DNA of 63,856 nucleotides, counting the filler, from Hausera hauseri (taxonomy: Eukaryota): NCBI GenBank assembly GCA_046269625.1. It is 10 parts of 10 records of this genome, joined end to end, with 100 filler letters (N's around TTAATTAATTAA, not from the genome) between each part and the next. Parts side by side here need not be neighbours in the genome. Positions count along the whole stretch, not along the records: positions 15,156 to 23,647 come from JBJURY010624330.1; 9 more parts are not named here. One strand, given 5' to 3'. Positions 1-63,856 of this stretch are shown one piece after another (the first letter of the stretch is position 1; the number at the start of each line of letters is the position of its first letter). Below the pieces are notes generated by a model. That model searched no databases. It saw nothing but the letters and a program-made list of their open reading frames with translations, and had not been told where the DNA came from. The translations under genes were made by a program, and so were the position numbers.

Positions 1-179
1 GTACGTCCAACTTTTATTTCGCCCAATCAGTTAGACTTATCATCATTACATGATAAAGCAATTTTTCTATTTGTCACAGTAAACAGCTGGTGCTCAATTG
101 ATCTGATTATCGTTTGTGATGCAGAATGTGATTGTCTCTATTCATCATAAACACGGCGATCATCAATGTGGTTAATTTG

Positions 180-3100
180 TTTGTGCTAGCTGAATTCATT
201 TTGCGCGCATTTTCGACCCAACTTTCTCTTTCATCCTTGAAGCAGCCGATTTTGTTTCTGATTAGGTTGCTATACAATGGATGATTCTATGGGTAGTTGG
301 ACGTGTTCAGTAATCCATCTGTTACCACTTGCTGCCGCAGTTGTTCGCGATTAACGTTTTTCAGTTTCAGTAAAACTATTTGTGTCACTGGCAATTATAT
401 TAATCTTACAACCGACAAACATTTGTCGGTAATGAGCTAAGTCACGACAGTGCAGCTCATACATCCGTATCTTACTCAGATCCAATACTATCTGTCCTAT
501 ATCACGTAAACTATCCTGTATGACTTCTTCTTTATTTAAAAGTACGACAACCAATCCATCAGCAATGTTCATTGACCGCATAAATTGAGCCTTACTGGTG
601 TAATCAATGTCTTTTCATTGTTACATAGGCGCACATTGAGCCGTTTTGACATTCTCCACTGTTTTTTCATAGAGAGAATTGTTTTTTAGCTTAGAGTAAT
701 CTTTTCCAAAATTTCGTACAAGCCGAGGCTCGTTTTTCCGAATTCTTATTTATGTAAGCTTTGAATATCGGAGCCTGGATAAATCGGATTGTGCGACTTA
801 ATTGTCTGACGTATACGCCAAGCTTGATGTAAAATTGCCATAGATGCCAATGAACAACGTAATTTTGCTTGGATTTATGTGTCATAAGGAGCTTCTTCAT
901 ATTTGAGTCAGGTCGGCATTGGTTAAATGGCGTGGTCGGTAACTCGTCCAGAAAGTCATGCAGTTCATCTAGTGTCACAAGAACAACTTTCATTAAGTAT
1001 CCGATTGAGCTGCTTTCTGCTGTGTGTGCTCTCGGTAGATTTCCTATTATTGCATCCAAGTCTTGTTTGTCGACTATCCATTCAAAGAAACCGTATGGCA
1101 AGGGTTGCGAACACGTCCACTCATACATGTTATTAATATCAATATACAGCAACGATGTGGTATTATCAATGGTAGCGCCAACCTGATGCTTGTTAACAAA
1201 CGTCACACTACCACGAATACTTACGTGAAACAGTCGGTACATTTCTGAATCTTGCAACAGTTCTATATCATGATCAAGTGTCATCAGGGCTGATGTTCAA
1301 CTCATTATTGGTATGGAATAAAGTTGAGTGGCTCCAACCTATCTTTCTGTAACGCTTTAGTGCAAAATGCTTGAAAAACACTGCCTAACAAGTACACATC
1401 AAGTTTTAAATTTTGAAATATATACTCCAATAGATTTGTACAGCCGAGCTCTGCCCAAAATTCCTGTGCTTTCTGATATGCATCTTCTGTGATACTAGAC
1501 CATCGCGATGGTAATTCTTCTGTCATATGAAGCCTGTTATACAGAAATATACATTTGCTACGTGGAACGTGCACAGGGATCTGTGTTGATGTTAACGGCA
1601 TATCATGCAAAGCATTTACTAGCTTTGCTAAAGATTCATTCAGAAATTGTAATGAATCAAGAAAGCTAACCTGGAAATGGTTTATACGAACAGAAAAAGA
1701 TAGGTATTTCTCCATCTTAGTAGGATTTATAGATAATTCCAAGTGTGGAAATCCATTTCTTGCCAATTTTAAAATATGGTGACAGTCATAACCTCTAAAA
1801 TTATGAAAGACCGCCGGTAGAAATGGTCGCACACGCTTTGTTAAATTACATGACCTATGTGCAGTTCTTAAGTATCGACCGGTAAAATGGTCTTGATCCG
1901 GTACAAGCTGTTGCTTTTCATCAAGCGGTAATATTTTGTGAAACATTTAACATTCATCGGTGGATGCAAAACGTAATGGTTCGTATTCATCTATCCAAAT
2001 CAGGGGTTTAGTGAAATTATTGTGATACCACTGTGCGATTTCTGCTCTTACTATTGTTTCTAAATGCTTTTCAAAGTCATGTATACAATTCTAGCCATGA
2101 AAAAAGTAATACTGGTGTTGATCAATGGCTTTTATTGGGACTACCAGCATACCGACGGCGATTGAAACATGCTTTTTGTCATATGCGTTGTGCCGTGTAG
2201 AATAGCTTAAATATCAGCATATACCACATACGCAGGACTGTCTGTTTTAGACAAGTTATGAAATCTAAGATCCTTGTTGACAGGCATTACATACCTGAAA
2301 GCATGCAAATATACAGGGCGCCATTTACATCGTATACGATTTTGGATGAACTGGTCATGGTCCATGTTCACCAGTTTGTTTAAATTTGTCACGGCCATGT
2401 AATGAAAAAAAATTTTTTTGCTATAACAGCAACAAATTTGCTAAGCGTCCGTTTCGATTCTCATTTCTATAAATTATGTCCACATGGGGGTTCTTGTAAG
2501 TCTCTTCAACCGCCAGTATTTTTAATATTGTGTCTTACCGGTAAACGTTAATTGACAGTGTCAGATTACGCTGTTCAAACACCGAAAAGGTTTTCAGTTT
2601 CATCGACATCCAACATTCATCAAAATGCCATTAGGAAAAATCCTGTCGATATTGATTTGGACTATATGCATGTTTTCTGGGAACTTGATAATATTTCAAT
2701 ACAGTCAGAATACTAAAGAGAACAGTATTCGTTATCGTCATTGTTTTGTACATTCACTACCGCCAGAGACTGTTTTAGAACTGCAGGTGTCGGCATGAAT
2801 TATTGCTCAGACAAATAAATTATGTCACTCGACTTTGTTGCAACAAATTCTAAAGTGACAATTTTTATAATTCGCCAGCCACTACCCTTTTCGGCTTAGT
2901 TGGCGATTTTTCATCAAACCTTTTGCCTACATCGGCAATATAGTTCATCTCGACGTGACAGATACCATTGTTTCCTGTCGCCTTCTACATTTTCGAATTC
3001 TGCAAGTGCATAATATTGCATTTTGCACTGTTGGAATTTCTTCACTTCAGATTCAAACCGGTTGCGTACATGGGAGGGCACATGTTTTAATTGTATTGTT

Positions 3101-3260
3101 ACTCACGATGATATATCAACTTTTATGTCCACGTACGATCTGTTTAGATCATACTTAACAGTAATGTGAAGGTCAGGTTTCTGTTGCTTCTGCTGTTGTT
3201 GCTGTTGCAGTTGCTGCTGCTACTACTGCTAACTGTCGCTGCTTTAGACGTCTTTCTCCA
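180..3260 (-). pseudogene. Polinton/Maverick-type protein-primed family B DNA polymerase with embedded endonuclease VII-like motif, frameshifted
   Basis: Ordered motifs on the minus strand: N-terminal GSGW and AVVNVQN; VVYADI; DQDHFTGRYLRTAHRSCNL (EndoVII-like); VFHNFRGYDCH and FLDSLQFLNESLAKLV (exonuclease); LYIDINNMY..QPLPYG (region A); NYVVHW..QFYIKLG; KLKNNSLYEKT (region B); IASDTNSF (YxDTDS); HPLYS..KIGCFKDE. Many stops and frameshifts. Confidence 0.9.
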
Positions 3261-3263
3261 GAT

Positions 3264-3557
3264 TTATTGATGCGCGGCGTTTTCTACTTGTTGAAGGAAT
3301 AATACTACTGCTTTTGTTGCATCCATCATTGCTTGCCTTTTGGGGCGATGAAACTGCTTCTGATGTCTTTTATAATCATTATAAAGTTGTTTATAGATGC
3401 TTTGTGCAACTATCGAACAACCAGGGCAAACATAGACCCGTTTATCCAGTATTGTGGTGCCATAATATTTTTCCACATCATTATGACATCCATCAATATC
3501 ATGTGCAGTACGGTGTATATACGGGACAATGTAGTATAGTCCGTGTAAATTCACCAA
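3264..3557 (-). CDS. Small hypothetical protein directly upstream of the Polinton polB
   Basis: 97-aa ORF with a CxxC, co-oriented with and abutting polB; no recognisable family. Confidence 0.35.
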   Translation of the reverse strand: MVNLHGLYYIVPYIHRTAHDIDGCHNDVEKYYGTTILDKRVYVCPGCSIVAQSIYKQLYNDYKRHQKQFHRPKRQAMMDATKAVVLFLQQVENAAHQ

Positions 3558-5501
3558 GATTATTTTTGTGCGTTGTGTAAAATTCGGATAAGGAACTGGG
3601 TTGAAATATTACACTGGACAGAAATACGTGTCCTTAGCAATTGCGCAATACTTCATCATTGTCTGATGATATTCGTTCGCCTCATGTATGCGTGAGATGC
3701 AGTACATTGAGAACATTATTAATAAAAGCGAAATAAAAATACATTGACAATTGTTACATGTATTATATTAACTTTGAGATTAAAATAAATTGAAATAAAA
3801 TAAGTAAAACATAATTTATTTCTTCTATTGTAAGAACTCATTTGACGGTCTCAGAAGTCACTTTACTCAGTTATAAACATTTATTCTCAACACTACTACT
3901 ATGAATCAAATGAAACAGTATATTGATAGTGAGATTCAAAAATTGACTGATGATATAATTACGGGACATATATTTCATATTCAGTTTTTATGTGAACTCA
4001 GAGAAATCAAAATAATGAGTAGGCGATAATATATTGAATTAATAGTTTAGATCTCTCTTCATAACACGTACCAAAGATGAAATGAGACGAAAATGGCAAC
4101 GGTTTCATTTCTTTATTGGACTTGTATTTTCTGTTTCACTTTATATTATAATGAAAAAGTTGACTGATCATATTTAATAGCGACAGATTACATTGTTATC
4201 ATGAATTGTTAAATCTCTTGAATCCGTGTGGGTTATTTAAACCTTGAAAAGTGTCAAATTTGACATTATATTAGTTTATTTAAACAAAGGTAAAACGTTT
4301 TCTGTTCAAGAAAATTTTTGTTCATTTGAAATATATTATTTTGTTATACTTGTTTTCATGAATCAATATGATTTATTTTGTGTTTGTTACATTTCAGTAT
4401 AAATACTTGTGCTTCTTTACTGCATGATATTACGAAATATCTCATTTAACGACATTCATCAGTTTTTATAACTCCTTTTATGGTCTCAGGCGTCATCTTT
4501 ATAACTGAGATCGGCCTTTACATGATGTTCGATATTGTTAGGATTTGTTACTCTGTTCAACCTCCTTCCAACCTCCTTTTTAACAAATTATTAAAAAGAC
4601 AATGTTCGAGAAAGACAATGTTCGAGTACAAAAGCACAAACTCTGATTGAGTAACTTTGATCGAACACACAACTCTTGATAATATACATCGATAGTTGTT
4701 TTATTATTGTGTAGTAGTTTTATTTGTGTAGTAATTTTATAAATAAACCAATATTAGATACATTTACCTTCTTTCGTCATTTGCATTTGTAAACCCCCTC
4801 TGATGGGTGTCTCACTGTTGTTTGCTGCAATGTGTAAATATGTTGTTAGCCAAATAGACACAGCGGCTGGTTGAATAATGTTAGATTGATAATATGAAGT
4901 TGAATCTAATTAACGATCAAATTAACGAAATTACAAAATATAATACAACGAGAAAATTTATTAGAAGAATATCGCATGTTAATTAATTGGACAATTTTAG
5001 AAAACACTTGCGAAATACATTAAAGAAGTAAAGCTAATGGAACACATGCGAAATTTTAAAACGAAATTTAATAAACATTGTCGAAATGCATACTAAGTAA
5101 GCACATAATATTGAAATTACACATGACAATTAATCAATATTGAAATTAATGCATTGCAAATGACGGTTGATTGCCGAATTTTAAAAAATCTACTTTGCCA
5201 TATTGAAAATAGCATTAGGTCAATATGACGAGTAAAACGGATGGTATATAAACTACCACATTACTTGTTAAAACACACTTTAAAATTTTTTTCAGTAAGA
5301 ATTTTCTTATTACAAAGTAATCAGCCTTAAACAGGTTAGATTTTGTTTTTCATTTATCGAACTTATTGAATATAGAATTGACCTTAGTTGAAAAGAAAAT
5401 AATCTTTAGTTACAATTGAAAAGAAATCAGGTAAAAGGAGTCATATTACCATACTGATATTTAATCGAATCCAGAAGTTGGATAAACCATCGAATTACGA
5501 T

Positions 5502-5601
5502 NNNNNNNNNNNNNNNNNNNNNNNNNNNNNNNNNNNNNNNNNNNNTTAATTAATTAANNNNNNNNNNNNNNNNNNNNNNNNNNNNNNNNNNNNNNNNNNN
5601 N
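5502..5601. other. Artificial contig spacer
   Basis: N44-TTAATTAATTAA-N44; linker gives stops in all six frames; identical at nine places. Confidence 0.98.
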
Positions 5602-5746
5602 GAAGATAATTGTTATATAAACTTTTATAATAAACATCTTATGGATCTTACAATCTTCTTACAATCATCAAGTGATGTTGAGGTCGGGATGGTAAAGACG
5701 CGATCTACTAACAGCCGTAAAAATCAGGTTCCACTCAATCCAAACT

Positions 5747-6527
5747 ATGCTTGGTGTTGAAGTCATCAAAACTAAAAAACTATGGCCAACAAATCCCGTG
5801 TGTAATTGTTTCAACCTCCCCGAAGCAAAGTATCTCAATATGAAAGAAAAATCCTATTGTCGAACCGCTAAAGTTGATCCCGAGAATTGCATAATAGTGG
5901 CCGTCAATCTGGCATATGACCAATATAACCAAATGCAGCCAATTGAATGTAGCCAATGGAGATCCAGTATTTTATACGTTAATGACGCCTTGACACCGGA
6001 TAAATAACTACGACACCCAGGTAACCAGACTAACGGAATTACAGATAGCCAATAAGATGGACGTCCAGCTGTTCTACGCCAAAATTTGGGAAATCCTCAC
6101 AGACAAGATTGTCATCGAGGCCGATGTAATCAACATAATTTCCACTTATTTGAAATGTCCACTATATAGAATCGTAGGAATTTGTGATATTTTATATCAC
6201 GAAGAGATTCTCCGTAAATATCCAATGGATTCCTTTAACCCACGTGAGTTAACAAGATTTTACGAAACCAAAAGCATGCCATTAAGAATCACAGTAATGG
6301 TCCCATGTTTCCAAGCCTTATACCGCACATTACAGTGGACAGAAAAAATTATAGATGAGAGGACGGCGCACGAAAAGGTGCTAAAAGCACTACCTATAGT
6401 ATCTAACAAAAAGAGAAGACTAAACATGGACGAGGAGGTTTCGATAGACGGCGAAATCTATACAATGGCCGCCATCCGCTATAATGCACCATCCGGAAAG
6501 ACAATCTTTCTTTCACCGCAATCGTAA
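5747..6527 (+). pseudogene. Orphan protein family ORF-X, copy 1 (probably one disrupted gene)
   Basis: ORFs 5747-6007 and 6057-6527; C-terminal half (DILYHEEILRKY...KKRRLNMDEE...IRYNAPSGK) is clearly homologous to the minus-strand translation of 38985-39323. Confidence 0.6.
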
Positions 6528-9500
6528 ATTGAGGACACTTTCTTTGATTCCCCATCAACTTATTCAGTCTATGATTTTGATTATTTAGTTTATCCAGTCT
6601 ATGATCCTTAATTATTTAAAATTATGATAATTGACATTGTGATCGGTTCGGCTTATTGACTTTGCGAATTATTGACTTATAACTAGTTGATTTCAACCTG
6701 TGATGAGAATTATGTAGAGATACTTTATTCTTGTTTACGTATTTCATGTATGTATGGCGAATTTTCATGGTATTAACGACATCTTTATTGGCATTATTGA
6801 CAGTCGAAGAGTATAAATACGATGATTATTTGTGAACAAACTGAGACAAAAGTGCAACATTAGTATTTTTTCATGACTACTTGTAAGTGTTGTTATACTG
6901 ATTATATATTTTATTTATTTTGAATTCTTGTAATTTAGCGACTTTATAAGTAACATTAAATAACTTCATTAAGAGCTGAGACTAATTTGGCACAGATCCC
7001 GACACACGGTCGGTCCGACGCCATACTATGTAAATAAGGGGTACTTTAACTAAAACCAGTAGAAATCGTTGTACAGCCCTACAGGCTACTGCCTCCAATA
7101 CAGCACCTATAGGATAGGCGTAGGAAAGGCTTACTACATCTGCCTGACATTTTATTCGAATACGCAACAACTTTGTTGACCTTCCCACCATTTCTTACGT
7201 TTATAATAGTCTCTCCCGATCAGACTTAGTGAGGACTGAACAAATTCAGCTGGCAAGCCGAATTAAAGTACTGACAGAAGTCAAACAGTTATAGAAGTTT
7301 TAACAACAAGACGCAGTATATTGATAACCAAAGTAACGGAAATAAATAAAATGGGGACTATAAACAAACCTCGAATAGTAACAGAAATGTGAGAAGGTCG
7401 AAGTCACCTATAAATGAAGGCGGTCGGCAGAGAGTAGGTAAGAATTTAAATCTAATATGCTATACGTGCGGTCAAGGACATATAGCGAGGCCATGTCCGA
7501 ATCCGCGAAGTGTTTCATTTGTTGAACTTAGTAAAACTAGTATGATTAAAACTAATGAGAATTTATAAGCAACCTACGGTATATGGGGTGATAAAAGCAT
7601 GGTGCTTGATGTACAGGATTTATGACGATTCATTAAGAGTCAACCTGAAACTAATAATCCAAAGGTTCTGACAGCCCGGAACGAATACAAGTACAAATTA
7701 AGATTAATGGAGGTTTGTCACGGCCTTTCGGAACCAGAAACCGAATATGAACACACATTAGCCCCCCATAGACGGGTTATAATGACACGGAAGAATATTT
7801 CGGTAGTAAATAAAGAGACGGATAAAAAGGATGAACCACAAATATTGGATGAGGTAGACTTATATACAGATCCTGAACCTACAATGAGAAACAAAAGTAA
7901 AGCAACTGAAGCCGAGGCAATAGAAAAAGAATTTATGGTACCACTGATATTGAGAAAGAGGCCGAAGACTCTCGATTAAACAAAACATAAAAAACGATCA
8001 AGATCCCCAGTAACTAAAGAAAAGAGAGAAGTGGAAGAGACTGGAATCGCTCTAGGAAGCAACGTAGAACCCAATATCGATACGCCAGTCACAAAAGCAG
8101 TGGACGAAACACACGACATACGCCTGCTAAGCGTAGCGAAAATCTTCTCTGAATAAACTGAGAAATGTGATAGAATCATGTGGAAAATTAGGAAGTCGCG
8201 GAAAAATGCCCACGAACTAAGAGAAATTAGAGATTCTCCAATTAACGATTAAACGCGTAGAAACTTGAGAAAATAAACAGGCAAGTAGATATTTTCGGGA
8301 AAGAACATTTCGCTGAAACAATGTATAAAAAATTAATGTTATTAAACGAAAGAGAAACTAACGGATCAATTAAGTTATACGAGCCAGAGGAAATATCCAG
8401 AGAAATGATAGAAAAATGGAAATCTGAATTAAACTTATCGGTAAAAGTGGAATTAATACTACAGAATTATGGATTCGGAATGAGAATACCATTAAATTAA
8501 AGCGGCAAAAGCCCAAGAATTGTTAGCTATGCTAGAAGCAAATCCGAGTTTGAGACGAGTAAAACGCAACTTAAGGAAAGCGATAAATGAAATTAAGCAT
8601 ATTATGATTTCTCATTTAAGAAATAAACCAGTCTATCGACGAGACGAAAATGACCTTGAGATATTGGGTATCCATTCCAAAGACATATCGCCTCTGATAA
8701 GCATCATTGGAGTCGCTCGCAGAAAACTTAGTCGATACAAAAAGATAGAGATTAAAATCAAATTAGAGAACAAAGAGTGAAGAAATCTAACTTAAGAAAT
8801 CAGATAATGGATCTAAATAACGCAGAAAACAAGGTGATAATAGAAGCTTGTATTTTTCAGTTTGACGAATATAAAAATGAGTTCAACTATGCAAAACGGA
8901 TGATAGAACTTATAGAAGGTCCCGACGATGAGTTACAAGATTGCTATGAAACGCTAGAGAAAGCATTAATAGCTAAACCAGTAATTGCCGTCCAGTTAAG
9001 AGAATAGTCTGACCTATTGATAGAATTGAAAGTACACAATCGTATCAGCGGATTCGTGAATATTCCAGCAACATTAAAGGAAGAATTAATCGAAGTGACT
9101 CGGAATCTGAATACAATGAGGGCAGAATACGACATTCGTACACAATTTAACGAATTCCGAGAATTAAAATTTAAGGATACTAGTGAAGAAATTAAGTTGT
9201 TGAGAGATATATGAGATGATCAAAGAACCAAATTTTCGAATTAAGCAGAATACGACTTGCGACCTGTATCGAAAAATGAGAGATATCCGTACGGAAGGAG
9301 TTCAGCACTTAACAAGGAAACCCATAAGTCAAATTACTGCACTTGAAAATATTGGACATATGCCCGGACAACGAAATTTCTATACTAGAAGCAGTAAAAT
9401 TCTTACGCGACCCATCTAAATGGATGCCCAGCTCAGATCAAAAATGGCATGCAGAATTAATAGAAATAATGAAGGATCACAAAATTATTGTTGAAGAATT

Positions 9501-10254
9501 AAATTTCATAAAAAGATTAATTGAAGAAATTGAACCGGATTCTAAGACCCTAAAAAGAAATAGGCAAGCTGATACTGTTATTAGCAGAAATAATCGAAAT
9601 CAGCGACGAAAAAAGAGGCAATTACAAAGCCAGCTATTACATACTCAGAAAACGCAAATACGTATCGAACATAGAAAAGCTGAAATGTACGAGTTAATCA
9701 AAGAATTTGAAGCTTACAGAAACAAATACGCCTTTACGGAGTCAGAAATAATAAATGAGTTCGCACAAAGATAACAACGAGAACTAACCTCACAATTGCC
9801 GACCTATCAAGAAAAGGAATTATTTCAGCAGACAAACTATCCCAGCTGCTGAATTTGTTACAACACATTATGATGGGTATGGTTTCTAAACAGTACGGAT
9901 TGCGGAAGAACAAAGGAGAATGTACGAAATACGGAAACTGTCACGAAACGCGAGTCAATCACTGGACATCTCAACAATTGGTTGCGGACATCCAGAGAAT
10001 AAAAACGAACGGGAATGGAATGCATATTTGAACATTTTAGCAAAAAGAGAATCCGAGAATTCCAATCCACCTCCAAGTAACGGATCTGTACCCACATAAT
10101 CGGAAATTTAATGTGGAGATGTTCCTGGACCCGGCACTAACTGAAAGAAATCTCATTGAATTAATTAACGTAAACATGAGTGCAAAACACGCTTTACAGT
10201 GCGGTGCCAAAAATATTAATAAGGCAATACGCTAGTACTCTTAGGGCTCAACGC

Positions 10255-10491
10255 GGAGTGACATTAAAATTAAGCGTATCGTCTGAATCGATGGCCGAAA
10301 AAGTCTACGAATGCTCAACGGCTTCGACTGTAAGACATAAACAGTGGTTAGTGAGTAATGATGCCGATAACGAAATAAATTACCAACTTTACTTTAGAGG
10401 TAGGATATTAGATAAATTGGAACTATTGATTGATGTCGGAATTATTACAGGGGAAACAAATCGTGTAGTGGCTATAATTACCAACGATTAG
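10255..10491 (+). pseudogene. Ubiquitin-like domain in the retroelement accessory region
   Basis: VTLKLSV...STV...YQLYFRGRILDKLELLIDVGIITGET resembles ubiquitin [26 protein letters not shown]. Confidence 0.6.
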
Positions 10492-11169
10492 AATAAAGAA
10501 GCCACTCGTAAGGCCAGAACTGAACAATGTGTAGGAGGAGTCATGGGAGTTCGAGATGCTGCCATGTATTTTGTTTATCTACAAACCGATGGAGACAAGA
10601 AACAATATGACATAAATTTAGTTCCATTCAGTGGTCACGCGTCAACAACGATGAAACAGAAACGTCCAGTCGAGGAAAGTGCGAGAAGAAACCGACTATA
10701 ATGGAGGTTTAATTACAGAATTGAGAGAAATACCCATACTAACTCTTAATTTAGAAAACGAAGAATTAACTAAGTTTATGAAAAATTTGATACGTTTCGT
10801 AAACTACTCTGGTCTTAGAAGTGATGCATTGGAAGAAAAGGAGAGAATTATAAATAATGCAGCAAGAAAAATGAAAAATTTCCTATTCAAATAATCGAGA
10901 AACATTTTAACTGATGAAGCGGTAGCGGATAAGATCATGGTAGGAAATACCACAGAAGATTAATTAAAAAAACCCGGCGCGAGAAAATGAATTCGACAAG
11001 GCCAAGGATAGTACCTCGAGAAATAAACTGGCCGAAACTATTCGAAAAAGAGGATAACCAATTTAGACCTCTACCAACGGTAATCGAATAGAGGATGTAG
11101 TACGGAATTTACCATAATCTGGCACAAGTCTAGAAAACGACTCGAACTGGCTAATTAACTTCTTAAATA

Positions 11170-12600
11170 AGGGCCGTCACCGTACATGATTGCGATAAAT
11201 TCACACTCGGTCAGAAATATTCGCTGATGGACTTAGAATTTTGTGAAGATGCTAGAACACAAATTAGAAGAAAAAGAACAAACCTAGGTATTATATCAAA
11301 AACGCGAATTGATTTTGTTAGACGGGATAGAATGTATGCCAGTATTTTTCATTATGGACAGATGCATGGACACTTCTATAATAAAGCCAACAACCCCGCC
11401 AATCCCAGTGAATCTAGAAAGACAACACTGCAAAAGGGCTCTGGAAACTGGTAGATTAGTCTAGGATGGAATGGAACTTGAAATGCAACAAAGGAAAATA
11501 ATCAGATCAATCAAAGCAGTAGTCGGAAAATTAGATAAGCATACGCGAGTATGTACTGGGGCCGAATATGATACTGGGAAAGGGAAAGAATGGGGTGTAG
11601 TAGTAGTCGATTACTATAAAACTGAAATGAAAACGCAGAAAGCGATATTCTACAGTGTTACCAAACTCCACCGAAAACCCATAATGCTACATACAATATG
11701 GCAACTGTGCTTTTAGATGTTCAGTGGCGCTATTGGATCCACCCTCTGGAAAAGATTGTAATTTTATGAGAAATTATGAGAACCAAATTGGCACTAATAT
11801 ATCCAAATCCCGAGTTAGCATCACCTATAATTCCAATGAAAGAAGGAATTTTCGGTAGAATCACGGGTGAAGGCTTACTGACTTATGAATGCGAGAAAAA
11901 GGATGTTTCGATTAACGTAGAAGAAAAAAGATGCATGCAAGAATTTCCAATGCTCTATCAAAGTACGCCGAGACTGGTAATGCCATTTACCAGAGTTCTG
12001 TTGGCAAATTCAACGCAACCAACGATATAAAAGGAATGTCAGGCGAGTCTAGGAGAACCTATATTCAGGCGCAGTGAAACCAACTGGATAAACCTACCCA
12101 ACGGAGGACTAACCACTGCACCCAGTAAGTTGACAGAAACTAACCTGGTAAAAGTGATAACTGAGGACAAGTTTCAAGACATGATAACGAAAGGTATATA
12201 TAGACCAAGAGAAGTTGAAGCATTTAGATAACTTCTCGCTTTTCCACGCCAACATAGGCGCGAGTTGAATCGGGCTATGCACACGGTAATAGAAGTCACA
12301 CGTTATCAAGCAAAATGGGAATCACTACTTGGCGCATATCTCTATCAAAGTGTGACTACAGAAATCTTATACAAAATCTGGGGAAGATTCTTAATTTTCG
12401 GATAAGCCGCATCTGGATTTTTGGCAATTTACTTCTTCGTACAACTGGTCAAGGCCATAATTCAAGCAGTCATCAATGTATAAGAGATTTACGTTGGCAG
12501 AATTTTCATGCAAAATTTTAACTGCGATTATAACGCTTTTGATAAATTCTTAAAGTCCTTCGAAGAAAGTAGATGGAAAGGCGACGTACAACGACACGGT
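11170..12600 (+). pseudogene. Chuvirus-like envelope glycoprotein (class III fusogen type)
   Basis: VHDCDK..YSLMDLEFC; FHYGQMHGH; GRITGEGLLTYECEKKDVSINVEEKRCMQEFPMLYQSTPRLVMPFTRVL; TM region FG*AASGFLAIYFFVQLVKAIIQAVIN. These match, in order, remembered chuviral G motifs YDC..SLLD..C, HCGMHSH, GEV....KC..V......CY.ELPV.Y....FL.P..RIL and FG..SAG.IGI..I..LIK..I. Confidence 0.8.
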
Positions 12601-13229
12601 GGATGCCATAACCGTAAGCGACGAAGCAAATTGACATTCAATTATGGACGGAAAATCATTAGCTGAAATAGGCGAAGAGATGATTCAGATGATGACGAGC
12701 CTAAGGGAGGAGATGTCATTTCCAGAATAAATAGACATAAAGCATATTCCGCCATAAAACCGCCGTTGCCTATGCTACCTCCAACCGCACCCATATATGA
12801 ATATTGTGACAAACGATGAATGAGTTCATATCCAACGGAAATTTACAGAAAACCATTAAAATTTGAGGACCCTTACGAGGGAACAAAACACTGGTGTATT
12901 ATGGAAAATGCATGAAACAAGGGGAATGTCTATTCTCACCAACGCCAATCAGTTGATGATCATAGAATATTATATTCTCCAAGAATACCCCAGGTCCGCG
13001 AGAACACACGAAACCAAGAGATGTTAACTTTCAAGAACCATGGTCCCCGTAATTGCACAAAGACAGGAACATCAACCAATAATAAAGGATCAAGAAACAA
13101 AAACTACTAATGGCGTAAGACAATTAACCGATCAGCCAGCCATTTCCACAGATATTAGAATCAAGGGATATAAAGTATCGACGATAAAACAACCCAAAGT
13201 TTTATCAAATCATTATGGAACAATAATAG

Positions 13230-13570
13230 AGAGAAAGCCTTTCGCCCATGTTCGACTGGAAGACTGTGAGGTCTATGCATAATTCGACACAGAATCTGAG
13301 ATGTCATTTATCAAAAACGACGCAATATCGTTAAATCTGTGTAAGCAATTTTATTCATCACCAGCAAGAGACCCAGGCTCTGTTGGAGTTTTTGGGCAGT
13401 CAACGAGATGTAAATATACGTTGAACCCCGAAGTTCATATGATGGACAAACCTTTCATCACGAATTCTCCATAATGACGTAGTTAGCTGACTATGTAGTA
13501 TTTGGATGTGATTTAATGAGACAGCTGCCAAATTTAGCAATAGATTTCCATGCGGGAAAATTAAGAGCTC
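13230..13570 (+). pseudogene. Retropepsin-like aspartic protease
   Basis: PFAHVRLEDCEVYA*FDTESEMSFI (LxDTGS-like) and downstream VVFGCDLM. Confidence 0.75.
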
Positions 13571-14059
13571 GGACCAATAAGAGGAATAAAAACTACAAAA
13601 GACAGGAAACCAGGAGAAGTATGGATTCCGGTAGATGAAACTATTCCACTCAGACCAGAGATGTTAATTTATGCGAAAATTCGTCAAGACGATAATCAAC
13701 CGGCATACTTCGAGACAAACGAGACATTAAATCCAAATATCGTGTTCAGTAATGAATTAACTAGAGTGGTTCAGGACGGGTACCGATCAGATTAGCTACT
13801 AACGCGCCAACGCCAATTAAACGTTATGCGAATACTACCTTGAGTCACATTTATAAAGTTTCGTCAATAAAAACTGAGGAAAAACCGTATCAATGTGATG
13901 AATTTCCATCTCACGTCGAAACAAAGTTCACATCCTATCAGTCGATTATAACCAGAAACGAAGATACTGGCAGAGCAAAAGTTCTAAAACTAACGATCCC
14001 ACTTAAAAAGAAGCCTGAATCAAACGAGGATATTGATCTTGAAGAACAGAAAATACTCA

Positions 14060-15055
14060 AATGGTATCTTACACCACGCTCGTTAAGACGAGTAATAACA
14101 AAGTAAGTTGAACGCATGCTCAAGGCTGATATAATTAGACCAAGCTATAGATCTTGGCATTCATCTATACTCATGGTTAAAAAGAAAGGTTCCACAAAAC
14201 ATCGATTTTGTATTTACTACAGGGCATAAAATACCCTCATGATGAAGGATTCTCTTACATTACAATCAGTGAAAGTAGCACTAAACAGACTCTCATGTGC
14301 AAAATGGTTTACCACTTGACTTACAGTCCGCCTATTGGCAAGTCGAAGTAGAGAACGAAGACGGATATAAAACAGAATTTAAAATCCATCACGGCGTATA
14401 CGAATTCAACGTCATGCCATTCGGAATTACAATTTTACCAGCTATTTTTACGCGGATGATGAACAGACGGTTAATGGGATTAGAACATGCGCTCACATAC
14501 TTAAATGATGTAATGATTGCATCAAAATCAGAGGAAGAACATCTAAAAGATATTGCCGATACCCTCATGAGACTGGAGCAAGCAGGATTAAAATTAAACC
14601 CTAATAATTGCAAATGGGCTCAGAATTCAGTATCATACCTCGGACACAGTTTGAGAAGGAGGATCAAAGCCAGATAAATCATTATTAAACAAAATATCCG
14701 ATTGTATGGAAGCACATAATCAGAAAGAATTGAGACATTGATTAGGCTTATGTGGATATTATGCCATATATGTACCAGATAAATCGAAAATAAATGCACC
14801 TTTGTATCGCTTACTTAAAAATAGAATCAAGTTGAAATGAACAGATGTCGAACAGAAAGCTTTCGACGAAATCCTGACGTTAGCTTGCCATTTATAATTA
14901 AAACCGACCCTAGTAAAGAAGGTATTGGGTATGAATTAGCTCAAAAACGAGACGATGAAGACGATAACTGAAGAAGGCCGAAAAGAATTATTCAGTCACA
15001 AAATTAGAAACCCTAGCTGTGAAGGAAACCCTACGACATTTCAATATTTATGTTT
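14060..15055 (+). pseudogene. Gypsy reverse transcriptase and RNase H
   Basis: MLKADIIRPS..SWHSSILMVKKK, DLQSAYWQV, YEFNVMPFG, YLNDVMI (YxDD), GLKLNPNNC, YLGH, YSVTKLETLAV. Confidence 0.9.
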
Positions 15056-15155
15056 NNNNNNNNNNNNNNNNNNNNNNNNNNNNNNNNNNNNNNNNNNNNT
15101 TAATTAATTAANNNNNNNNNNNNNNNNNNNNNNNNNNNNNNNNNNNNNNNNNNNN
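15056..15155. other. Artificial contig spacer
   Basis: N44-TTAATTAATTAA-N44. Confidence 0.98.
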
Positions 15156-16320
15156 ACTGAGAATTTGGTCGCGGATTTCCTGTCGCGGTTGGACCAATAT
15201 TTTTACCGAAATTCTAAAGCTCAATCAGCCGTCTGCTGATATTCTTAGCTCTTTCAAATCCTTCGAAATCATTGATAGCATTGCATACGATACATCTAAC
15301 TTTGGTAATAAAAAATCATTCTCGATCCTTCTTTGAAGAAACCAGCTTTCCTTCACACGCATTCACTTCCTCATGTAGGCTCGAAAGCAAAGTATCGCTT
15401 GCTCCAACGTCATATAGTTTGGCCATCAAGGCGCACAGATGTACAGGGTTGGATTAAGGAATGCGTCGCCTGTCAAACATACAAAGTCAACAAACATCTT
15501 ACACAGCCGCTTTACCATTTCCCATGTACAGCACGCTTTCATACGGTCCACCTTCACCTCGTTGGACCCTTACCTTCTGATAACGGGTATAAAACATATT
15601 CTCACTACGATGAATCGTGCTACTCGCTGGCCTAAAGCCCTTACTCTCCGTTCAACAAACACTGATTCAGTAGCAGATGCCTTCATTAAAATTTGGATCA
15701 GTCGTTTTGGATCCCCACGGGACATCATAACGGACCAAGGTCCGCAGTTCCAATCGGAACTCTTTAAATCGCTTGTTAAACGCTGGGAGATATCACATTT
15801 CCATACAGCACCGTACCATCAACAATGAAATGGTCTTCTTGAAAGGTTCCATCGAACAATGAAAATTTTTTAAAAATTTTGGCAGACAATCATCGCAATT
15901 TTTCGTCCTTTCTGTCATTTGTTCTACTCGTGTGGCGCAACACTCCTTCGACCACCACGGGTTGTGCTCCAGCCGAGGCATATTTTTGGACTCCAATACG
16001 GCTCTGTTCGAACTTTCTGACCTCGACCACAATCCAACAAACGAAAACATTCGCACGGCACAGTCTCACTTTGTTGAGGTCAGCTCAGACTCGTTCTGCA
16101 GCCTATTTAACAATAAAAAATCGTACATTCCGAAGGATTTATACTCAGACAAGTTTGTATGGATGAAGGATCAATCACCTTCGTGTTTTCGACCTCAGTA
16201 TGTTGGCCCATACAAGCTACTTCACCTCTCATCTCATACAGCTATCATCTTACGTCAAGACAAACCCTACAACGTCCACATTTGGAATCTTAAGCCCGCT
16301 TTCTTCGTCGACGACAATCC
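15156..16320 (+). pseudogene. Gypsy (CsRn1-type) integrase, 3' end of an element
   Basis: NLVADFLSR; HSLPH...WIKECVACQ (HHCC); VHLHLVGPLP; WISRFGSPRDIITDQGPQFQS; HTAPYHQQ; PQYVGPYKLL (GPY/F). Same family as 30744-31715 and 52928-53523. Confidence 0.92.
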
Positions 16321-16834
16321 GGATGCCGATTTTACTTCCACCTGGACATGGCCCTCCATTTTTGGCAAGAGTCACGGTTTGGTGCAACTAGGCCTTCACG
16401 GTTTTCGTCTTTCCTTTTACCTTTTGGCCTATGTTTGTTTGGCAGCCGAACAATCCATATCAGTGTCAAATAAAATCAATATTCTTATTTAGTTGTTTAG
16501 CAGGCTACTAACTATTCTAGCTTCTAATTTTGACCCTTTGTTTCATAACTGTCGTCGAAAAGCCTGGACTAAAGTTAGAAGTAATGAATGACAATACAAG
16601 CCCAACTAAAGCATGTTGAGTACATAAAAATACCCACGGAATTTATCGGTTTTGCATAGCCCTGCAAAAAACAAAAATACGGAAGCTAACTTAAGTCCCA
16701 TAAAATTTCTGGATTTTTACGGTAAGGGATTGACATGTGTCATTATCACGATTTCATTACCATAATATCTTAATGATCATCACTAATTATCGATCTCAAC
16801 AACATTACTTTAGAACGAATTACTTTCCTATTCG

Positions 16835-16985
16835 GAATTTAATCTAAAATATGGTGGATTTCATGATGAATCTCGTACAGTTCAATTAAATCGTAGTAAG
16901 AATGCCGGATACATCAAATGTAAAATGTGTCTTGAAGATTATCAAACAAGAATAATTATCTAAGTCAGGAAGTCGATGTACCACC
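16835..16985 (+). pseudogene. ELOF1: Captured fragment of transcription elongation factor ELF1/ELOF1
   Basis: HDESRTVQLNRSKNAGYIKCKMCLEDYQTRI/NYLSQEVDV (one frameshift) vs ELOF1 [40 protein letters not shown]. Confidence 0.75.
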
Positions 16986-17169
16986 CAATACAGCAACGAG
17001 AAGGACTACCTATATTGATCGCTTCGATAATGTAGTAAAACAGAGTAATTTATCCATAGAATTTGATTACCACCAAACTGGAAAACACAGTGACACAAAT
17101 GGTTATTTATTTGTAACCGTACCATCCGGTATTTGTGTTGCTTCAAAAGACTTTAAAAGAGATTTTACA

Positions 17170-17991
17170 TTGAACAATAATATTACAATTTGTGATAGTG
17201 AATTATTAGACAAATCGGAATTTTATGAAACGCCTTCGGACCAGTTTCTCATATTAAATCCAATATTATGTATGCCGATTAGAAAAAACAATAAACAAAC
17301 GACTAATACTCCATATCAAATTGAAGAAGAGCTGATCGATAAAACTATGCATAGAAAGCATCGTCAAAACTTTTTAGGGCAATTATTGGTTGATACGAAT
17401 ACCACTTTGAATAGCAATTTGGCAGTCATTTGTGATTTGGATATTCCGTCTGATGCCCATTCTTTTACTCGTACGATTATACCCGATGATCCCTGCGACG
17501 ACTTCATATCAAACCATCCGAAGACAACGAGCCATACCGTTGCCTCACTCTACGTATCGGGACTTTCCAACGAGAAACCACTTTCCGAAGATGAGACCAG
17601 TTTGGTTGCCAATGACCACTGTAACACGTTACCAAATTCCATATTATGCAAAACATCACCTTCACCAGCACCGACGCATTCACGACCAAATACTTATTTT
17701 TCATTACCTATACTGCCACAATCCGGAATGAAACGATCACCGGATTTAGATGAAGTTTGCGATCTGTTGAAAAAGACGGATTCGGAATTGGAGAAAATTC
17801 AACAAGACGCTTTTATGGTCATTGATAATGAGGATCTCTATTCGAATTCAGTGACACCGTTTGAAGCGGAAAACCATTTACGAATTGGCGATAGTTGTGA
17901 TGATGTTCCTTTCATTGATGATGATGCATGTTATACCGATTCTTTCTATGGTTATTCGAATTATAAGATGTGGTTAATTAAACATCCATGA
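17170..17991 (+). CDS. Open ORF of unknown origin in the retroelement upstream region (possibly chimeric host fragments)
   Basis: 273-aa acidic, S/T/P-rich ORF ending just before the UBL-gag frame; no family recognised. Confidence 0.4.
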   Translation: MNNNITICDSELLDKSEFYETPSDQFLILNPILCMPIRKNNKQTTNTPYQIEEELIDKTMHRKHRQNFLGQLLVDTNTTLNSNLAVICDLDIPSDAHSFTRTIIPDDPCDDFISNHPKTTSHTVASLYVSGLSNEKPLSEDETSLVANDHCNTLPNSILCKTSPSPAPTHSRPNTYFSLPILPQSGMKRSPDLDEVCDLLKKTDSELEKIQQDAFMVIDNEDLYSNSVTPFEAENHLRIGDSCDDVPFIDDDACYTDSFYGYSNYKMWLIKHP

Positions 17992-18003
17992 CTCTCTAAA
18001 CTT

Positions 18004-21000
18004 ATGGACATATACGGAGCACCCGAACAGTCTGCGATGAACATCGGCCATCAGAGATCGGCCCTCGGCTATGCGACTCGAAGATCATCAGATTGGAAAC
18101 CTGTGCACGTCGGTGATCCGTGCGCCAAAACACGCCTCTGGCATCACTCCTCAACCCTTTCTTTTTTGTTTTTAAAAATAACACACATTTCTGCCATACA
18201 CACTAGTAACATGGATATTGCTTACACCCTCTATATGTCTCTATCCTCCTTCCTACACATTTCCGACTTTTATTTATCGCACCATGGTTCTGTGCTACAC
18301 CCGTCTGACTCACTTTCTTCATTCTCTTCTTCGATCATTCATCTCACCCTTCACTTTCACATCCTAGGTGGTTATGACCCTGATCCTTCTGCTATATATT
18401 CCTCCAAAACACGATCTGGTGGTCTCTCTGCTGACTCTGCACAATCTGCTTCTCCTAACCTTCCTTGCACAGAGTTCTTCATCGATAAAACTAATTCAAG
18501 CCTCACTTGGCTACAATTTCATTTACAATGGCTTAAAGCCAATCATATTACCGATTCTTTCTTGCGCACCAATAGCTTGTTACTTCTTCTCCCAGCAAAT
18601 ATCAAGCATCAAATCAATATTCTTGCTGATATCCTTACTTCTCCAACACCATATGACATGCTTTATGGGTTTGTTCTTCATATTACCGATTTATCGATTG
18701 ATAATATAATACAGAAGTAATTTAACGAACATGCTATAGGCAATCAAAAGCCTTCTGACTTTCTGCTAACCTCTATTTCACACCTAAGTGCTCTTGGCGT
18801 TACCCCCACCAACAATGCAGACATGATTCGTCGTTATTTCCTCTCCTACTTGCCCACTTTTATCAGAGTTCTCCTTACTATCGTTGACGACTCGACGGCG
18901 ATTGAAAAACTTGCATTATTGGCTGATAAAAGTTTCTAAATTTTACAAACTAAAAACTCACAACCCGTAGCTGCAGCAACCACGCATACTCTATCGCACG
19001 TAGACACCACTGTTTTCGCACAGCAACTACAATCAATGCAGAAACAATACGATATTGTACAACATTCAGTTTCTGCCATCACGACCCAACTAAGTAATCT
19101 GTCTATGTCTCGGAGAGGTGAGACCCGTGTATCGCGTGAGCGTAGCCTCTCGAAGCACTCATTTCGTTCTAAATCTCCTGGCAAACAAATGATCTGTTTT
19201 TATCACGATAAATTTTGTAGAAACACAGAAAAATATCTCTTGGGCTGTAAATTTTATGACGAGCGTTTTGCCATGGGCAGCCCTATCTGTATTTATCACA
19301 TAAAATTCCACTCTCTAGCCAGATCGTGTGTTCCGGGATGTAAACATTACAAAAACAACTTCAGTTTTTTTCATCTTCTCTCCCCCTCCTTCTTCTTATC
19401 ATTCATCTTCTTTTCCTCCACAATCTTCAAAAAACTAAACACGCCGCCAGATGTCACGGCACATTCTGGCATAGGCAATACCGCTCAGTCTTCTGGCCGT
19501 CTAAATACCGCCTCCGCAGTTTTTCTGTTAAAAGCTCCACTGTTCTCTAGCAATTCTCCACATATCGATTTTCTTATCGATTCGGGAGCTGCCTTTTAAT
19601 TTTTCCCTTTGTCCTTCGCCACTACATCCACTGCAGTTTCTTCTCCCCCACTTTTCACTGCAGCGGTCAACCTTTGCGAATCGCAGGTACCACGGAACTC
19701 GTTTTTACATATTCAAACTTACCAGGCAAATTTGTCTGGAAATTCCACGTGGCCAATATTAAATCGCTAATATTCGGCTCAGATTTTTTGGCCGAACACG
19801 ACCTGCTAGTTGACTGCAAGTATGGCTGTTTGCTACGTAGAGACTCCGTCGTGAACGTGAACAATTGCGTACCGTACAGCTTAACAGGCACTTCGTCTGC
19901 GAACTCATATGTGAATTTGCTAAATTGCTCGTCGGTTGATAACAACACATTTAGTAGTTTATCTATTTTCTCAATTACATCTCAAACATAAAAGTCGATT
20001 TGAAAACAATCCGTTAAACCGAATGGTAATGGTGGCAATGTCGTTCGTTCATCGCCAATCACAGTCGCCGCCTCCTCTGATAATATACTTAAATCATTTT
20101 TATCATTAGATTACAATCCCAAATCCTACATCATTTATTCTAGTTCTTGCATACTCTAGTTTAAGCGCCCATCAACAACTTATCACCACATTGTCACCCA
20201 ACACCAAAGACCTATCAGACAAAAGGTGAGGCTATTATCTCCTTGTTAATAATATTTTTTATCTGACTGATATTTGGCAGATTTGACAATGACAATTTAA
20301 ATTTAATAAATACCTGCAAACAAATAAATAACCAATTTGTAGAATAAAGTCCGGGAATGTTTGAAAAAAACAAACAAGGCAAAATTTTAATTAGCATGCA
20401 ATTATAAAACAATAGTTTTGTAAAGACGGTCTAACGGCGCAATTGTATGGTGCCGCCTCGAAGCAGAAAATCGGGGCCCGCCTATGCGCCCGACGCGCCG
20501 GCAGCGGAAAACCCGGCCGTGCCCAACCGAATGGGCCGGAGGGAAACAGTCGGCTCGGGCCCATACTCCTCGTAGACGAAAAGCCGTGGAATTAGAGTTT
20601 AACGAACTCGAAAAATCTGGTATCATCCGGAGGTCAAAATAACCATGGGCTTCACCATTGTATGTAGTAGCAAAAAGGACGGTACTTTTCGACAATGTGG
20701 CGACTACCGGCAAGTAAACAATCTAACCATCATGGATGCTTACCCATTAACGCTCATAAAAGACATCCTGTATAGTCTTAACAACACCAATACGTATCCC
20801 GCAATATATCTGCATAAAGTTTACCATCAAATTACCGTTGCACCCGATGACATTCCAAAGACTGCTGCCATAAATCCATTTGGCCTTTACGAATACAACT
20901 TTATGCCATTCGGTTTAGGTAACGCAGCCCAAACCTTTCAACACCACACCGACACCGTTCTCTCAGGCCTTGATTTTGCTCATCCTTACATCAGTGACAT

Positions 21001-21630
21001 ATTAGTTGCCTCCAACTCCGTCAAACAACACTATGAACATCTCCAAATTATTTTTCACAGACTACATCACAGCAACTTACAAGTTAACTTCTCCAAGTGC
21101 AACTTATTTTAGAAACGTGTCAATTTCTTAGGCCACATCATCACTCCTCTTGGCCACTCGCCACAACCTGATCGACTACAGCAATTGAAAAATGTAATAC
21201 TACCAACGACCACTACAGATATGAGGAGTTATCTTGGCACACAACATTTCGTCCATAAATACGCACCTCATTGCTCTGAGCTTACAGCACCTTTCGCACA
21301 CCTCTCATCTGGAAGCAAAAAAGAGTTAATCCAATGAACTTCCGATTTAATGAACAAATTCTATCATTTACGTGAAGGCCTAAAAACCGTCGAAATACTG
21401 GCCTACCCAAAACCCGACGCGGAGCTAATACTTACCACGGATGCCTCTACCCCAGCTACTGGTGCAATACTACACCAGATTTTCAACGGCGTCGATGAAC
21501 CTTTGGAATTTTACTCTCGAAAACTCACACAACCAGAAAGCCGATATTCAAAATTTTATCGAGAGTTACTAGCCATAGTTCTGGCATTAAAACATTTCAA
21601 GCATCTACTCTCTCGTCCATTTATCACCCA
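18004..21630 (+). mobile_element. CsRn1-type Gypsy copy A: UBL-Gag-PR-RT-RNase H, decayed
   Basis: UBL ending LHFHILGG (GG 18367-18372); gag QKPSDFL..LEKLALLAD; duplicated CFYH/CIYH..C...C nucleocapsid motif; FLIDSGA protease; RT (DAYPL, YHQI, FMPFGL.NAAQTFQ, PYISDIL); RNase H LTTDAS, RELLAIV. Confidence 0.92.
20244..20565. repeat. 322-bp insertion (probable solo LTR) with 5-bp target-site duplication inside pol
   Basis: CTCCT at 20239-20243 and 20566-20570; removing the insert and one repeat restores VRLLSPRRRKA, matching copy C VRPLSPRRRQA; termini TGT...ATA. Confidence 0.8.
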
Positions 21631-21881
21631 TGTTAGAGTTGAGATATGGGACGAAACGCGGAGTCTGTGAAACACCATTTATTCCAACTTCATGTTGTAC
21701 ATTAAAACGGAGTTCTCCTTCGTCGAGTTCGTGATTTGACCGCTTGGTGATTTCTTCCGATTGCATTGTTGTCCAAATTCTAAATAAAAAAATGTACCTC
21801 CTTTATTTGGTAAAAAGAAACAAATTTTTAATTTATACAATTTTATTTTGATTTTTTGTTGGCGTTTATTTAACGGAAACA
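21631..21881 (-). repeat. LTR of another element, truncating the RNase H of copy A
   Basis: Minus strand: purine tract AAAAGGGG then TGTTTCC...AATAAA...CTAACA; RNase H homology stops abruptly at 21630. Confidence 0.6.
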
Positions 21882-22029
21882 CCCCTTTTATAAAATTTAA
21901 AATGTTTCACGAAAGTTAATAATTAATATACAATTTAAAATTTATCAATCGAGTTTTCCCTTCATAATATTTAAATTTTTATTTTTCTTGGAACTATATA
22001 ACCGCACTACGTCTATAGTTCAATGAATA

Positions 22030-22495
22030 TAATTACGGTTTTCTCTGTAAGTAGCAATTAGACATCATAAATAAACTAAAAATTAACTGGTGGCATAACG
22101 AAACTTACATAGTTATTTGATTTTGTCTTGCATTTATCCATTGTATAGCGAGAATCTAGAATTAAACGGCAATAATTTTATGTCGAAAAATATTGAAGTT
22201 AAAAATACAAAAATTCCTTACTTAAATAAAAATGTTATTTAACCACAAGCAAAGGTTCATCATTAAATAAAAAAATGCTTCAAAAAATTTAGTTTACTTA
22301 CTCTCATAGATTCTTACTTGGCCGACTAGCATATTTTATTCATCGATTTAAATGCCTTTTCCATTTCATTCTACATTTTTATTTGAAAATGTTTGCGATT
22401 CAAAACAAAAATAAAACTTACCATCTGCTTTTCTACTTTCTTAAGAAACTTGTTTTGATCATCAAGTATAGATAGTAAATGAATTCGTTCTTACT
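22030..22495 (-). pseudogene. Possible remnant of a short-intron host gene (coiled-coil exons)
   Basis: Several GTAAG...AG ~50-60 nt introns on the minus strand joining ERIHLLSILDDQNKFLKKVEKQM|NEMEKAFKSMNK; in-frame stops. Confidence 0.3.
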
Positions 22496-23647
22496 AAACA
22501 ACATAAAGACTAATAATGAAATTTATTATGGCTTTTTATACGAAACTTGAGTAAAAAAAGGTACATGATTTGAAAAATGCGTATAGTCCAGCGAATTAAA
22601 CATTTTATGGGTGTAACATAGTGAAATCCGCAAATTAGAGAATCGACGACTCAAATGTTTACTTAATTTCCAATGAATTTAGAATGAATTAAAATTGTAA
22701 ATATTGAAATACTGGTAGTGGAAGAAATTGATTGGAAAACAGAAATCCATTTAAACTGTTTGAATAACAATTGAACAACAGAAAATCCATTAAAATTGTT
22801 TGAATAACATTAGAAACGTGTACATAGAATTTAACTACAACTATATAAGCAGTGTTCCAAACACCAGAAACCAGAACAATTTTTGCGACTTAGGCTCGCA
22901 GTAATACGTGATCAATTCAGTGCTAACATTGACGTTATTCTATTCATATTACTGACTTTTCTATTCGTTACTGAAGCTTGTGTTGTACGTGGTATCAATA
23001 AAGGTGATTATTTATTTTTACGTGTTCTAAAATTTATAGATTTCCATCGTCTCTTAAAGACGATTTGTACTACCCTAAGGTAAACTATCACTTAACATTA
23101 CATAGTTAGGACGAGATTTTGTAATTTGAGACAGGCAGCCAAACGCATGCAGTACCCGCAATCGGCTAAATTTATTCTAAAATTCTTAAGGCACAAGCAG
23201 ATTACTCGAGAACGAGTAATCCTAACCTGCTGAAAAAGCAATATAAATTTCGTAATAACATTGTTATAGTGGGAGACGTTTAGGGCCACCCCAATTGTAA
23301 CATAAATATGTTATGAATGTCATATTTTTGATTAAAAATCATTTTAAAATTGCATCAATTTTTCTTACTGTTTAAATTTAATATGTGTACTTTTGTAAAT
23401 AAACTTTAATCATAATGGAAAATAAATTAAGATAAATTAAACGTCATATATTGCAAATTAAGAAAAATTATTTTATATGCACATCTTTATTCAGTTTAGG
23501 CGGTATGGGTTCATTATAGGAAGTCTTTAAGAATGCGAGACTTTTTTAGCGAGCTTAATTTCAAATTTTTTATTCAATATCATTGTAATTTCTATAATTC
23601 CATGTGTTTGATAAATTGTATAAACTTAGTCGACTCACGAACTATAT

Positions 23648-23747
23648 NNNNNNNNNNNNNNNNNNNNNNNNNNNNNNNNNNNNNNNNNNNNTTAATTAAT
23701 TAANNNNNNNNNNNNNNNNNNNNNNNNNNNNNNNNNNNNNNNNNNNN
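23648..23747. other. Artificial contig spacer
   Basis: N44-TTAATTAATTAA-N44. Confidence 0.98.
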
Positions 23748-24040
23748 TTCACAATACTATCATGTATTGTGTCTTATACCTGTTGTATTCACAATACTAT
23801 CATGTATTGTGTCTTATACCTGTTTTATTCACAACAGAATTATGTGATATGTCTTCAACCTGTTTCATTCACAATAGTAACACTTGTCGTCTCTTATAAC
23901 TGTTTCATTCACAGTGGTATCACGTATTGTGTCTTATTATTCTTTCATTCAAAATAGTATCACCTGTCGTGCCATACAAACATATCATTCACAAAAGTAT
24001 CAATGTCGTGTCTCATATAACTGTTTCATTCACAATGGTA
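23748..24040. repeat. ~40-bp minisatellite
   Basis: About seven degenerate copies of TTCACAATACTATCATGTATTGTGTCTTATACCTGTTGTA. Confidence 0.85.
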
Positions 24041-24094
24041 TCGATAATTATTGAAGTTATTTGTATTTATTGATTTTTTTTTTTAAATCCCCAG

Positions 24095-25000
24095 AGCGAT
24101 GTTGTGAAAGACAGTGCTTCAAATGTTGCTGATGAAGTTAAAGATGCTGTTGGCAAAGTCGGAGATGTTGCGTCAGATGTTGCAGGTGCTGTTAAAGATG
24201 CTGTTGGCAAAGTTGAAGACCTTGCGTCGGACGTTGCAGGTGGAGTCAAAGATACTGTAGGCAAAGTTGGAGATGTTGTGTCAGATTTTTCAGATGGGGT
24301 CAAAGATGCGACTGGTAATGTCGGCGATGTTATTGTAAGTGCTGCTGATGCCGTTAAAGATGCTGCAGGAAATGTTGGAGATGCCGTTAAAGGTGTCGTA
24401 GAAAATGCTGGTGATACTATCAAAGATGTTGTTGCAGATGCTGGAGATTCTATCAAAGTTATAGGAGATGTTGGAGATGCCGTCAAAGATGTAATCGGAG
24501 ATGCTGGAGATGCTATAAAAGACGTTGTGGAAGATACTGGGGAGGCTATTAAAGATGTCGGAGACTCTGTGAAAGACGCTGCAGAAGATACCGTTGATTC
24601 TATCAAAGATGTTGTAGATGATGCTATTGGGAGTCTTGGGGAAGGTTTAAGTGAGTTAGACGACAGTCTGAGTGACCTAGGAGACAGGTTGAAAGACGGA
24701 CTGCAAGACCTGAATGACCTCTTTCGTGATCCTTTTGACGATTTCAGCGATCTGGAAGACAGTAATATCGCAGCGATGATGTTGGCATCCGTCCTCGGGA
24801 CCAGCAATCAGCAGTCGGGTCACAAAGGTGTCACTCTTGATAGAAGTAATCCCTACAACATCATGCCCATATCACAGCCGCCATTATCATCAAGTGGTGC
24901 CAGCAACAACAACGACCTTGGTGTGGCTTTGCTCACGATGGAACACGCTTTGGATACTGGGATCGATGGCGGACTTGATTTAAACTTTCAGTTGAGATGA
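24095..25000 (+). CDS. Terminal exon of an acidic 11-mer-repeat (LEA/apolipoprotein-like amphipathic helix) protein
   Basis: Polypyrimidine tract plus CAG acceptor ending at 24094 in phase 0; intact ~300-codon frame with repeats like DAVKDAVGKVG and DAIKDVVEDTG; AATAAA ~27 nt after the stop. Confidence 0.8.
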   Translation, partial: SDVVKDSASNVADEVKDAVGKVGDVASDVAGAVKDAVGKVEDLASDVAGGVKDTVGKVGDVVSDFSDGVKDATGNVGDVIVSAADAVKDAAGNVGDAVKGVVENAGDTIKDVVADAGDSIKVIGDVGDAVKDVIGDAGDAIKDVVEDTGEAIKDVGDSVKDAAEDTVDSIKDVVDDAIGSLGEGLSELDDSLSDLGDRLKDGLQDLNDLFRDPFDDFSDLEDSNIAAMMLASVLGTSNQQSGHKGVTLDRSNPYNIMPISQPPLSSSGASNNNDLGVALLTMEHALDTGIDGGLDLNFQLR

Positions 25001-25786
25001 ACACCAAAACCACGAGTCAACGAAATAATAAACATTTGTTTTTATTAAATTTGTTATTAAATTTCTAACGAAAAGACCAAATTGTGAATAAACAGCTGTA
25101 ACATCAATATACTTTTGACTGTCCAACTTCTTAGGCATGCGTTTTAATTGCTTTTAGTTTAAGAAAGATTTGTATCCAATATTTACGTAATTTCCTTTGT
25201 TTACGCTTTCCCAAATGTCCGGATAAGTAGACAATCATTTATTCAAATGTTTTCATTAAGTAAATGCTCATGTTGACAGTCCTTGAATTTTCGGCATTTG
25301 TGGATACGCTGAATACTAGCATGTTGACCAATTCTAGTCCCGTGGTTGGAAAAGATGAATTCAAGACGCAAAAAAATATATGCGCACACATAGACACACA
25401 CGCTTATATACAATTCCACCCACCCACACACAGCCATACCAAAGTTTGGTGGAGTACCATTTTGTTGAAAATACATATGGATCCAGGCTTTTTGGACACC
25501 CCCGCTTAAATAAGATGATAAGTTGTAATATCGAAAGAAAAAAATCTACAATCTACTTTTGAAAATTAAAGAATACATGGCGGGTGATGATTATGTGTTG
25601 TGTGGATGACATGATTTAAAGTAATCCCCGGGTGACTCTATAGCATCATTGATATATTTTAACTAGTAAACTCCAAATACTATTGGCATTTCAATAGTAA
25701 AATACAATTATTGACTAACGAGTGCATTTGCATATGTGTATTTAGAAATAATAGCATTTTAACGGGAAAACAGAAATTGTTATATT

Positions 25787-25890
25787 TCTGTCTGTCTGTC
25801 TGCCTGTCTGTCTATCTGTCTGTCTGTCTCTCCGTCCGTCCGTCCGTGTGCATGCATGTCTGTCTGCCTGCCTGTCTGACTGTTTGTCTG
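25787..25890. repeat. (TCTG)n microsatellite
   Basis: Degenerate TCTG/TCCG/CCTG tetranucleotide run. Confidence 0.9.
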
Positions 25891-26169
25891 TTAGCAACAT
25901 ATGTGCATTGTACGTACGTTTTTTTTTTTCTGTAACCAATTGGTTTTAAAATAATCGATGTATCTTACCGTACATCAAAACTAATAAAGAAAATTAATTT
26001 TGCGCTGAAATAGAGGGCCTTACTAAGTAATAATTTACAGTATTAACAATTGTTGGTATTGCTGGTTGCAGCAGCATGAAACCGTCTGATGAAAAGGAAA
26101 GGCAAGGACCCAGTAGGTTGGATAGATTTTTTTTTCTAGAAAATGGCTTAGGCAGTGGCCTCGATTTCT

Positions 26170-26353
26170 AACTGCCAATGGATTTTTAATGTGCACGACA
26201 GTGTGCACGAACGTCCGATGTCAGTACCCAGAGATCAGCGGAATTTTTTATTATAATTGCCAGGAAATAATTTCCTAAGCGCTTGCACCGGGATTTGAAC
26301 CATGTAATTCTAGCACTCGAGGCCGAAGTCTTTTCCGGAGACCATGGAGCCAC
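26170..26353 (-). mobile_element. tRNA-derived SINE
   Basis: Minus strand GTGGCTCCATGG (A box) ... GGTTCAAATCCCGG (B box), followed by a non-tRNA body. Confidence 0.55.
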
Positions 26354-26749
26354 GTCCCTCTTGATGTGTCTAAATCCAGCCTGTTGTTTCTCTCAATTTT
26401 TGGTCTATTGCTGGTGAGATTCTGCTAATTATGATCTTCTCTTTTACTTGAAACCATGTGACTCCTTTCCTGTTGTTGTAGTTTGCCAAGACCTCCTTTC
26501 TTTGGTATCTAAATTATTTAGAAGATTTTGTTTCAGTTTCCCATATTTCTGTAAACAAAGCTATCAATAATTCTGCTGCCACGTTCGGGTTTACGTTGAA
26601 AATTTCTGGACTTCAGTTGTCTTTGCCTGGAGGGGGAGGGGGGAGTGGGTGGAGGGAAAGGGGGAACTTTCCGTTTTTCGGCTTTAATGACTCCTTCTTT
26701 CTTAAGAGCGTATGTGTTTATACTTAAATCTGACTACTCTTCAGGCATG

Positions 26750-27250
26750 TATCATCATCATCATCATTATTACCAGGTATCACGCCGTGAAGCGTATAAG
26801 TCATCATGGATCTCCATGTCCATTCTTGGTGTCTCCAATCATCTCTGCTGTTGACTTACTTCCGAGCCATTCACGGAAACCCTCTGTCGTTCACTATTTT
26901 ATGGTATTTTGCCTGTCTTGTCCAAGTTCTGCAGACCTTCTCTAGATATTTGTCTCCTTCTGATCTTACTGATAAGTGTTGTTTCTGCGTCTGCTTCGTT
27001 AAAACATCTTCATTTGTTCTCTTTGTTGCTTTTAATGAATTTTATATTTTTTTTAAACTCGATGTCCAAGATTCGCAACCATACGATAGAATGGGTTTGA
27101 TATAACATCGTAGGACTCTCTTTCTCAACTTTAATGACAGATCTATCCTACACAATATGCTTTTATTTTTCTGGAATGATATTTTTGCTTGTGCAATTAT
27201 ACTTTCAATTTTCGAAATGGAATTATTATTGTCTCTGAAAGATTGTGTCG
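26750..27250 (-). mobile_element. 3' fragment of an RTE-clade LINE
   Basis: IAQAKISFQKNKSILCRIDLSLKLRKRVLRCYIKPILSYGCESWT; ends in a (TGA)n tail at ~26750-26770. Confidence 0.8.
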
Positions 27251-27899
27251 ATAAGCTATGGGACAAAAGACAAGGCAATAATGTAGAACAAAGTAATACA
27301 AATGCAGTCTAATCTGTTAAAGTTAGAAATCAAACAATCGTAGATTTTGTCATGAAAAAAAAAATGTTCACGTAGCGCAGAAGCCAACATTTCTGCTGCC
27401 GAAACCAGCTGAAAAGACGAAAACGTTCGATGGAAAGAAGTGTATGGTAGCGTGAAAAAAAACTAAAAAGGTCTAAATTGAACGAGTTACTGGGACAGAG
27501 AAAGAGTGGTTGATGGAACTGGGGGCATAGAAAATCTGGGAATAAAGCGAATGCCGTGACGCTAGTTGTAATAGTGGATTACATACTTTCTTTTCTGGCG
27601 TCTTTCTGATAACAGGGGAAGTTATTTATTCTAATGCAATGTTTTTTAATACAAGGGAATTAATTCTTATTTTGACAAATATAAATTAACCTCCTAAGAG
27701 TTTTGTCTCTTATTCAAAGGAATTTACGTACATAATTCTCTAAATGGAGAATATAATTGCTAATGAAAATTTAAATAAGTAATTTAATCTTTTGTTTTTA
27801 TTAAAAAATAATTTAAGAAAATTTATCTGTTGTTAAATTTTGTTTTTCGAAATTGGCACTTTGTATTAATTTTACTAATAGGCACATCTCGCTTTATCA

Positions 27900-28700
27900 A
27901 CATTCATCCGTCTCTCGACATGTAAGTATCAAATCATAGTCCTCTAAAACCGACATCATAGGAGACGCAATTAAAAACCCAAAGGAATACCCTTTTGCAC
28001 ATTACTATTTAGGAACATACATCAGCAGGGCCCTTTGACCAGATAACACAACACCACTTTGGGAAACCCCCGTCTTTCTACTCAAAGTGTATAAAACAAA
28101 CAACGGGAAACGAACAGCTACTCCCACACGACACAAAATGCATTTACAGATAACTAATTAAACAACAAGGACCACCACTAGGCAAAATAATAAAGATAGG
28201 ATGAAACTACTTGATCACCGACTACACGGAAATATTTACAGATTTACACAGATTAGGCACAACACCAAAGGCAAAAGAAGTCGCATATAGACTATTGCTT
28301 TCAATAACTCCAGTCCTGGAAGACAAATGCAAACTGTACAACAACAAGACCGAAACGGAAGAGCACCTCTTACTATACTGCGACAGAGTAAAACCCTTAA
28401 TAACCATCCTACAAAACATCATAAACAAACACAGACAGCACACAGACATATACAAAGCAGTACTGCTAAACACACTACTAATAACTGACAAAAAGACCAG
28501 ACACAAACTACTCACTTTTCTAACAGAATTCAGACTTCTAGTGTGGACATGCAGGAATAAGGCTGTCTACGACGGGAAAAAGTACGACCCAGAACTACTC
28601 CAACAACTACTCAAACACAAAATACAAAAACACATATCTGGAGTATCCTTAGGAGATTAAAGTACTTTAGAACAGTAAGAACATGGAATGAAATGAGGAA
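27900..28700 (+). mobile_element. 3' fragment of an L1/Tx1-type LINE ORF2
   Basis: KAKEVAYRLL...CKLY...ETEEHLLLYC zinc finger and LVWTCRNKAVY motif. Confidence 0.75.
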
Positions 28701-29544
28701 GTGTGCGAAAGCTTGATAAATCGAAATTACAACATTGTATATACTGTAGTGTTGTAGATGATAAAAAAAATTCCAGCCAAATTCTTCACAAAGAAAAAAA
28801 TAGCCAAATTTGGCAGGAAAACCGCCCGTCTGGCAACAAAGTATATACTGTGTACTCGACACCTGTTCTAACCAGATACGTGATGTAAACACGTCTACGC
28901 CATGCACATCCTGTGAAAATGTAGTATTAGGATCACACGGATGTGAACGTGCGCCTGGGTGTTGTAGTCTGACCGGATGAGAGATTATGTAAGATGGTAT
29001 AACTATGTACATTCTGTAATAATGTATTAGTGGGAACACACGGCAGTAAAGAAATATCTGAGTGACTTTTTCTGGCATGATGTGAGGTTACATAAGATGC
29101 CTTCAAATCGACCTCGACCTTCCTCCATTCGCAGGTTATCGCATGCCATTTACTGAGTGCTTTTAGTAGACATACTTTGTGTGTGCTTTTCAAAATTGGG
29201 GTCACTTGGACTGGCTTTTTTAAGGTATGTGAGTGTTTGCTAACGTTCCTTTAAACACTCATTCCATCAGAGACTTTCCTGAAAGGAACATGGTAGACAA
29301 GCATCACACAGATAAATCCAATAAGGAAAAGTCAAATTTTCTATTTTGTCTGTCGTTACCACACAAACGCTGAAGGACCATAAACAAAGAAGAGCAACTT
29401 TTAAAACTTTTTAATTCTACCAGAATGAAATGAGGCAAACATATATAACCATTTTTTAGACTTACTGCTGTCTTCGTATTGATTTGGGGATTTAAGGTAT
29501 TTAGTCTGGATTCAGGTCTCTGTGCTTGGAATATGCAACTGATC

Positions 29545-29676
29545 ACTTAGTGTCAGGGTATTAGCTTCACAGTCGAGGGTTCGATCCTGATAAGTGACTG
29601 CAGCATTTCTCATGGGAATATTTGGGACTGATGGTCTGACACGCGAGTTTCTCCTCCCATCCTCAGCCATGCCTCC
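29545..29676 (+). mobile_element. tRNA-derived SINE fragment
   Basis: B box GGTTCGATCC and downstream GTTTCTCCTCCCA-like core; truncated by spacer. Confidence 0.4.
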
Positions 29677-29776
29677 NNNNNNNNNNNNNNNNNNNNNNNN
29701 NNNNNNNNNNNNNNNNNNNNTTAATTAATTAANNNNNNNNNNNNNNNNNNNNNNNNNNNNNNNNNNNNNNNNNNNN
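29677..29776. other. Artificial contig spacer
   Basis: N44-TTAATTAATTAA-N44. Confidence 0.98.
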
Positions 29777-32700
29777 CCTTATGGAAAATTCTACTTTACA
29801 ATACTCGTGTGACGTTGATGTCGGAATGGTAGATACACGATCTACTTACACTATATTTTTAAATAACGTTTTATTTTCCTTCAGTTTCCATTCATCTTGT
29901 TCTTCGGAGGCTATTTCCCGTTGACAACATTGCTGTTAATATAGTAATTTGTCAAATCCGGGAGAAAGTTATTGGATAATTCACAGTTGATTTTGCTTAT
30001 TTTCCCGTGATTAGTAGTATTGAAAAGTCTTGATGTATCAACCTGTGCCAATATCGATAACGATTTTTCATCTGTATTGGTTGAAAGATGATTTTTATTC
30101 TTGCGGTCAGGATGATGATATCGATTGAAGCGAATGTAGACCGATATACTGCCAAACAAACAAAACCCGGCAAGAAAAAATCGAGGCGACAAACACCACG
30201 GTCAAGCGGTGTCATGCGCCGAAGTAAAACCAATACTTGTGGTGACGCCCGAAACTGCGGCACCACATTACTCCCGTTGCAAAATGATATTATGTAAAGC
30301 AAAAATGAAAGTAGAAAACTGCAAAGAGAACAGTTAATGTGATCTAATCAGTTTTGGTATGAACAAGACGTTGAACATTATCTATATTTTGTTCTCTGAT
30401 AAATTTACTAAAGGTAACTGTCTTGCTTTGTTTAACGTGCTGTTTGATTGTCTGTTGCTGTGGTCGGGGTGAAGATATATTTTGATTTGACCTCAGCAGG
30501 TTGAGAACTGGTTGGTATGGCGTTTAGTGTTGATAGGAGTCTTAGAGTAGCAGGTTGTCGTGTAGGTAGATTGGAAGAAGAACTGAAGGAATCAAGAAAA
30601 ATTTGTGTAGACTCAACAGAAGATTCTAGTATGTCATTAACAAAGAATGCGGGTTTTACGTTGGTTATGTATACGTTTTGTTCTTTATCGTTTTTGAGTA
30701 TCGTAACTGTGTGTGAGGTAATATTGAGAACTTTAAATTGTCCTTAATAGTTTGGTTGGAATCCGGAAGGTGAAGGGTTTTTTAACCACACGAACTTTGC
30801 ATTAAATAGTAAATCAGGTAAGTATGTTTTGTCACCATGTATTATTTTGCAGAAAGAGTCCTGGATTAACTGTAGAAAATGATTTTGTGCGGACCTAATG
30901 GTTTCGTCAGTTGGTATGTTGTCCAAGTCGGTGAGTTCAAAGAGTGCACTAATTGTGGTACCAAAAAAGGCTTCAGCAGGTTCGCAATTAATAGTAATAT
31001 TATGTGTGTTGCGCCACCCAAGTAATACAAAAGGAAGGATGGTGACCCAGTTCGTATGCGTTTCGGCTAGAATCTTTAGCGAGATTTTAAAAGTGCGGTG
31101 AAAACTCTCCAATAAGCCGTTCGACTGGGGATGATATGGAGTTGTGTGTATGTGACTTATTCCCAGTCGATTAACTGAAGACTTGAATAGATTCAATTCA
31201 AATTGAGGACCTTGGTTTGTAATTATATTACGGGGTAAACCGAACCGGCTAATCCAAATTCTTATGAATGCATCGGCTATAGAATCTATACTGATGGAGC
31301 GCAATGGAACGGCTTAAGGCCAACGGAATGCGCGGTCCATCATTGTTAAGAGGAATTGGTAGCCGTTATCGGAAGGTAATGGACCGACGATATCTAAATG
31401 TACCGATTCGAAACGGGACGTGCAGGGAAAATGAAATGAAGGTGGCTTGAGATGCTTAGCTACTTTGAATTTTTGACAAGCCGCACACTGTCTAACCCAG
31501 TCTTGTACGTCAGACCTCATCGATGGCCATGTTACGTGACGTTTGAAAAGGCGGAATGTAGCCTTCGAATCTGGGTGATGTAACGAATGGATATGGTTAA
31601 ATGCAATTTGTTGTATAGAAGGTGCCAAGATTGGCAAATGTTGTCCAGGTGTCGACGTGTCCATGGCTACTCCATCAATGATTTGTACAGATTTGCATTG
31701 TTTAAGAATATACACGGAACGGGAGTTTTGGATTAATTGTTGTCTGAGACAGAAATATGACCAATTTTAAAGTTAAATGTTGACAGATATGAGATATGGC
31801 GTTCTTGAAGAAGAGATGGTTGTTTCATTTTCATTACGTGAACGAGAGGTTTGTGGTCCGTTTAAATGGTGAAGGAACGAGCAATAAGCAAATGTGAAAA
31901 ATGTTTCAGAGCTAAAACTATAGCAAGGAGTTCTCTATCGAAGGTGGAATAACGGCGTTCTTTTGGCTGGAGCTTACGTGAAATGAATTCTAACGGCTCA
32001 TTTATTCCTTGTGATATTTGATAAAGAACCGCTCCTACTGCTATAGTTGATGCGTCGGTTGTTAGAATGATGTCAGCGTCGGGTTTTGGATAAGCTAAAA
32101 TCTGGACTGTTTTAAGCTTTTCGCGGAGTTCATCGAACTGGTTAACAAGTTCTGGCGTCCAATATATAAGTTTTTTCTTTGGCCCTGCTCCTAACTGCAC
32201 GAAAGGAGCAGTTAACTGGCTACAGTGTGAGACGTATTTATAAACGAAATGTAAAGTCCCGAGGAAACTACGAATGTCAGTAGTGGTTTTCAGTAGCTCG
32301 ATGTTTCGTAATTGATGAATTCTATCAGGCTGTGAGCTGTGAGCGTCAGGTGTGATGACGTGGCCAAGGAAATTGACCTTTTTCTGGAAGACGTAACACT
32401 TAGAAAAGGTCACTTGCAGATTATAGTTGTGTAAACGTTGGGAAACTAGTCTGAGATGTTCTTCGTGTTGTTTTGGTGAAACCGACGCGACTAATATGTC
32501 GTCGATGTACGGGTGTGCAAATGGCAAACCTGAAAGAACTGAATAAATGTGCTGTTGGAAAGTTTGTGCTGCGTTCTTTAAACCGAACTGCATGAATGCA
32601 TATTCAAAAAGACAAAAATGTGTTATTATGGCCGTTTTTTGGATGTCTTCAGGAGCTACCGGTATTTGGTGGTAAGCTTTTTCAAGATTTATAGTCGAAT

Positions 32701-34712
32701 AAATTGTGGTCTTGTGTAAAGAATGCAATATATCCTTAATCAAAGGTAGAGGATAAGCATCCATGGTAGTAACGTTATTAAGTTGGCGGTAATTGCAGCA
32801 TGGACGAAATTTGCCATCTTTTTAGGGACGACATGGAGTGGTAATGCCCAAGGTGATTTCGAGCGTTTTATTATGCCAGCTTGCTCGAGTGCAGATAATT
32901 CCGCTTGGATTGTCTGTTGACGGCGTGGTGAAAGTGTGAGGAGTTTTTGCCTAACGGGCCTAGGATTTTCTGTAATGATATAATGAAACGTCGTGTTAGC
33001 CGGTCGAAATGATGAGTCTTTTTATTGCATGAAAACAATACTTGGTTAAATACTGTTGCATTTCTTGGCTAAGCGTAGTAAAGGCTGATATTGTCACGGC
33101 AGTGGCTTGATTGGACTTAGTATAAGAAATGGTAGAATTCGAGACGCCTAAATTTGACTTCAACAGAAACTTAGGATTATTTATTTTGGTATTAATACGG
33201 TTTTTATTCACATTGATTGATGGTTTCTTTAATATTAATTTTATAATAGAGATAGGCTGCATTATCGGTTGGTTATTTGTAGAGATCGGCTTTGTTGATC
33301 TGCTTTTAATGATCCGACGTTGTCTACAATCTACAAGGAGGTTGTAGAAAGATAAAAAATCAGACCCAAGTATTGAAGATTGTGTGTCAGCAACGATGAA
33401 AGTCCAATCAAAAATGTCGGGGAATGGTGGTAATGTGAATGAAACCGTAGCCGTGCCGAATACACGTAAAGCTTAGCCGTTAGCTGTGTACAACTTGATG
33501 TTAGATGTTGAGATGGCTGTTGTTTGGATAGATGGTGGTAACAGAGAGACAGCGGTTCCTAAATTAATGAGGAAGTTAATTGATTGATTGGATTTGGAAG
33601 TTAAAGAGGCTTTTAATGTAAAAACGGAATAAGTACGGCTATCATGATGAAGATGTTTGTCTGTGCCAGCATGTGCCGAAACGCCTGGCGGCTTTACAAG
33701 TTTTTCGGAGGCACAGGATTTATGTTGTTGGAAGGGGTAGGATGTGATGGATTAGATCGGTTAACGAATGTGCAACCTGTAACGCAATTCTGTGCTTTAG
33801 AATTGAATTGGCGCATAAAATCTGCAACCTAAGCAGCATTTAGTGCAGTTGTTTTTGAATTAGGTGTGGTAGAAATACACCATTGATCGTGTAGGTGACC
33901 CCGAATGCCTTGAATTTTGAGATGAAGTGCGGCTATGGTCCGCATCAAAACGATTTCGTCTAGGCATGGTCAAAGCTTCGATTTTTGAAGTGAGTGCAAA
34001 AATTGCTTGGTGTATGTTGGCGTTTTCTGAACGTAAAAAATTTATCTTGGAGTTCAGATTAGATATGTCGTTAGCTTGTTGAGATTTTGGTTTGTAGCGC
34101 AGCGGCTAGTAATGGGGCTGTATGCGCATGTAATATCTCGTGGCTTTTGTTAGTCAGTTGTGCTAGTTTTTGTAGTGACGGTGTCCTCTACTATGGTCAA
34201 CGGTGCACATATGTCTCTAGGTAAAGACTGCAGAAAATATCTACGTAATAAATTGGCATTGTTCGCTTTATTAACGCTAAGAGTACTCAAGTGAGTTAAT
34301 GGGGTTTGAAAAATTTTGAGGGTTTTAATGTGCCTATGGTTTTTTGTCCTTAAAATATTTGTGGATAATGTTGTCCAAAGATAGTTCCGTGATTTTTAAA
34401 ATCGAGTTAGTGTTTTGTATGGGTCACTGCTTTTGAAAATTTCCGACAAGTTGGGAACCTGAGACTTAATTTTGGAAGGCAAAAGTATATGCAAGCTGTT
34501 TGTTTTAAAAAATAGTCGAAAATATTATTTGACTTCAACCAAGCCGCATGAAAGTCCAACCACGTCCGGCTGAAATGTTGACTGTCAAAGAAGTATTCTA
34601 CGAAAGGTAGGTTTACAGTAGACGACGGAGGTAGAGGTTAATTTAGCGGTATGCTTACAGTAGGAATGTCAGCAAAGTCTTGTTGGTCGTTGGATGAGGC
34701 TTTCGGATCGGA

Positions 34713-34940
34713 CCTACCTAACAGACGGTAATGTGCAGTCAGTATAGGTGTTGAAGATGAGTTGGTGTAACTTGTTATAATGTCGGATTGTCGGAGAAAA
34801 AGTCCATTAAAACTAAGGCAAAAATTAGCAAGAGTTGTTTGTCGTTGTAACATGCCTGACAATTTTGCAATTGTTGCTGATTTGTGAATGTAGTAGATTT
34901 TTGTATGCTTATTTTCGAATAACAAGACAAGTGGAACGAA
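34713..34940 (-). other. Ubiquitin-like domain at the N-terminus of Gag (copy B)
   Basis: LVLLFENKHTKIYYIHKSATIAKLSGMLQRQTTLANFCLSFNGLFLRQSDIITSY...LTAHYRLLGR aligns along ubiquitin; the terminal GG reads GR (GGT AGG, one substitution away). Confidence 0.75.
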
Positions 34941-36069
34941 AATGTCACATAAATCGGGTGTGCAATGTCGTACATAAGACACGGGCGCGCCAAAAATCCC
35001 TGAGTTGTAATGGCTGGCCTGAGCATTTTGTGCTTCATTATTTATAACAGAAGTATGAATAATGAGATAAGATGACTCACCGGAGTAATCCAATTCCGAA
35101 GGTTTGCTGTATTTCCTGTGCAGTAGACTACTGTACCCTAATTCGCCTGTTGTTGTAGTTTTTTGATCCGGTTCACGCATACGTTCCCAACGTGTTTTGC
35201 ACATAGCGCTTTGAATCATATTTGAACATAAATCTTGACGATCTGCCGATTTCGCTATATAACAATCGTGTTTAAAAAACGTGACTGATTTAGGGAACAT
35301 TATTGGCAGGACTAATTATTCTCGTAAAATATTTAGTTGCCGAATCCACAATGAACCGCTTCGATGCGTTTTGAGCAAAATCAATGAGATCATTCGATAT
35401 TTCGTTAAGGTCTATTTTGGTCAAATTTATGTTAGAATACTGTAGATTATATACATGAACTGCAGCCAAAACGGCATCCAGTGTGTCGAGATGATAATTC
35501 ACACAGACAGCAGTGCCGTTATTTGAGAGTATTTTAATTCAGTGACCATAAGTAATGGTCATATTTCCTCTTTTAAATCTCTCGCCGAACTCACCGAAAC
35601 TGGCGGCATTTTCGCATATGGAAGTCAAAAAATGAACCGAAAATATTAAACACAGTCGATTATCAAAACTCACTTCTTTGGTTAAAGTCGATTTTTAGTT
35701 CATGTATTTTCCAATTAACACATTTGCGTTTTCAACTGTCTTTCAACAATACACCATAACTCTGCTGGAAAATGTCGGAGTTTACCGGAAAAAGTGGTGT
35801 CGTATGATATGAAAAGTTTTTAAGAGTTTGAAGAATTTTTAACGGTTTCTATGGATACCTTTGTGAGGATTTTCGACGTAAATAAGCGTATCAAAATTAA
35901 GATAGAAATCATATTTAAAAACATTTGGCGGGAAATACTTTAGAAAACATCTAAGTTTATGGTAGAAAATGCTTTGGCCAGTAATCCAAGCTGCAACATA
36001 AAAGTTGAACGCTTCAGATAAAGAGCATTTTTCTTTACCGAATCACATTGGTAGTCAAGGTACAACGTG

Positions 36070-36235
36070 CAATGCTTTTTTGCTCTCTCTTTCCAAACTA
36101 ATTTAAATTTAGAAGGTATTTGGTTCCATTTTTTGGTTTTTGCAAATTCAATAACTTCCTCTTTGGAACAAACCTGAGTGGCACGAAAATTAAGAGTTTG
36201 AGTATAGAAGTGATAATAGGCAACTTTAATAGCCG
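36070..36235 (-). pseudogene. HMG-box-like fragment in the leader of copy B
   Basis: AYYHFY...SKEEVIEFAKTKKWNQIPSKFKLVWKERAKK fits the HMG pattern AY..F......W..L....K..W...A. Confidence 0.55.
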
Positions 36236-37077
36236 AAAGATTTGGTGTTGAAACCGAAGAAACCGACTGAGTTGATTTAGTACCAACATATCTGGACGTT
36301 ATTAGACTGGAAACGTTGGTTTTCAAATCCAATATTTCCGATTGGGAAACTTCAACCCAGTTGCAACCATAATTCATTTTGACTCGAGTTGTCACTATTT
36401 CGTAATGAGTGGAATCCAACATTTGATTAAGTCGATCAGCAACATCTTCCTGTTCGTTAAAGAGCAATTCCGGAATTGCAGGATTGACAATCGGGATGGG
36501 ACTATCTGTCTTGTCCAACAATTTACTTTGAGGTTTAAATAAATTAAGATCACATGGAACAGAATTCACAGTGATGGAGAATCGTCGATTTGTTTTCATT
36601 GCGCTTATCCGATGCTATGTAATTGAAGGCTAATTCACCATTTTCAAACATGAAACACATTCGATCCATGTCAGCAAACACCATAATGCTCAATAATGAT
36701 TCTGAAAGTTCTCTATTTGAAAGAATTTTCATACCCAATTCAGCCATTGATTTTAAAACACAATCTGGACTGAAAAAATTAGTTGATAACGAATATAAAA
36801 ACTGTTCATTTCCGAAAGTGATGAATAAACAATTAAAGGATTCATTAGATACGGTTTTAAAGATTGAAAGTGTAACTCCGGAGGGTTGTGTTTTGTCGAC
36901 ATTTGTCGTGCTATACGATTCGGAACAATTTGACTCAAGGAGGTCGATGTTTATCGGACTAATTGATCTAATACAATTTTTCCCTGAATCCGAATTTAAC
37001 AATTGCGTTACTTATCGTTAAAAGGTTACGATAAAACGGACGAATTAAACTCAAGTGATAGCGAAATAACGATTCAA

Positions 37078-38050
37078 TCATGCCAGTTTCGAATTTGCTT
37101 CGTTGATTTTCGATTTGATTAAAGTCAAAACTTGAGTTCGTTTTTTTGGGAAACTATTAAAAATCGACAGTAGTACGATGAAATCAAAACTTTGACAACG
37201 AAAATCGTTGAAATTTGTCGAAATTAATTTCAGCCAAATATTTTGCAATTTTGGTTTAAATTGAAATGTTCTTAATGAATGGATCAATGCCGCTGCGGAA
37301 TTTTGTTTAACCGTAAAATTAATTGGTGAAAACATACTTTGTAAATTATCAAGTTCGGTATTTAAACGAATTCAATTAATGAGTTCAATCATGTTGGAAC
37401 CTTCGCCACGGTTCATGAGAAACGACACTATCGATGGTAGAATTGAGTAGTTCCATTAGAAGTTTTTCCACTTTCTGAAAGAAATTCTGTCTCAAATCCA
37501 GTTTGCTAATGGCTTCTAATGCCGGTGAAATTAATTTATTTCTACTGGAAATCCAATCGAATAACTTATTTGCAAGTAATGCGCTACATTGTCCTTTGCA
37601 GATATCCGGTAAAAGCGATATTAAATAACGCTGCATAGTATCGTTGGAAATATATTTGACATCTAATAATTTTTCAACAATATCATCCATTCGGCGTACG
37701 TAAACATTCCATTTGGAATGATCCTAACAAAGCTTCGCTAAATTAACACTATCTTCTTCATCTATTTTGGACAATTCGACAATTTTTTGAATTAGAATCT
37801 CAATGAAAAATTCTGCAATTTCATTTACATTATTTGAATAACAGATTTTGGTGTTTGGAGTAAACAGGCCTCAAAATTCGATGAAACTGGCTTTAAAATA
37901 ATACTGAAGTAATAATCATTTTCCACAAAACTAATTAGATTTTCTCGAAGTAGCTCAAATTCTGAAACATCATTTTTAGCTAAATCTATGAGAGTTCTAA
38001 GAACTGATTGGATTGAAACTTTTTGAATATATCTTTCCTATGTTACATTT
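37078..38050 (-). pseudogene. FANCD2: Captured N-terminal fragment of Fanconi anemia protein D2
   Basis: MQRYLISLLPDI...LISPALEAISKLDLRQNFFQKVEKLLMELLNS vs FANCD2 LQHDIITSLPEI...[38 protein letters not shown]...FDFIVLLSIF...LIKSKI vs WIKAIE...FDLVMLFIIY...LRNKI; frameshifted, no evident introns. Confidence 0.8.
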
Positions 38051-38098
38051 ACATAGGAAATTGTTAATACTCTGACGAGATTTTGCTGAAGTAGATAC

Positions 38099-38116
38099 AT
38101 CCCACTTCTGACACCA
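38099..38116 (-). promoter_or_regulatory. Primer binding site complementary to the tRNA-Leu 3' end
   Basis: Minus strand ...TGAACA-at-TGGTGTCAGAAGTGGGAT: canonical 18-nt Leu PBS 2 nt after an LTR-type CA end at 38119. Confidence 0.9.
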
Positions 38117-38819
38117 ATTGTTCAATCCTCAATAACCAGAATTTTGGAGAGACTTTTAATTTAAGACTTTCCGATTAATGGGGAGAACAATTTTACGTTA
38201 TTATGATAATGGGAATATTTCGTGGAGATATCAAGTCACCTTACTTACTTATATACTCGGTAATGTGTTTCAAGGAGACGTGTGCTTGACTGTTATTTAC
38301 TTTCTAAGGTTTAGACTCCTATACTTTACTTATAATTATACTGGCCCTCGTCAGGTCGTTTTTACCTGGTCGAGGAATTAACCACAATTACTTATTTGTT
38401 ACTTATATTACTTTCTTTATTTAGATAACCAATGGACAAAAAGTATGTAAATCAATAAATATAATTAAATGCAACAAAATGTAACGACAATAAAATCAAA
38501 ATCAATTAACACGTAATGACGTAATATAGATACCCGTTAAAATATACACAATGAAATAGGAATGACTTACGTGAAGACATAGTATAAGGTGTGACGATCA
38601 GAATCACCAAGTAATTTGTTATGACTCTACTTCTAAATGTTACTACTTATATAGTAATTCATGTTCTCTACATGTAAATAAAAAATTGTTTATACATGCT
38701 CAAAAACCCATGTCTATGATCATAAAATCAACATACATTTGTCAACACCATTAATAAAATCACGATTGTGAGCAGAAAATTAATTTGCACATTATTTTCA
38801 TAAAGAAAAATGTCAATGA

Positions 38820-38932
38820 GACATTGTTTACACATATTGCACATTGTTTGCGGACATAATTGAACATTTGCAGACATAATTGAACATTGTTTGCACATTT
38901 TTGCAGACATAATTGAACATTGTTTGCACATT
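38820..38932. repeat. Short tandem repeat
   Basis: Three to four degenerate copies of GACATAATTGAACATTGTTTGCACATT. Confidence 0.8.
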
Positions 38933-38984
38933 CGAGGGGGGTTCGAAGAAAATTGTCCACAATTTATTACTGATCGAGGGGTAA

Positions 38985-39323
38985 TGGTATATGGATATAT
39001 TTGCCTGTTGCCTTCGATTTATACCGAATAGAGTCGGGTTCGTATATGTCATCGTCCAGTAAGATCGTTTCGTCCAGTTGTATCTTACGCTTTCGTCCAC
39101 ACTGTGATGTTGTGGGTGCTATTCGCACCGTATCGGAAGCCGAACTTTGTGTGATTATCTCATCTGACCATTTTACTTGTTTATGAATTGATTGGTAGCA
39201 TTGAGCTAGAGCAGTGCTCCGTAATGCAAAACCTTTCGAATCGTAGAATTTTCGCGCTAATTCTTTGAACGTGTTCGTTGTTAATTGATATCGGCGGATT
39301 ACTTCTTCGTGATAAAGGATATC
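38985..39323 (-). pseudogene. Orphan protein family ORF-X, copy 2 (3' part; not in ORF track)
   Basis: DILYHEEVIRRYQLTTNTFKELARKFYDSKGFALRSTALAQCYQSIHKQVKWSDE / GRKRKIQLDETILLDDDIYEPDSIRYKSKATGK is homologous to 6057-6527. Confidence 0.75.
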
Positions 39324-39423
39324 NNNNNNNNNNNNNNNNNNNNNNNNNNNNNNNNNNNNNNNNNNNNTTAATTAATTAANNNNNNNNNNNNNNNNNNNNN
39401 NNNNNNNNNNNNNNNNNNNNNNN
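39324..39423. other. Artificial contig spacer
   Basis: N44-TTAATTAATTAA-N44. Confidence 0.98.
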
Positions 39424-42400
39424 TGAATGCTCTTTGTAGAAATATGATAATTCTGTTTCATTTAAAATAGTCTCGGAAGAAACAACAACATTCTTAAGTT
39501 CTACCAATTTGACATCGTTCTCTTTTACATTAAACGTCATCTCTTTCAAACTGGAATTCGCAATTCTATTATCAATTATACCTGATATATTGTTCTTTTT
39601 ATCTTTAATTTGTTTTAACGCATCCGAAATATAAGTCATCGTTTTTTCGTACGTCGTCAATTTCTCTACTTCAACATTCAGTTCTACAATAAACGACATA
39701 ATTCGTTCTGTAGTAGTTTCAACTGACTCCATCGTTTCAACAACTTCCAAAAATAATGGTTCTTTACGTATTTCATCAACTGTATCGTTGAAATTTGCAC
39801 TTAAATTTTCGATTTCAGATTTCACAGTTATTGCTTTGCTTAGAGTCTTTTCTGAAGTATTTCCCCAACTGTTAAACAGATCATCGAATAAATTCTCAGA
39901 GGTTTTATACTTTGTTAAAGCGGAACTAATATTGTCATATTTAATGGCAAAATTATCCAATTCTTTTCCGAGGTTGTCCAACTTTTCATTAACATCCTGT
40001 CTTTCTATACTATTGATAAATGGCGATTTTTCATCAACAACATCTCTCAGTTCGTTTAATTCGTCTTGGCACTTCTCTACAATGGCTTTCGTTTCATTTA
40101 ATGAATTAGACGTTTTAATTCCAACAGGAATGTCTTCCAGTAAATGTTTTCTATGATCAATTGCATCGATGACTTCTGAAACATGTTTCATTACTTCATC
40201 GTGTATTTCCATTTTTGCTATTTCATCATTCAATTCTGATAGGAATAACGTAACTTTATCGTTGAACATTTCGTTCGATTTTACAACATTTATACTCTCT
40301 TCAAAATGTAAGTCGTTTCGTACTGTCTCGATGGAATCCATAAGGTTTTTATACACCGTTTCAATCTCCAACTTTGTACCATTTGCGCTGTCCAATGTCT
40401 TTCCATCAAGACTTTTCCATTTACTCATTTTTTGTTCTATATCTTCCTGAATATTTCGATAGTCATTAATATTCGCCTCACAGTACCGTACATTATTTAA
40501 CACCTCATCCAAATCTTTTTCCAAATGAGATATCTCCGCATTAAAGTTTTCTACATCTTGTTTACGTAAACTGGCTTGATTCTTGACCATAAAATCTTTC
40601 AAATCGTTTATTTGCAATTTTAAGTTACTGACGGTATATTTTGTTCCTTCTAGAGTTACACTTTCAATCTTTTCATTTGATTTCGTTACCAAATTCGTTT
40701 TCCGTTCCTTAATCGAAGTTAAAATAACCGAAATATACGTAATGGCATTTTGGCGTACTGTCATATTTTCCATTTCTATATTCAAATCACCAAAGAAATT
40801 CGCGATTTTTTCTTTCAAATTTTCATCGCTGGTCAGTTGATCTGAAACCTCTGAAAACAATGTTCCATTGTTGAAGATTTTATCCACGGTGTTCAAGTTA
40901 TTAATCAAAACTTCAAGTTCGGCTTTCAATTTAACAGCTTCATTAGGTGATCTTTCAACAAGATTTTTCCAGTTGTCGACTTTTTCTTCGATCTTATTCC
41001 GAATGTTTTGTGACTCGTCAACATTTTGAACTATATTTCTAAGTTGAATAGAATACGTTTCCAAGGCACTTTCGAAATTAGAAATCCTTTGTTCAAATTC
41101 TTGCTTCTCTTTCAGACTTAGATTATTTTCGTTTACCCGAATGAAATCTTTCATTTCATTTAGTTTCAATAGTGCATTATTTATTTTTGATAGAGTTTCT
41201 GCTAACGAGCTGTTGCAGATCGGACCTTGACAAGTAATCGATAATTCATTTTTTTCCGAATGGGCATAATCCAGACGTTCATTAATGTGATAAATAACTT
41301 CCTCATGTAGCTTTAATTTTTCCAGTTCAGCGTCGATTTCGGAAATAAATGTTTCAAAACGTTCGGCTATACTTTCGTTTGCAATTAAGTTTTCACGAAT
41401 ATCTTTACAAGGAATAGAGTCTTTGAGCATTACACCAGCCTGTTTTGCATCATCTTGAAGACGTTCGACTTCGAATTTCATTGTCAAAATATCATCAATG
41501 CTTTTCGATAAACTTGGCCAAATATTTCGTCTTTCATTAAGCTTGTTTAAAGTTTCCTGATTAAAATCAATAGCTCTTCGGGTATTCGCCACATCGTTAG
41601 TAAGTTTATCTATTTCGTCACATAACGGTTCAAACCTAATTGGAACTATAAGAGGCTCAATGTCAGTTACGACTTGATTTTGTAACTTAAACGATTCAAA
41701 TATATCTCGGCATTCTGCAAATTGATTGAAAACCTCTTCTAGGCTTTTGGATTCGTTCATTTCCTTTACACTCAGTACTGCTTTATTGAAATTCGCATTT
41801 ATTGCCCGGAGTTTTTCTTGTTCCAATTTCGAAGCGATGGAAGACTGAAGTTCACCTATTTTATCTTCTAACAAAATTTCATCGTTTTGGACCAGCTGAG
41901 ATTCTTTGCACAGTTTAACCGTAATACCAGGAATTTCCGGAAGATTTCGTAAATCTTTCAGAAAATTGTCACAGAGTTTTACTTTATCATTAGGATCGTC
42001 GGATAAGTCGGTTTCAGAAATTAAATTGTCGTAGAGTCGTTGCACTTCTTCGTTAACATCACTGATTATTTTAGCGACAATATCTGTTTGTTTGAGAGAT
42101 TCATCAAAGTTACCTTTTAACAGCTCCAGTTCATTTCTTCTGCCTTGTAATTCTTTAGATTTGTTCGAACTTTCATTCGGATTGTTCAACCATTCCTTTT
42201 AAATTTCTACCAGAAATTCGAAAACAGTAGTAATTTTACTTATTAGGACATCTTTTCCCAGATATAACGTATTTGGCCCACTAAGATATCCATGAAGTGC
42301 CGTAGTCATGTCGTCTAAATGGGAGATTGACGTCTTAAATTTATGTTCAAGTTTTGCGTCTGATAAAATTTGTCTTAGAGAATCTACCTTCGATAATAAA

Positions 42401-44530
42401 TTACTGATATGTTGTAATTCATGTTGCTGTTCCGTTTTAATATTCTCATACTCGTTACATGTTATCGTCATGGAGGGTAGATTGTATAATGTATCATTAA
42501 ACTCCATTATTTGAAGATAAAGATTTTCAATAGTCTGTTCTGCATTTACGAAATTTTCGTCGTCGATTTGGATTCCATCAATGATGCTATCTAGAGGTTC
42601 CATTGCATTCTTTAATTTTACGATTGCTGTTTGATTTTCAGTAACCGTCGAATATAACTGATTTAATTCTTCGACCAAGTTATTTTGACTGATTTGAAAT
42701 GACTCGACTCTACCAACAATTTCATTCATTTCCGGTAGACATTTTCCGTAATCGCTGTTCACAAGTTCTTTAACGGAATTGAGGTTTCCTTGAATATCAC
42801 CGAGTTTTTCACGAATGCTTTCAATTTCCAGAACAGGAGCTTCTCCTCGCAAATGAGTCCATAATTCCGCACAAATCGAAGATATGCCTTCAAGTCGAAT
42901 ATTAATGTCTATTAAAAATGCTTCTCTGTCTTTAATTTCGGCTATCGAGAAATCGGTTGTATCAATATTTCCATTCAGTAATTCCAATAATTCCGACTGT
43001 TTTCCACGGATTTCCTTCACTTCTTTAAAACACGGAACACTCTGAAGTCCAATGCTCAACAATTGTTCTTTTAATTCATGCAGATGTTGTTTTGAATTTT
43101 CCAATGCCTCAACGGTATTAGCCGGGACCTGATTCGTAACCAATTCAATTTCATTTTTCAAACTTTCAAATTTCGATGCTGCATCATCGATAACTGCAAT
43201 ATTTTGATCGAGAAAATCTTTAAACATTTGAGTTGATTTTTCGACATTATTCTTTGCATCCACAACTAATTTGGCTTTATCGCTTTTCATATTTTCCACT
43301 GCTGTTTGGGCTTCATTTATGTAATCGATTTTCTTAGACAAATTATGTAGAACATACTTTGCATCAATAATGGATATGTAACCACTGTCGGTTTCTGAGA
43401 GATCTTTATACATTTTTTCAGTAATTGTGGAGGCTTCTTCGTGAAATTTTACTGACTTCAACAAGTCGTCTAATTGTTCGGCTTCGTTTCGTTGGCGTTT
43501 CTTTATTGCAATTAACATTTTCTCGAGTTTGTCATTTTGACTTGTGAAATCATCGCCCAAATATTGCATTTCTGATATTACAAAATTTTGCTTACAGTTT
43601 TCAACGTTGTTGCGCACAATGCCTAATTCATTTTGTATGGACAAAATTTCTTCAATTCTCTTATCAAGAGATTCAGAATCGATTTCATCTATGCTTTCCG
43701 AATCGAGAAAATCAATTTCATCGGTTAACTGTTTTAGACGCTGTTCACATTCGTGATATTGATTAATTCCATTTTCAATGGGCTGCAGTAAGATTCTACT
43801 ACGGTCAATCAACACTTTGATATTATCGCATTCTTGAACCTTTTCATATTCAACAAAGTCTTTCATTATAACTGGACATAAGGCTGCCACTAAGGATAAA
43901 TCATTGTTCACATTTCGTACTAATTCTTGTCCATTTTCAACAGTTGCTATTACCTCTGCCAATGTTGCCATTCCGGGTCGAATGGGCTTTACTTGGTTTT
44001 GTAATACTGAAAATTTCTCTAAACTATTATTTACAAGATCCTTTAATTCTGTTAATATTTTTTTGATTTTCGTCTAACAACCTATTTTGTTCCTTGACTT
44101 CTCTAAACTTATTATTAAGACATTCCAGTAAGCACTTATCGTCTTTTGAGAAATTCATTTGACAATTAATCTGGCACGCTTCTAATTGGTTTAATTGAGA
44201 GATTAATTTCGATTTTTCACCGTCTAGGAAATGTTGAATATATTCGTTGTGTTGCACGTTTTGCGGATTAGCAATGTCAATCTTTTCCTCGAAAGATTTT
44301 ACGATTTCTGCAACTAATCCTTTTCATAATTTGTCATATTAATCTTGTCTTTTAATTTGGTATCAGTCGAGTATAATAGTTGTTCGTTGATGACAAGCTT
44401 AGCAACATTTTGTTCAGTTTCCAAGAATTGGTTCTGAAGTTCCATCAATCTATTTATAGATGCATTTATTTTGATTTCATCATTACATTCAAGCGGAATT
44501 TTTTCTATTTCTTAGTCAATTTTTTTCAGT
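39424..44530 (-). CDS. Giant exon of a spectrin-repeat/nesprin-like coiled-coil protein (partial, with disruptions)
   Basis: >1500 codons of heptad-rich acidic helix with ~200-aa internal repeats and periodic Trp; ORFs 42199-43971 and 39424-42189 are the same frame separated by a single TAA; frameshifts above ~44000. Confidence 0.65.
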
Positions 44531-44630
44531 NNNNNNNNNNNNNNNNNNNNNNNNNNNNNNNNNNNNNNNNNNNNTTAATTAATTAANNNNNNNNNNNNNN
44601 NNNNNNNNNNNNNNNNNNNNNNNNNNNNNN
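44531..44630. other. Artificial contig spacer
   Basis: N44-TTAATTAATTAA-N44. Confidence 0.98.
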
Positions 44631-44954
44631 ATGTGTAAACTTTTGCCCGTCAATTTGATCTTTAATGTAAAATATTGTATTTTCAATGTCAAAACGATCA
44701 CAAATATTTCCCATAATACACGTCGCTCAGAAATTTGAATTGCCTTCATACTAATGAAGTCCATGGCGATGTCGAAAGAGAAATCCGTTTGTAATCTTTG
44801 CTTTTTCCGTTAGGTCATCCCACACAATATCGGGCTTGAATATGTACTGAAGCGGTATGAAAATGTTTTCGACGTCCATAATGCATAATTCCTTTATCGG
44901 GTACCGGGCATTATTATCCTGGAAAGCTTCAATATCTATAAATCCTGTCGCCAT
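44631..44954 (-). pseudogene. DEDD/DnaQ-like 3'-5' exonuclease (N-terminal part)
   Basis: GFIDIEAFQ...PIKELCI...HGLH motif typical of Polinton-associated DEDD nucleases. Confidence 0.65.
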
Positions 44955-45030
44955 TATTTATCTCTGGTACAAAAAATAATTTTGTTTATAACACAAACAA
45001 AACAATTAACTATTATTATTATTATTATCA

Positions 45031-45510
45031 TCACAATAAATAAACATAGGTGGTTTTGTCCATATCTCTAAAGCCGAATTCTTTGCGTTCATTTCCTGTT
45101 GATTTATCAACGCAAAACAGTCCCCATTGTTCCGGTGACATTACACTGAATTCCACCTCTTCACAGCAAAGAAAAACGATTTGTGCGATAGCACTGCCTT
45201 TCGAAAAAGCATACGGTTCCCCATATTTATTTGTCAGAAACACCTTAATTTCACCACGAAAATCGAAATCAATAACACCGCCCACAACCGTCAGTCCTAG
45301 CTTTGGCAATCCGATTTTCGATAAAAGTTGACCGTAGTAACCGGGTGGAATCGCCAATCGAATCCCAGTCGTTATACATTTCATTATGCTGTTCGGAATT
45401 GTCGTATTGACATTGGAAAACAAATCGTAGCCTGCACTGTTTGATTTAACACGTCTCGGTACAAAGGCATTTTCGTCTGTTAAGATAATCTTTACGTCAT
45501 TCATTATCAT
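45031..45510 (-). CDS. dut: dUTPase
   Basis: SAGYDL, TTGIRLAIPPGYYGQL, GGVIDFDFRGEIKV, IAQIVF, ERKEFGF (degenerate motif 5); probable start near MIMNDVK. Confidence 0.92.
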   Translation of the reverse strand: MIMNDVKIILTDENAFVPRRVKSNSAGYDLFSNVNTTIPNSIMKCITTGIRLAIPPGYYGQLLSKIGLPKLGLTVVGGVIDFDFRGEIKVFLTNKYGEPYAFSKGSAIAQIVFLCCEEVEFSVMSPEQWGLFCVDKSTGNERKEFGFRDMDKTTYVYLL

Positions 45511-45644
45511 TATTCTTATGACTATTTTTTTTAAATTACACGTATATTTATACTCGTTAATTGGGTTAATGAAAGAAGAAGAAGAACGGTAAAACAACAA
45601 CAAAATTTATTGATAATTAAAATGTACTTCAGCTATACGCCAAA

Positions 45645-46260
45645 TTAGGCTTTGATACCGCCTTGTTCCTTGTATCCTTGTAACTCAATATTCAGTGCAC
45701 ACTTTAAACCATCATCGCCATCGGGTACATGAGACATTTTGCGACTGATAAAATCAAACAGTTTTGTATTCTGCGCTGGTAAATCGACAGATTGCTGTTG
45801 CATGGTCGTTTCGTTTAACTTTAAATCCACGTTTAATTGATGTAGAGCATCAGAAAGTTTGTCCAAATTTTCACCCGAAAGCCGTTTTACACGATAGCTG
45901 TACTTGGGTGCGCATAGAGACACGGGATTATTCAATGAAATCAGTATGGACGTTTGCGTAAAATGCATTTCATACTTGCGAAAAATTCGTTTCGGTAAAA
46001 ATATTTGTTTGGCGCGGCGGTTTTGATTTTCCCTTATGTATACCAAATATTGCATTTCGCCTTTTTAACGTCGGTTTTGCTGCTGCAGCTTTCTGAGCAA
46101 GTTCCTGTTTTGTTTCCAGATAATCGATCTGCAGACAATCGCCCGGGTTTTCTAATTGTTGGACAGATTCCAGCAGTTTGACATTAGAATTGCATTTTGT
46201 GGCCAAACAACCACGACCAATCTGAACTTTCATCATTGGCGTTATTGAGTAGAATCGTTT
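45645..46260 (-). CDS. Polinton hypothetical ORF(s) conserved in both copies
   Basis: ORF 45645-46055 and the DWSWLFG-containing upstream part have collinear homologs at ~52060-52710. Confidence 0.55.
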
Positions 46261-46810
46261 TGTCGTTGTCGTAGTCTTCCATGGCAGTAATGTCTGAATG
46301 AGTATGGGAATGGTATTTATAGTTTGTTGTGCAATGTACACAATTTTGATTTACTAAAACATTTATGTGGTTTTTAATTTGATTAATAATTGGTTCATAG
46401 TCTACTGTCCGAATACCGAGTACAACAATTTTTCCACTCCTAAACACATTGACACAAATTGGGCGAAACGATGTCAGTCTCAGTACAGGAAACAGTTCGA
46501 GTTCATACGTACATTCAGCAGTGGCTATTGCTAATTTGTACAGATTGATTATGTGGTGGTAGTCTAACTGAGTCCTTACCGTTATTGATTGGATTTGATC
46601 AATGATAATTCCGAATGGTAGTAGTTTACTGTTGTCCGCTGTGATTGGTTTGCAACAACCCATAATACGACATTTTCTCGCTTGAAATATGATGCATGTA
46701 AAATCCGATGGATACTTGAATACATACTGCCTCGGTTCCCATTGATTAAAAAGTATTGTGTTAATGTCACACTCGGTAACATGTTCGCGATAGTTGATAT
46801 TAGCTAACAT
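46184..46810 (-). CDS. TATA-binding protein (TBP)-like
   Basis: Two TBP repeats: TCIIFQARKCRIMGC (cf. TALIF.SGK.V.TG) and YELELFPVLRL...VNVFRSGKIVVLG (cf. YEPELFPGL...LLIF.SGK.V.TG), linked by IQSITV...INLYKLA. Confidence 0.85.
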   Translation of the reverse strand: MLANINYREHVTECDINTILFNQWEPRQYVFKYPSDFTCIIFQARKCRIMGCCKPITADNSKLLPFGIIIDQIQSITVRTQLDYHHIINLYKLAIATAECTYELELFPVLRLTSFRPICVNVFRSGKIVVLGIRTVDYEPIINQIKNHINVLVNQNCVHCTTNYKYHSHTHSDITAMEDYDNDKTILLNNANDESSDWSWLFGHKMQF

Positions 46811-46904
46811 TATGGAAACAGTGTTTATACTATAACTATTTATATGCGTGTATCACGATTATAAACAAATCATGTGAGGAAAGGTTGTATTATTATTACT
46901 ATTA

Positions 46905-47498
46905 TTAGATAAATCTGCAGAATGATGTCATTTTCCAGATTGTAGGCCCCAGTGAAGTGGTAAAACACACTGTGTGTTACTATTTCAGAACTACCGTAAC
47001 ATGTTCCATTTACCGCGGTACAATCATATTTACTAACGTCAGGGTGTTGGTGATGATGTTGAGTCCGCTTTGACACATCAGGAATTTTGTAAACTGAAAT
47101 CGATAACGGTAATTGATGGGTTTGATGAGAACTTGTCAGAGAGATTACGCAACGGTGACGTTATTAACATCAACGATTTATTTCAGGAAGCTGTGAAACA
47201 ATCGGAATTCAACAACCTGTTCACGAAAATTGCACGACACCTTGGTGTAATTGTTATTTTCATTACGCAAAACATGTTCCATCAGGGCGACCAGCATCGA
47301 ACAAGAAATCTAAACGTACACTATTTGGTGTTGTTTAATAATCCCCGTGATCAGACTATTATTAAATTTGTTGCACGACAAGCATTTCCTCACAACCGAG
47401 CCTACTTGATAGATGCAGATTATGATGCTACAACCGAGCCACATGGGTACATGTTCATAAACTTTACACAACAGTGTCCCGATGACACGCGTGTATGA
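46905..47498 (+). pseudogene. A32/FtsK-like packaging ATPase
   Basis: FQIVGPS/SGKT Walker A (frameshifted); VININDLF Walker B; LFTKIARH; IFITQNMFHQG; RTRNLNVHYLVLFNNPRD; PHGYMFI. Confidence 0.9.
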
Positions 47499-47739
47499 AC
47501 ATGCATTTTCAATTAGAAAGGTGTATGTATCTATAAACAAATTAGAAAATCGACGTGATTCTGGTAAAGTGAAGAATTGCCGAAAAACAATTGTCAAACG
47601 TAAACCTACCAAGCTGGTGTCCGGTAAGAAACGTGTATTAAAACGAACCACTACAGTCAAGCGATTAATCAATTCTGTGCTTCAAACAACAACAACAGTA
47701 GCTAGACGCAAAATACCGTCACAGTGGCAACGGCTATAA
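47482..47739 (+). CDS. Small Lys/Arg-rich putative core protein
   Basis: Highly basic; conserved in copy 2 (50631-50819). Confidence 0.5.
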   Translation: MTRVYEHAFSIRKVYVSINKLENRRDSGKVKNCRKTIVKRKPTKLVSGKKRVLKRTTTVKRLINSVLQTTTTVARRKIPSQWQRL

Positions 47740-48098
47740 ACAATTACGTCTCATCAGCATCAACACGTCCAAAAATGCGATTCAAACGTAGTCAGCTGTA
47801 CTTTATTGCTTTGCTCAAGGCACCTACGAGACATAAGCGAAACATGCTGCGAACATTCTCTCAATTTGTAGTAGACGATTTGATGGAGATTTTATACAAT
47901 ATCGTTGTGGGTCACGTTGACATTGATAGTGCAAAGCGAAATTTACTAAAGTATCGAAAACCACTCATTGGCCTCGCCAACGCCCGTGGTAAAGGACTGA
48001 AACGAGAGGTCATGCACCAGCAAGATGGCGGATTCCTTGATGCAATTCTACCGATTGTCACGTCATTATTGGGTGGATTCATTGGTTCCGCAGAATAG
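47724..48098 (+). CDS. pX/PZ-like virion core protein
   Basis: C-terminal QQDGGFLDAILPIVTSLLGG resembles the adenovirus pX / Polinton GGFL..L.P protease-cleavage motif. Confidence 0.7.
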   Translation: MATAINNYVSSASTRPKMRFKRSQLYFIALLKAPTRHKRNMLRTFSQFVVDDLMEILYNIVVGHVDIDSAKRNLLKYRKPLIGLANARGKGLKREVMHQQDGGFLDAILPIVTSLLGGFIGSAE

Positions 48099-48229
48099 TA
48101 TAAACAATGACTGTAAATATATGGTGATTTGCAACATGGATTCATGGTCTCCATCTTTCTGTCCCAGTTTACCGATTCTTTCATTTACATTTCGTTCAAA
48201 TTGTTGTAATGCAAGCAAAACTGACACCA

Positions 48230-48681
48230 TCGACGAAAATTATTGGTAACGTGTGGTTCTAATGTCGTCATCCCGTTGGGTATACTGGCGTCGACAAACT
48301 GTAAAAGACTGTCAACTAGGCTCGGCAACAGACTCAACGTTGGCTCGGGAAACAGTTAGCATACAACCTAAAGAAACCGATAAGAAGGCGGTTTCCAACT
48401 CGTGCATACCGTTCTGCCGGTGTAAATAATGCATAGTAAATGGATCTAATGGAAATGATTCCGTAAGCCAGCATCAACGATGGGTATGGGTACGTTCTGA
48501 TATATATTGATGTGTTTAGTCATTTTGCACGTGCAATTGCTGTGAAATCTAAATCCGGTAAAGAGAATGACGACGCTGTTCAGACATTGATACAACAACG
48601 ACAGCCGAAGCATTTACAAACGGATTTGGGTAAGGAATTCTACAACGCCCACGTTGCAGCGGTCTTGAAACGGTTCGGCGT
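48230..48681 (+). pseudogene. Polinton retroviral-like integrase (5' part)
   Basis: HPVGYTGVDKL, KPIRRRFPTR, MDLMEM, IDVFS, LQTDLGKEFYN; multiple stops. Confidence 0.88.
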
Positions 48682-48781
48682 NNNNNNNNNNNNNNNNNNN
48701 NNNNNNNNNNNNNNNNNNNNNNNNNTTAATTAATTAANNNNNNNNNNNNNNNNNNNNNNNNNNNNNNNNNNNNNNNNNNNN
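48682..48781. other. Artificial contig spacer
   Basis: N44-TTAATTAATTAA-N44. Confidence 0.98.
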
Positions 48782-49070
48782 CATTAGTTTCATACGGTAG
48801 TTTGAAAAATAAGCATAAACCGAGAAATGTTGTCGCGAATAATTGCGAAGAGTATATCAGTTATTATGTTGGATTGTCCGCAAACGACTTGAAGTAGGGT
48901 AGGTTTCTTGTCGGGTAAAGTAAATACCACTGTTCTGACATTGTCATTGGTGAAAATGTAAATTTGAATTCCGTCAAAGCCACTTCCCAGGCTCCGTGGC
49001 GTAAATAGACCGGTTGGTCCAAGTACATGGTAAACTGTTTAGCGGTATTGTCATTGTCGTCATGTTGTGA
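48782..49070 (-). pseudogene. Minor capsid (penton) protein N-terminus
   Basis: DNTAKQFTMYLDQPVYLRHGAWEVALTEF matches the Polinton mCP N.....F...L..P..L.G.WEVAL.E motif. Confidence 0.75.
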
Positions 49071-49086
49071 TAATGATCTGTTACGA

Positions 49087-50130
49087 TCAAGTACCAAGTA
49101 AATGCTGTGATGCAAAAATCCAACTCTGTGCAGTGTATCCGTGCCACTCGACAAGATATTGTCTTTTCGAATCTTTTCCACGCGAACGTAGAATTTCCTG
49201 AATACGATATACATCGGGTTTCTCAGGAAGTACCTGCAGTTCCTGTTCGTAGAATTTACCGCGTATTTCCTCACCATTTTCATCTAAAACGTGCATAACA
49301 GGTGTTTGTTTCGTGTTGATTGCAGAAATTGGGAAAACCTCATCGCTCCAGTTCTGATTGAAATTTTTAATGAATGGCGTTGTACTTATTTTTAAAATAC
49401 GAACGTAAGCACTGATTTTATATTTTGAGCGTTTAATTGCCAGTCGTGTTTGGTTTTGATAAAGCCACATGTCAAAATCATCGATTACGTCAACTGGGCG
49501 CATTCCGTTGATTCAACGGTGTGTTGAGTAATTGTATTCGTGAATAATATCCGGCAGTACATCTACCCAGCGTTTGTTTCCTTGCTTCGTAAAGAATTTG
49601 TTTCGGCGACCGCGCAATGTTCGATTAAGTCGTTTAACGATTGCAGCCTTGTATTGGGAAAACACCGAGTAGTGGTTTACGCCTAACCATTTCAAGACCG
49701 CTGCAACGTGGACGTTGTAGAATTCCTTACCCAAATCCGTTTGTACATATTTTGGTGGTTGTTGTTCAATTAATCTGTGAACAGCATAGACAATCGCTTT
49801 ACCGGATTTATATTTCACAGCAATTGCACATGCAAAACGACTAAACACATTAATACATGTCAGCAAGTACCGATACCCATCGTTGATGCTGGCATACGGA
49901 ACCATTTCCATCAGATCAATTTGCCATACATTATTTACACCGGCAGCACGGTATGTACGAGTTGGAAATCGCCTTCTTATCGGTTTGTTTAGACTGTATG
50001 CTAACTGTTTCCCGAGATAACGTTGGGTCTGTTGCTGAGTCTGTTTGACAGTCTTTGCCAGTTTGTCGATGCCAGTATACCCGACGGGATGACGCAGGTT
50101 GAACCACACGTCGCATATGGGTGTTATTTT
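49087..50130 (-). pseudogene. Polinton integrase with C-terminal chromodomain
   Basis: WQIDLMEM, QTDLGKEFYN, KAAIVKRLNRTL, YNYSTHR, NWSDEVF, GKFYEQELQ, YRIQEILR...YLVEWHGY...SWI. Confidence 0.92.
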
Positions 50131-50270
50131 CGTCGTCGATGGTGCCGATTTTACTTGCATTACAACAATTTGAACAAAACGTAAATGAAAGATTCGGTAA
50201 ACTGGGACAGAGGGATGAAAACCATGCACCCATATCGCCAATCGCCATATACTTAACGCCATTGTTTATA

Positions 50271-50594
50271 CTAAACTGTTCCACCAATGAGTCCACCCAA
50301 TAATGAAGTGACAAGCGGTAGAATTGCAGCAAGGAATTTTTTGTCTTGCTGGTACATGACCTCTCGTTTCGGTCGTTTACTAGGAGCGTTGGCAAGGCCA
50401 ATGAGTCGTTTCCGGTACTTTAGTAAATTCCGCTTTTCACTACTAATGTCAACGTGACCCACAGCGATATTGTACAAAATTATCATCAAATCGTCCACAA
50501 CAAATTGCGGAAATGATCGCAGCATGTTTTGCTTATGTCTCGTAGGTGCCTTGAGCAAAGCAATAAAGTACGGCTGATTACGTTTGAATCGCAT
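50271..50594 (-). CDS. pX/PZ-like core protein, copy 2
   Basis: Homolog of 47724-48098. Confidence 0.7.
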   Translation of the reverse strand: MRFKRNQPYFIALLKAPTRHKQNMLRSFPQFVVDDLMIILYNIAVGHVDISSEKRNLLKYRKRLIGLANAPSKRPKREVMYQQDKKFLAAILPLVTSLLGGLIGGTV

Positions 50595-50884
50595 TTTTTG
50601 GACGTATTGATGCTGATGAGACGTAGTTGTTTATAACCGTTGCCACTGTGACGGTAATTTGCATCTAGCTGCTGCTTTTGTTGTTCGAAGCACAGAATTG
50701 ATTAATCGCTTAACTGTAGCGGCGCTTCCATTTGATACACGTTTCTTGCCGGACATCCGCTTGGTACGTTTACGTTTAACAATCGATTTTCGGAAATTCT
50801 TTATTTTTGTCATAATCATGTCGTCGATTTTCGGATTTGTTTATAGACATATACAACTTTCTGGTTGAAAATGTTTGTTCATAC

Positions 50885-51460
50885 ACGCATGTGATCGGGA
50901 CACTGTTGTGTAAAGTCTATGAACTAGTATCCGTGTGGCTCGGTCGTAGCATCATGATATGCATCTATCAAGTAGGCTCGGTTGTGAGGAAATGCTTGTC
51001 TTGCAACATAATGAATGATAGTCTGATCACAGAGATTTTTGAACAACACCAAATAGTATACGTTTAGATTTCTTGTTCGATACTGTCAACCCTGATGGAA
51101 CATGTTTTGCGTAATGAAAATAACCGTCACACCACAGTGTTGTGAGATCTTCGTGAACTGGTTGTTAAAGTCGGTTGGTTTCGCTGCCTCTTGAAATAAA
51201 TGGTCGATAACAATAACGTCACCGTTGCGGAATCTCTGACCAGTTTTCATTAAACCCATTAATTACCGTTATCGATTTTAGTTTACAAAATTCCCGATGT
51301 GTCAAACCAGACTCACCATCATCACCAACACCCTGATGCCAGTATATGTGATTGCACCGCAATGAATGGAACATGTCACGGTATTTCTGCAATAGTTTAC
51401 ACAATAGTTTCCACTGGGGCCTACAATCTGAAAAATGGCATCATTCTGCAGCTTCATCTA
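50885..51460 (-). pseudogene. Packaging ATPase, copy 2
   Basis: MKLQNDAIFQIVGPSG..., IFITQNMFHQG, YTIWCC/LVLFKN region; frameshifted homolog of 46905-47498. Confidence 0.85.
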
Positions 51461-51553
51461 ATAATAGTAATAATAATACAACCTTTCCTTACATGATTTG
51501 TTTATAATCATGTTACACTCATAAATGGCTATAGAATAAACACTGTTTCAATA

Positions 51554-52010
51554 ATTTAGCTAATATCAACTATCGCGAACATGTTACCGAATGTGACATT
51601 AACACACTATCTTTTAATCAGTGGAAGCTGAGGCAGTATGTCCTCAAGTGTCCACCAGATTTTACATGCATCATATTTCAATCGGGAAAATGTCGTATTA
51701 TGGGTTGTAGCAAACCAATAACATCTGACAATTCGGAATTGTCATTGACCAAATTCAATCAATAACGGTAACGACTCAGTTAGGCTATCAAACAATCAAT
51801 CTGTAAAAATTAGCAATGGCCACTGAATGTACGTATGAATCCGAACTGTTTCCTGTATTGAGATTGACATCGTTTCGCCCACTCTGTGTCAATGTGTTTA
51901 GCAATGGATAAATTGTTGCACTCGGTATTCGGACAGCGGACTATGAACCGATTATTATTTAAGTTAAAAACCACATAAATGTTTTAGTGAATCAAAATAA
52001 TGCACATTGA
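51554..52010 (+). pseudogene. TBP-like gene, copy 2
   Basis: LANINYREH..., TCIIFQSGKCRIMGC, YESELFPVLRL..VNVFSNG*IVALG; disrupted. Confidence 0.85.
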
Positions 52011-52827
52011 AGAACAAACTATAAATACCATTCCCATGCTCATTCAGGCATTACTGCCATGGAAGACGACGAAAAAACGATTCTACTCAATAATGCCAAT
52101 GATAAAAGTTCAGATTGGTCGTGGTTGTTTGGCTACAAAAAGGACAATTCTAATGTCAAATTGCTGGAAACAAAAGCAAAACCTGTCTAACAATTAGAAA
52201 AACCAAATGGCAATTGTCTGGAGGACGATTATCATGTCGATTGTTTGGAAACGAAAAAGGAACTTGCTCAGAAGTCAGCAAAACTGACGTTAAAAAGGCA
52301 AGTGGCAGTGATTGGAATACATAAACGAAAATAAAAACCTTCACGCCAAACACAGACATTTTTACCGAAACGAATTTTTCTCAAGTATAAAATGCGTTTT
52401 CTTCAGACGCCCGTACTGATTTCATTGAATGATCCCGTGTCTCTATGTGCACCCAATTACAGCTATCGTGTAAAACGGCTTTCAGGTGAAAATTTAGATA
52501 AACTTTCTAATGCTTTACATCAATTAAACGTGGACTGAAAATTGAACGAAACAACCGTGCAACAGCAATCTATCGTTTTACCGGCACAGAAAACGAAATT
52601 GTTTGATTTTATCGGTCGCGAAATGTCTCATGTACCCGATGATGATTTAAAATGTCGACTGAATATTGAATTGCAAGGGTACAAGTAAAAAGCCGTATTA
52701 AAAGCCCAATTTGGCGTATAGCTGAAGTACATTTTAATTATCAATAAATTTTGTTGTTGTTTTACCGTTCTTCTTCTTCTTCTTTCATTAACAACGAGTA
52801 TAAATATACGTGTAATTTTAAAAAATA

Positions 52828-52927
52828 NNNNNNNNNNNNNNNNNNNNNNNNNNNNNNNNNNNNNNNNNNNNTTAATTAATTAANNNNNNNNNNNNNNNNN
52901 NNNNNNNNNNNNNNNNNNNNNNNNNNN
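52828..52927. other. Artificial contig spacer
   Basis: N44-TTAATTAATTAA-N44. Confidence 0.98.
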
Positions 52928-55900
52928 AGGCCATTCGATTGGAGATGATAAGGCGTAGTATGTATGTGATGGATCCCCAATCGGTTAACTAGGGATTTTA
53001 ACAGGTTGGATTCAAACTGTGGACCCTGGTCCGTGATGATGAAGCGAGGTGATCCATACCTTCCAATCCAAGTGCAGATGAAAACGTCTGATATGGTGTT
53101 TGTGTTCGTGTTCCGCAGAGGGATGGCTTCTGGCCATCGCGAGGCACGGTCCATCATGGTAAGGATGAATTGATGTCTGTTGTCTGGAGGAAGAAGGCCA
53201 ACGATATCGATATGCACGGACTCGAAACGCGATGTGCAGGGAAAGTGAAATAGTGGTGGCTTTAAGTGCTTAGTTGTTTTGTATTTTTGGCATGCCACAC
53301 ATTCCTTAACCCTTTCCTGCACATCAGAACGCATTGACGTCCATATTACTTGTCGATGAAGTAGACGAAAAGTGGCTTTAGCACCAGGATCGTGTAATGA
53401 ATGCACGCTGTGAAATGCTTGCCTTTGCAATGATGCTGCTACAATTATTAAGGAATTGCCTCGTTTGGAGGTGTCTAAAGCCACGCCGTCAACGAATGTG
53501 CAAGATTTGAAAAACTTAAGCATGTTCTGAGGTGGTTGGTTCTGTTGTAGTTGGTCTTGCGTAAAAATCGGAGGAAAATTAATAGAACTAAGCGACCTAG
53601 ATAAAAAATCAGCAACTAAATTGTTAACTCCGTTAATATGTTTAATATCAAAGTTAAATGTCGATAAGTATGATATTTATCGTTCTTGGCGTGTGGAAGG
53701 GTGTTTCATGGCCATGGTGTTAAGTAAAGGCTTATGATCTGTTTGTAGGGTGAAATGACGAGTAACAAGCAGGTGTGAGAAGTGCTTTAAAGCGAGAACG
53801 ATTGCCAATAGTTCTAGATCAAATGTAGAATATATGGTTTCAGGTGTTGTTAGCTTGAGGGAAAAAAATTCTAAAGGTTGGTTTTTCCGTTATAGATCTG
53901 GTGGAGTACAGCGCCTACAGCAGTGGTTGACGCGTCAGTGGTAAGGATAAGTTCTGCATCAGGCTAAGAGAAAGCTAGAATATCAACGGTTTTGATGCCT
54001 TCGCGTAGCTTGTCGAATTTGTCAACCAATTCAGGTATCCACTAGATTGGCTGATGTTTTTTGCCGCCGCTTAGATGTGCGAATGGTGCTGTCAATTCCG
54101 AGCAGTATGGGACGTATTTATGTACAAAGTGTAGTGTGACAAGGAAGCTACGCATTTCGGTGGTTGTTCGTGGCAACTGGATGTTTTTAAGAGCTTCGAC
54201 TCGGTCTGATTGGGGAGAATGACTGTCTGGTGTAATAACGTGGCCTAAAAAGTTAATGCGCTTTTTGAAGAAGTTCGTTTGTTGAAATTTATTTGGAGAA
54301 TATGATGGGTAAGACGTTGGGATATTGCGCAAAGGTGTTCTTCGTGTTGTTTGGGGGAAGATGAAACGACTAGAATATCGTCAATATAAGGGTATGCAAA
54401 CGGGAAATCTGCAAGATTTGAATCGATGTGGAGCTGAAAAGTTTGTGCAGCATTTTGCTAACCAAATGGCATAAATAAGTATTTATAGAGACAAAAAGAA
54501 GTAGTTGCAGCGGTTTTTTCTATGTCTTCGGGTGCCACCGGTATTTGATGGTATGCGTTAGCTAAATCAATGGTTGAATAGATGGTGGTTAAATTGAGAT
54601 GATGCAGGATATCCTTGATGAGTGGTTAAGGATACTCGTTCCTGATAGTCAAGTTGTTTAGCTGTCGGTAGTCACCGCATGGTCTAAAAGTATCGTCCGT
54701 TTTTGTACAACGTGTAATGGTGATGACCAGGGAGATTTGGAACGGCACACTATGCCGGAACGTTCTAGATCAAAAAATTCGGCTTCTACGGCCTGTCTAC
54801 GACGAGGTGACAAAGGTCGTACCTTTTGACGTATTGGACGTTGATGCTGTGTAACTATATGGTGTACAGTGCTGTTGGTGGAAGTGAAAGTACGATCTTT
54901 TTTAAGTACGCGTAAACATGATTTGTTGATGAACTGTTGTAAAGTTGTAGGTAACTGTGAGAGATTTGGTGAAGGTGGTGAAACAGCTTGAGTAGTATCA
55001 GATGCAATTTGTGAGTTGTTAGGTGATGTGCAGTCAAGTGGTATTTGGTGTAATATGGTTGAATTGAAGATGGTGTTGGATGAAGTTACTTCGCTGAATG
55101 AAACAATGTTGGTGGCAGTACTACACCAATCGACATCAAATCTCAATCGTATATCCATATTATTGTTTAAAAATTTACGAATAGAATTATTATAAAAAAT
55201 CGAATTATTCATAGACTTTTTTAAGATAGGCTTCCGCATTCCGGTCGACTATGCGGTAGTCGAAAGGCTATTTACATGTCCAGGAATGTCGCCAGCGGTG
55301 CCTTTCCTCAAACGCCGCTGACTGCAGTTAACCAGTAAGTTGTAGTGTGACAGAAAGTCAGATTCTAAGATTGCCGACTGTACGTTAGCTACTGTGAATA
55401 TCCAGTGGAAGGGTGAAAGAAAATTTGGCAGAGTGAAACCTAGTTTATTTGTACCAGAAATGTGCAGCGATTGGACTGAAGCAGTGTATAAGTGTTTGCC
55501 CATGAATGGAGTATTTTGTGCGGAAAAACTTGATGGTAGTAAAGAAATTGCTGAACCTGTATCGATGAGAAAGTCAATAGATTGTGTTGAAGGGGCAGTG
55601 ATTGCAGCCTTTAGAGTAAAGACTGCAAAATAAACGTGTCGGCGTGCAGAATGTAAAGCAGTGCCTTTGCCATTGTTTGCCGTAACCTCTGGCGGCGAAC
55701 TTAGTTTTTTTTAAAAGATGAAGTGGGACGACTGTGAGAAGTGAAGGCAGTAAGTCCGTCGTTCGTATTGGATTTAAAGGTGCAGTGGGAGATACATTCA
55801 CGTGCTTGATTTTTGAATCTTGCATGGTAAATGCAAACAACGGTGTCCAATGAAAATTTATGGTTATAAAACTTGCATCCTAGGCAGCATTTCTGGGCAT

Positions 55901-57144
55901 TAGTGTTACACCTGTTGTGGTAATATCAGATGGACGCACGCGCAGGCCATGGTGAGCGGTTTCGTGGCGAAGAACGGGTACGATCAGCGGCAAAAAACCC
56001 CCTCGGCAGGACAGAGATAATTCGCTCAATTTATTATTGATGTTGTTGATTGTTGCATATATTGCAATGTTTTCAGCACGTAGCTGATTAAGTTGTTGCT
56101 CTATAGATGTGTTATCATTTGCGGTAACTGCTGCTGAGACTACTGGTTGAGAATTTGCGTGTGTGACATTGTGTGTCCTATCGGCTAATTCGGCCAATTT
56201 TTCAAGCGGCGTGGAGTCTCCCACCACGGTAAGGAGGGCCCGGATTTGCATGGGTAGCGCATTAAGAAAATAGTGGTGTAGAAGATCTGGGTTGTGCTCC
56301 TTAGTGACACAAAGAATACGTAAGTGTGCCAACGAGGTGCGTAGGAAGTCACTGGGTTTTTGTGTCCCCATTGCATTTTCATTAAAGAAACGTTGCAGTA
56401 TGGAGTCAATTGAAGGTTCTCTCTGTTTTAATACTGCGTCGAATAGTTGGGTATAAGGGTCAGAGTGTTGAAAGATACCCAGTAAGTTATGTATTGATGC
56501 CTTTATGGAGTTGGGAGAAGGTAAAGTAGGATATGGGCTTTGGATAAGGAGTCTGTGATACCGTTAGACTGTAACCAGAGTTAATGGAAGTGGGGACACG
56601 TTTTGCTGGACTTTTCATTATCTATGTAGTCAGTGCAATGTGTAGAAGTATTGGTAGGATTTTTGTGAGAAGAATTTGCGTCAGTTGAATTAGGTGGCTG
56701 ATTTGGTTTGGTGTAGTAGAGAATGGGTGTTGCTCTTTTTGTGGTGGTTGTATCCGTGGTGTCAATAGTTGGCGAAGGGTTTATGCCACCATGGATACGG
56801 AGATGTATTTTGAAGCAAGCGTGATTTGAAAAAAAAGGTAAAGTTTTGTTGAGATGTATGATAGTACCGTGATGGCTGAGATAAAAGTCTGAAGAATTAA
56901 GGAAGAAATGCAGGTCTGTAAGTGGAAATGTGTGGATGTGTTGTATTGAGGGTATAGATGTGTATATTGTTAAAAAATGGAAGTGGGAGCAGTGGTACGC
57001 CTGGGGGCATGACGTGGGACCGACGTCGAAGGCGCCACCGACCAACCGGCGTAGGGTTGGCGGTCGAGACTTCCGCCCGGTGGGGCGGGCACCAAATTGG
57101 AGGGTGCCAGAATTTCTCCTCAACGGTGTCGTCATTGGTGCTCG

Positions 57145-58055
57145 GCATTTCTGAATTGCCATCATGACGTCTCTAGGCTTAACTGCATCGCGATAGTTCA
57201 TAACAATCGATATGAATTTCCCTTTATTTAAGTCGGTTTTAGTTGTTTTGTGATCTTTAAGTAAGACACTCGTTGTGATTGTTCGACCGATGAACTGACA
57301 TTTAAAGCGTGTATCGTGCAGAATTGGAGAATACGATATTGACTTTGTATGTACTTCTTTCAAACCAGAATTCATCGTTATTTCAAATCGCGTTGATGCT
57401 GTAGGTGAACTAATCATTAGAAGTATTATTCGATTGAGATTAGGATAATATGGTGAATTCCTGAACAATAAATATTTACAAACGTCATAAAGAGCTTCAC
57501 TATTAAAAGTTATAGACAAATCACACGTATCTGGTGTTGTATGACTATGAAATACGCTATTGTCTGGTTCAACGATCGCCGTAGACATTATCGAGCTGGG
57601 GAATTATGCCAATTGTATTCGGTTTGTTTTGGGATAAGCAACAGCTAATTGCTGAATTAACAGGGCGCCAACTCTAGACCCCGTATCGCCACCCATACTG
57701 TTAATGACGATAAATACATGCAAATTATACGTTATTTCAGCTAGTTTAAATAGCAGCGGTCGAAACAATCTTATTAATCGTAAAGCAGAATTGAGACTTC
57801 GTTGAGTAAAACTGTTATCGGAATCTTCACGGTTAGTAATCATTAATTCCTTATTAGGAATATTTCGACATGCACCGGTTTTAAACTTATTTATGCATGT
57901 TGGCTCTGAATCGCCGAATATCCCCTTGGATTCAACTTATAGTGGTTTACTGGTTGGGATAATGCTGTTGTTCGGTCAGGTTCGTCAGCTAAATCATTAT
58001 CGTTTAATGTTTTTATTCCATATGGATCAATAGGGTGTTCAAGACAATAATTCGC
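57145..58055 (-). pseudogene. Captured, divergent, internally deleted alpha-tubulin sequence
   Basis: YCLEHPIDPYG (YCLEHGIQPDG); ELMITNREDSDNSF (EQLITGKEDAANNY); NSMGGDTGSRVGALLIQQLAVAY ([23 protein letters not shown]); STAIVEPDNSVFHSHTT, EALYDVC, PYYPNLNRII..ISSPTASTRF; GKFISIVMNYRDAVKPRDV (GKYMACCLLYRGDVVPKDV). Confidence 0.93.
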
Positions 58056-58204
58056 AGGGGGCACTGGCGCAATGCACTTCAAATTGACCGCTATATATAA
58101 AAATCACTAGACGGTATTCATTTATAAAGTAGTGGTTGTATAATTCTAGTTGAAAGAAATGTTACTTGGCACCGAGTGTGTATCCTTTGGTTACAAATTT
58201 CGCA

Positions 58205-58330
58205 GCGTTCGGGACTCAACGACGCAATGGATGCCAATAAATCGTAATTAATCGACGGTGAAGCTTCCAATTTTGGTTGCCAATTATCTGGCGGCGGTGC
58301 TGGCAATGAAATTAGAAATTGCTTCTGTTT
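58205..58330 (-). pseudogene. RCAN: Captured calcipressin/RCAN fragment
   Basis: [38 protein letters not shown] vs RCAN [38 protein letters not shown]. Confidence 0.85.
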
Positions 58331-58412
58331 AACCAACTCTTTGTAATGCCCGATTAGTTGTCTTACGTAGTTCTGTCTTTTGCTGACCTTGAATCATTTT
58401 TTTCAGCTTTTT

Positions 58413-58510
58413 GTTGGCAGCATACGGCAAGCGAACTTTAGTGATTTGTGTCGTTTTGCAACATTCATTACACTGACATGTCTGACTCTTGAGATTAGCA
58501 ATGACCATTT
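58413..58510 (-). pseudogene. POLR2B: Captured C-terminal fragment of RNA polymerase II second-largest subunit
   Basis: MVIANLKSQTCQCNECCKTTQITKVRLPYAA vs RPB2 [30 protein letters not shown]; not in ORF track. Confidence 0.8.
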
Positions 58511-58564
58511 GCCGAGCTTTCGACGTAATCGCTTAATGAAAATCATATCGCTTAGACTTGTTTG

Positions 58565-58725
58565 TCAAGTGTTTGCGCCAGCCAAAAGCCGTAAATTGCA
58601 ACATGAAACGTAACATTTGGTGCAGCAATCATTAGGGTGTTCTCCTCTGGTTATTCATGGTATCGATATCAAAACCATTACAAGCTGACACCAAGATTCC
58701 ATCAACACACTCTGAACAAGCTGTA
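58565..58725 (-). pseudogene. Captured ankyrin-repeat fragment
   Basis: NGFDIDTMNNQRRTP/LMIAA/KCYVSCCNLRLLAGANT across two frameshifts. Confidence 0.5.
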
Positions 58726-58826
58726 TAAGATAGTAAGTATGAAGGGGAAGGAATGTAAGTATCATGTAGACATCCTGTTGCTATAAATAATTGCCTGTTT
58801 TCACATTTTGCCTTGAGAATTTTTCT

Positions 58827-58926
58827 NNNNNNNNNNNNNNNNNNNNNNNNNNNNNNNNNNNNNNNNNNNNTTAATTAATTAANNNNNNNNNNNNNNNNNN
58901 NNNNNNNNNNNNNNNNNNNNNNNNNN
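58827..58926. other. Artificial contig spacer
   Basis: N44-TTAATTAATTAA-N44. Confidence 0.98.
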
Positions 58927-61900
58927 GTGGACTATAAAGACTTTTACATGTATCTGTTCTTTGATCTTAACTCCTTGTTTCTGTAATCCTGTCTATCGTC
59001 TTTCGATTATATGTCAGTTGCATGTGTATTTGAATTTACATTTTTTTATTGCATTTCATATTGACAGTTCATGTATTGATATGTGAATTATGCATACGTT
59101 AAATAAAAACCCATCCTTTTGTTAACTATTCTTCTGATAAACTGCATACAGTAAAGAAGGTGTGTTTAGTTGTGGAGGAAAAAGTTGTGAGGGTTGATAG
59201 TCTGGTCTAGTGAAGGTTGGTTAAAGAAAGAATATGGTTACCAACTATCCCTCCCTGGAGAGCCGGTGACTGGCGGCTTGCATACCGCGTCAATCCGGAG
59301 TCGCACAAAATGGTAATCACCACATATTATTAATGGCGCCGTGACCGCTTTCGAACCTGCGGTTAACTGACATATTATTAATGCCTGTTCTGACACTTGT
59401 GGTTGTCGTCACTTTGCTAAAGTACTCCACCTATACATTAAACTAATCACGGATATTTTCAACCTCATTACTCCTTTTCTGGAGAAGTCTTCATTTCAGA
59501 ACACAAGGTTGATTCAGGTTAGAATCATTCATATTGCACCTGTTCTTCGACCTGTGTTTGGCGACAGTACAAACATTTTTTCACATCAGTATTCATAGTT
59601 ATTGGTCCTGATACCTTTCAATAAACCAATAACAGCGACCTTCCAGGGAGACAACCTCACGACTGTAAGAATCCCATTGCCTATACCCATGGTTAAATGA
59701 TCTAGATACCCAGTAAACTGACATAGAAGATTGGAAAAGTTATTATTATTGACATTTCTGTTGGAACAACCTCTGGCATAGAACTACTTTACTGCTATTG
59801 CTATTTAATCTACAGTCTATGCACTTTTAATGACACAATATAGTATTTGCAATCTTGAAGACATAATATGGTTTTTTCACATTGATGGGTAACGATATTA
59901 TTATTGATTGTTCTATTAGAACATCCTCGTGTGTGAAAATCACTAACTGCTATTGCTATTAGTAATATAGTTTCTTCATTTCTGATGGCACATTATAATT
60001 TGAGGCCATTATGAGGTCCAAGTGCTAATAATTTTGAGGTTTGGTATATGAAAGCAAAATATTTATTGCATTAGACAGGAACTATTTGATTATTCTTGCA
60101 TATTGCCAAGGGCATTGTTATTGTCATTCAGAGAAGAAATGGCAGAGTCCCAAAACACTCAAACACTACCTTTTCAAGATGACATACCTAGTGCAATGAC
60201 ACAAGAACAGATAGCACAGATCATCCAAAGTAATGCATACATGCAACAACGGATGCAACACATGCAGAACACTATTGATCAGTTACAACAGCAGTTGGAA
60301 CAAACAAAAATTATGAGTAGTATAGTAGGTCAAACACCACATCAATATACAGAGACATCATCACAACCACATCTAAGTCCGAACCCAGCAACACAAAACG
60401 AAAGTGTTGATAGGACTGATTCAGTGATGAATGCACTTCAGTCATTAGGTCAGATGGTGACTAAGGTAGATTATAATTACAAACAACAAAACATAAGATC
60501 CTTTGTCACACTTTTCGATGGGAACTCCCCAAAGCTATTTAAGAATTGGATGACACAGGCAGAAAAATATTTTTACCTCACAAATGCTTCAGACGAAGAC
60601 AAAAAGAGGATAATTTACATGACGTCCGAGGTATATGCTAATGACTTCGTTAGAAAGTTAGAGTCGCACCCACATGAAAGTTGGCACGAACTTAGGGCAA
60701 CATTAGCAAACCGTTACGCCGAAATAACAGACGCACAGTACGCAATGTACATGCTTCGATGCATACGCCAATAAGCCCATGAAAGCGTCCATATTTTTTC
60801 GGATCGTTTGATGAACGTCACGGAAGAAGCTCATATTTCCCAGCCATTGACTGAAGAAGAGCTTGGAAAAATTATCCTTCCTTTTTGTATTGATGGTTTG
60901 TCCAGCCATAAACTCAGACTACGATTAATGCGTGAGAACCATCAATACTTTAACGATGCGGTTCAGTCGGCAGTAATTGAGGAAAACCTACTCCGACGTT
61001 TCCATTTACGCTCTAGTAGAGAGGCTCCCTCTAGCAATTATGGAGACGAACCTACGGTAATTATCAATCTCTCAGAGATGATAACAGAGGGATGTACAAT
61101 AAGACACAGGAAGGACAAACAAGGGACGCTGGCAAACAAATCATATGCTATGCATGCGGACGGGCAGGACACGGAATCGCCGAATGTCGCACCCTCCAAC
61201 GCCAAAGGCAATCCATCATTTGCTTCCATTGTGGAAAACATGGCCACACAGCAAGCCAATGTCTCAAGAAGACAGGGCCAAGTGTCAACAGTGCAAAATT
61301 ACATGGAGACACTAAGCAGGAGAGAAAGGGATCTCAAATGTATCAAAGTCGTAACCGTCAGGGAAACGACAAACCTACCAAGTAGGGGGTTCACATCTTG
61401 GTAGGAGTCAAATGCAAAGAACCCACCCATGTACAAACCCACCCTATACCACCGATGGAAAGCAAACAAAGAATAAGGTTAAGTCTATAAACTTAGCAGG
61501 AGACCCCAGCTCGTGTGTAGTCACAATAGGGAACATGCGTATCCGTACATTGGTTGACTCAGGAGCGGGAGTAAGTTTGATTAGCCAGGCAATATATAAA
61601 TTAATACAAATATTTGCCACATTCGTTCCTACTTGTGCAAAATTACAGTCATTGTCCTAGGATTAGCTAAGATAGAATTTAAATTAGGAGAGAGTAAAAT
61701 ATTGCATGAATTTTACATCGTCAAAAATACGAACAGAAATATGATCTTAGGTAGAGACTTCCTAATGAAGAATAACGCGCGGTTATACTTCGATACCCAT
61801 CAACTACATGTAGGGGATACATATGTCGACTTGCAAGATGACAGTAGTGTGGCAGCGTTGATTAGGAAAAAAATGCAGACTAGTATTTTACCACACACTG

Positions 61901-62130
61901 TAAACATTATTATAGGCAAGTTAAAGAAAACACATATTTTAATAAGGGCGACACAATAAGAGTCACAGGACTCAAAGATAACAATATTACAGATGAACCT
62001 GGTCTAAGCGTTACAGATGGCATAGTCCAGATCCACAACACTGCTAATATCCCAGTATTAGTATGTAACCATACGGGGAAAACAGTTAAGATTAGCAAAG
62101 GCTGCATCATTGCCAGTGTACAAAAATGTA
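58927..62130 (+). mobile_element. Gypsy-type element: LTR-like region, PBS, gag with two CCHC knuckles, protease
   Basis: TGGCGCCGTGACC (tRNA-His-like PBS) at 59334; gag 60139-61385 (FDGNSPKLFKNW; CYACGRAGHGIAEC; CFHCGKHGHTASQC); protease TLVDSGAGVSLI and MILGRDFL. Confidence 0.85.
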
Positions 62131-63480
62131 TGCAGGATGCAGATGTAGACCCCATAGATCAGAAACATGCAACATTGGTTGATGGCAAGGATATGGATGC
62201 TCAAACCACACAGGTTGAGGGAAATATAGCGAAAGAGGAAGACAAATTACTGCATAGGCAGAGAGTTTTAAAGGAAATCCAAGAGTGGATAAAAATATTA
62301 AATGCTCAGAAACAAGGGCAAAATCAAGAAAGTAGTAGCGAGGAACTACAAACTCAGGGTCGAAGTACAAAACAAAAACATCAGGAACAGACATTTAATC
62401 AAATAGCAGCTGTAGAAAAATGTGCAGAAACAAAGAATACGGACAAACGTAATGATGAAAATGAAACGAAACAGCAGGAGTACTAATCCTTGATTAAGGA
62501 AAAGGATATTCTGATTGGGGATCAGAGACAAAAGCTAAACGCGATACACGAACAAGTGGCATGTCTAGAGAAACAATGTGGGGATCTCGCCGAAATGCAT
62601 AAGAAGACCAACCAAGAGGCGAATGATTGGAAACGGAAACATATGTCATTTAAGGATAAAAAGGAGCAGTTAGATAAAAACAAGAATAAACTACAAAACG
62701 GGAAACACCAGTTAAATGATTTTCTAGAAAACAAAGAATTCTCATGACAAGTTGATTCGAGATGGTGACAATACCTGAAGCATAGGACGACTTATGGATC
62801 TGGTCGACGATAATTACAATTATACAATGAAGCAATTATGCCAGATTGAAAGATGGTACAAAGTTCTGTGCCGAGACGTTACTTCAGATCGTCGGAGTAT
62901 AGTATGCAGAGAACAGACAAATGGGCAGGAGCAGGCAAAACTAGGCACACAAACAATTCATACAGAGGATGACTTAAGCACCAGTAACTGAACGAGTATT
63001 CTTCCGCTAGAGTATCCCGACAGCGATGACCCCACAGAAGAACAATCGGTGCATTTACATAAGTTAGATCAATCTCTGGAAACACAGGTGGCTAATCCAC
63101 AACCACAATTAAAAGAAGTACACTCCATATCCTCCAATAGTCAGGACACGATCGCGAAGCTGCAGAAACAAATAACGGACCTTCAGAAGGAGTAAGACAC
63201 TGTCCACCTCAGTCACGTCAAAGCCACTAAGACTTTAAGAACTAAAATAGAGAAATATAAAGAAGCCATAAAAGAAAAAGATTCCGAAATTGATGCTTAG
63301 AGGACGCGGTCGAACAGTCAATGTTAGATGCTATGGATCCAAAAAGAACGGAAGATATTGCTAGGTACTGGCAGGCTCAACAATTAAAAGCTCAAACAGA
63401 CAATCAAGAAACTAGACTGCAAGAACCTATAAAATAGATAGAACAAAACCACTCACTCCAACGTCCAGACAAACAATAAA
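62130..63480 (+). pseudogene. Decayed Q/E/K-rich coiled-coil coding region following the protease
   Basis: Successive + strand ORF pieces (62130-62486, 62490-62747, 62794-62991 and beyond) of heptad character; no RT motifs. Confidence 0.5.
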
Positions 63481-63856
63481 TCCATTGGAAAAAAAAGTCC
63501 AGACGCACGATAAAAGTTTTCTTTATCTGCTAGTTCTTCTCTGGATCTCACCACAGTTTGCTGACAAAGTTAGCCAGCAAAATATTACTATTTCGTTTTT
63601 TTTCGAATTGCGACGGCTTAGACTCAGCCGAGTCACAATTCTTGATAGGAATGGGGGGTATGTGGTGAGATAACTGCGTTGGTCTCCAAATACCCTTAGT
63701 TGTATCCATTCGACCATGAGGAAATTGGTTTACGAGAATCGAGAGACTGACTCGGGATTTCTGGGTAATACATGAGGGACTCGTGTATTGCCTGAACTGC
63801 CTTCAGTTCACTATTCCCGAGGTTATTGAGGAGTTGTTTGCTTGCTGTCAGAGGAG

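What the first reader, a model, noticed from the sequence alone, without database searches (positions are those of the whole stretch)
7350..15055. Gypsy element with a chuvirus-like glycoprotein between gag and protease
Seen: order on one strand is Zn knuckle, ~3.5 kb accessory region, glycoprotein with Cys motifs and C-terminal TM, then PR-RT-RH. Established: env genes normally follow integrase; chuviral glycoproteins are known as captured env in BEL/Pao elements of insects; errantiviruses use baculovirus F-type env. Inference: an independent acquisition of a negative-strand RNA virus fusogen by a Ty3/Gypsy element in a non-canonical upstream position, i.e. a candidate new endogenous retrovirus-like lineage.
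Basis: partly seen in the sequence, partly recalled or inferred. Interest (0 to 1): 0.8.

Follow-up and report, generated by a model that had tools for sequence, protein, structure and literature searches.

The report
Decayed Burro-like envelope-carrying retrotransposon
This is a broken, dead copy of a retrovirus-like mobile element whose virus-type membrane-fusion gene sits between its capsid-protein and enzyme genes, an order already described for the giant Burro elements of planarian flatworms, to whose family it likely belongs.

Summary
On one contig (5602-15055) the + strand carries a zinc knuckle (7458), about 3.6 kb of accessory sequence, a chuvirus/gB-type glycoprotein (Pfam PF24664, E 4e-23) with a C-terminal membrane anchor, then protease, RT and RNase H; the contig ends before integrase. 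The copy is dead (134-195 stops per frame, about 130 codons missing from env). The novelty claim fails. The closest glycoproteins are not viral but lie in intact single-ORF polyproteins ordered gag-(ubiquitin-like, Bcl-2-like)-env-protease-RT-RNase H-integrase; env and RT trees both place the window with these, and grouping with a named chuvirus glycoprotein is rejected (AU p 0.0009). That layout is published: planarian Burro elements (Arkhipova and Yushenova 2019) and GAG-ENV-POL elements of flatworms, nematodes and bryozoans (Chary and Hayashi 2026). The window has a likely ubiquitin/SUMO-like domain where Burro has one. So: an inherited env in a Burro-like lineage, not a fresh capture. Host phylum and LTRs could not be determined. 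Side findings: an exonuclease-like ORF upstream of gag, and up to seven protease domains in relatives. This scan noted the same gene order before in another genome.

The parts
5955..6527 (+). Accessory ORF remnant; 5955-6191 is homologous to the DEDD/RNase T exonuclease ORF that lies 3' of pol in two relatives. Probably belongs to the same element family (inside a long LTR, or the 3' end of an upstream tandem copy; inferred)
   Evidence: tblastn E 2e-5 and 4e-4, 38.5 bits against a shuffled maximum of 21.6 in 100 shuffles; RNase_T Pfam hits on the relatives' ORFs; no Pfam hit on the window piece itself
6988..7002 (+). Candidate primer-binding site (a TGG start after an AT-rich stretch); weak, one of five TGG candidates
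   Evidence: not matched to any tRNA
7458..7496 (+). Gag zinc knuckle (nucleocapsid), non-canonical spacing; capsid domain not detected upstream
   Evidence: (E 0.033)
7500..10230 (+). Accessory region, broken, charged and helical-looking pieces (E+K+R+Q 33-37%), no family assigned
10240..10488 (+). Likely ubiquitin/SUMO-like domain, at the place where Burro and the intact relatives have one
   Evidence: Atlas hits to Rad60-SLD/ubiquitin clusters at 0.87-0.90; relatives' profile iE 0.0065; no Pfam hit; hhalign probability only 2.9%
10489..11160 (+). Pre-env region; relatives carry a Bcl-2-like domain and an internal signal sequence here, neither recognisable in the window
11164..12500 (+). Env: chuvirus/gB-type class III fusion glycoprotein, in three frame pieces, about 130 codons missing near 11690-11770, C-terminal membrane anchor about 12394-12475
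   Evidence: fold of an intact relative
13232..13560 (+). Aspartic protease remnant, catalytic motif not intact
13586..13870 (+). Protease-RT linker homologous to the relatives' linker (Burro has a dUTPase-like domain here; not confirmed)
   Evidence: no Pfam hit in window or relative
14060..14660 (+). Reverse transcriptase, frameshifted, catalytic motif not intact
   Evidence: RVT_1 E 2.3e-22; 48-54% identity to relatives; tree
14661..15055 (+). RT connection and start of RNase H, cut by the contig end

Best explanation
The contig holds a dead, 3'-cut copy of a Ty3/gypsy element with the order gag knuckle, accessory region, gB-type env, protease, RT, RNase H, likely a member of the Burro-like lineage that inherited this env together with its pol. 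How the working form would act (inferred from intact relatives and general knowledge of retroelements, not tested): one long RNA is read as a single polyprotein; an internal signal sequence threads the env ectodomain into the ER and the C-terminal anchor returns the chain to the cytosol; host signal peptidase and the element's own protease(s) free Gag, Env and Pol; Env trimers act as a class III fusogen that lets particles enter neighbouring cells (germline or stem cells); the ubiquitin-like and Bcl-2-like accessory domains would act on host ubiquitin and apoptosis pathways. Shown: domain order, decay, kinship of env and RT with single-ORF env-before-pol elements. Inferred: Burro membership, processing, fusion, infectivity. 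This copy itself can make no protein beyond short fragments.
For: HMMER over 1.84 billion representatives: 179 hits, and of the 8 at E<=1e-30, 6 carry a protease downstream of env in the same ORF; the other 2 are a 203-aa fragment and a protein that ends just after the anchor. The one named chuvirus G among 20 looked-up hits scores far lower (E 3e-11). L002 has one 3703-aa ORF with capsid-like region, two knuckles, two ubiquitin-like domains, env, proteases, RT, RNase H, integrase. Relatives align colinearly over the window from env to RNase H. Env tree: window inside an 18-row clade at SH-aLRT 98 (132 rows); 91/88 in the careful 36-row tree; AU rejects window+chuvirus G (p 0.00085) and window+BEL/Pao-type env (p 3e-81). 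RT tree: window joins all 9 env-before-pol RTs at 95/87 against 17 other RTs. Short motifs read from the Schmidtea env rows of the eLife supplement occur in 9 of 17 and 7 of 17 clade proteins against 1 of 135 outside. Burro layout as published matches: knuckles, long accessory part, Ubi2/SUMO-like, BCL2, env, PR. Identical unitigs of run X1 tile env-spacer-protease.
Against: No named Burro or GyDB sequence was in any tree, so the link to Burro is indirect (post-hoc motifs, by-eye comparison and domain order); the window's own env does not keep those motifs. The careful env tree gives no starred set holding the window. The window's RT branches outside all nine relatives while its env nests inside them, on long branches. 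Bcl-2-like domain, capsid, signal sequence, integrase and LTRs are not seen in the window. The ubiquitin-like call is moderate: a Bcl-2 profile gave a misplaced hit of similar score inside env that also beat the shuffles, and a single-sequence fold failed (pLDDT 32). Host unknown. The fold supporting class III is of a relative and of low confidence (pLDDT 50, TM about 0.13-0.22).
Confidence: 0.8

Rival explanations
1. A separate GAG-ENV-POL lineage: same gene order and same env family, but a pol lineage distinct from Burro (a deep sister group, or env gained by exchange between elements), possibly in a host outside planarians.
For: The window's RT is sister to all nine env-before-pol RTs, not nested, while its env nests within the core clade; identity to the nearest env is only 33-35%; GAG-ENV-POL elements are reported not to be monophyletic (PMC13524379); host not determined.
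Against: Decay lengthens branches and can pull a row to the base; RT still joins the env-before-pol set at 95/87; the likely ubiquitin-like domain and the exonuclease-like ORF are shared with the same relatives.
Confidence: 0.14
2. One reading: an independent capture of a negative-strand RNA virus glycoprotein by an env-less gypsy element.
For: The protein family is a viral fusion family (PF24664) and the relative's fold matches chuvirus and mononegavirus G best; virus sampling in the tree is thin (one named chuvirus).
Against: Nearest envs are retroelement-borne, about 90 bits above the named chuvirus G (153 versus 59 bits); AU test rejects the chuvirus sister; env and RT point to the same set of elements.
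Confidence: 0.03
3. Chimera: nested insertion, deletion or misassembly that joins a gag, an env and a pol of different elements.
For: No capsid domain before the knuckle; the accessory region has no match in relatives over most of its length; a 3'-type accessory ORF lies upstream of gag; unitigs of X1 are short and branch at many points.
Against: No repeats or LTR-like pairs inside the contig; A-rich strand skew is continuous from 7000 to 14700; env-to-RT spacing (706 codons) is within the relatives' range of 572-1857; identical unitigs span 9532-10804, 10871-11905 and tile 11916-13642; intact relatives have the same order in one ORF.
Confidence: 0.03

Closest known systems
Burro/GYPSM1 giant Ty3/gypsy elements of planarians (Arkhipova and Yushenova 2019, PMC6431247, section read; Grohme 2018 and Jurka 2007 seen only as cited there)
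   Same: Gag knuckle(s), long accessory region with a Ubi2/SUMO-like domain, env related to mononegavirus-type fusion proteins between gag and protease, then PR, linker, RT, RNase H; accessory ORFs outside the main ORF; decayed copies are reported in Dugesia japonica.
   Different: Only one knuckle and no capsid, Bcl-2, MATH, BIR or ankyrin domain detected in the window; size and LTRs unknown; host unknown; a DEDD exonuclease-like accessory ORF is not mentioned in the section read.
GAG-ENV-POL 'errantiviruses' with HSV/gB-type ENV (Chary and Hayashi, eLife 2026, PMC13524379), especially the Schmidtea 'Platyhelminthes_C1a' group; nematode elements of Sacco et al. 2022 (title and citation only)
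   Same: Ty3/gypsy pol, gB-type env placed before pol. The Schmidtea env rows in supplementary file 2 share motifs with the window's nearest relatives.
   Different: Those are intact copies; this one is dead. The nematode rows read in the same supplement part look unlike this env by eye. Cysteine-bridge type could not be scored on the broken, partly deleted env.
Anakin: BEL/Pao elements with chuvirus-derived glycoprotein in mosquitoes (Dezordi 2020, PMC7642597, passages read)
   Same: Same glycoprotein superfamily (PF24664) used as env by an LTR element.
   Different: Different superfamily of pol; a BEL/Pao-marked env (P0057) is rejected as sister of the window's env.
Bdelloid rotifer LTR elements with DEDDy exonuclease ORF3 (Rodriguez 2017, PMC5408684, passages read)
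   Same: An exonuclease accessory ORF downstream of pol, as in L001 and L002.
   Different: There it replaces env as ORF3; here the relatives have both an upstream gB-type env and the exonuclease ORF. Homology between the two exonuclease sets was not tested.

Membership tests
Ty3/gypsy (Metaviridae) | Pol order protease-RT-RNase H-integrase | tested here: met
   PR-RT-RH in the window; integrase follows RNase H in P0018, P0022, P0036, P0067, P0167, P0170, L001, L002; the window contig ends before it
Ty3/gypsy (Metaviridae) | RT groups with Ty3/gypsy RTs against named outgroups | tested here: inconclusive
   15 of 16 RT hits carry gypsy-type RNase H families, but the tree held no named references or BEL/copia outgroups
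Ty3/gypsy (Metaviridae) | LTR pair, PBS, PPT, target-site duplication | not testable with these tools
   Contig ends inside RNase H; no repeat pair; no genome held
GAG-ENV-POL gB-type errantivirus (Chary and Hayashi) | env between gag and pol on the same strand | tested here: met
GAG-ENV-POL gB-type errantivirus (Chary and Hayashi) | Env of HSV gB/class III type with C-terminal anchor | tested here: met
   PF24664; anchor; relative's model hits herpes gB, thogotovirus GP and GP64 in PDB (best E 1e-4) and chuvirus-like G in BFVD (best E 2e-21), low-confidence model
GAG-ENV-POL gB-type errantivirus (Chary and Hayashi) | Intact ORFs, multicopy | tested here: not met
   This copy is broken; divergent related sequence is abundant in run X1 (5745 contigs laid at 85%). 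The criterion is that study's inclusion filter, not a lineage trait
Burro | Env in frame within one gag-env-pol polyprotein | tested here: inconclusive
   Cannot be read in the broken copy; met in relatives (L002 3703 aa, P0167 4844 aa)
Burro | Ubi2/SUMO-like domain in the accessory region before env | tested here: met
   Moderate support: Atlas, profile; Pfam and fold negative
Burro | BCL2-like domain before env | tested here: inconclusive
   No hit at the expected place in the decayed window; weak Bcl-2 hit in relative P0024 (E 0.001)
Burro | MATH, BIR, ankyrin, Smc-like domains | tested here: inconclusive
   None found in the window; content varies among Burro elements; ankyrin in relative P0167
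Burro | Giant size (internal region up to 25 kb, long LTRs) | not testable with these tools
   9.4-kb contig only
Burro | Sequence kinship to named Burro elements | tested here: inconclusive
   Indirect: motifs from Schmidtea env rows enriched in the window's clade; no named sequence available to align
Burro | Planarian host | tested here: inconclusive
   FANCD2-like exon search found no scored relative; Atlas blank for the large host ORF
Anakin (BEL/Pao with chuvirus G) | BEL/Pao pol and env grouping with BEL/Pao-borne glycoproteins | tested here: not met
   Gypsy-type pol families; AU p 3e-81 against grouping with P0057

The most novel reading that the evidence does not exclude
The element is a deep-branching member of a much wider Burro-like lineage that reaches beyond planarians into another animal phylum, and that lineage combines an in-frame gB-type env with a DEDD exonuclease accessory gene (here placed upstream of gag, perhaps inside a very long LTR) and, in relatives, arrays of two to seven aspartic proteases in one polyprotein, a multi-protease processing scheme I did not find in print.
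Probability: 0.25. Interest if true: 0.5.

Novelty: new member of a known kind. Interest (0 to 1): 0.2.

Why it matters
It adds a decayed, fairly divergent member to the Burro-like group of envelope-carrying retrotransposons and shows, through unnamed metagenome relatives, that the group is diverse and has intact members. It does not document a new capture of a viral fusogen. What could matter more lies in the relatives: multiple proteases per polyprotein and an exonuclease accessory gene bear on how a single gag-env-pol polyprotein is processed, a question that is open for Burro. The window's own copy is a poor experimental handle.

Tried and rejected
No genome is held for the window, so copy structure, LTRs and integrase could not be read. 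Word-based homolog search with the env C-terminal part found nothing (698 candidates); the full HMMER search did. Viral contigs: 55 pattern matches, none a relative. Host identification failed: Atlas blank for the 924-aa host ORF, no Rfam match, no scored hit for the FANCD2-like exon. One sequencing run holds the stretch; no RNA holder listed; X1 may be the source sample, so it checks assembly only. Gag capsid profiles of 3-4 relatives found nothing on the contig. Bcl-2 profiles hit only misplaced sites (11420-11563 inside env; 6012-6143), rejected. A chromo-shadow-like look of 10510-10650 (my recall, by eye) got no Pfam hit and the fold of 10180-10701 failed; dropped. Troyka (PMC12440569, abstract and introduction read) was considered and gave no link. 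The very high depth at 12655-12768 in X1 overlaps a low-complexity acidic-coding stretch and was not treated as a finding. A third AU test (window with beetle env P0035) was started and not finished. Sacco 2022 and Grohme 2018 are not held. Rows left out: 22 of 153 env rows covering under 80% of the profile; P0016 from the RT tree (short match); only 21 of 150 hits plus 3 cluster members were scanned with Pfam and 20 were looked up for names.
Full report
Setting. The window is a chain of short contigs joined by 100-base N/linker spacers; the finding lies on one contig, 5602-15055. No genome is held. The integrase-like pieces beyond 15156 are on another contig and cannot be assigned to this element.

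Observation. Six-frame reading and Pfam confirm the order on the + strand. A zinc knuckle lies at 7458-7496 (weak, E 0.033). A glycoprotein matches PF24664 Monjiviricetes_fusion at E 3.6e-23 over about 11770-12490, RVT_1 matches at E 2.3e-22 and RNase H weakly up to the contig end. With profiles made from relatives, the N-terminal part of the glycoprotein appears at 11164-11665 in two other frames and a protease remnant at 13232-13533. The membrane anchor is the top hydrophobic stretch, at about 12394-12475. The copy is dead: 134-195 stops in each frame of 7330-15055, several frameshifts, catalytic motifs of protease and RT not intact, and about 130 codons missing from env. No capsid domain, integrase or repeat pair is found on the contig.

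Is it one element? There are no LTR-like or target-site repeats inside. The A-rich skew runs unbroken from 7000 to 14700. In the one run that holds the stretch (X1, possibly the source sample), identical unitigs span 9532-10804 and 10871-11905 and tile 11916-13642 with overlaps, though they are short and branch often. The distance from env anchor to RT motif, 706 codons, lies within the 572-1857 of four relatives. The same run holds many divergent relatives of the knuckle, env and pol parts (5745 contigs laid at 85% likeness).

Relatives. HMMER over 1.84 billion representatives gave 179 hits. Of the 8 best (E<=1e-30, 31-35% identity), 6 have a protease downstream of env in the same ORF. Among 21 hits scanned with Pfam, 10 have env before protease or RT, 1 has env after integrase, 1 carries a BEL/Pao marker, and 9 show env only at that threshold. 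Of 20 hits looked up for names, one is a chuvirus glycoprotein (E 3e-11), one cluster is a beetle genome protein and one sits in a bacterial MAG; the rest are unnamed. A metagenome scan gave two loci: L002 has one 3703-aa ORF with a capsid-like region, two knuckles, two ubiquitin-like domains, env, two proteases, RT, RNase H and integrase, and both loci have a downstream ORF with an RNase T/DEDD exonuclease hit. Neither shows an LTR pair.

Origin of the env. In a 132-row tree of the C-terminal env part (131 of 153 rows kept) the window sits in an 18-row clade (SH-aLRT 98) in which every row with pol context has env before pol. A careful 36-row tree keeps this clade at 91/88, unstarred. AU tests reject pairing the window with the named chuvirus G (p 0.00085) or with the BEL/Pao-type env (p 3e-81). 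Independently, the window's RT joins all 9 env-before-pol RTs at 95/87 against 15 RTs found by an RT-only search and 2 other RTs of the window, as their sister on a long branch. So env and pol came together from an ancestral element; a fresh viral capture is not supported. Limits: few named viruses and no named retroelements were in the trees.

Accessory region. Most of 7500-10230 has no family. The frame at 10180-10488 draws ubiquitin/Rad60-SLD clusters in the Atlas (0.87-0.90; all ten best family hits in one clan) and a weak hit from the relatives' ubiquitin-like profile (iE 0.0065; 0 of 57 shuffled sets as high). Against it: no Pfam hit, hhalign 2.9%, a failed fold, and a misplaced Bcl-2 hit of the same strength that shows such scores can mislead. 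I rate it likely. Upstream of gag, 5955-6191 matches the relatives' exonuclease ORF (38.5 bits, shuffled maximum 21.6 of 100), so the left part of the contig probably belongs to the same family, either within a long LTR or as the tail of a tandem copy.

What is known. [quoted passage not shown] Chary and Hayashi 2026 (PMC13524379; abstract, Results parts 1-4 of 5, Discussion part 1 of 2, one Methods section, parts of supplementary files 1 and 2 read; figures not seen) report GAG-ENV-POL Ty3/gypsy elements with gB-type env in Nematoda, Bryozoa and Platyhelminthes, and gypsy elements with chuvirus-like env in arthropods; they cite Sacco 2022 for nematodes (not held). The six Schmidtea env rows in their supplement read by eye like the window's nearest relatives, and motifs taken from them occur in 9 of 17 and 7 of 17 clade proteins against 1 of 135 outside (two further motifs: 4 versus 2, and 2 versus 0). 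The motifs were chosen after seeing both sets and are not kept in the decayed window, so this link is indirect. Earlier notes of this scan record the same order in another genome; I had reached the papers before reading them.

Mechanism. Shown: anatomy, decay, kinship. Inferred for the working form: a single polyprotein whose internal signal sequence (a hydrophobic stretch just before env in relatives) and C-terminal anchor place Env in the ER with Gag and Pol in the cytosol; cleavage by signal peptidase and the element's proteases; fusion by a class III trimer; spread between cells; accessory domains acting on ubiquitin and apoptosis pathways, as the Burro paper also proposes without test.

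Verdict. Real feature, correctly seen, already-described kind. It works like Burro and likely is a Burro-like element (0.8); strict membership is unproven because host, LTRs, size and a tree with named elements are missing. Interest 0.2. The part worth pursuing is in the relatives (two or more proteases in 10 of 15, up to 7; one search found no paper) and the open host question.

Noticed in passing
window 5955-6527 (+) and 38988-39323 (-): Two divergent copies (35% identity over 113 aa) of an ORF whose N-terminal part matches the DEDD exonuclease ORF found 3' of pol in L001 and L002; the second copy sits at a contig end next to a FANCD2-like gene.
   Followed up: partly
P0167, P0020, P0017, P0022, L001 2-10282, L002 97-11208: Intact relatives carry several aspartic protease domains in one ORF: 10 of 15 examined have two or more, up to 7 in the 4844-aa P0167, most with a catalytic motif. 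One literature search for multi-protease LTR elements returned 0 papers.
   Followed up: partly
P0018 (HBK71150.1): A complete env-before-pol retroelement polyprotein is deposited under a Flavobacteriaceae metagenome-assembled genome; likely eukaryotic contamination.
   Followed up: no
window 37439-37813 (-), with ORFs at 35940-37011 (-): FANCD2-like host gene with long exons (Pfam E 1.7e-8).
   Followed up: partly
window 691-1946 (-) and 44631-52827: Polinton/Maverick-like pieces: type B DNA polymerase, dUTPase, a TBP-like gene and an integrase; two adjacent contigs at 45.5-52.8 kb are inverted copies at about 86-93% identity.
   Followed up: no
window 39376-44073 (-): Very long open frames (940 and 624 aa, one stop between) of a helical, spectrin-repeat-looking protein with no Pfam family above cut-off and no Atlas hit.
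   Followed up: partly
window 24074-25000 (+): 308-aa frame of 11- and 18-residue acidic amphipathic repeats (33- and 54-nt units), preceded by a 40-nt tandem repeat at 23748-24000.
   Followed up: no
window 15156-21700 (+), 30700-33500 (-), 52928-57600, 58927-63856 (+): Four further decayed gypsy-type elements without a detected glycoprotein; the last has gag, knuckles, a protease-like motif and a linker like the one here, then a coiled-coil region, with no RT on the contig.
   Followed up: no
window, nine places (e.g. 5502-5601, 15056-15155): The window is a chain of ten short contigs joined by 44 N + 12-base palindromic linker + 44 N, so neighbouring contigs are not shown to be adjacent in the genome; the integrase-like pieces right after 15156 belong to a different contig.
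   Followed up: yes

What the first reader, a model, noticed from the sequence alone, without database searches (positions are those of the whole stretch)
18160..18372. Ubiquitin-like domain with di-glycine fused in frame to the Gag N-terminus in all three copies
Seen: immediately before the Gag core each copy encodes a ~70-aa segment with ubiquitin pattern ending LHFHILGG (18367-72), KIHLRIHGG (56785-90) and TAHYRLLGR (34713-18), with conserved FYLSHHG/FCLSFNG. The copies are otherwise strongly diverged, so the domain appears retained. Established: host deubiquitinases cleave after LRGG-type ends of ubiquitin fusions, and ubiquitin insertions in cytopathic pestivirus polyproteins act as processing signals. 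Inference: the UBL may let a host protease release Gag from whatever is translated upstream, making the element tolerant of cargo capture. Alternatively it could be a conjugatable modifier, a decoy or an ESCRT/proteasome adaptor.
Basis: partly seen in the sequence, partly recalled or inferred. Interest (0 to 1): 0.88.

Follow-up and report, generated by a model that had tools for sequence, protein, structure and literature searches.

The report
Ubiquitin-tipped Gag behind captured host genes
A small clade of Ty3/Gypsy jumping genes, likely from animals, has a domain predicted to fold like ubiquitin and ending in two glycines in front of its capsid protein, often with pieces of unrelated host genes fused further upstream, and a host enzyme likely cuts at the glycines so the capsid protein would be freed from whatever was captured ahead of it.

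Summary
Confirmed and extended. The ~72-aa segment at 18160-18372 is predicted to adopt the ubiquitin fold (AlphaFold pLDDT 74; top Foldseek hits ubiquitin, FAT10, ISG15). It sits in the Gag frame in three diverged, decayed elements on three separate contigs. Five intact database relatives share it. GG ends it in 7 of 8 aligned sequences (copy 3 has GR), and 7 of 8 have no Met between the domain and the capsid. These Gags form one clade of CsRn1-like elements with a doubled CHCC knuckle; 0 of 80 outgroup loci have the domain. Upstream lie degenerate, uninterrupted host-gene fragments on the sense strand: alpha-tubulin (in frame) and calcipressin in copy 2, FANCD2 and ELP1-like in copy 3, ELOF1-like (weak) in copy 1, CARM1 in P0142, DIS3L plus CNOT1 in P0125. 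The last two are single 900- and 1051-aa Gag frames. Best reading: host deubiquitinases clip after GG, so Gag survives fusion to any captured leader. Cleavage is untested. No 5' LTR was found, so whether the cargo rides inside the element is inferred. No description found in my paper searches.

The parts
18160..18372 (+). Copy 1 ubiquitin-like domain (beta-grasp predicted), ends HILGG; GG at 18367-18372
18373..19440 (+). Copy 1 Gag: Pro-rich linker, capsid-like helical domains, twin CHCC knuckles (19195-19248 degenerate, 19288-19341); two in-frame stops
   Evidence: capsid likeness of relative P0142 weak
19441..21683 (+). Copy 1 pol: protease (DSG 19576-19587), RT, RNase H; broken and truncated
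18003..18159 (+). GC-rich leader homologous to the leader of copy 2; PBS-like words near 18012 and 18109-18122 (uncertain)
   Evidence: 0 of 300 shuffles reach the score
16936..17991 (+). 351-aa ORF in the same frame as the domain, separated by one TGA; no family found; repetitive in run X1
16844..16960 (+). ELOF1-like host fragment (weak, E 0.008)
15156..16500 (+). End of RNase H, integrase and a 3' LTR-like stretch of a same-clade element lying just upstream of copy 1
56785..56985 (-). Copy 2 ubiquitin-like domain, ends RIHGG; 7-10 aa shorter in helix 1
57133..58052 (-). Alpha-tubulin fragment (about residues 20-337), no intron in the matched part; its last 157 codons run in frame into the domain; one stop and one frameshift further upstream
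   Evidence: (E 4e-20)
58217..58324 (-). Calcipressin/RCAN fragment (E 1e-9)
52928..56784 (-). Copy 2 Gag-Pol, broken; contig ends in integrase
34713..34940 (-). Copy 3 ubiquitin-like domain, ends RLLGR
34941..35315 (-). Open frame of no known family running into the copy 3 domain
36595..36900 (-). ELP1 first beta-propeller-like fragment (weak, E 0.0012)
37439..37813 (-). FANCD2 fragment (E 1.2e-8)
30343..34712 (-). Copy 3 Gag-Pol (PR, RT, RNase H, integrase), broken
30073..30275 (-). Purine tract and 3' LTR-like stretch of copy 3 (starts TGTGGTG, has AATAAA; end uncertain); no matching 5' copy upstream

Best explanation
These CsRn1-like Ty3/Gypsy elements encode a Gag frame that begins with a variable leader, then a domain predicted to fold like ubiquitin and ending in GG, then the capsid; a host deubiquitinase likely cuts after GG and would free a standard-sized Gag whatever lies upstream. 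Shown: the domain, its frame, its retention across the clade, and the host-gene fragments upstream. Inferred, step 1: host mRNA pieces are picked up by reverse-transcriptase template switching and land 5' of the domain. Step 2: because translation starts upstream, selection keeps only the frame open while the cargo's amino acids drift. Step 3: cleavage gives Gag a uniform N-terminus at the place where ordinary relatives have their start Met, so such captures stay viable and multiply. The tail (non-polar residue before the glycines in 6 of 8) resembles Fubi's, so USP16/USP36-type enzymes are the first candidates (inference).
For: Fold. Sequence hits 14 of 14 ubiquitin/Fubi. Protein-level constraint. 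GG in 7 of 8; residue after the tail never Pro (0 of 8); Met directly after GG in P0122 and no Met between tail and capsid in the other 7. Released Gag would be 306-345 aa versus 263 and 324 aa for two ordinary Gags. Clade of 6 domain-bearing Gags plus the N-terminally incomplete P0143, support 97/98. 0 of 80 outgroup loci carry the domain. Cargo: CARM1 E 4e-80, DIS3L E 4e-25 plus CNOT1 E 1e-16, tubulin E 4e-20, RCAN and FANCD2, all sense-strand. Tubulin is 55 of 157 identical to the best PDB chain (my count), with two in-frame deletions and no stop in those codons; neutral simulation gives P(0 stops) 0.003-0.035 at 40-60% identity. Mets upstream are at unrelated distances. Copy 1's upstream ORF is repetitive in run X1 (summed contig depth 337-1286 versus 5-10 in two unique bins, several contigs per site) and has an 810-nt (in-frame length) skip variant. 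Related contigs start at 18158 and 18163, and one joins other DNA at 18163. Precedents: pestivirus ubiquitin processing signal (PMC8310069, passages), Fubi-S30 (PMC10611586, passages), multi-gene LTR retrocopies (PMC5131818, passages).
Against: No cleavage data. No 5' LTR matches copy 3's 3' end within 4.4 kb, and PBS-like words sit between cargo and domain, which would put the cargo outside the element. P0142, P0125 and P0124 have a Met 92-97 aa before the GG end, so a local start is possible. 3 of 5 database families show no recognisable cargo. The DNA of the database proteins could not be seen; their link to intact pol genes rests on equal contig lengths (7611; 8766). The simulation weakens (P 0.14) if the host's own tubulin paralogue was already divergent, and the stretch was bounded by a stop. 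Summed contig depth is not a copy number. P0144 shows that chimeric ORFs occur in this collection. In the full-length P0142 model the domain had low confidence (pLDDT 42-50).
Confidence: 0.55

Rival explanations
1. Gene-trap reading: the host fragments are flanking DNA, not cargo. The element inserts sense and in frame into genes or retrocopies, borrows their promoter and start codon through a short open 5' end, and uses GG cleavage to shed the host N-terminus.
For: Several fragments start near their gene's 5' end (DIS3L, CARM1, tubulin, ELP1). PBS-like words lie downstream of the fragments. Only 36 nt separate tubulin from copy 2's first PBS-like word. Copy 3's 3' LTR-like stretch is open in one frame.
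Against: Two unrelated genes are stacked in P0125, copy 2 and copy 3. Long amino-acid drift with an open frame needs many rounds of replication with the element. Copy 1's upstream ORF is repetitive. No 5' LTR matching the 3' one was found.
Confidence: 0.13
2. The domain is an ordinary cleavable expression or folding leader, as in ubiquitin-ribosomal-protein precursors, translated from a nearby AUG. The upstream fragments are incidental retrocopy debris that is not translated with Gag.
For: Met 92-97 aa before the GG end in 3 of 5 intact relatives. P0124 has no extra leader. Best sequence hits are Fubi-eS30 and Ub-eS31 precursors.
Against: P0122 has no Met for 172 residues before GG. Frames of 900 and 1051 aa stay open through degenerate host fragments. 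Outgroup loci show host-type hits upstream in only 2 of 20, none in the Gag frame.
Confidence: 0.17
3. The domain stays on Gag, or is released and conjugated, and acts as an adaptor, decoy or modifier (proteasome, ESCRT or DUB binding).
For: Gly at the ubiquitin-47 position in 7 of 8 and Arg at the ubiquitin-72 position in 6 of 8. Uncleaved ubiquitin-like domains are common among the fold hits. A released GG end could be activated by an E1 (established chemistry, recalled).
Against: The Ile44 position is not conserved and Arg42 is absent in 8 of 8. Mean identity in the domain is only 0.26 versus 0.45 in the capsid, while the tail is kept. Uncleaved domains usually lose GG (recalled).
Confidence: 0.11
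4. The cargo fusions are assembly chimeras or chance in-frame juxtapositions; only the domain-Gag fusion is real.
For: Repeat-rich short-read contigs; P0144 is a bacterial barrel domain joined to half a Gag.
Against: The DIS3L-CNOT1-domain-Gag order occurs on two contigs of different length, with scattered differences. The fragments are degenerate, unlike live genes. All are sense-strand, in five separate elements.
Confidence: 0.04

Closest known systems
CsRn1 clade of Ty3/Gypsy (CsRn1, PwRn1, AgCR; PMC2582038, abstract and passages read)
   Same: CX2HX9CX3C (CHCC) Gag knuckle, PR-RT-RH-IN order, GPY/F motif, DUF7041-like Gag N-terminal domain (weak Pfam hits)
   Different: Knuckle doubled; ubiquitin-like GG domain ahead of Gag; host-gene leaders; tRNA-Trp PBS and paired LTRs not demonstrated here
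Ubiquitin insertions in cytopathic pestiviruses (BVDV Osloss, CP1, CP Rit; PMC8310069, passages read)
   Same: A ubiquitin-type unit inside a polyprotein lets host hydrolases make an exact N-terminus of the next protein
   Different: There it is recent, near-native ubiquitin in single isolates; here an old, about 20%-identical domain fixed in a retrotransposon clade; cleavage untested here
Fubi-eS30 (FAU) and ubiquitin-ribosomal precursors (PMC10611586, passages read; PMC8354635, search listing only)
   Same: Domain-GG-partner precursor; best sequence hit (E 0.007); non-polar residue before the glycines in 6 of 8
   Different: The partner is Gag, not eS30; exact RXLGG in only 2 of 8; origin from Fubi not shown
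LTR-mediated retrocopies and maize Bs1 (Tan et al. 2016, PMC5131818, abstract and passages read)
   Same: Partial, multi-gene host mRNA mosaics tied to LTR elements
   Different: There the retrocopy replaces internal ORFs, giving non-autonomous elements; here gag-pol is kept and the fragments sit 5' of Gag in its frame
DDI1-type host proteins (PMC2642776, one passage) and Ulp1/OTU-bearing Ginger, Mutator and Helitron elements (PMC2836005, passages)
   Same: Links between retroelement-type or transposon proteins and the ubiquitin system
   Different: DDI1 joins a ubiquitin domain to a protease in a host gene; the transposons carry the proteases, not the substrate domain

Membership tests
CsRn1 clade (Ty3/Gypsy) | CHCC Gag knuckle CX2HX9CX3C | tested here: met
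   Two per Gag in 6 of 6 complete domain-clade Gags scanned (P0121, cut short, has one); single in 54 of 80 outgroup loci, double in 1, none in 25
CsRn1 clade (Ty3/Gypsy) | PR-RT-RH-IN order with GPY/F motif | tested here: met
CsRn1 clade (Ty3/Gypsy) | tRNA-Trp primer binding site | tested here: inconclusive
   TGGTGACCCC in 26 of 80 outgroup loci; only a degenerate look-alike at 18109-18122 in copy 1; identity of the word as the Trp site is recalled
CsRn1 clade (Ty3/Gypsy) | Paired LTRs and 4-bp target-site duplication | tested here: inconclusive
   3' LTR-like stretch in copy 3 but no 5' match; copies decayed, nested or cut by contig ends
CsRn1 clade (Ty3/Gypsy) | RT groups with named CsRn1/Kabuki references | not tested
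   No named reference sequence was held; the RT-RH tree shows only a separate, supported branch of 22 rows containing copies 1 and 3
Ubiquitin-like proteins with processed GG end | Beta-grasp fold | tested here: met
   AF2 pLDDT 74; Foldseek ubiquitin E 6e-4; VIA Z 9.5, rmsd 1.8 over 70 residues
Ubiquitin-like proteins with processed GG end | Di-glycine right after the last strand | tested here: met
   7 of 8 aligned; GR in decayed copy 3
Ubiquitin-like proteins with processed GG end | Cleavage by a DUB/ULP, or conjugation by E1-E2 | not testable with these tools
   needs biochemistry
Ubiquitin proper | Ile44 patch, Arg42, high identity | tested here: not met
   About 20% identity; position 44 is S/S/S/M/M/Y/H/T, position 42 never Arg
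Fubi (FAU) | RXLGG tail followed by eS30 | tested here: not met
   RXLGG in 2 of 8; followed by Gag
LTR-mediated retrocopies | Uninterrupted partial mRNAs, sometimes from several genes | tested here: met
   parent genes' introns not seen
LTR-mediated retrocopies | Retrocopy replaces internal element ORFs | tested here: not met
   gag and pol follow the fragments in all 3 window copies
LTR-mediated retrocopies | Microsimilarity at junctions; LTRs on both sides | not testable with these tools
   no host genome held

The most novel reading that the evidence does not exclude
An autonomous LTR retrotransposon lineage has turned a captured ubiquitin-like precursor into a built-in release tag. This opens a translated cargo bay in front of Gag, in which host mRNA fragments are serially captured, kept in frame, amplified and expressed as free fragment-UBL proteins (truncated tubulin, CARM1, DIS3L/CNOT1): an exon-shuffling engine that costs the element nothing.
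Probability: 0.45. Interest if true: 0.9.

Novelty: new variant of a known kind. Interest (0 to 1): 0.8.

Why it matters
Retroelement Gags are normally started at their own Met and cut by the element's own protease (recalled). A clade that appears to hand its N-terminal processing to the host ubiquitin system would be a new processing mode for LTR elements. It would also explain how an element can keep gag-pol while carrying host-gene pieces in its first reading frame, unlike known LTR retrocopies, where cargo replaces the coding genes. It predicts a steady output of truncated host proteins tagged with a ubiquitin-like domain. The central step is cheap to test with a reporter.

Tried and rejected
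No whole genome is held for this window. Word-based search with copy 1 alone found nothing (0 of 133 candidates). Pfam has no ubiquitin hit for the three segments. ESM Atlas gave only sub-0.8 leads, several beta-grasp, and nothing for the 351-aa ORF. That ORF and two ORFs upstream of copy 3 have no useful PDB match. Viral contigs: 80 pattern matches, none confirmed. 5' LTR search failed. No tRNA genes in the window. No RNA holder listed. The full-length P0142 model was poor outside the capsid (pTM 0.28); its capsid matches were weak (E 0.12 or more). My first label 'Mag clade' was dropped after the CHCC test. Paper searches for this architecture listed nothing describing it, judged from titles and abstract starts; Repbase, GyDB and most subscription papers were not searchable, and no supplements were read. 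Scan notes: nothing by words, sequence or place. No complex prediction was run (enzyme-substrate pair, low value).

Full report
Setting. The window is ten contigs joined by N-spacers, and no genome is held. The three 'copies' lie on three contigs (15156-23647 +, 29777-39323 -, 52928-58826 -). They are about 65% identical in RT and integrase and all carry stops and frameshifts. An animal host is inferred from the DIS3L-like cargo of a relative and from the animal names among pol relatives; it is not shown for the window.

Observation. GG ends the segment in copies 1 and 2; copy 3 has GR. Codon-position identity between the three segments is 0.35-0.48, 0.46-0.61 and 0.24-0.34 for positions 1, 2 and 3, the signature of protein-level constraint. 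Pfam does not recognise the segments. The three-sequence profile hits only SF3A1 UBL and ISG15 in the PDB (5 of 5, E 0.8-1.5).

Relatives. A full HMMER scan of 1.84 billion representatives gave 4 proteins, their clusters added 3, and a second search gave 5 more. Five families hold the complete domain plus Gag: P0142 (RLRGG), P0121/P0125 (RLCGG), P0122 (RLLGG), P0123/6/7 (RLLGG) and P0124 (KAYGG). Of the other hits, P0143 lacks the N-terminus, P0145 and P0146 are ordinary Gags, and P0144 looks chimeric. With 8 sequences the profile hits 14 of 14 ubiquitin or Fubi chains, best Fubi-eS30 at E 0.007. AlphaFold gives copy 1 a two-strand, helix, strand, strand arrangement at pLDDT 74. Foldseek ranks ubiquitin (E 6e-4), FAT10 and ISG15 first; VIA-align gives Z 9.5, rmsd 1.8 over 70 residues to SUMO1. 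In the 900-aa P0142 model the domain shows a similar element order at low confidence, and residues 591-795 weakly match HIV, MLV, Arc and PEG10 capsids.

Family. The Gags carry CX2HX9CX3C, the CsRn1 signature (PMC2582038, passages), but twice; 54 of 80 outgroup loci have one, 1 has two and 25 none. The six domain-bearing Gags in the tree plus P0143 form one branch against 35 others (97/98). Copies 1 and 3 group with pol proteins P0002-P0004 on a distinct RT branch (FastTree). None of 80 outgroup loci has the domain. In the 34 outgroup loci examined, Gag typically starts at a Met a few dozen residues before the capsid (3 showed no Met). In the domain clade GG takes that place: 18-37 residues before the capsid, giving a 306-345-aa product. 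P0122 has Met right after GG; the other 7 have no Met between the tail and the capsid, and none has Pro after the tail.

What lies upstream. Copy 2: an alpha-tubulin fragment (E 4e-20) whose last 157 codons run without a stop into the domain, preceded by a calcipressin fragment (E 1e-9). Copy 3: FANCD2 (E 1.2e-8) and ELP1-like (E 0.001) fragments, then an unidentified open frame into the domain. Copy 1: a weak ELOF1-like piece (E 0.008) and a 351-aa unidentified ORF in the same frame behind one stop. P0142: CARM1 (E 4e-80) in one 900-aa frame. P0125: DIS3L (E 4e-25) then CNOT1 (E 1e-16) in one 1051-aa frame, seen on two contigs with scattered differences. Controls: in a Pfam scan of 299 of the window's 304 ORFs of 60 aa or more (E up to 0.002), the FANCD2, ELP1, two tubulin and calcipressin hits all fall upstream of the domains on the sense strand. 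Elsewhere there were mobile-element and viral domains, a TBP hit in a Polinton-like contig, a repeat ORF with many apolipoprotein-type hits, and five weak single hits. Upstream of 20 outgroup Gags, 141 ORFs gave host-type hits in 2 loci (arrestin; EAPP, weak), none in the Gag frame. 3 of 5 database families show no recognisable cargo.

Is the frame selected? The tubulin stretch is 55 of 157 identical to its best PDB match (my count), with two in-frame deletions and no stop. Neutral drift to 40, 50, 60 or 75% identity gives no stop with probability 0.003, 0.015, 0.035 or 0.14 (400 runs each). This is supportive unless the host paralogue was itself very divergent. Contigs of run X1 cover copy 1's upstream ORF many times (summed depth 337-1286 against 5-10 in two unique bins), include an 810-nt skip within it, and related contigs begin or join other DNA at 18158-18163, the start of the domain. 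The tool warns that summed depth is not a copy number, and X1 may be the window's source.

What is unresolved. Copy 3 has a purine tract and an LTR-like 3' end that loosely resembles the stretch after the integrase upstream of copy 1 (11 of 300 shuffles), but no 5' partner. Copies 1 and 2 share a homologous leader of about 170 nt (0 of 300 shuffles) containing PBS-like words downstream of the cargo. So cargo may ride inside the element behind an unseen LTR, or be flanking DNA. P0142, P0125 and P0124 have a Met 92-97 residues before the GG end, which allows a local start. The DNA of the database proteins was not available; their pairing with pol rests on equal contig lengths, and one of the two paired pol proteins (P0003) stops in RNase H.

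Mechanism. Shown: domain, frame, tail conservation, clade restriction, host fragments. Inferred: capture by template switching (as in PMC5131818), translation from an upstream start, and cleavage after GG by a host deubiquitinase (as for pestivirus ubiquitin, PMC8310069, and Fubi-S30, PMC10611586). The tail has a non-polar residue before the glycines in 6 of 8, position 49 is non-polar in 8 of 8 and Arg42 is absent in 8 of 8. These are Fubi-like traits that in humans restrict cleavage to USP16/USP36. The unconserved Ile44 position argues against a receptor-binding adaptor. I put cleavage at about 0.8, and the full model of cleavage plus cargo carried in the element at 0.55.

Novelty. Six paper searches and four note look-ups showed no ubiquitin-like domain fused ahead of a retrotransposon Gag. 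Repeat databases and most subscription journals were not searchable. Verdict: a new variant of CsRn1-like elements with an undescribed architecture; interest 0.8.

Noticed in passing
window 38115-38098 (-): A clean PBS-like 18-mer (Leu-type, label recalled) just upstream of the FANCD2 fragment, behind AT-rich DNA unlike copy 3's 3' LTR; the cargo of copy 3 may begin in another element.
   Followed up: partly
window 44631-48681 and 48782-52827: Two contigs 84% identical, Polinton-like (label recalled), with integrase, dUTPase (45034-45606) and a TBP-domain ORF (46187-46852, E 1e-8).
   Followed up: no
window 5602-15055: Decayed element with a Monjiviricetes-type fusion glycoprotein fragment (11770-12027, E 5e-5) upstream of its RT; an ORF at 5994-6524 resembles one at 39323-38970.
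   Followed up: no
window 30267-30073 (-) and 16345-16500 (+): Both LTR-like stretches are open in one frame and give similar hydrophobic peptides (1 of 200 shuffles, among many pairs tested).
   Followed up: partly
window 39424-44073 (-): About 1550 codons of coiled, spectrin-repeat-like protein (label recalled; only a weak TPR Pfam hit) with one in-frame stop and no visible intron.
   Followed up: no
window 24074-24997 (+): 308-aa ORF of 11- and 18-residue repeats with apolipoprotein-type hits, preceded by a 40-nt tandem array.
   Followed up: no
window 691-1946 (-): Broken family B DNA polymerase of viral/Polinton type (E 3.5e-7).
   Followed up: no
P0144: Bacterial outer-membrane DUF5777 N-terminus joined to the C-terminal half of a clade Gag; probably an assembly chimera.
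   Followed up: no
window 20240-20568 (+): An insertion of about 330 nt in copy 1's pol that related contigs skip, with very high depth: another repeat.
   Followed up: no
P0007-P0028 and neighbours: A 22-row RT branch includes many metagenome pol proteins whose Gags were not seen; the domain may extend through this whole branch.
   Followed up: no

What the first reader, a model, noticed from the sequence alone, without database searches (positions are those of the whole stretch)
34713..38119. 'Pack'-type Gypsy family: leader between PBS and gag is a mosaic of captured host gene fragments
Seen: a perfect tRNA-Leu PBS (38099-38116) right behind an LTR-type CA end, then ~3 kb carrying a FANCD2 N-terminal fragment, an HMG-box-like piece and other unidentified coding-like pieces, then UBL-Gag, all co-oriented. 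Two other copies of the same family have entirely different cargo at the equivalent position (copy C: ankyrin, RPB2, RCAN, alpha-tubulin; copy A: ELOF1 plus an unknown ORF). Established: LTR elements can acquire mRNA pieces by RT template switching; Pack-MULEs and Helitrons carry multi-gene mosaics. Inference: this family, while keeping full gag-pol, serially collects host transcripts at a fixed internal site. That would form a copy-specific archive of host mRNA that could yield chimeric proteins or small RNAs against host genes. I know of no described animal Gypsy family doing this at this density, but cannot check the literature.
Basis: partly seen in the sequence, partly recalled or inferred. 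Interest (0 to 1): 0.92.

Follow-up and report, generated by a model that had tools for sequence, protein, structure and literature searches.

The report
Gypsy retroelement carrying host gene fragments
A dead Gypsy-type retroelement carries, between its primer-binding site and its gag region, a 2.8 kb patchwork of pieces copied from at least two, probably three, host genes; this is a real example of a capture process already described in animals, not a new kind of element.

Summary
On the minus strand an LTR-type repeat ends ...TTGAACA at 38119. Two bases later comes a perfect 18-nt primer-binding site (PBS) for tRNA-Leu(CAA), at 38116-38099. About 120 nt of shared leader follow, then about 2.8 kb of single-copy sequence (about 37975-35170), then a decayed gag / protease / RT / RNase H / integrase region (about 35000-30435).

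The insert is coding-like and sense-oriented. It also holds a beta-propeller-like piece whose best match, ELP1, is below threshold, plus unidentified pieces. It has no poly(A) tail, no nested LTR pair and no border repeats. No test supported the 'UBL' label.

Best reading (0.6): one reverse-transcription product made by template switching between the element's RNA and co-packaged host mRNAs. This is LTR-mediated retroposition, already described in animals, including multi-gene chimeras (Tan et al. 2016).

Main rival (0.25): an unrelated LTR+PBS lies next to an older mosaic and a truncated Gypsy.

The family-wide claim of serial collection at a fixed site could not be tested. The other copies are outside the piece and no further genome sequence could be fetched. 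There are no RNA data.

The parts
38119..39323 (-). LTR-type high-copy repeat, visible 3' part. Ends ...TTGAACA at 38119. Holds a 33-nt tandem repeat at 38867-38932, a TATA-like motif near 38652 and AATAAA near 38418. Its start is probably beyond the piece's edge.
   Evidence: sequence; tandem repeat; summed depth 440-3060 as far as 39323, against 10-14 for single-copy sequence, and contigs of X2 and X3 break at 38117.
38099..38116 (-). Primer-binding site, an 18/18 complement of the 3' end of tRNA-Leu(CAA) plus CCA.
   Evidence: tRNA-Leu-CAA sequence printed in PMC10359600.
37976..38098 (-). Leader shared with other copies. Holds a perfect 10-bp hairpin at 38060-38034.
   Evidence: the exact single-copy contig ends at 38005, about 30 nt into shared sequence, and mean depth of the bin 37954-38151 is 752. 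(hairpin).
37081..37723 (-). FANCD2-derived fragment (aa about 181-272 and about 334-411). No intron-sized gap. Broken by one stop and one frame change. The stretch 37975-37724 may continue it upstream, judged by eye only.
   Evidence: The upstream extension was tested and not supported.
36340..36960 (-). Beta-propeller-like coding fragment. Best match is the first ELP1 propeller, below threshold. Present at about 5 copies in run X1. It lies within the 153-codon frame 37011-36553 and the start of the 224-codon frame 36614-35943.
   Evidence: Pfam E 1e-3; Atlas: N-terminal beta-propellers; depth about 61-65. At the frameshift near 36569 other copies differ in length.
35943..36143 (-). SIN3 fragment, matching aa about 544-600 of SIN3B in the HDAC-interaction domain. 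It is fused in frame behind the preceding piece.
   Evidence: P0121, E 1.4e-11, 54% identity; P0121 matches SIN3B 512-599 at E 5e-14, and also SIN3A and yeast Sin3.
35170..35942 (-). Unidentified single-copy stretch. One frame is open from 35694 to 35293 apart from a single stop.
   Evidence: no family found; exact contig 35107-36333, depth 13.9.
34641..35315 (-). 225-codon open frame running from single-copy sequence into the family-shared region.
   Evidence: Not supported as UBL; high-copy depth starts near 34985.
33334..34640 (-). Decayed gag-like and protease-like region. The assignment rests on position and on motifs seen by eye.
   Evidence: no Pfam domain; depth 460-2550, contigs 85-91% alike.
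30435..32821 (-). pol: RT, RNase H, integrase zinc-binding domain and integrase core. In-frame stops at 31864-31862, 31316-31314 and 30746-30744; one frame change near 31750. A further in-frame stop at 33475-33473 and frame changes near 33000 and 32800 lie just upstream, between the protease-like region and RT.
   Evidence: RVT_1 4.8e-23, RT_RNaseH_2 6.8e-31, Integrase_H2C2 3.6e-14, rve_3; frames.
29777..30398 (-). Candidate polypurine tract (30398-30378, 76% purine) and candidate start of the 3' LTR: TGTTCAA at 30377, the exact inverted form of the 5' LTR end. It runs to the piece's edge.
   Evidence: 0.07 such heptamers expected in the tail; GC skew ends near 30300. No alignable match to 38119-38990.

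Best explanation
This is one decayed Ty3/Gypsy-type proviral insertion on the minus strand. Its 5' leader was interrupted or replaced by a 2.8 kb mosaic of host mRNA copies.

Inferred mechanism: during minus-strand DNA synthesis in the virus-like particle, the reverse transcriptase had copied pol and gag. It then left the element's RNA just upstream of gag and copied parts of several co-packaged host mRNAs in turn. The order was unidentified RNA(s), then SIN3, then a beta-propeller protein mRNA, then FANCD2. It then returned to the element's leader about 120 nt from the primer-binding site and finished normally. Because all templates are sense RNAs, every captured piece ends up in the element's orientation, without introns or poly(A), and the pieces abut one another directly.

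Shown: the anatomy, the identity of two pieces, their orientation and their copy number.
Inferred: that all parts belong to one insertion, the switching itself, and a long LTR of about 1.8 kb or more whose other copy starts at 30377.
For: - An LTR end plus a perfect tRNA-Leu(CAA) PBS sits at 38119/38116-38099.
- RT, RNase H and integrase lie on the same strand.
- FANCD2 and SIN3 pieces, and a beta-propeller-like piece, are all in sense orientation. SIN3 is fused in frame to the piece before it.
- The coding-like signal is on the minus strand only and exceeds all 2000 shuffles.
- There is no A or T run longer than 7, no border repeat, and no LTR pair inside the interval.
- Independent contigs of run X1 reproduce 35107-36333 and 36737-38005 without a single difference, at single-copy depth. 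High-copy sequence resumes on both sides, at the leader and just upstream of gag. This is what one interrupted element would show.
- TGTTCAA at 30377 lies 55 nt behind the pol stop and directly after a 76%-purine run. It is the exact inverted form of the 5' LTR end TTGAACA.
- The process and its multi-gene products are documented in animals (PMC5131818).
Against: - No second LTR is alignable inside the piece. This fits only if the LTR is about 1.8 kb or longer.
- LTR pieces in other runs are 94.6-100% like this copy, but gag pieces are only 85-91% alike. That hints at different ages or lineages.
- Related LTR copies in X2 and X3 are followed by a different, tRNA-His-like primer site.
- No contig joins the leader directly to the gag side, and none spans the two borders between single-copy and repeated sequence.
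- Base composition and GC skew change near 35000.
- No parental FANCD2 at 85% identity or more appears in X1.
Confidence: 0.6

Rival explanations
1. Composite locus. The LTR, PBS and about 120 nt of leader are the truncated 5' end of a separate, younger LTR element. By chance it lies next to an older retro-mosaic of host cDNA pieces and a 5'-truncated old Gypsy copy in the same orientation.
For: - LTR pieces are 94.6-100% like copies in runs X3 and X4, while gag pieces are 85-91% alike. At many gag positions nearly all depth in X1 carries a different letter from this copy.
- No LTR match lies downstream of pol within the piece.
- A related LTR is paired with another primer site in X2 and X3.
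- Composition shifts near 35000.
Against: - It needs three coincidences: the same orientation, a break just behind the PBS and leader, and a break just upstream of gag.
- A multi-gene sense mosaic itself calls for an LTR-element origin, and that origin predicts exactly these flanks (PMC5131818).
- The terminal heptamer at 30377 matches the end of this LTR.
- The lesion density of pol, about 2 per kb, needs only a few percent divergence, so the age gap may be small.
Confidence: 0.25
2. Assembly chimera. Unrelated repeats and single-copy sequence were joined wrongly at the repeat borders near 38005-38117 and 34985-35137.
For: No listed contig spans either border. Both borders lie in high-copy sequence, where assemblers err.
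Against: The interior is reproduced exactly by independent contigs up to about 30 nt into the repeats on both sides. The order and orientation make biological sense.
Confidence: 0.05
3. DNA-level origin. The pieces are either ordinary LINE-made processed pseudogenes that landed in an existing element, or remnants of host genes in place.
For: Processed pseudogenes are common. The fragments carry stops and frame changes.
Against: - There is no poly(A), no border repeats, and the pieces come from internal or 5' parts of the genes.
- Pieces of unlinked genes abut directly, and one junction is in frame.
- All pieces have the same orientation.
- FANCD2 aa 181-272 is contiguous.
Confidence: 0.05

Closest known systems
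LTR-mediated retroposition chimeras in animals (Tan et al. 2016, Genome Res, PMC5131818)
   Same: Partial host mRNA copies are flanked on both sides by parts of an LTR element in the same orientation. Two or more parental genes can be joined. The mechanism is template switching in the particle.
   Different: There, part of the element's internal reading frames was replaced in every case. Here the whole set of gag-pol domains is kept and the cargo sits in the 5' leader. Junction microsimilarity and the second LTR could not be checked here.
Bs1 of maize, and gene fragments inside intact maize LTR retrotransposons (PMC2774510; review PMC13317346)
   Same: Bs1 carries pieces of three unlinked host genes fused into a hybrid reading frame inside an LTR element.
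   Different: These are plant elements. As I recall it (not checked in the papers read here), Bs1 is a small element that cannot move by itself and lacks pol; this one is an animal Gypsy with pol. The maize survey found no element holding pieces of more than one gene.
Transducing retroviruses (oncogene capture)
   Same: Host mRNA sequence is taken into a retroviral genome by recombination during reverse transcription.
   Different: They usually capture one gene, which is selected for function and often replaces viral genes. Here there are several short, decayed fragments with no sign of function.
Pack-MULEs, Pack-CACTA and Helitrons
   Same: The outcome is the same: mobile elements that carry mosaics of host gene fragments.
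   Different: Those capture at the DNA level, keep introns, and have terminal inverted repeats or Helitron ends. This locus meets none of their defining features.

Membership tests
Ty3/Gypsy (Metaviridae) LTR retrotransposon | pol domain order protease, RT, RNase H, integrase | tested here: met
   RVT_1, RT_RNaseH_2, Integrase_H2C2 and rve lie in this order on the minus strand. The protease is seen by eye only.
Ty3/Gypsy (Metaviridae) LTR retrotransposon | Primer-binding site complementary to a tRNA 3' end, just inside the 5' LTR | tested here: met
   18/18 match to tRNA-Leu(CAA) plus CCA, 2 nt after the ...CA end.
Ty3/Gypsy (Metaviridae) LTR retrotransposon | Two matching LTRs in direct orientation with TG...CA ends | tested here: inconclusive
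   No match inside the piece. A candidate 3' LTR start, TGTTCAA at 30377, mirrors the 5' LTR end TTGAACA. This would need an LTR of about 1.8 kb or more.
Ty3/Gypsy (Metaviridae) LTR retrotransposon | Polypurine tract before the 3' LTR | tested here: inconclusive
   The 21 nt before 30377 are 76% purine, above the 95th percentile of the tail, but not a pure tract.
Ty3/Gypsy (Metaviridae) LTR retrotransposon | Target-site duplication | not testable with these tools
Ty3/Gypsy (Metaviridae) LTR retrotransposon | Recognisable gag (capsid or zinc knuckle) | tested here: not met
   No Pfam gag domain in 34640-33700. Only a knuckle-like motif seen by eye in broken frames.
LTR-mediated chimeric retrocopy | Host-gene-derived sequence without introns | tested here: inconclusive
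   FANCD2 aa 181-272 aligns without gaps in one frame. The SIN3 piece is contiguous. The host genes' own structure was not available.
LTR-mediated chimeric retrocopy | Flanked on both sides by non-adjoining parts of one LTR element, in the same orientation | tested here: inconclusive
   Orientation and positions fit. That both flanks come from one element is not shown.
LTR-mediated chimeric retrocopy | Microsimilarity at the switch points | not testable with these tools
   This needs the parent genes and a cargo-free copy. Neither could be fetched.
LTR-mediated chimeric retrocopy | No poly(A) tail and no LINE-type border repeats | tested here: met
   The longest A or T run is 7, and no repeat of 6 nt or more is shared by the two borders.
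Ubiquitin-like domain ('UBL-Gag') | Match to a ubiquitin-family profile or fold | tested here: not met
   No match in Pfam, in solved-structure sequences or in the Atlas. The model has pLDDT 40. The absence of a match is weak evidence for a decayed sequence.
HMG box | Match to the HMG_box profile | tested here: not met
   No match. The stretch is homologous to the SIN3 HID.
Pack-MULE / Helitron type capture | Terminal inverted repeats or Helitron ends, and fragments captured as DNA with introns | tested here: not met
   The element has an LTR, a PBS and a reverse transcriptase. No long inverted repeats flank the cargo.

The most novel reading that the evidence does not exclude
A small Gypsy lineage primed by tRNA-Leu has a capture-prone site about 120 nt behind its primer-binding site. 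Different copies hold different host mRNA pieces there while keeping gag-pol, and cargo-bearing copies were propagated further.

Hints, all:
- This copy shares its distinctive letters at the listed gag positions with only about 1-7 copies' worth of depth in X1.
- Similarity to those copies ends at the cargo border, near 35137-35166.
- The beta-propeller piece is present at about five copies.
- One contig seems to link that piece directly to the gag side, but only 34 nt lie on its shorter side.

That could not be checked here.
Probability: 0.15. Interest if true: 0.7.

Novelty: new member of a known kind. Interest (0 to 1): 0.35.

Why it matters
This is a clear example of reverse transcriptase stitching pieces of unlinked host genes (FANCD2, SIN3 and a beta-propeller protein) into one sense-oriented block inside an animal Gypsy element. 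At least one junction is in frame. This is exon shuffling by LTR-mediated retroposition. It would add a case in which all gag-pol domains are kept, if the single-element reading holds. This copy is dead and its cargo is single-copy, so it has no evident function. The locus would become important only if many sister copies turn out to carry different cargo at the same site.

Tried and rejected
So neither the genome beyond the piece nor other copies could be fetched.
- The best protein relatives of the RT are only 45-48% identical. No close family member is in the protein collection.
- The 225-codon 'UBL' frame and the 153-codon frame found no relatives.
- Exact scans for the LTR end in metagenome and viral contigs gave 0 hits. 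Protein-based locus searches also found nothing.
- No tRNA gene and no Rfam family lie in the piece.
- The FANCD2 extensions I saw by eye at 38037-37828 and 37153-36971 got no support from tools. The matches listed there are chance-level.
- ELP1 got no support from solved-structure sequences.
- The 82-codon frame 35538-35293 remains unidentified.
- LTR start at one of the three TGTTCAA sites inside the tandem repeat (38919, 38886, 38866): set aside, because high-copy depth continues to the piece's edge.
- The bacterial promoter and terminator scan was useful only for the hairpin.
- Only one read-laying run was allowed and it covered 33400-39323, so depth over pol and the tail is unknown. All four runs are held as contigs, so no read-level junction support or RNA evidence exists.
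Full report
**Anatomy.** Everything of interest lies on the minus strand of the piece (29777-39323). Reading 5' to 3':
- A high-copy repeat runs from the piece's edge to 38119 and ends ...TTGAACA.
- 'AT' follows, then TGGTGTCAGAAGTGGGAT at 38116-38099.
- About 120 nt of leader follow, with a perfect 10-bp hairpin at 38060-38034.
- About 2.8 kb of single-copy sequence follow.
- A 225-codon open frame (35315-34641) leads into a decayed gag-like and protease-like region.
- Then come RT and RNase H (32821-31865; RVT_1 E 4.8e-23, RT_RNaseH_2 E 6.8e-31) and integrase (31766-30435; Integrase_H2C2 E 3.6e-14, rve_3).

The domain order and the Pfam families are those of Ty3/Gypsy. From the protease-like region to the end of pol there are four in-frame stops (33475-33473, 31864-31862, 31316-31314, 30746-30744) and three frame changes (near 33000, 32800 and 31750). 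The element has its full set of domains but is dead.

**The primer-binding site and the LTR end are real.** The complement of the 18-mer equals the last 18 nt of tRNA-Leu-CAA plus CCA as printed in PMC10359600; tRNA-Leu-CAG differs at one base. Contigs of runs X2 and X3 that match the repeat break at exactly 38117, which confirms a repeat end there. The repeat carries a perfect 33-nt tandem duplication, and TATA-like and AATAAA motifs in the order expected of a U3-R-U5 layout (seen by eye).

**The cargo.**
- *FANCD2.* The frame 37723-37388 matches Pfam FancD2 above its cut-off (28.5 against 27 bits, E 3.6e-7, profile 182-273). It matches human FANCD2 181-272 without a gap (E 7e-5). The next frame, 37371-37081, has chicken FANCD2 334-411 as its best hit (E 0.55). 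That match is weak on its own but collinear.
- *SIN3.* The 224-codon frame 36614-35943 had a single significant hit among 1.84 billion representatives. That hit is P0121 (95 aa, E 1.4e-11, 54% identity), matching query residues 158-216. P0121 in turn matches SIN3B 512-599 (E 5e-14), SIN3A and the yeast Sin3 proteins. The window piece's only match among solved structures is SIN3B 544-593. No HMG-box match appeared.
- *Beta-propeller piece.* The 153-codon frame 37011-36553 has a sub-threshold match to the first ELP1 propeller (E 1e-3, profile 12-109). Its language-model features are those of the N-terminal beta-propellers of large scaffold proteins. Its identity stays open.
- *One former frame.* The 153-codon and 224-codon frames meet at a frameshift near 36569, where other copies in X1 differ in length (table 4). 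They were probably one frame of about 357 codons. If so, the propeller piece and the SIN3 piece were fused in frame.
- *Unidentified rest.* The stretch 35942-35170 is unidentified.
- *Coding signal.* Open runs of 80 codons or more sum to 668 codons on the minus strand and 132 on the plus strand. The total exceeds every one of 2000 shuffles.
- *No LINE marks.* There is no A or T run above 7 nt, no border repeat and no LTR pair inside the interval.

**Copy number and independent support.** The runs are held as contigs only, and organisms are coded.
- In X1, summed depth is 460-2550 over 33400-34983 and 440-3060 over 38152-39323. It is 10-30 over most of 35182-37953.
- Two contigs match 35107-36333 and 36737-38005 without a single difference, at depths 13.9 and 10.7.
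- By the logic of k-mer contigs, shared sequence resumes at about 35137 and about 37976.
- Only 36340-36960, the propeller piece, is at about 61-65, roughly five copies.
- So the mosaic is real sequence, is single-copy as a whole, and sits between two family-shared flanks. No contig spans the borders between single-copy and repeated sequence, so the joins themselves are not independently confirmed.

**One element or a composite?**

For one element:
- The flanks are exactly the two parts of an LTR element that should border an internal capture.
- Everything is co-oriented.
- A multi-gene sense mosaic without poly(A) is itself the mark of LTR-element reverse transcription (PMC5131818).
- TGTTCAA at 30377, the exact inverted form of the LTR end TTGAACA, lies 55 nt behind the pol stop. 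It directly follows a 21-mer that is 76% purine, and only 0.07 such heptamers are expected in the tail. GC skew also ends near there.

Against one element:
- Nothing in 29777-30460 aligns with 38119-38990. The two fit only if the LTR is about 1.8 kb or longer, so that the visible parts do not overlap. Continued high depth to 39323 agrees with a long LTR but does not prove it.
- LTR pieces in X3 and X4 are 94.6-100% like this copy, while gag pieces are 85-91% alike.
- At many gag positions nearly all X1 depth carries another letter.
- A related LTR in X2 and X3 is followed by a tRNA-His-like site, not the Leu site.

The lesion density in pol, about 2 per kb, needs only a few percent divergence. 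This copy seems to belong to a minor lineage of about 1-7 copies, so the age argument is weak. I put the single-element reading at 0.6 and the composite at 0.25.

**Mechanism.** The switching is inferred, following the model of Tan et al. Reverse transcriptase copied the element's RNA from its 3' end through pol and gag. It then switched to co-packaged host mRNAs several times and returned to the leader near 37976. It finished through the primer site. This accounts for the shared orientation, the direct abutment of pieces from unlinked genes, the in-frame junction, the partial internal and 5' gene pieces, and the absence of poly(A). Microsimilarity at the junctions, the key mark of this process, could not be tested without the parent genes.

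**Comparison and novelty.** LTR-mediated retroposition is documented in fly, mosquito, zebrafish, chicken and mammals, including chimeras of two or more genes (PMC5131818). Other documented cases:
- Bs1 in maize carries three genes.
- 425 intact maize LTR elements carry gene fragments (PMC2774510; PMC13317346).
- Bdelloid rotifer LTR elements have acquired extra reading frames (PMC5408684).

The locus is therefore a new member of a known kind. It is unusual mainly in keeping all gag-pol domains, with the cargo in the leader. That claim rests on copies outside the piece and could not be tested. A few hints keep it alive at about 0.15.

**Limits.**
- No RNA run holds the stretch.
- No family consensus was built, as the rules require.

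Noticed in passing
window 38970-39323 (-): A 118-codon open frame runs off the piece's edge and stops at 38969-38967. It lies in sequence that is as high-copy as the LTR and is 98.4% alike in a run of another organism (X3). It has no Pfam family and no relatives in metagenome contigs. It is either the interior of a long LTR or the end of another element's gene.
   Followed up: partly
window 38117 (runs X2, X3): A related LTR (94.6% alike) ends at the same base. It is followed by C + TGGTGCCGTGA..., which is complementary to the 3' end of tRNA-His, rather than by the tRNA-Leu site. Close LTR relatives therefore seem to use different primer tRNAs.
   Followed up: no
window 38119-39323 in runs X3, X4: LTR pieces are 98-100% identical in runs labelled as three other organisms from different studies, while the single-copy cargo is absent there. 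This points to recent activity in close relatives or to transfer between them.
   Followed up: no
window 38034-38060: A perfect 10-bp hairpin with a 7-nt loop lies about 40 nt behind the primer-binding site. It may be a packaging or dimerisation signal of the leader.
   Followed up: no
window 36340-36960: Only this part of the cargo is present at about five copies in X1, with 3-4 sequence variants. One contig seems to join 36886 to 35137 with 29 other letters between them, but only 34 nt lie on its shorter side.
   Followed up: partly
window 38867-38932: Two perfect copies of a 33-nt unit lie in the upstream part of the LTR. Each contains the heptamer TGTTCAA, which also forms the candidate LTR terminus.
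   Followed up: partly
window 30245-30270 (-): TGGTGCCG..., which resembles the start of the His-type primer site seen in X2 and X3, lies about 110 nt inside the candidate 3' LTR. It is an 8-nt match only and is probably chance.
   Followed up: no
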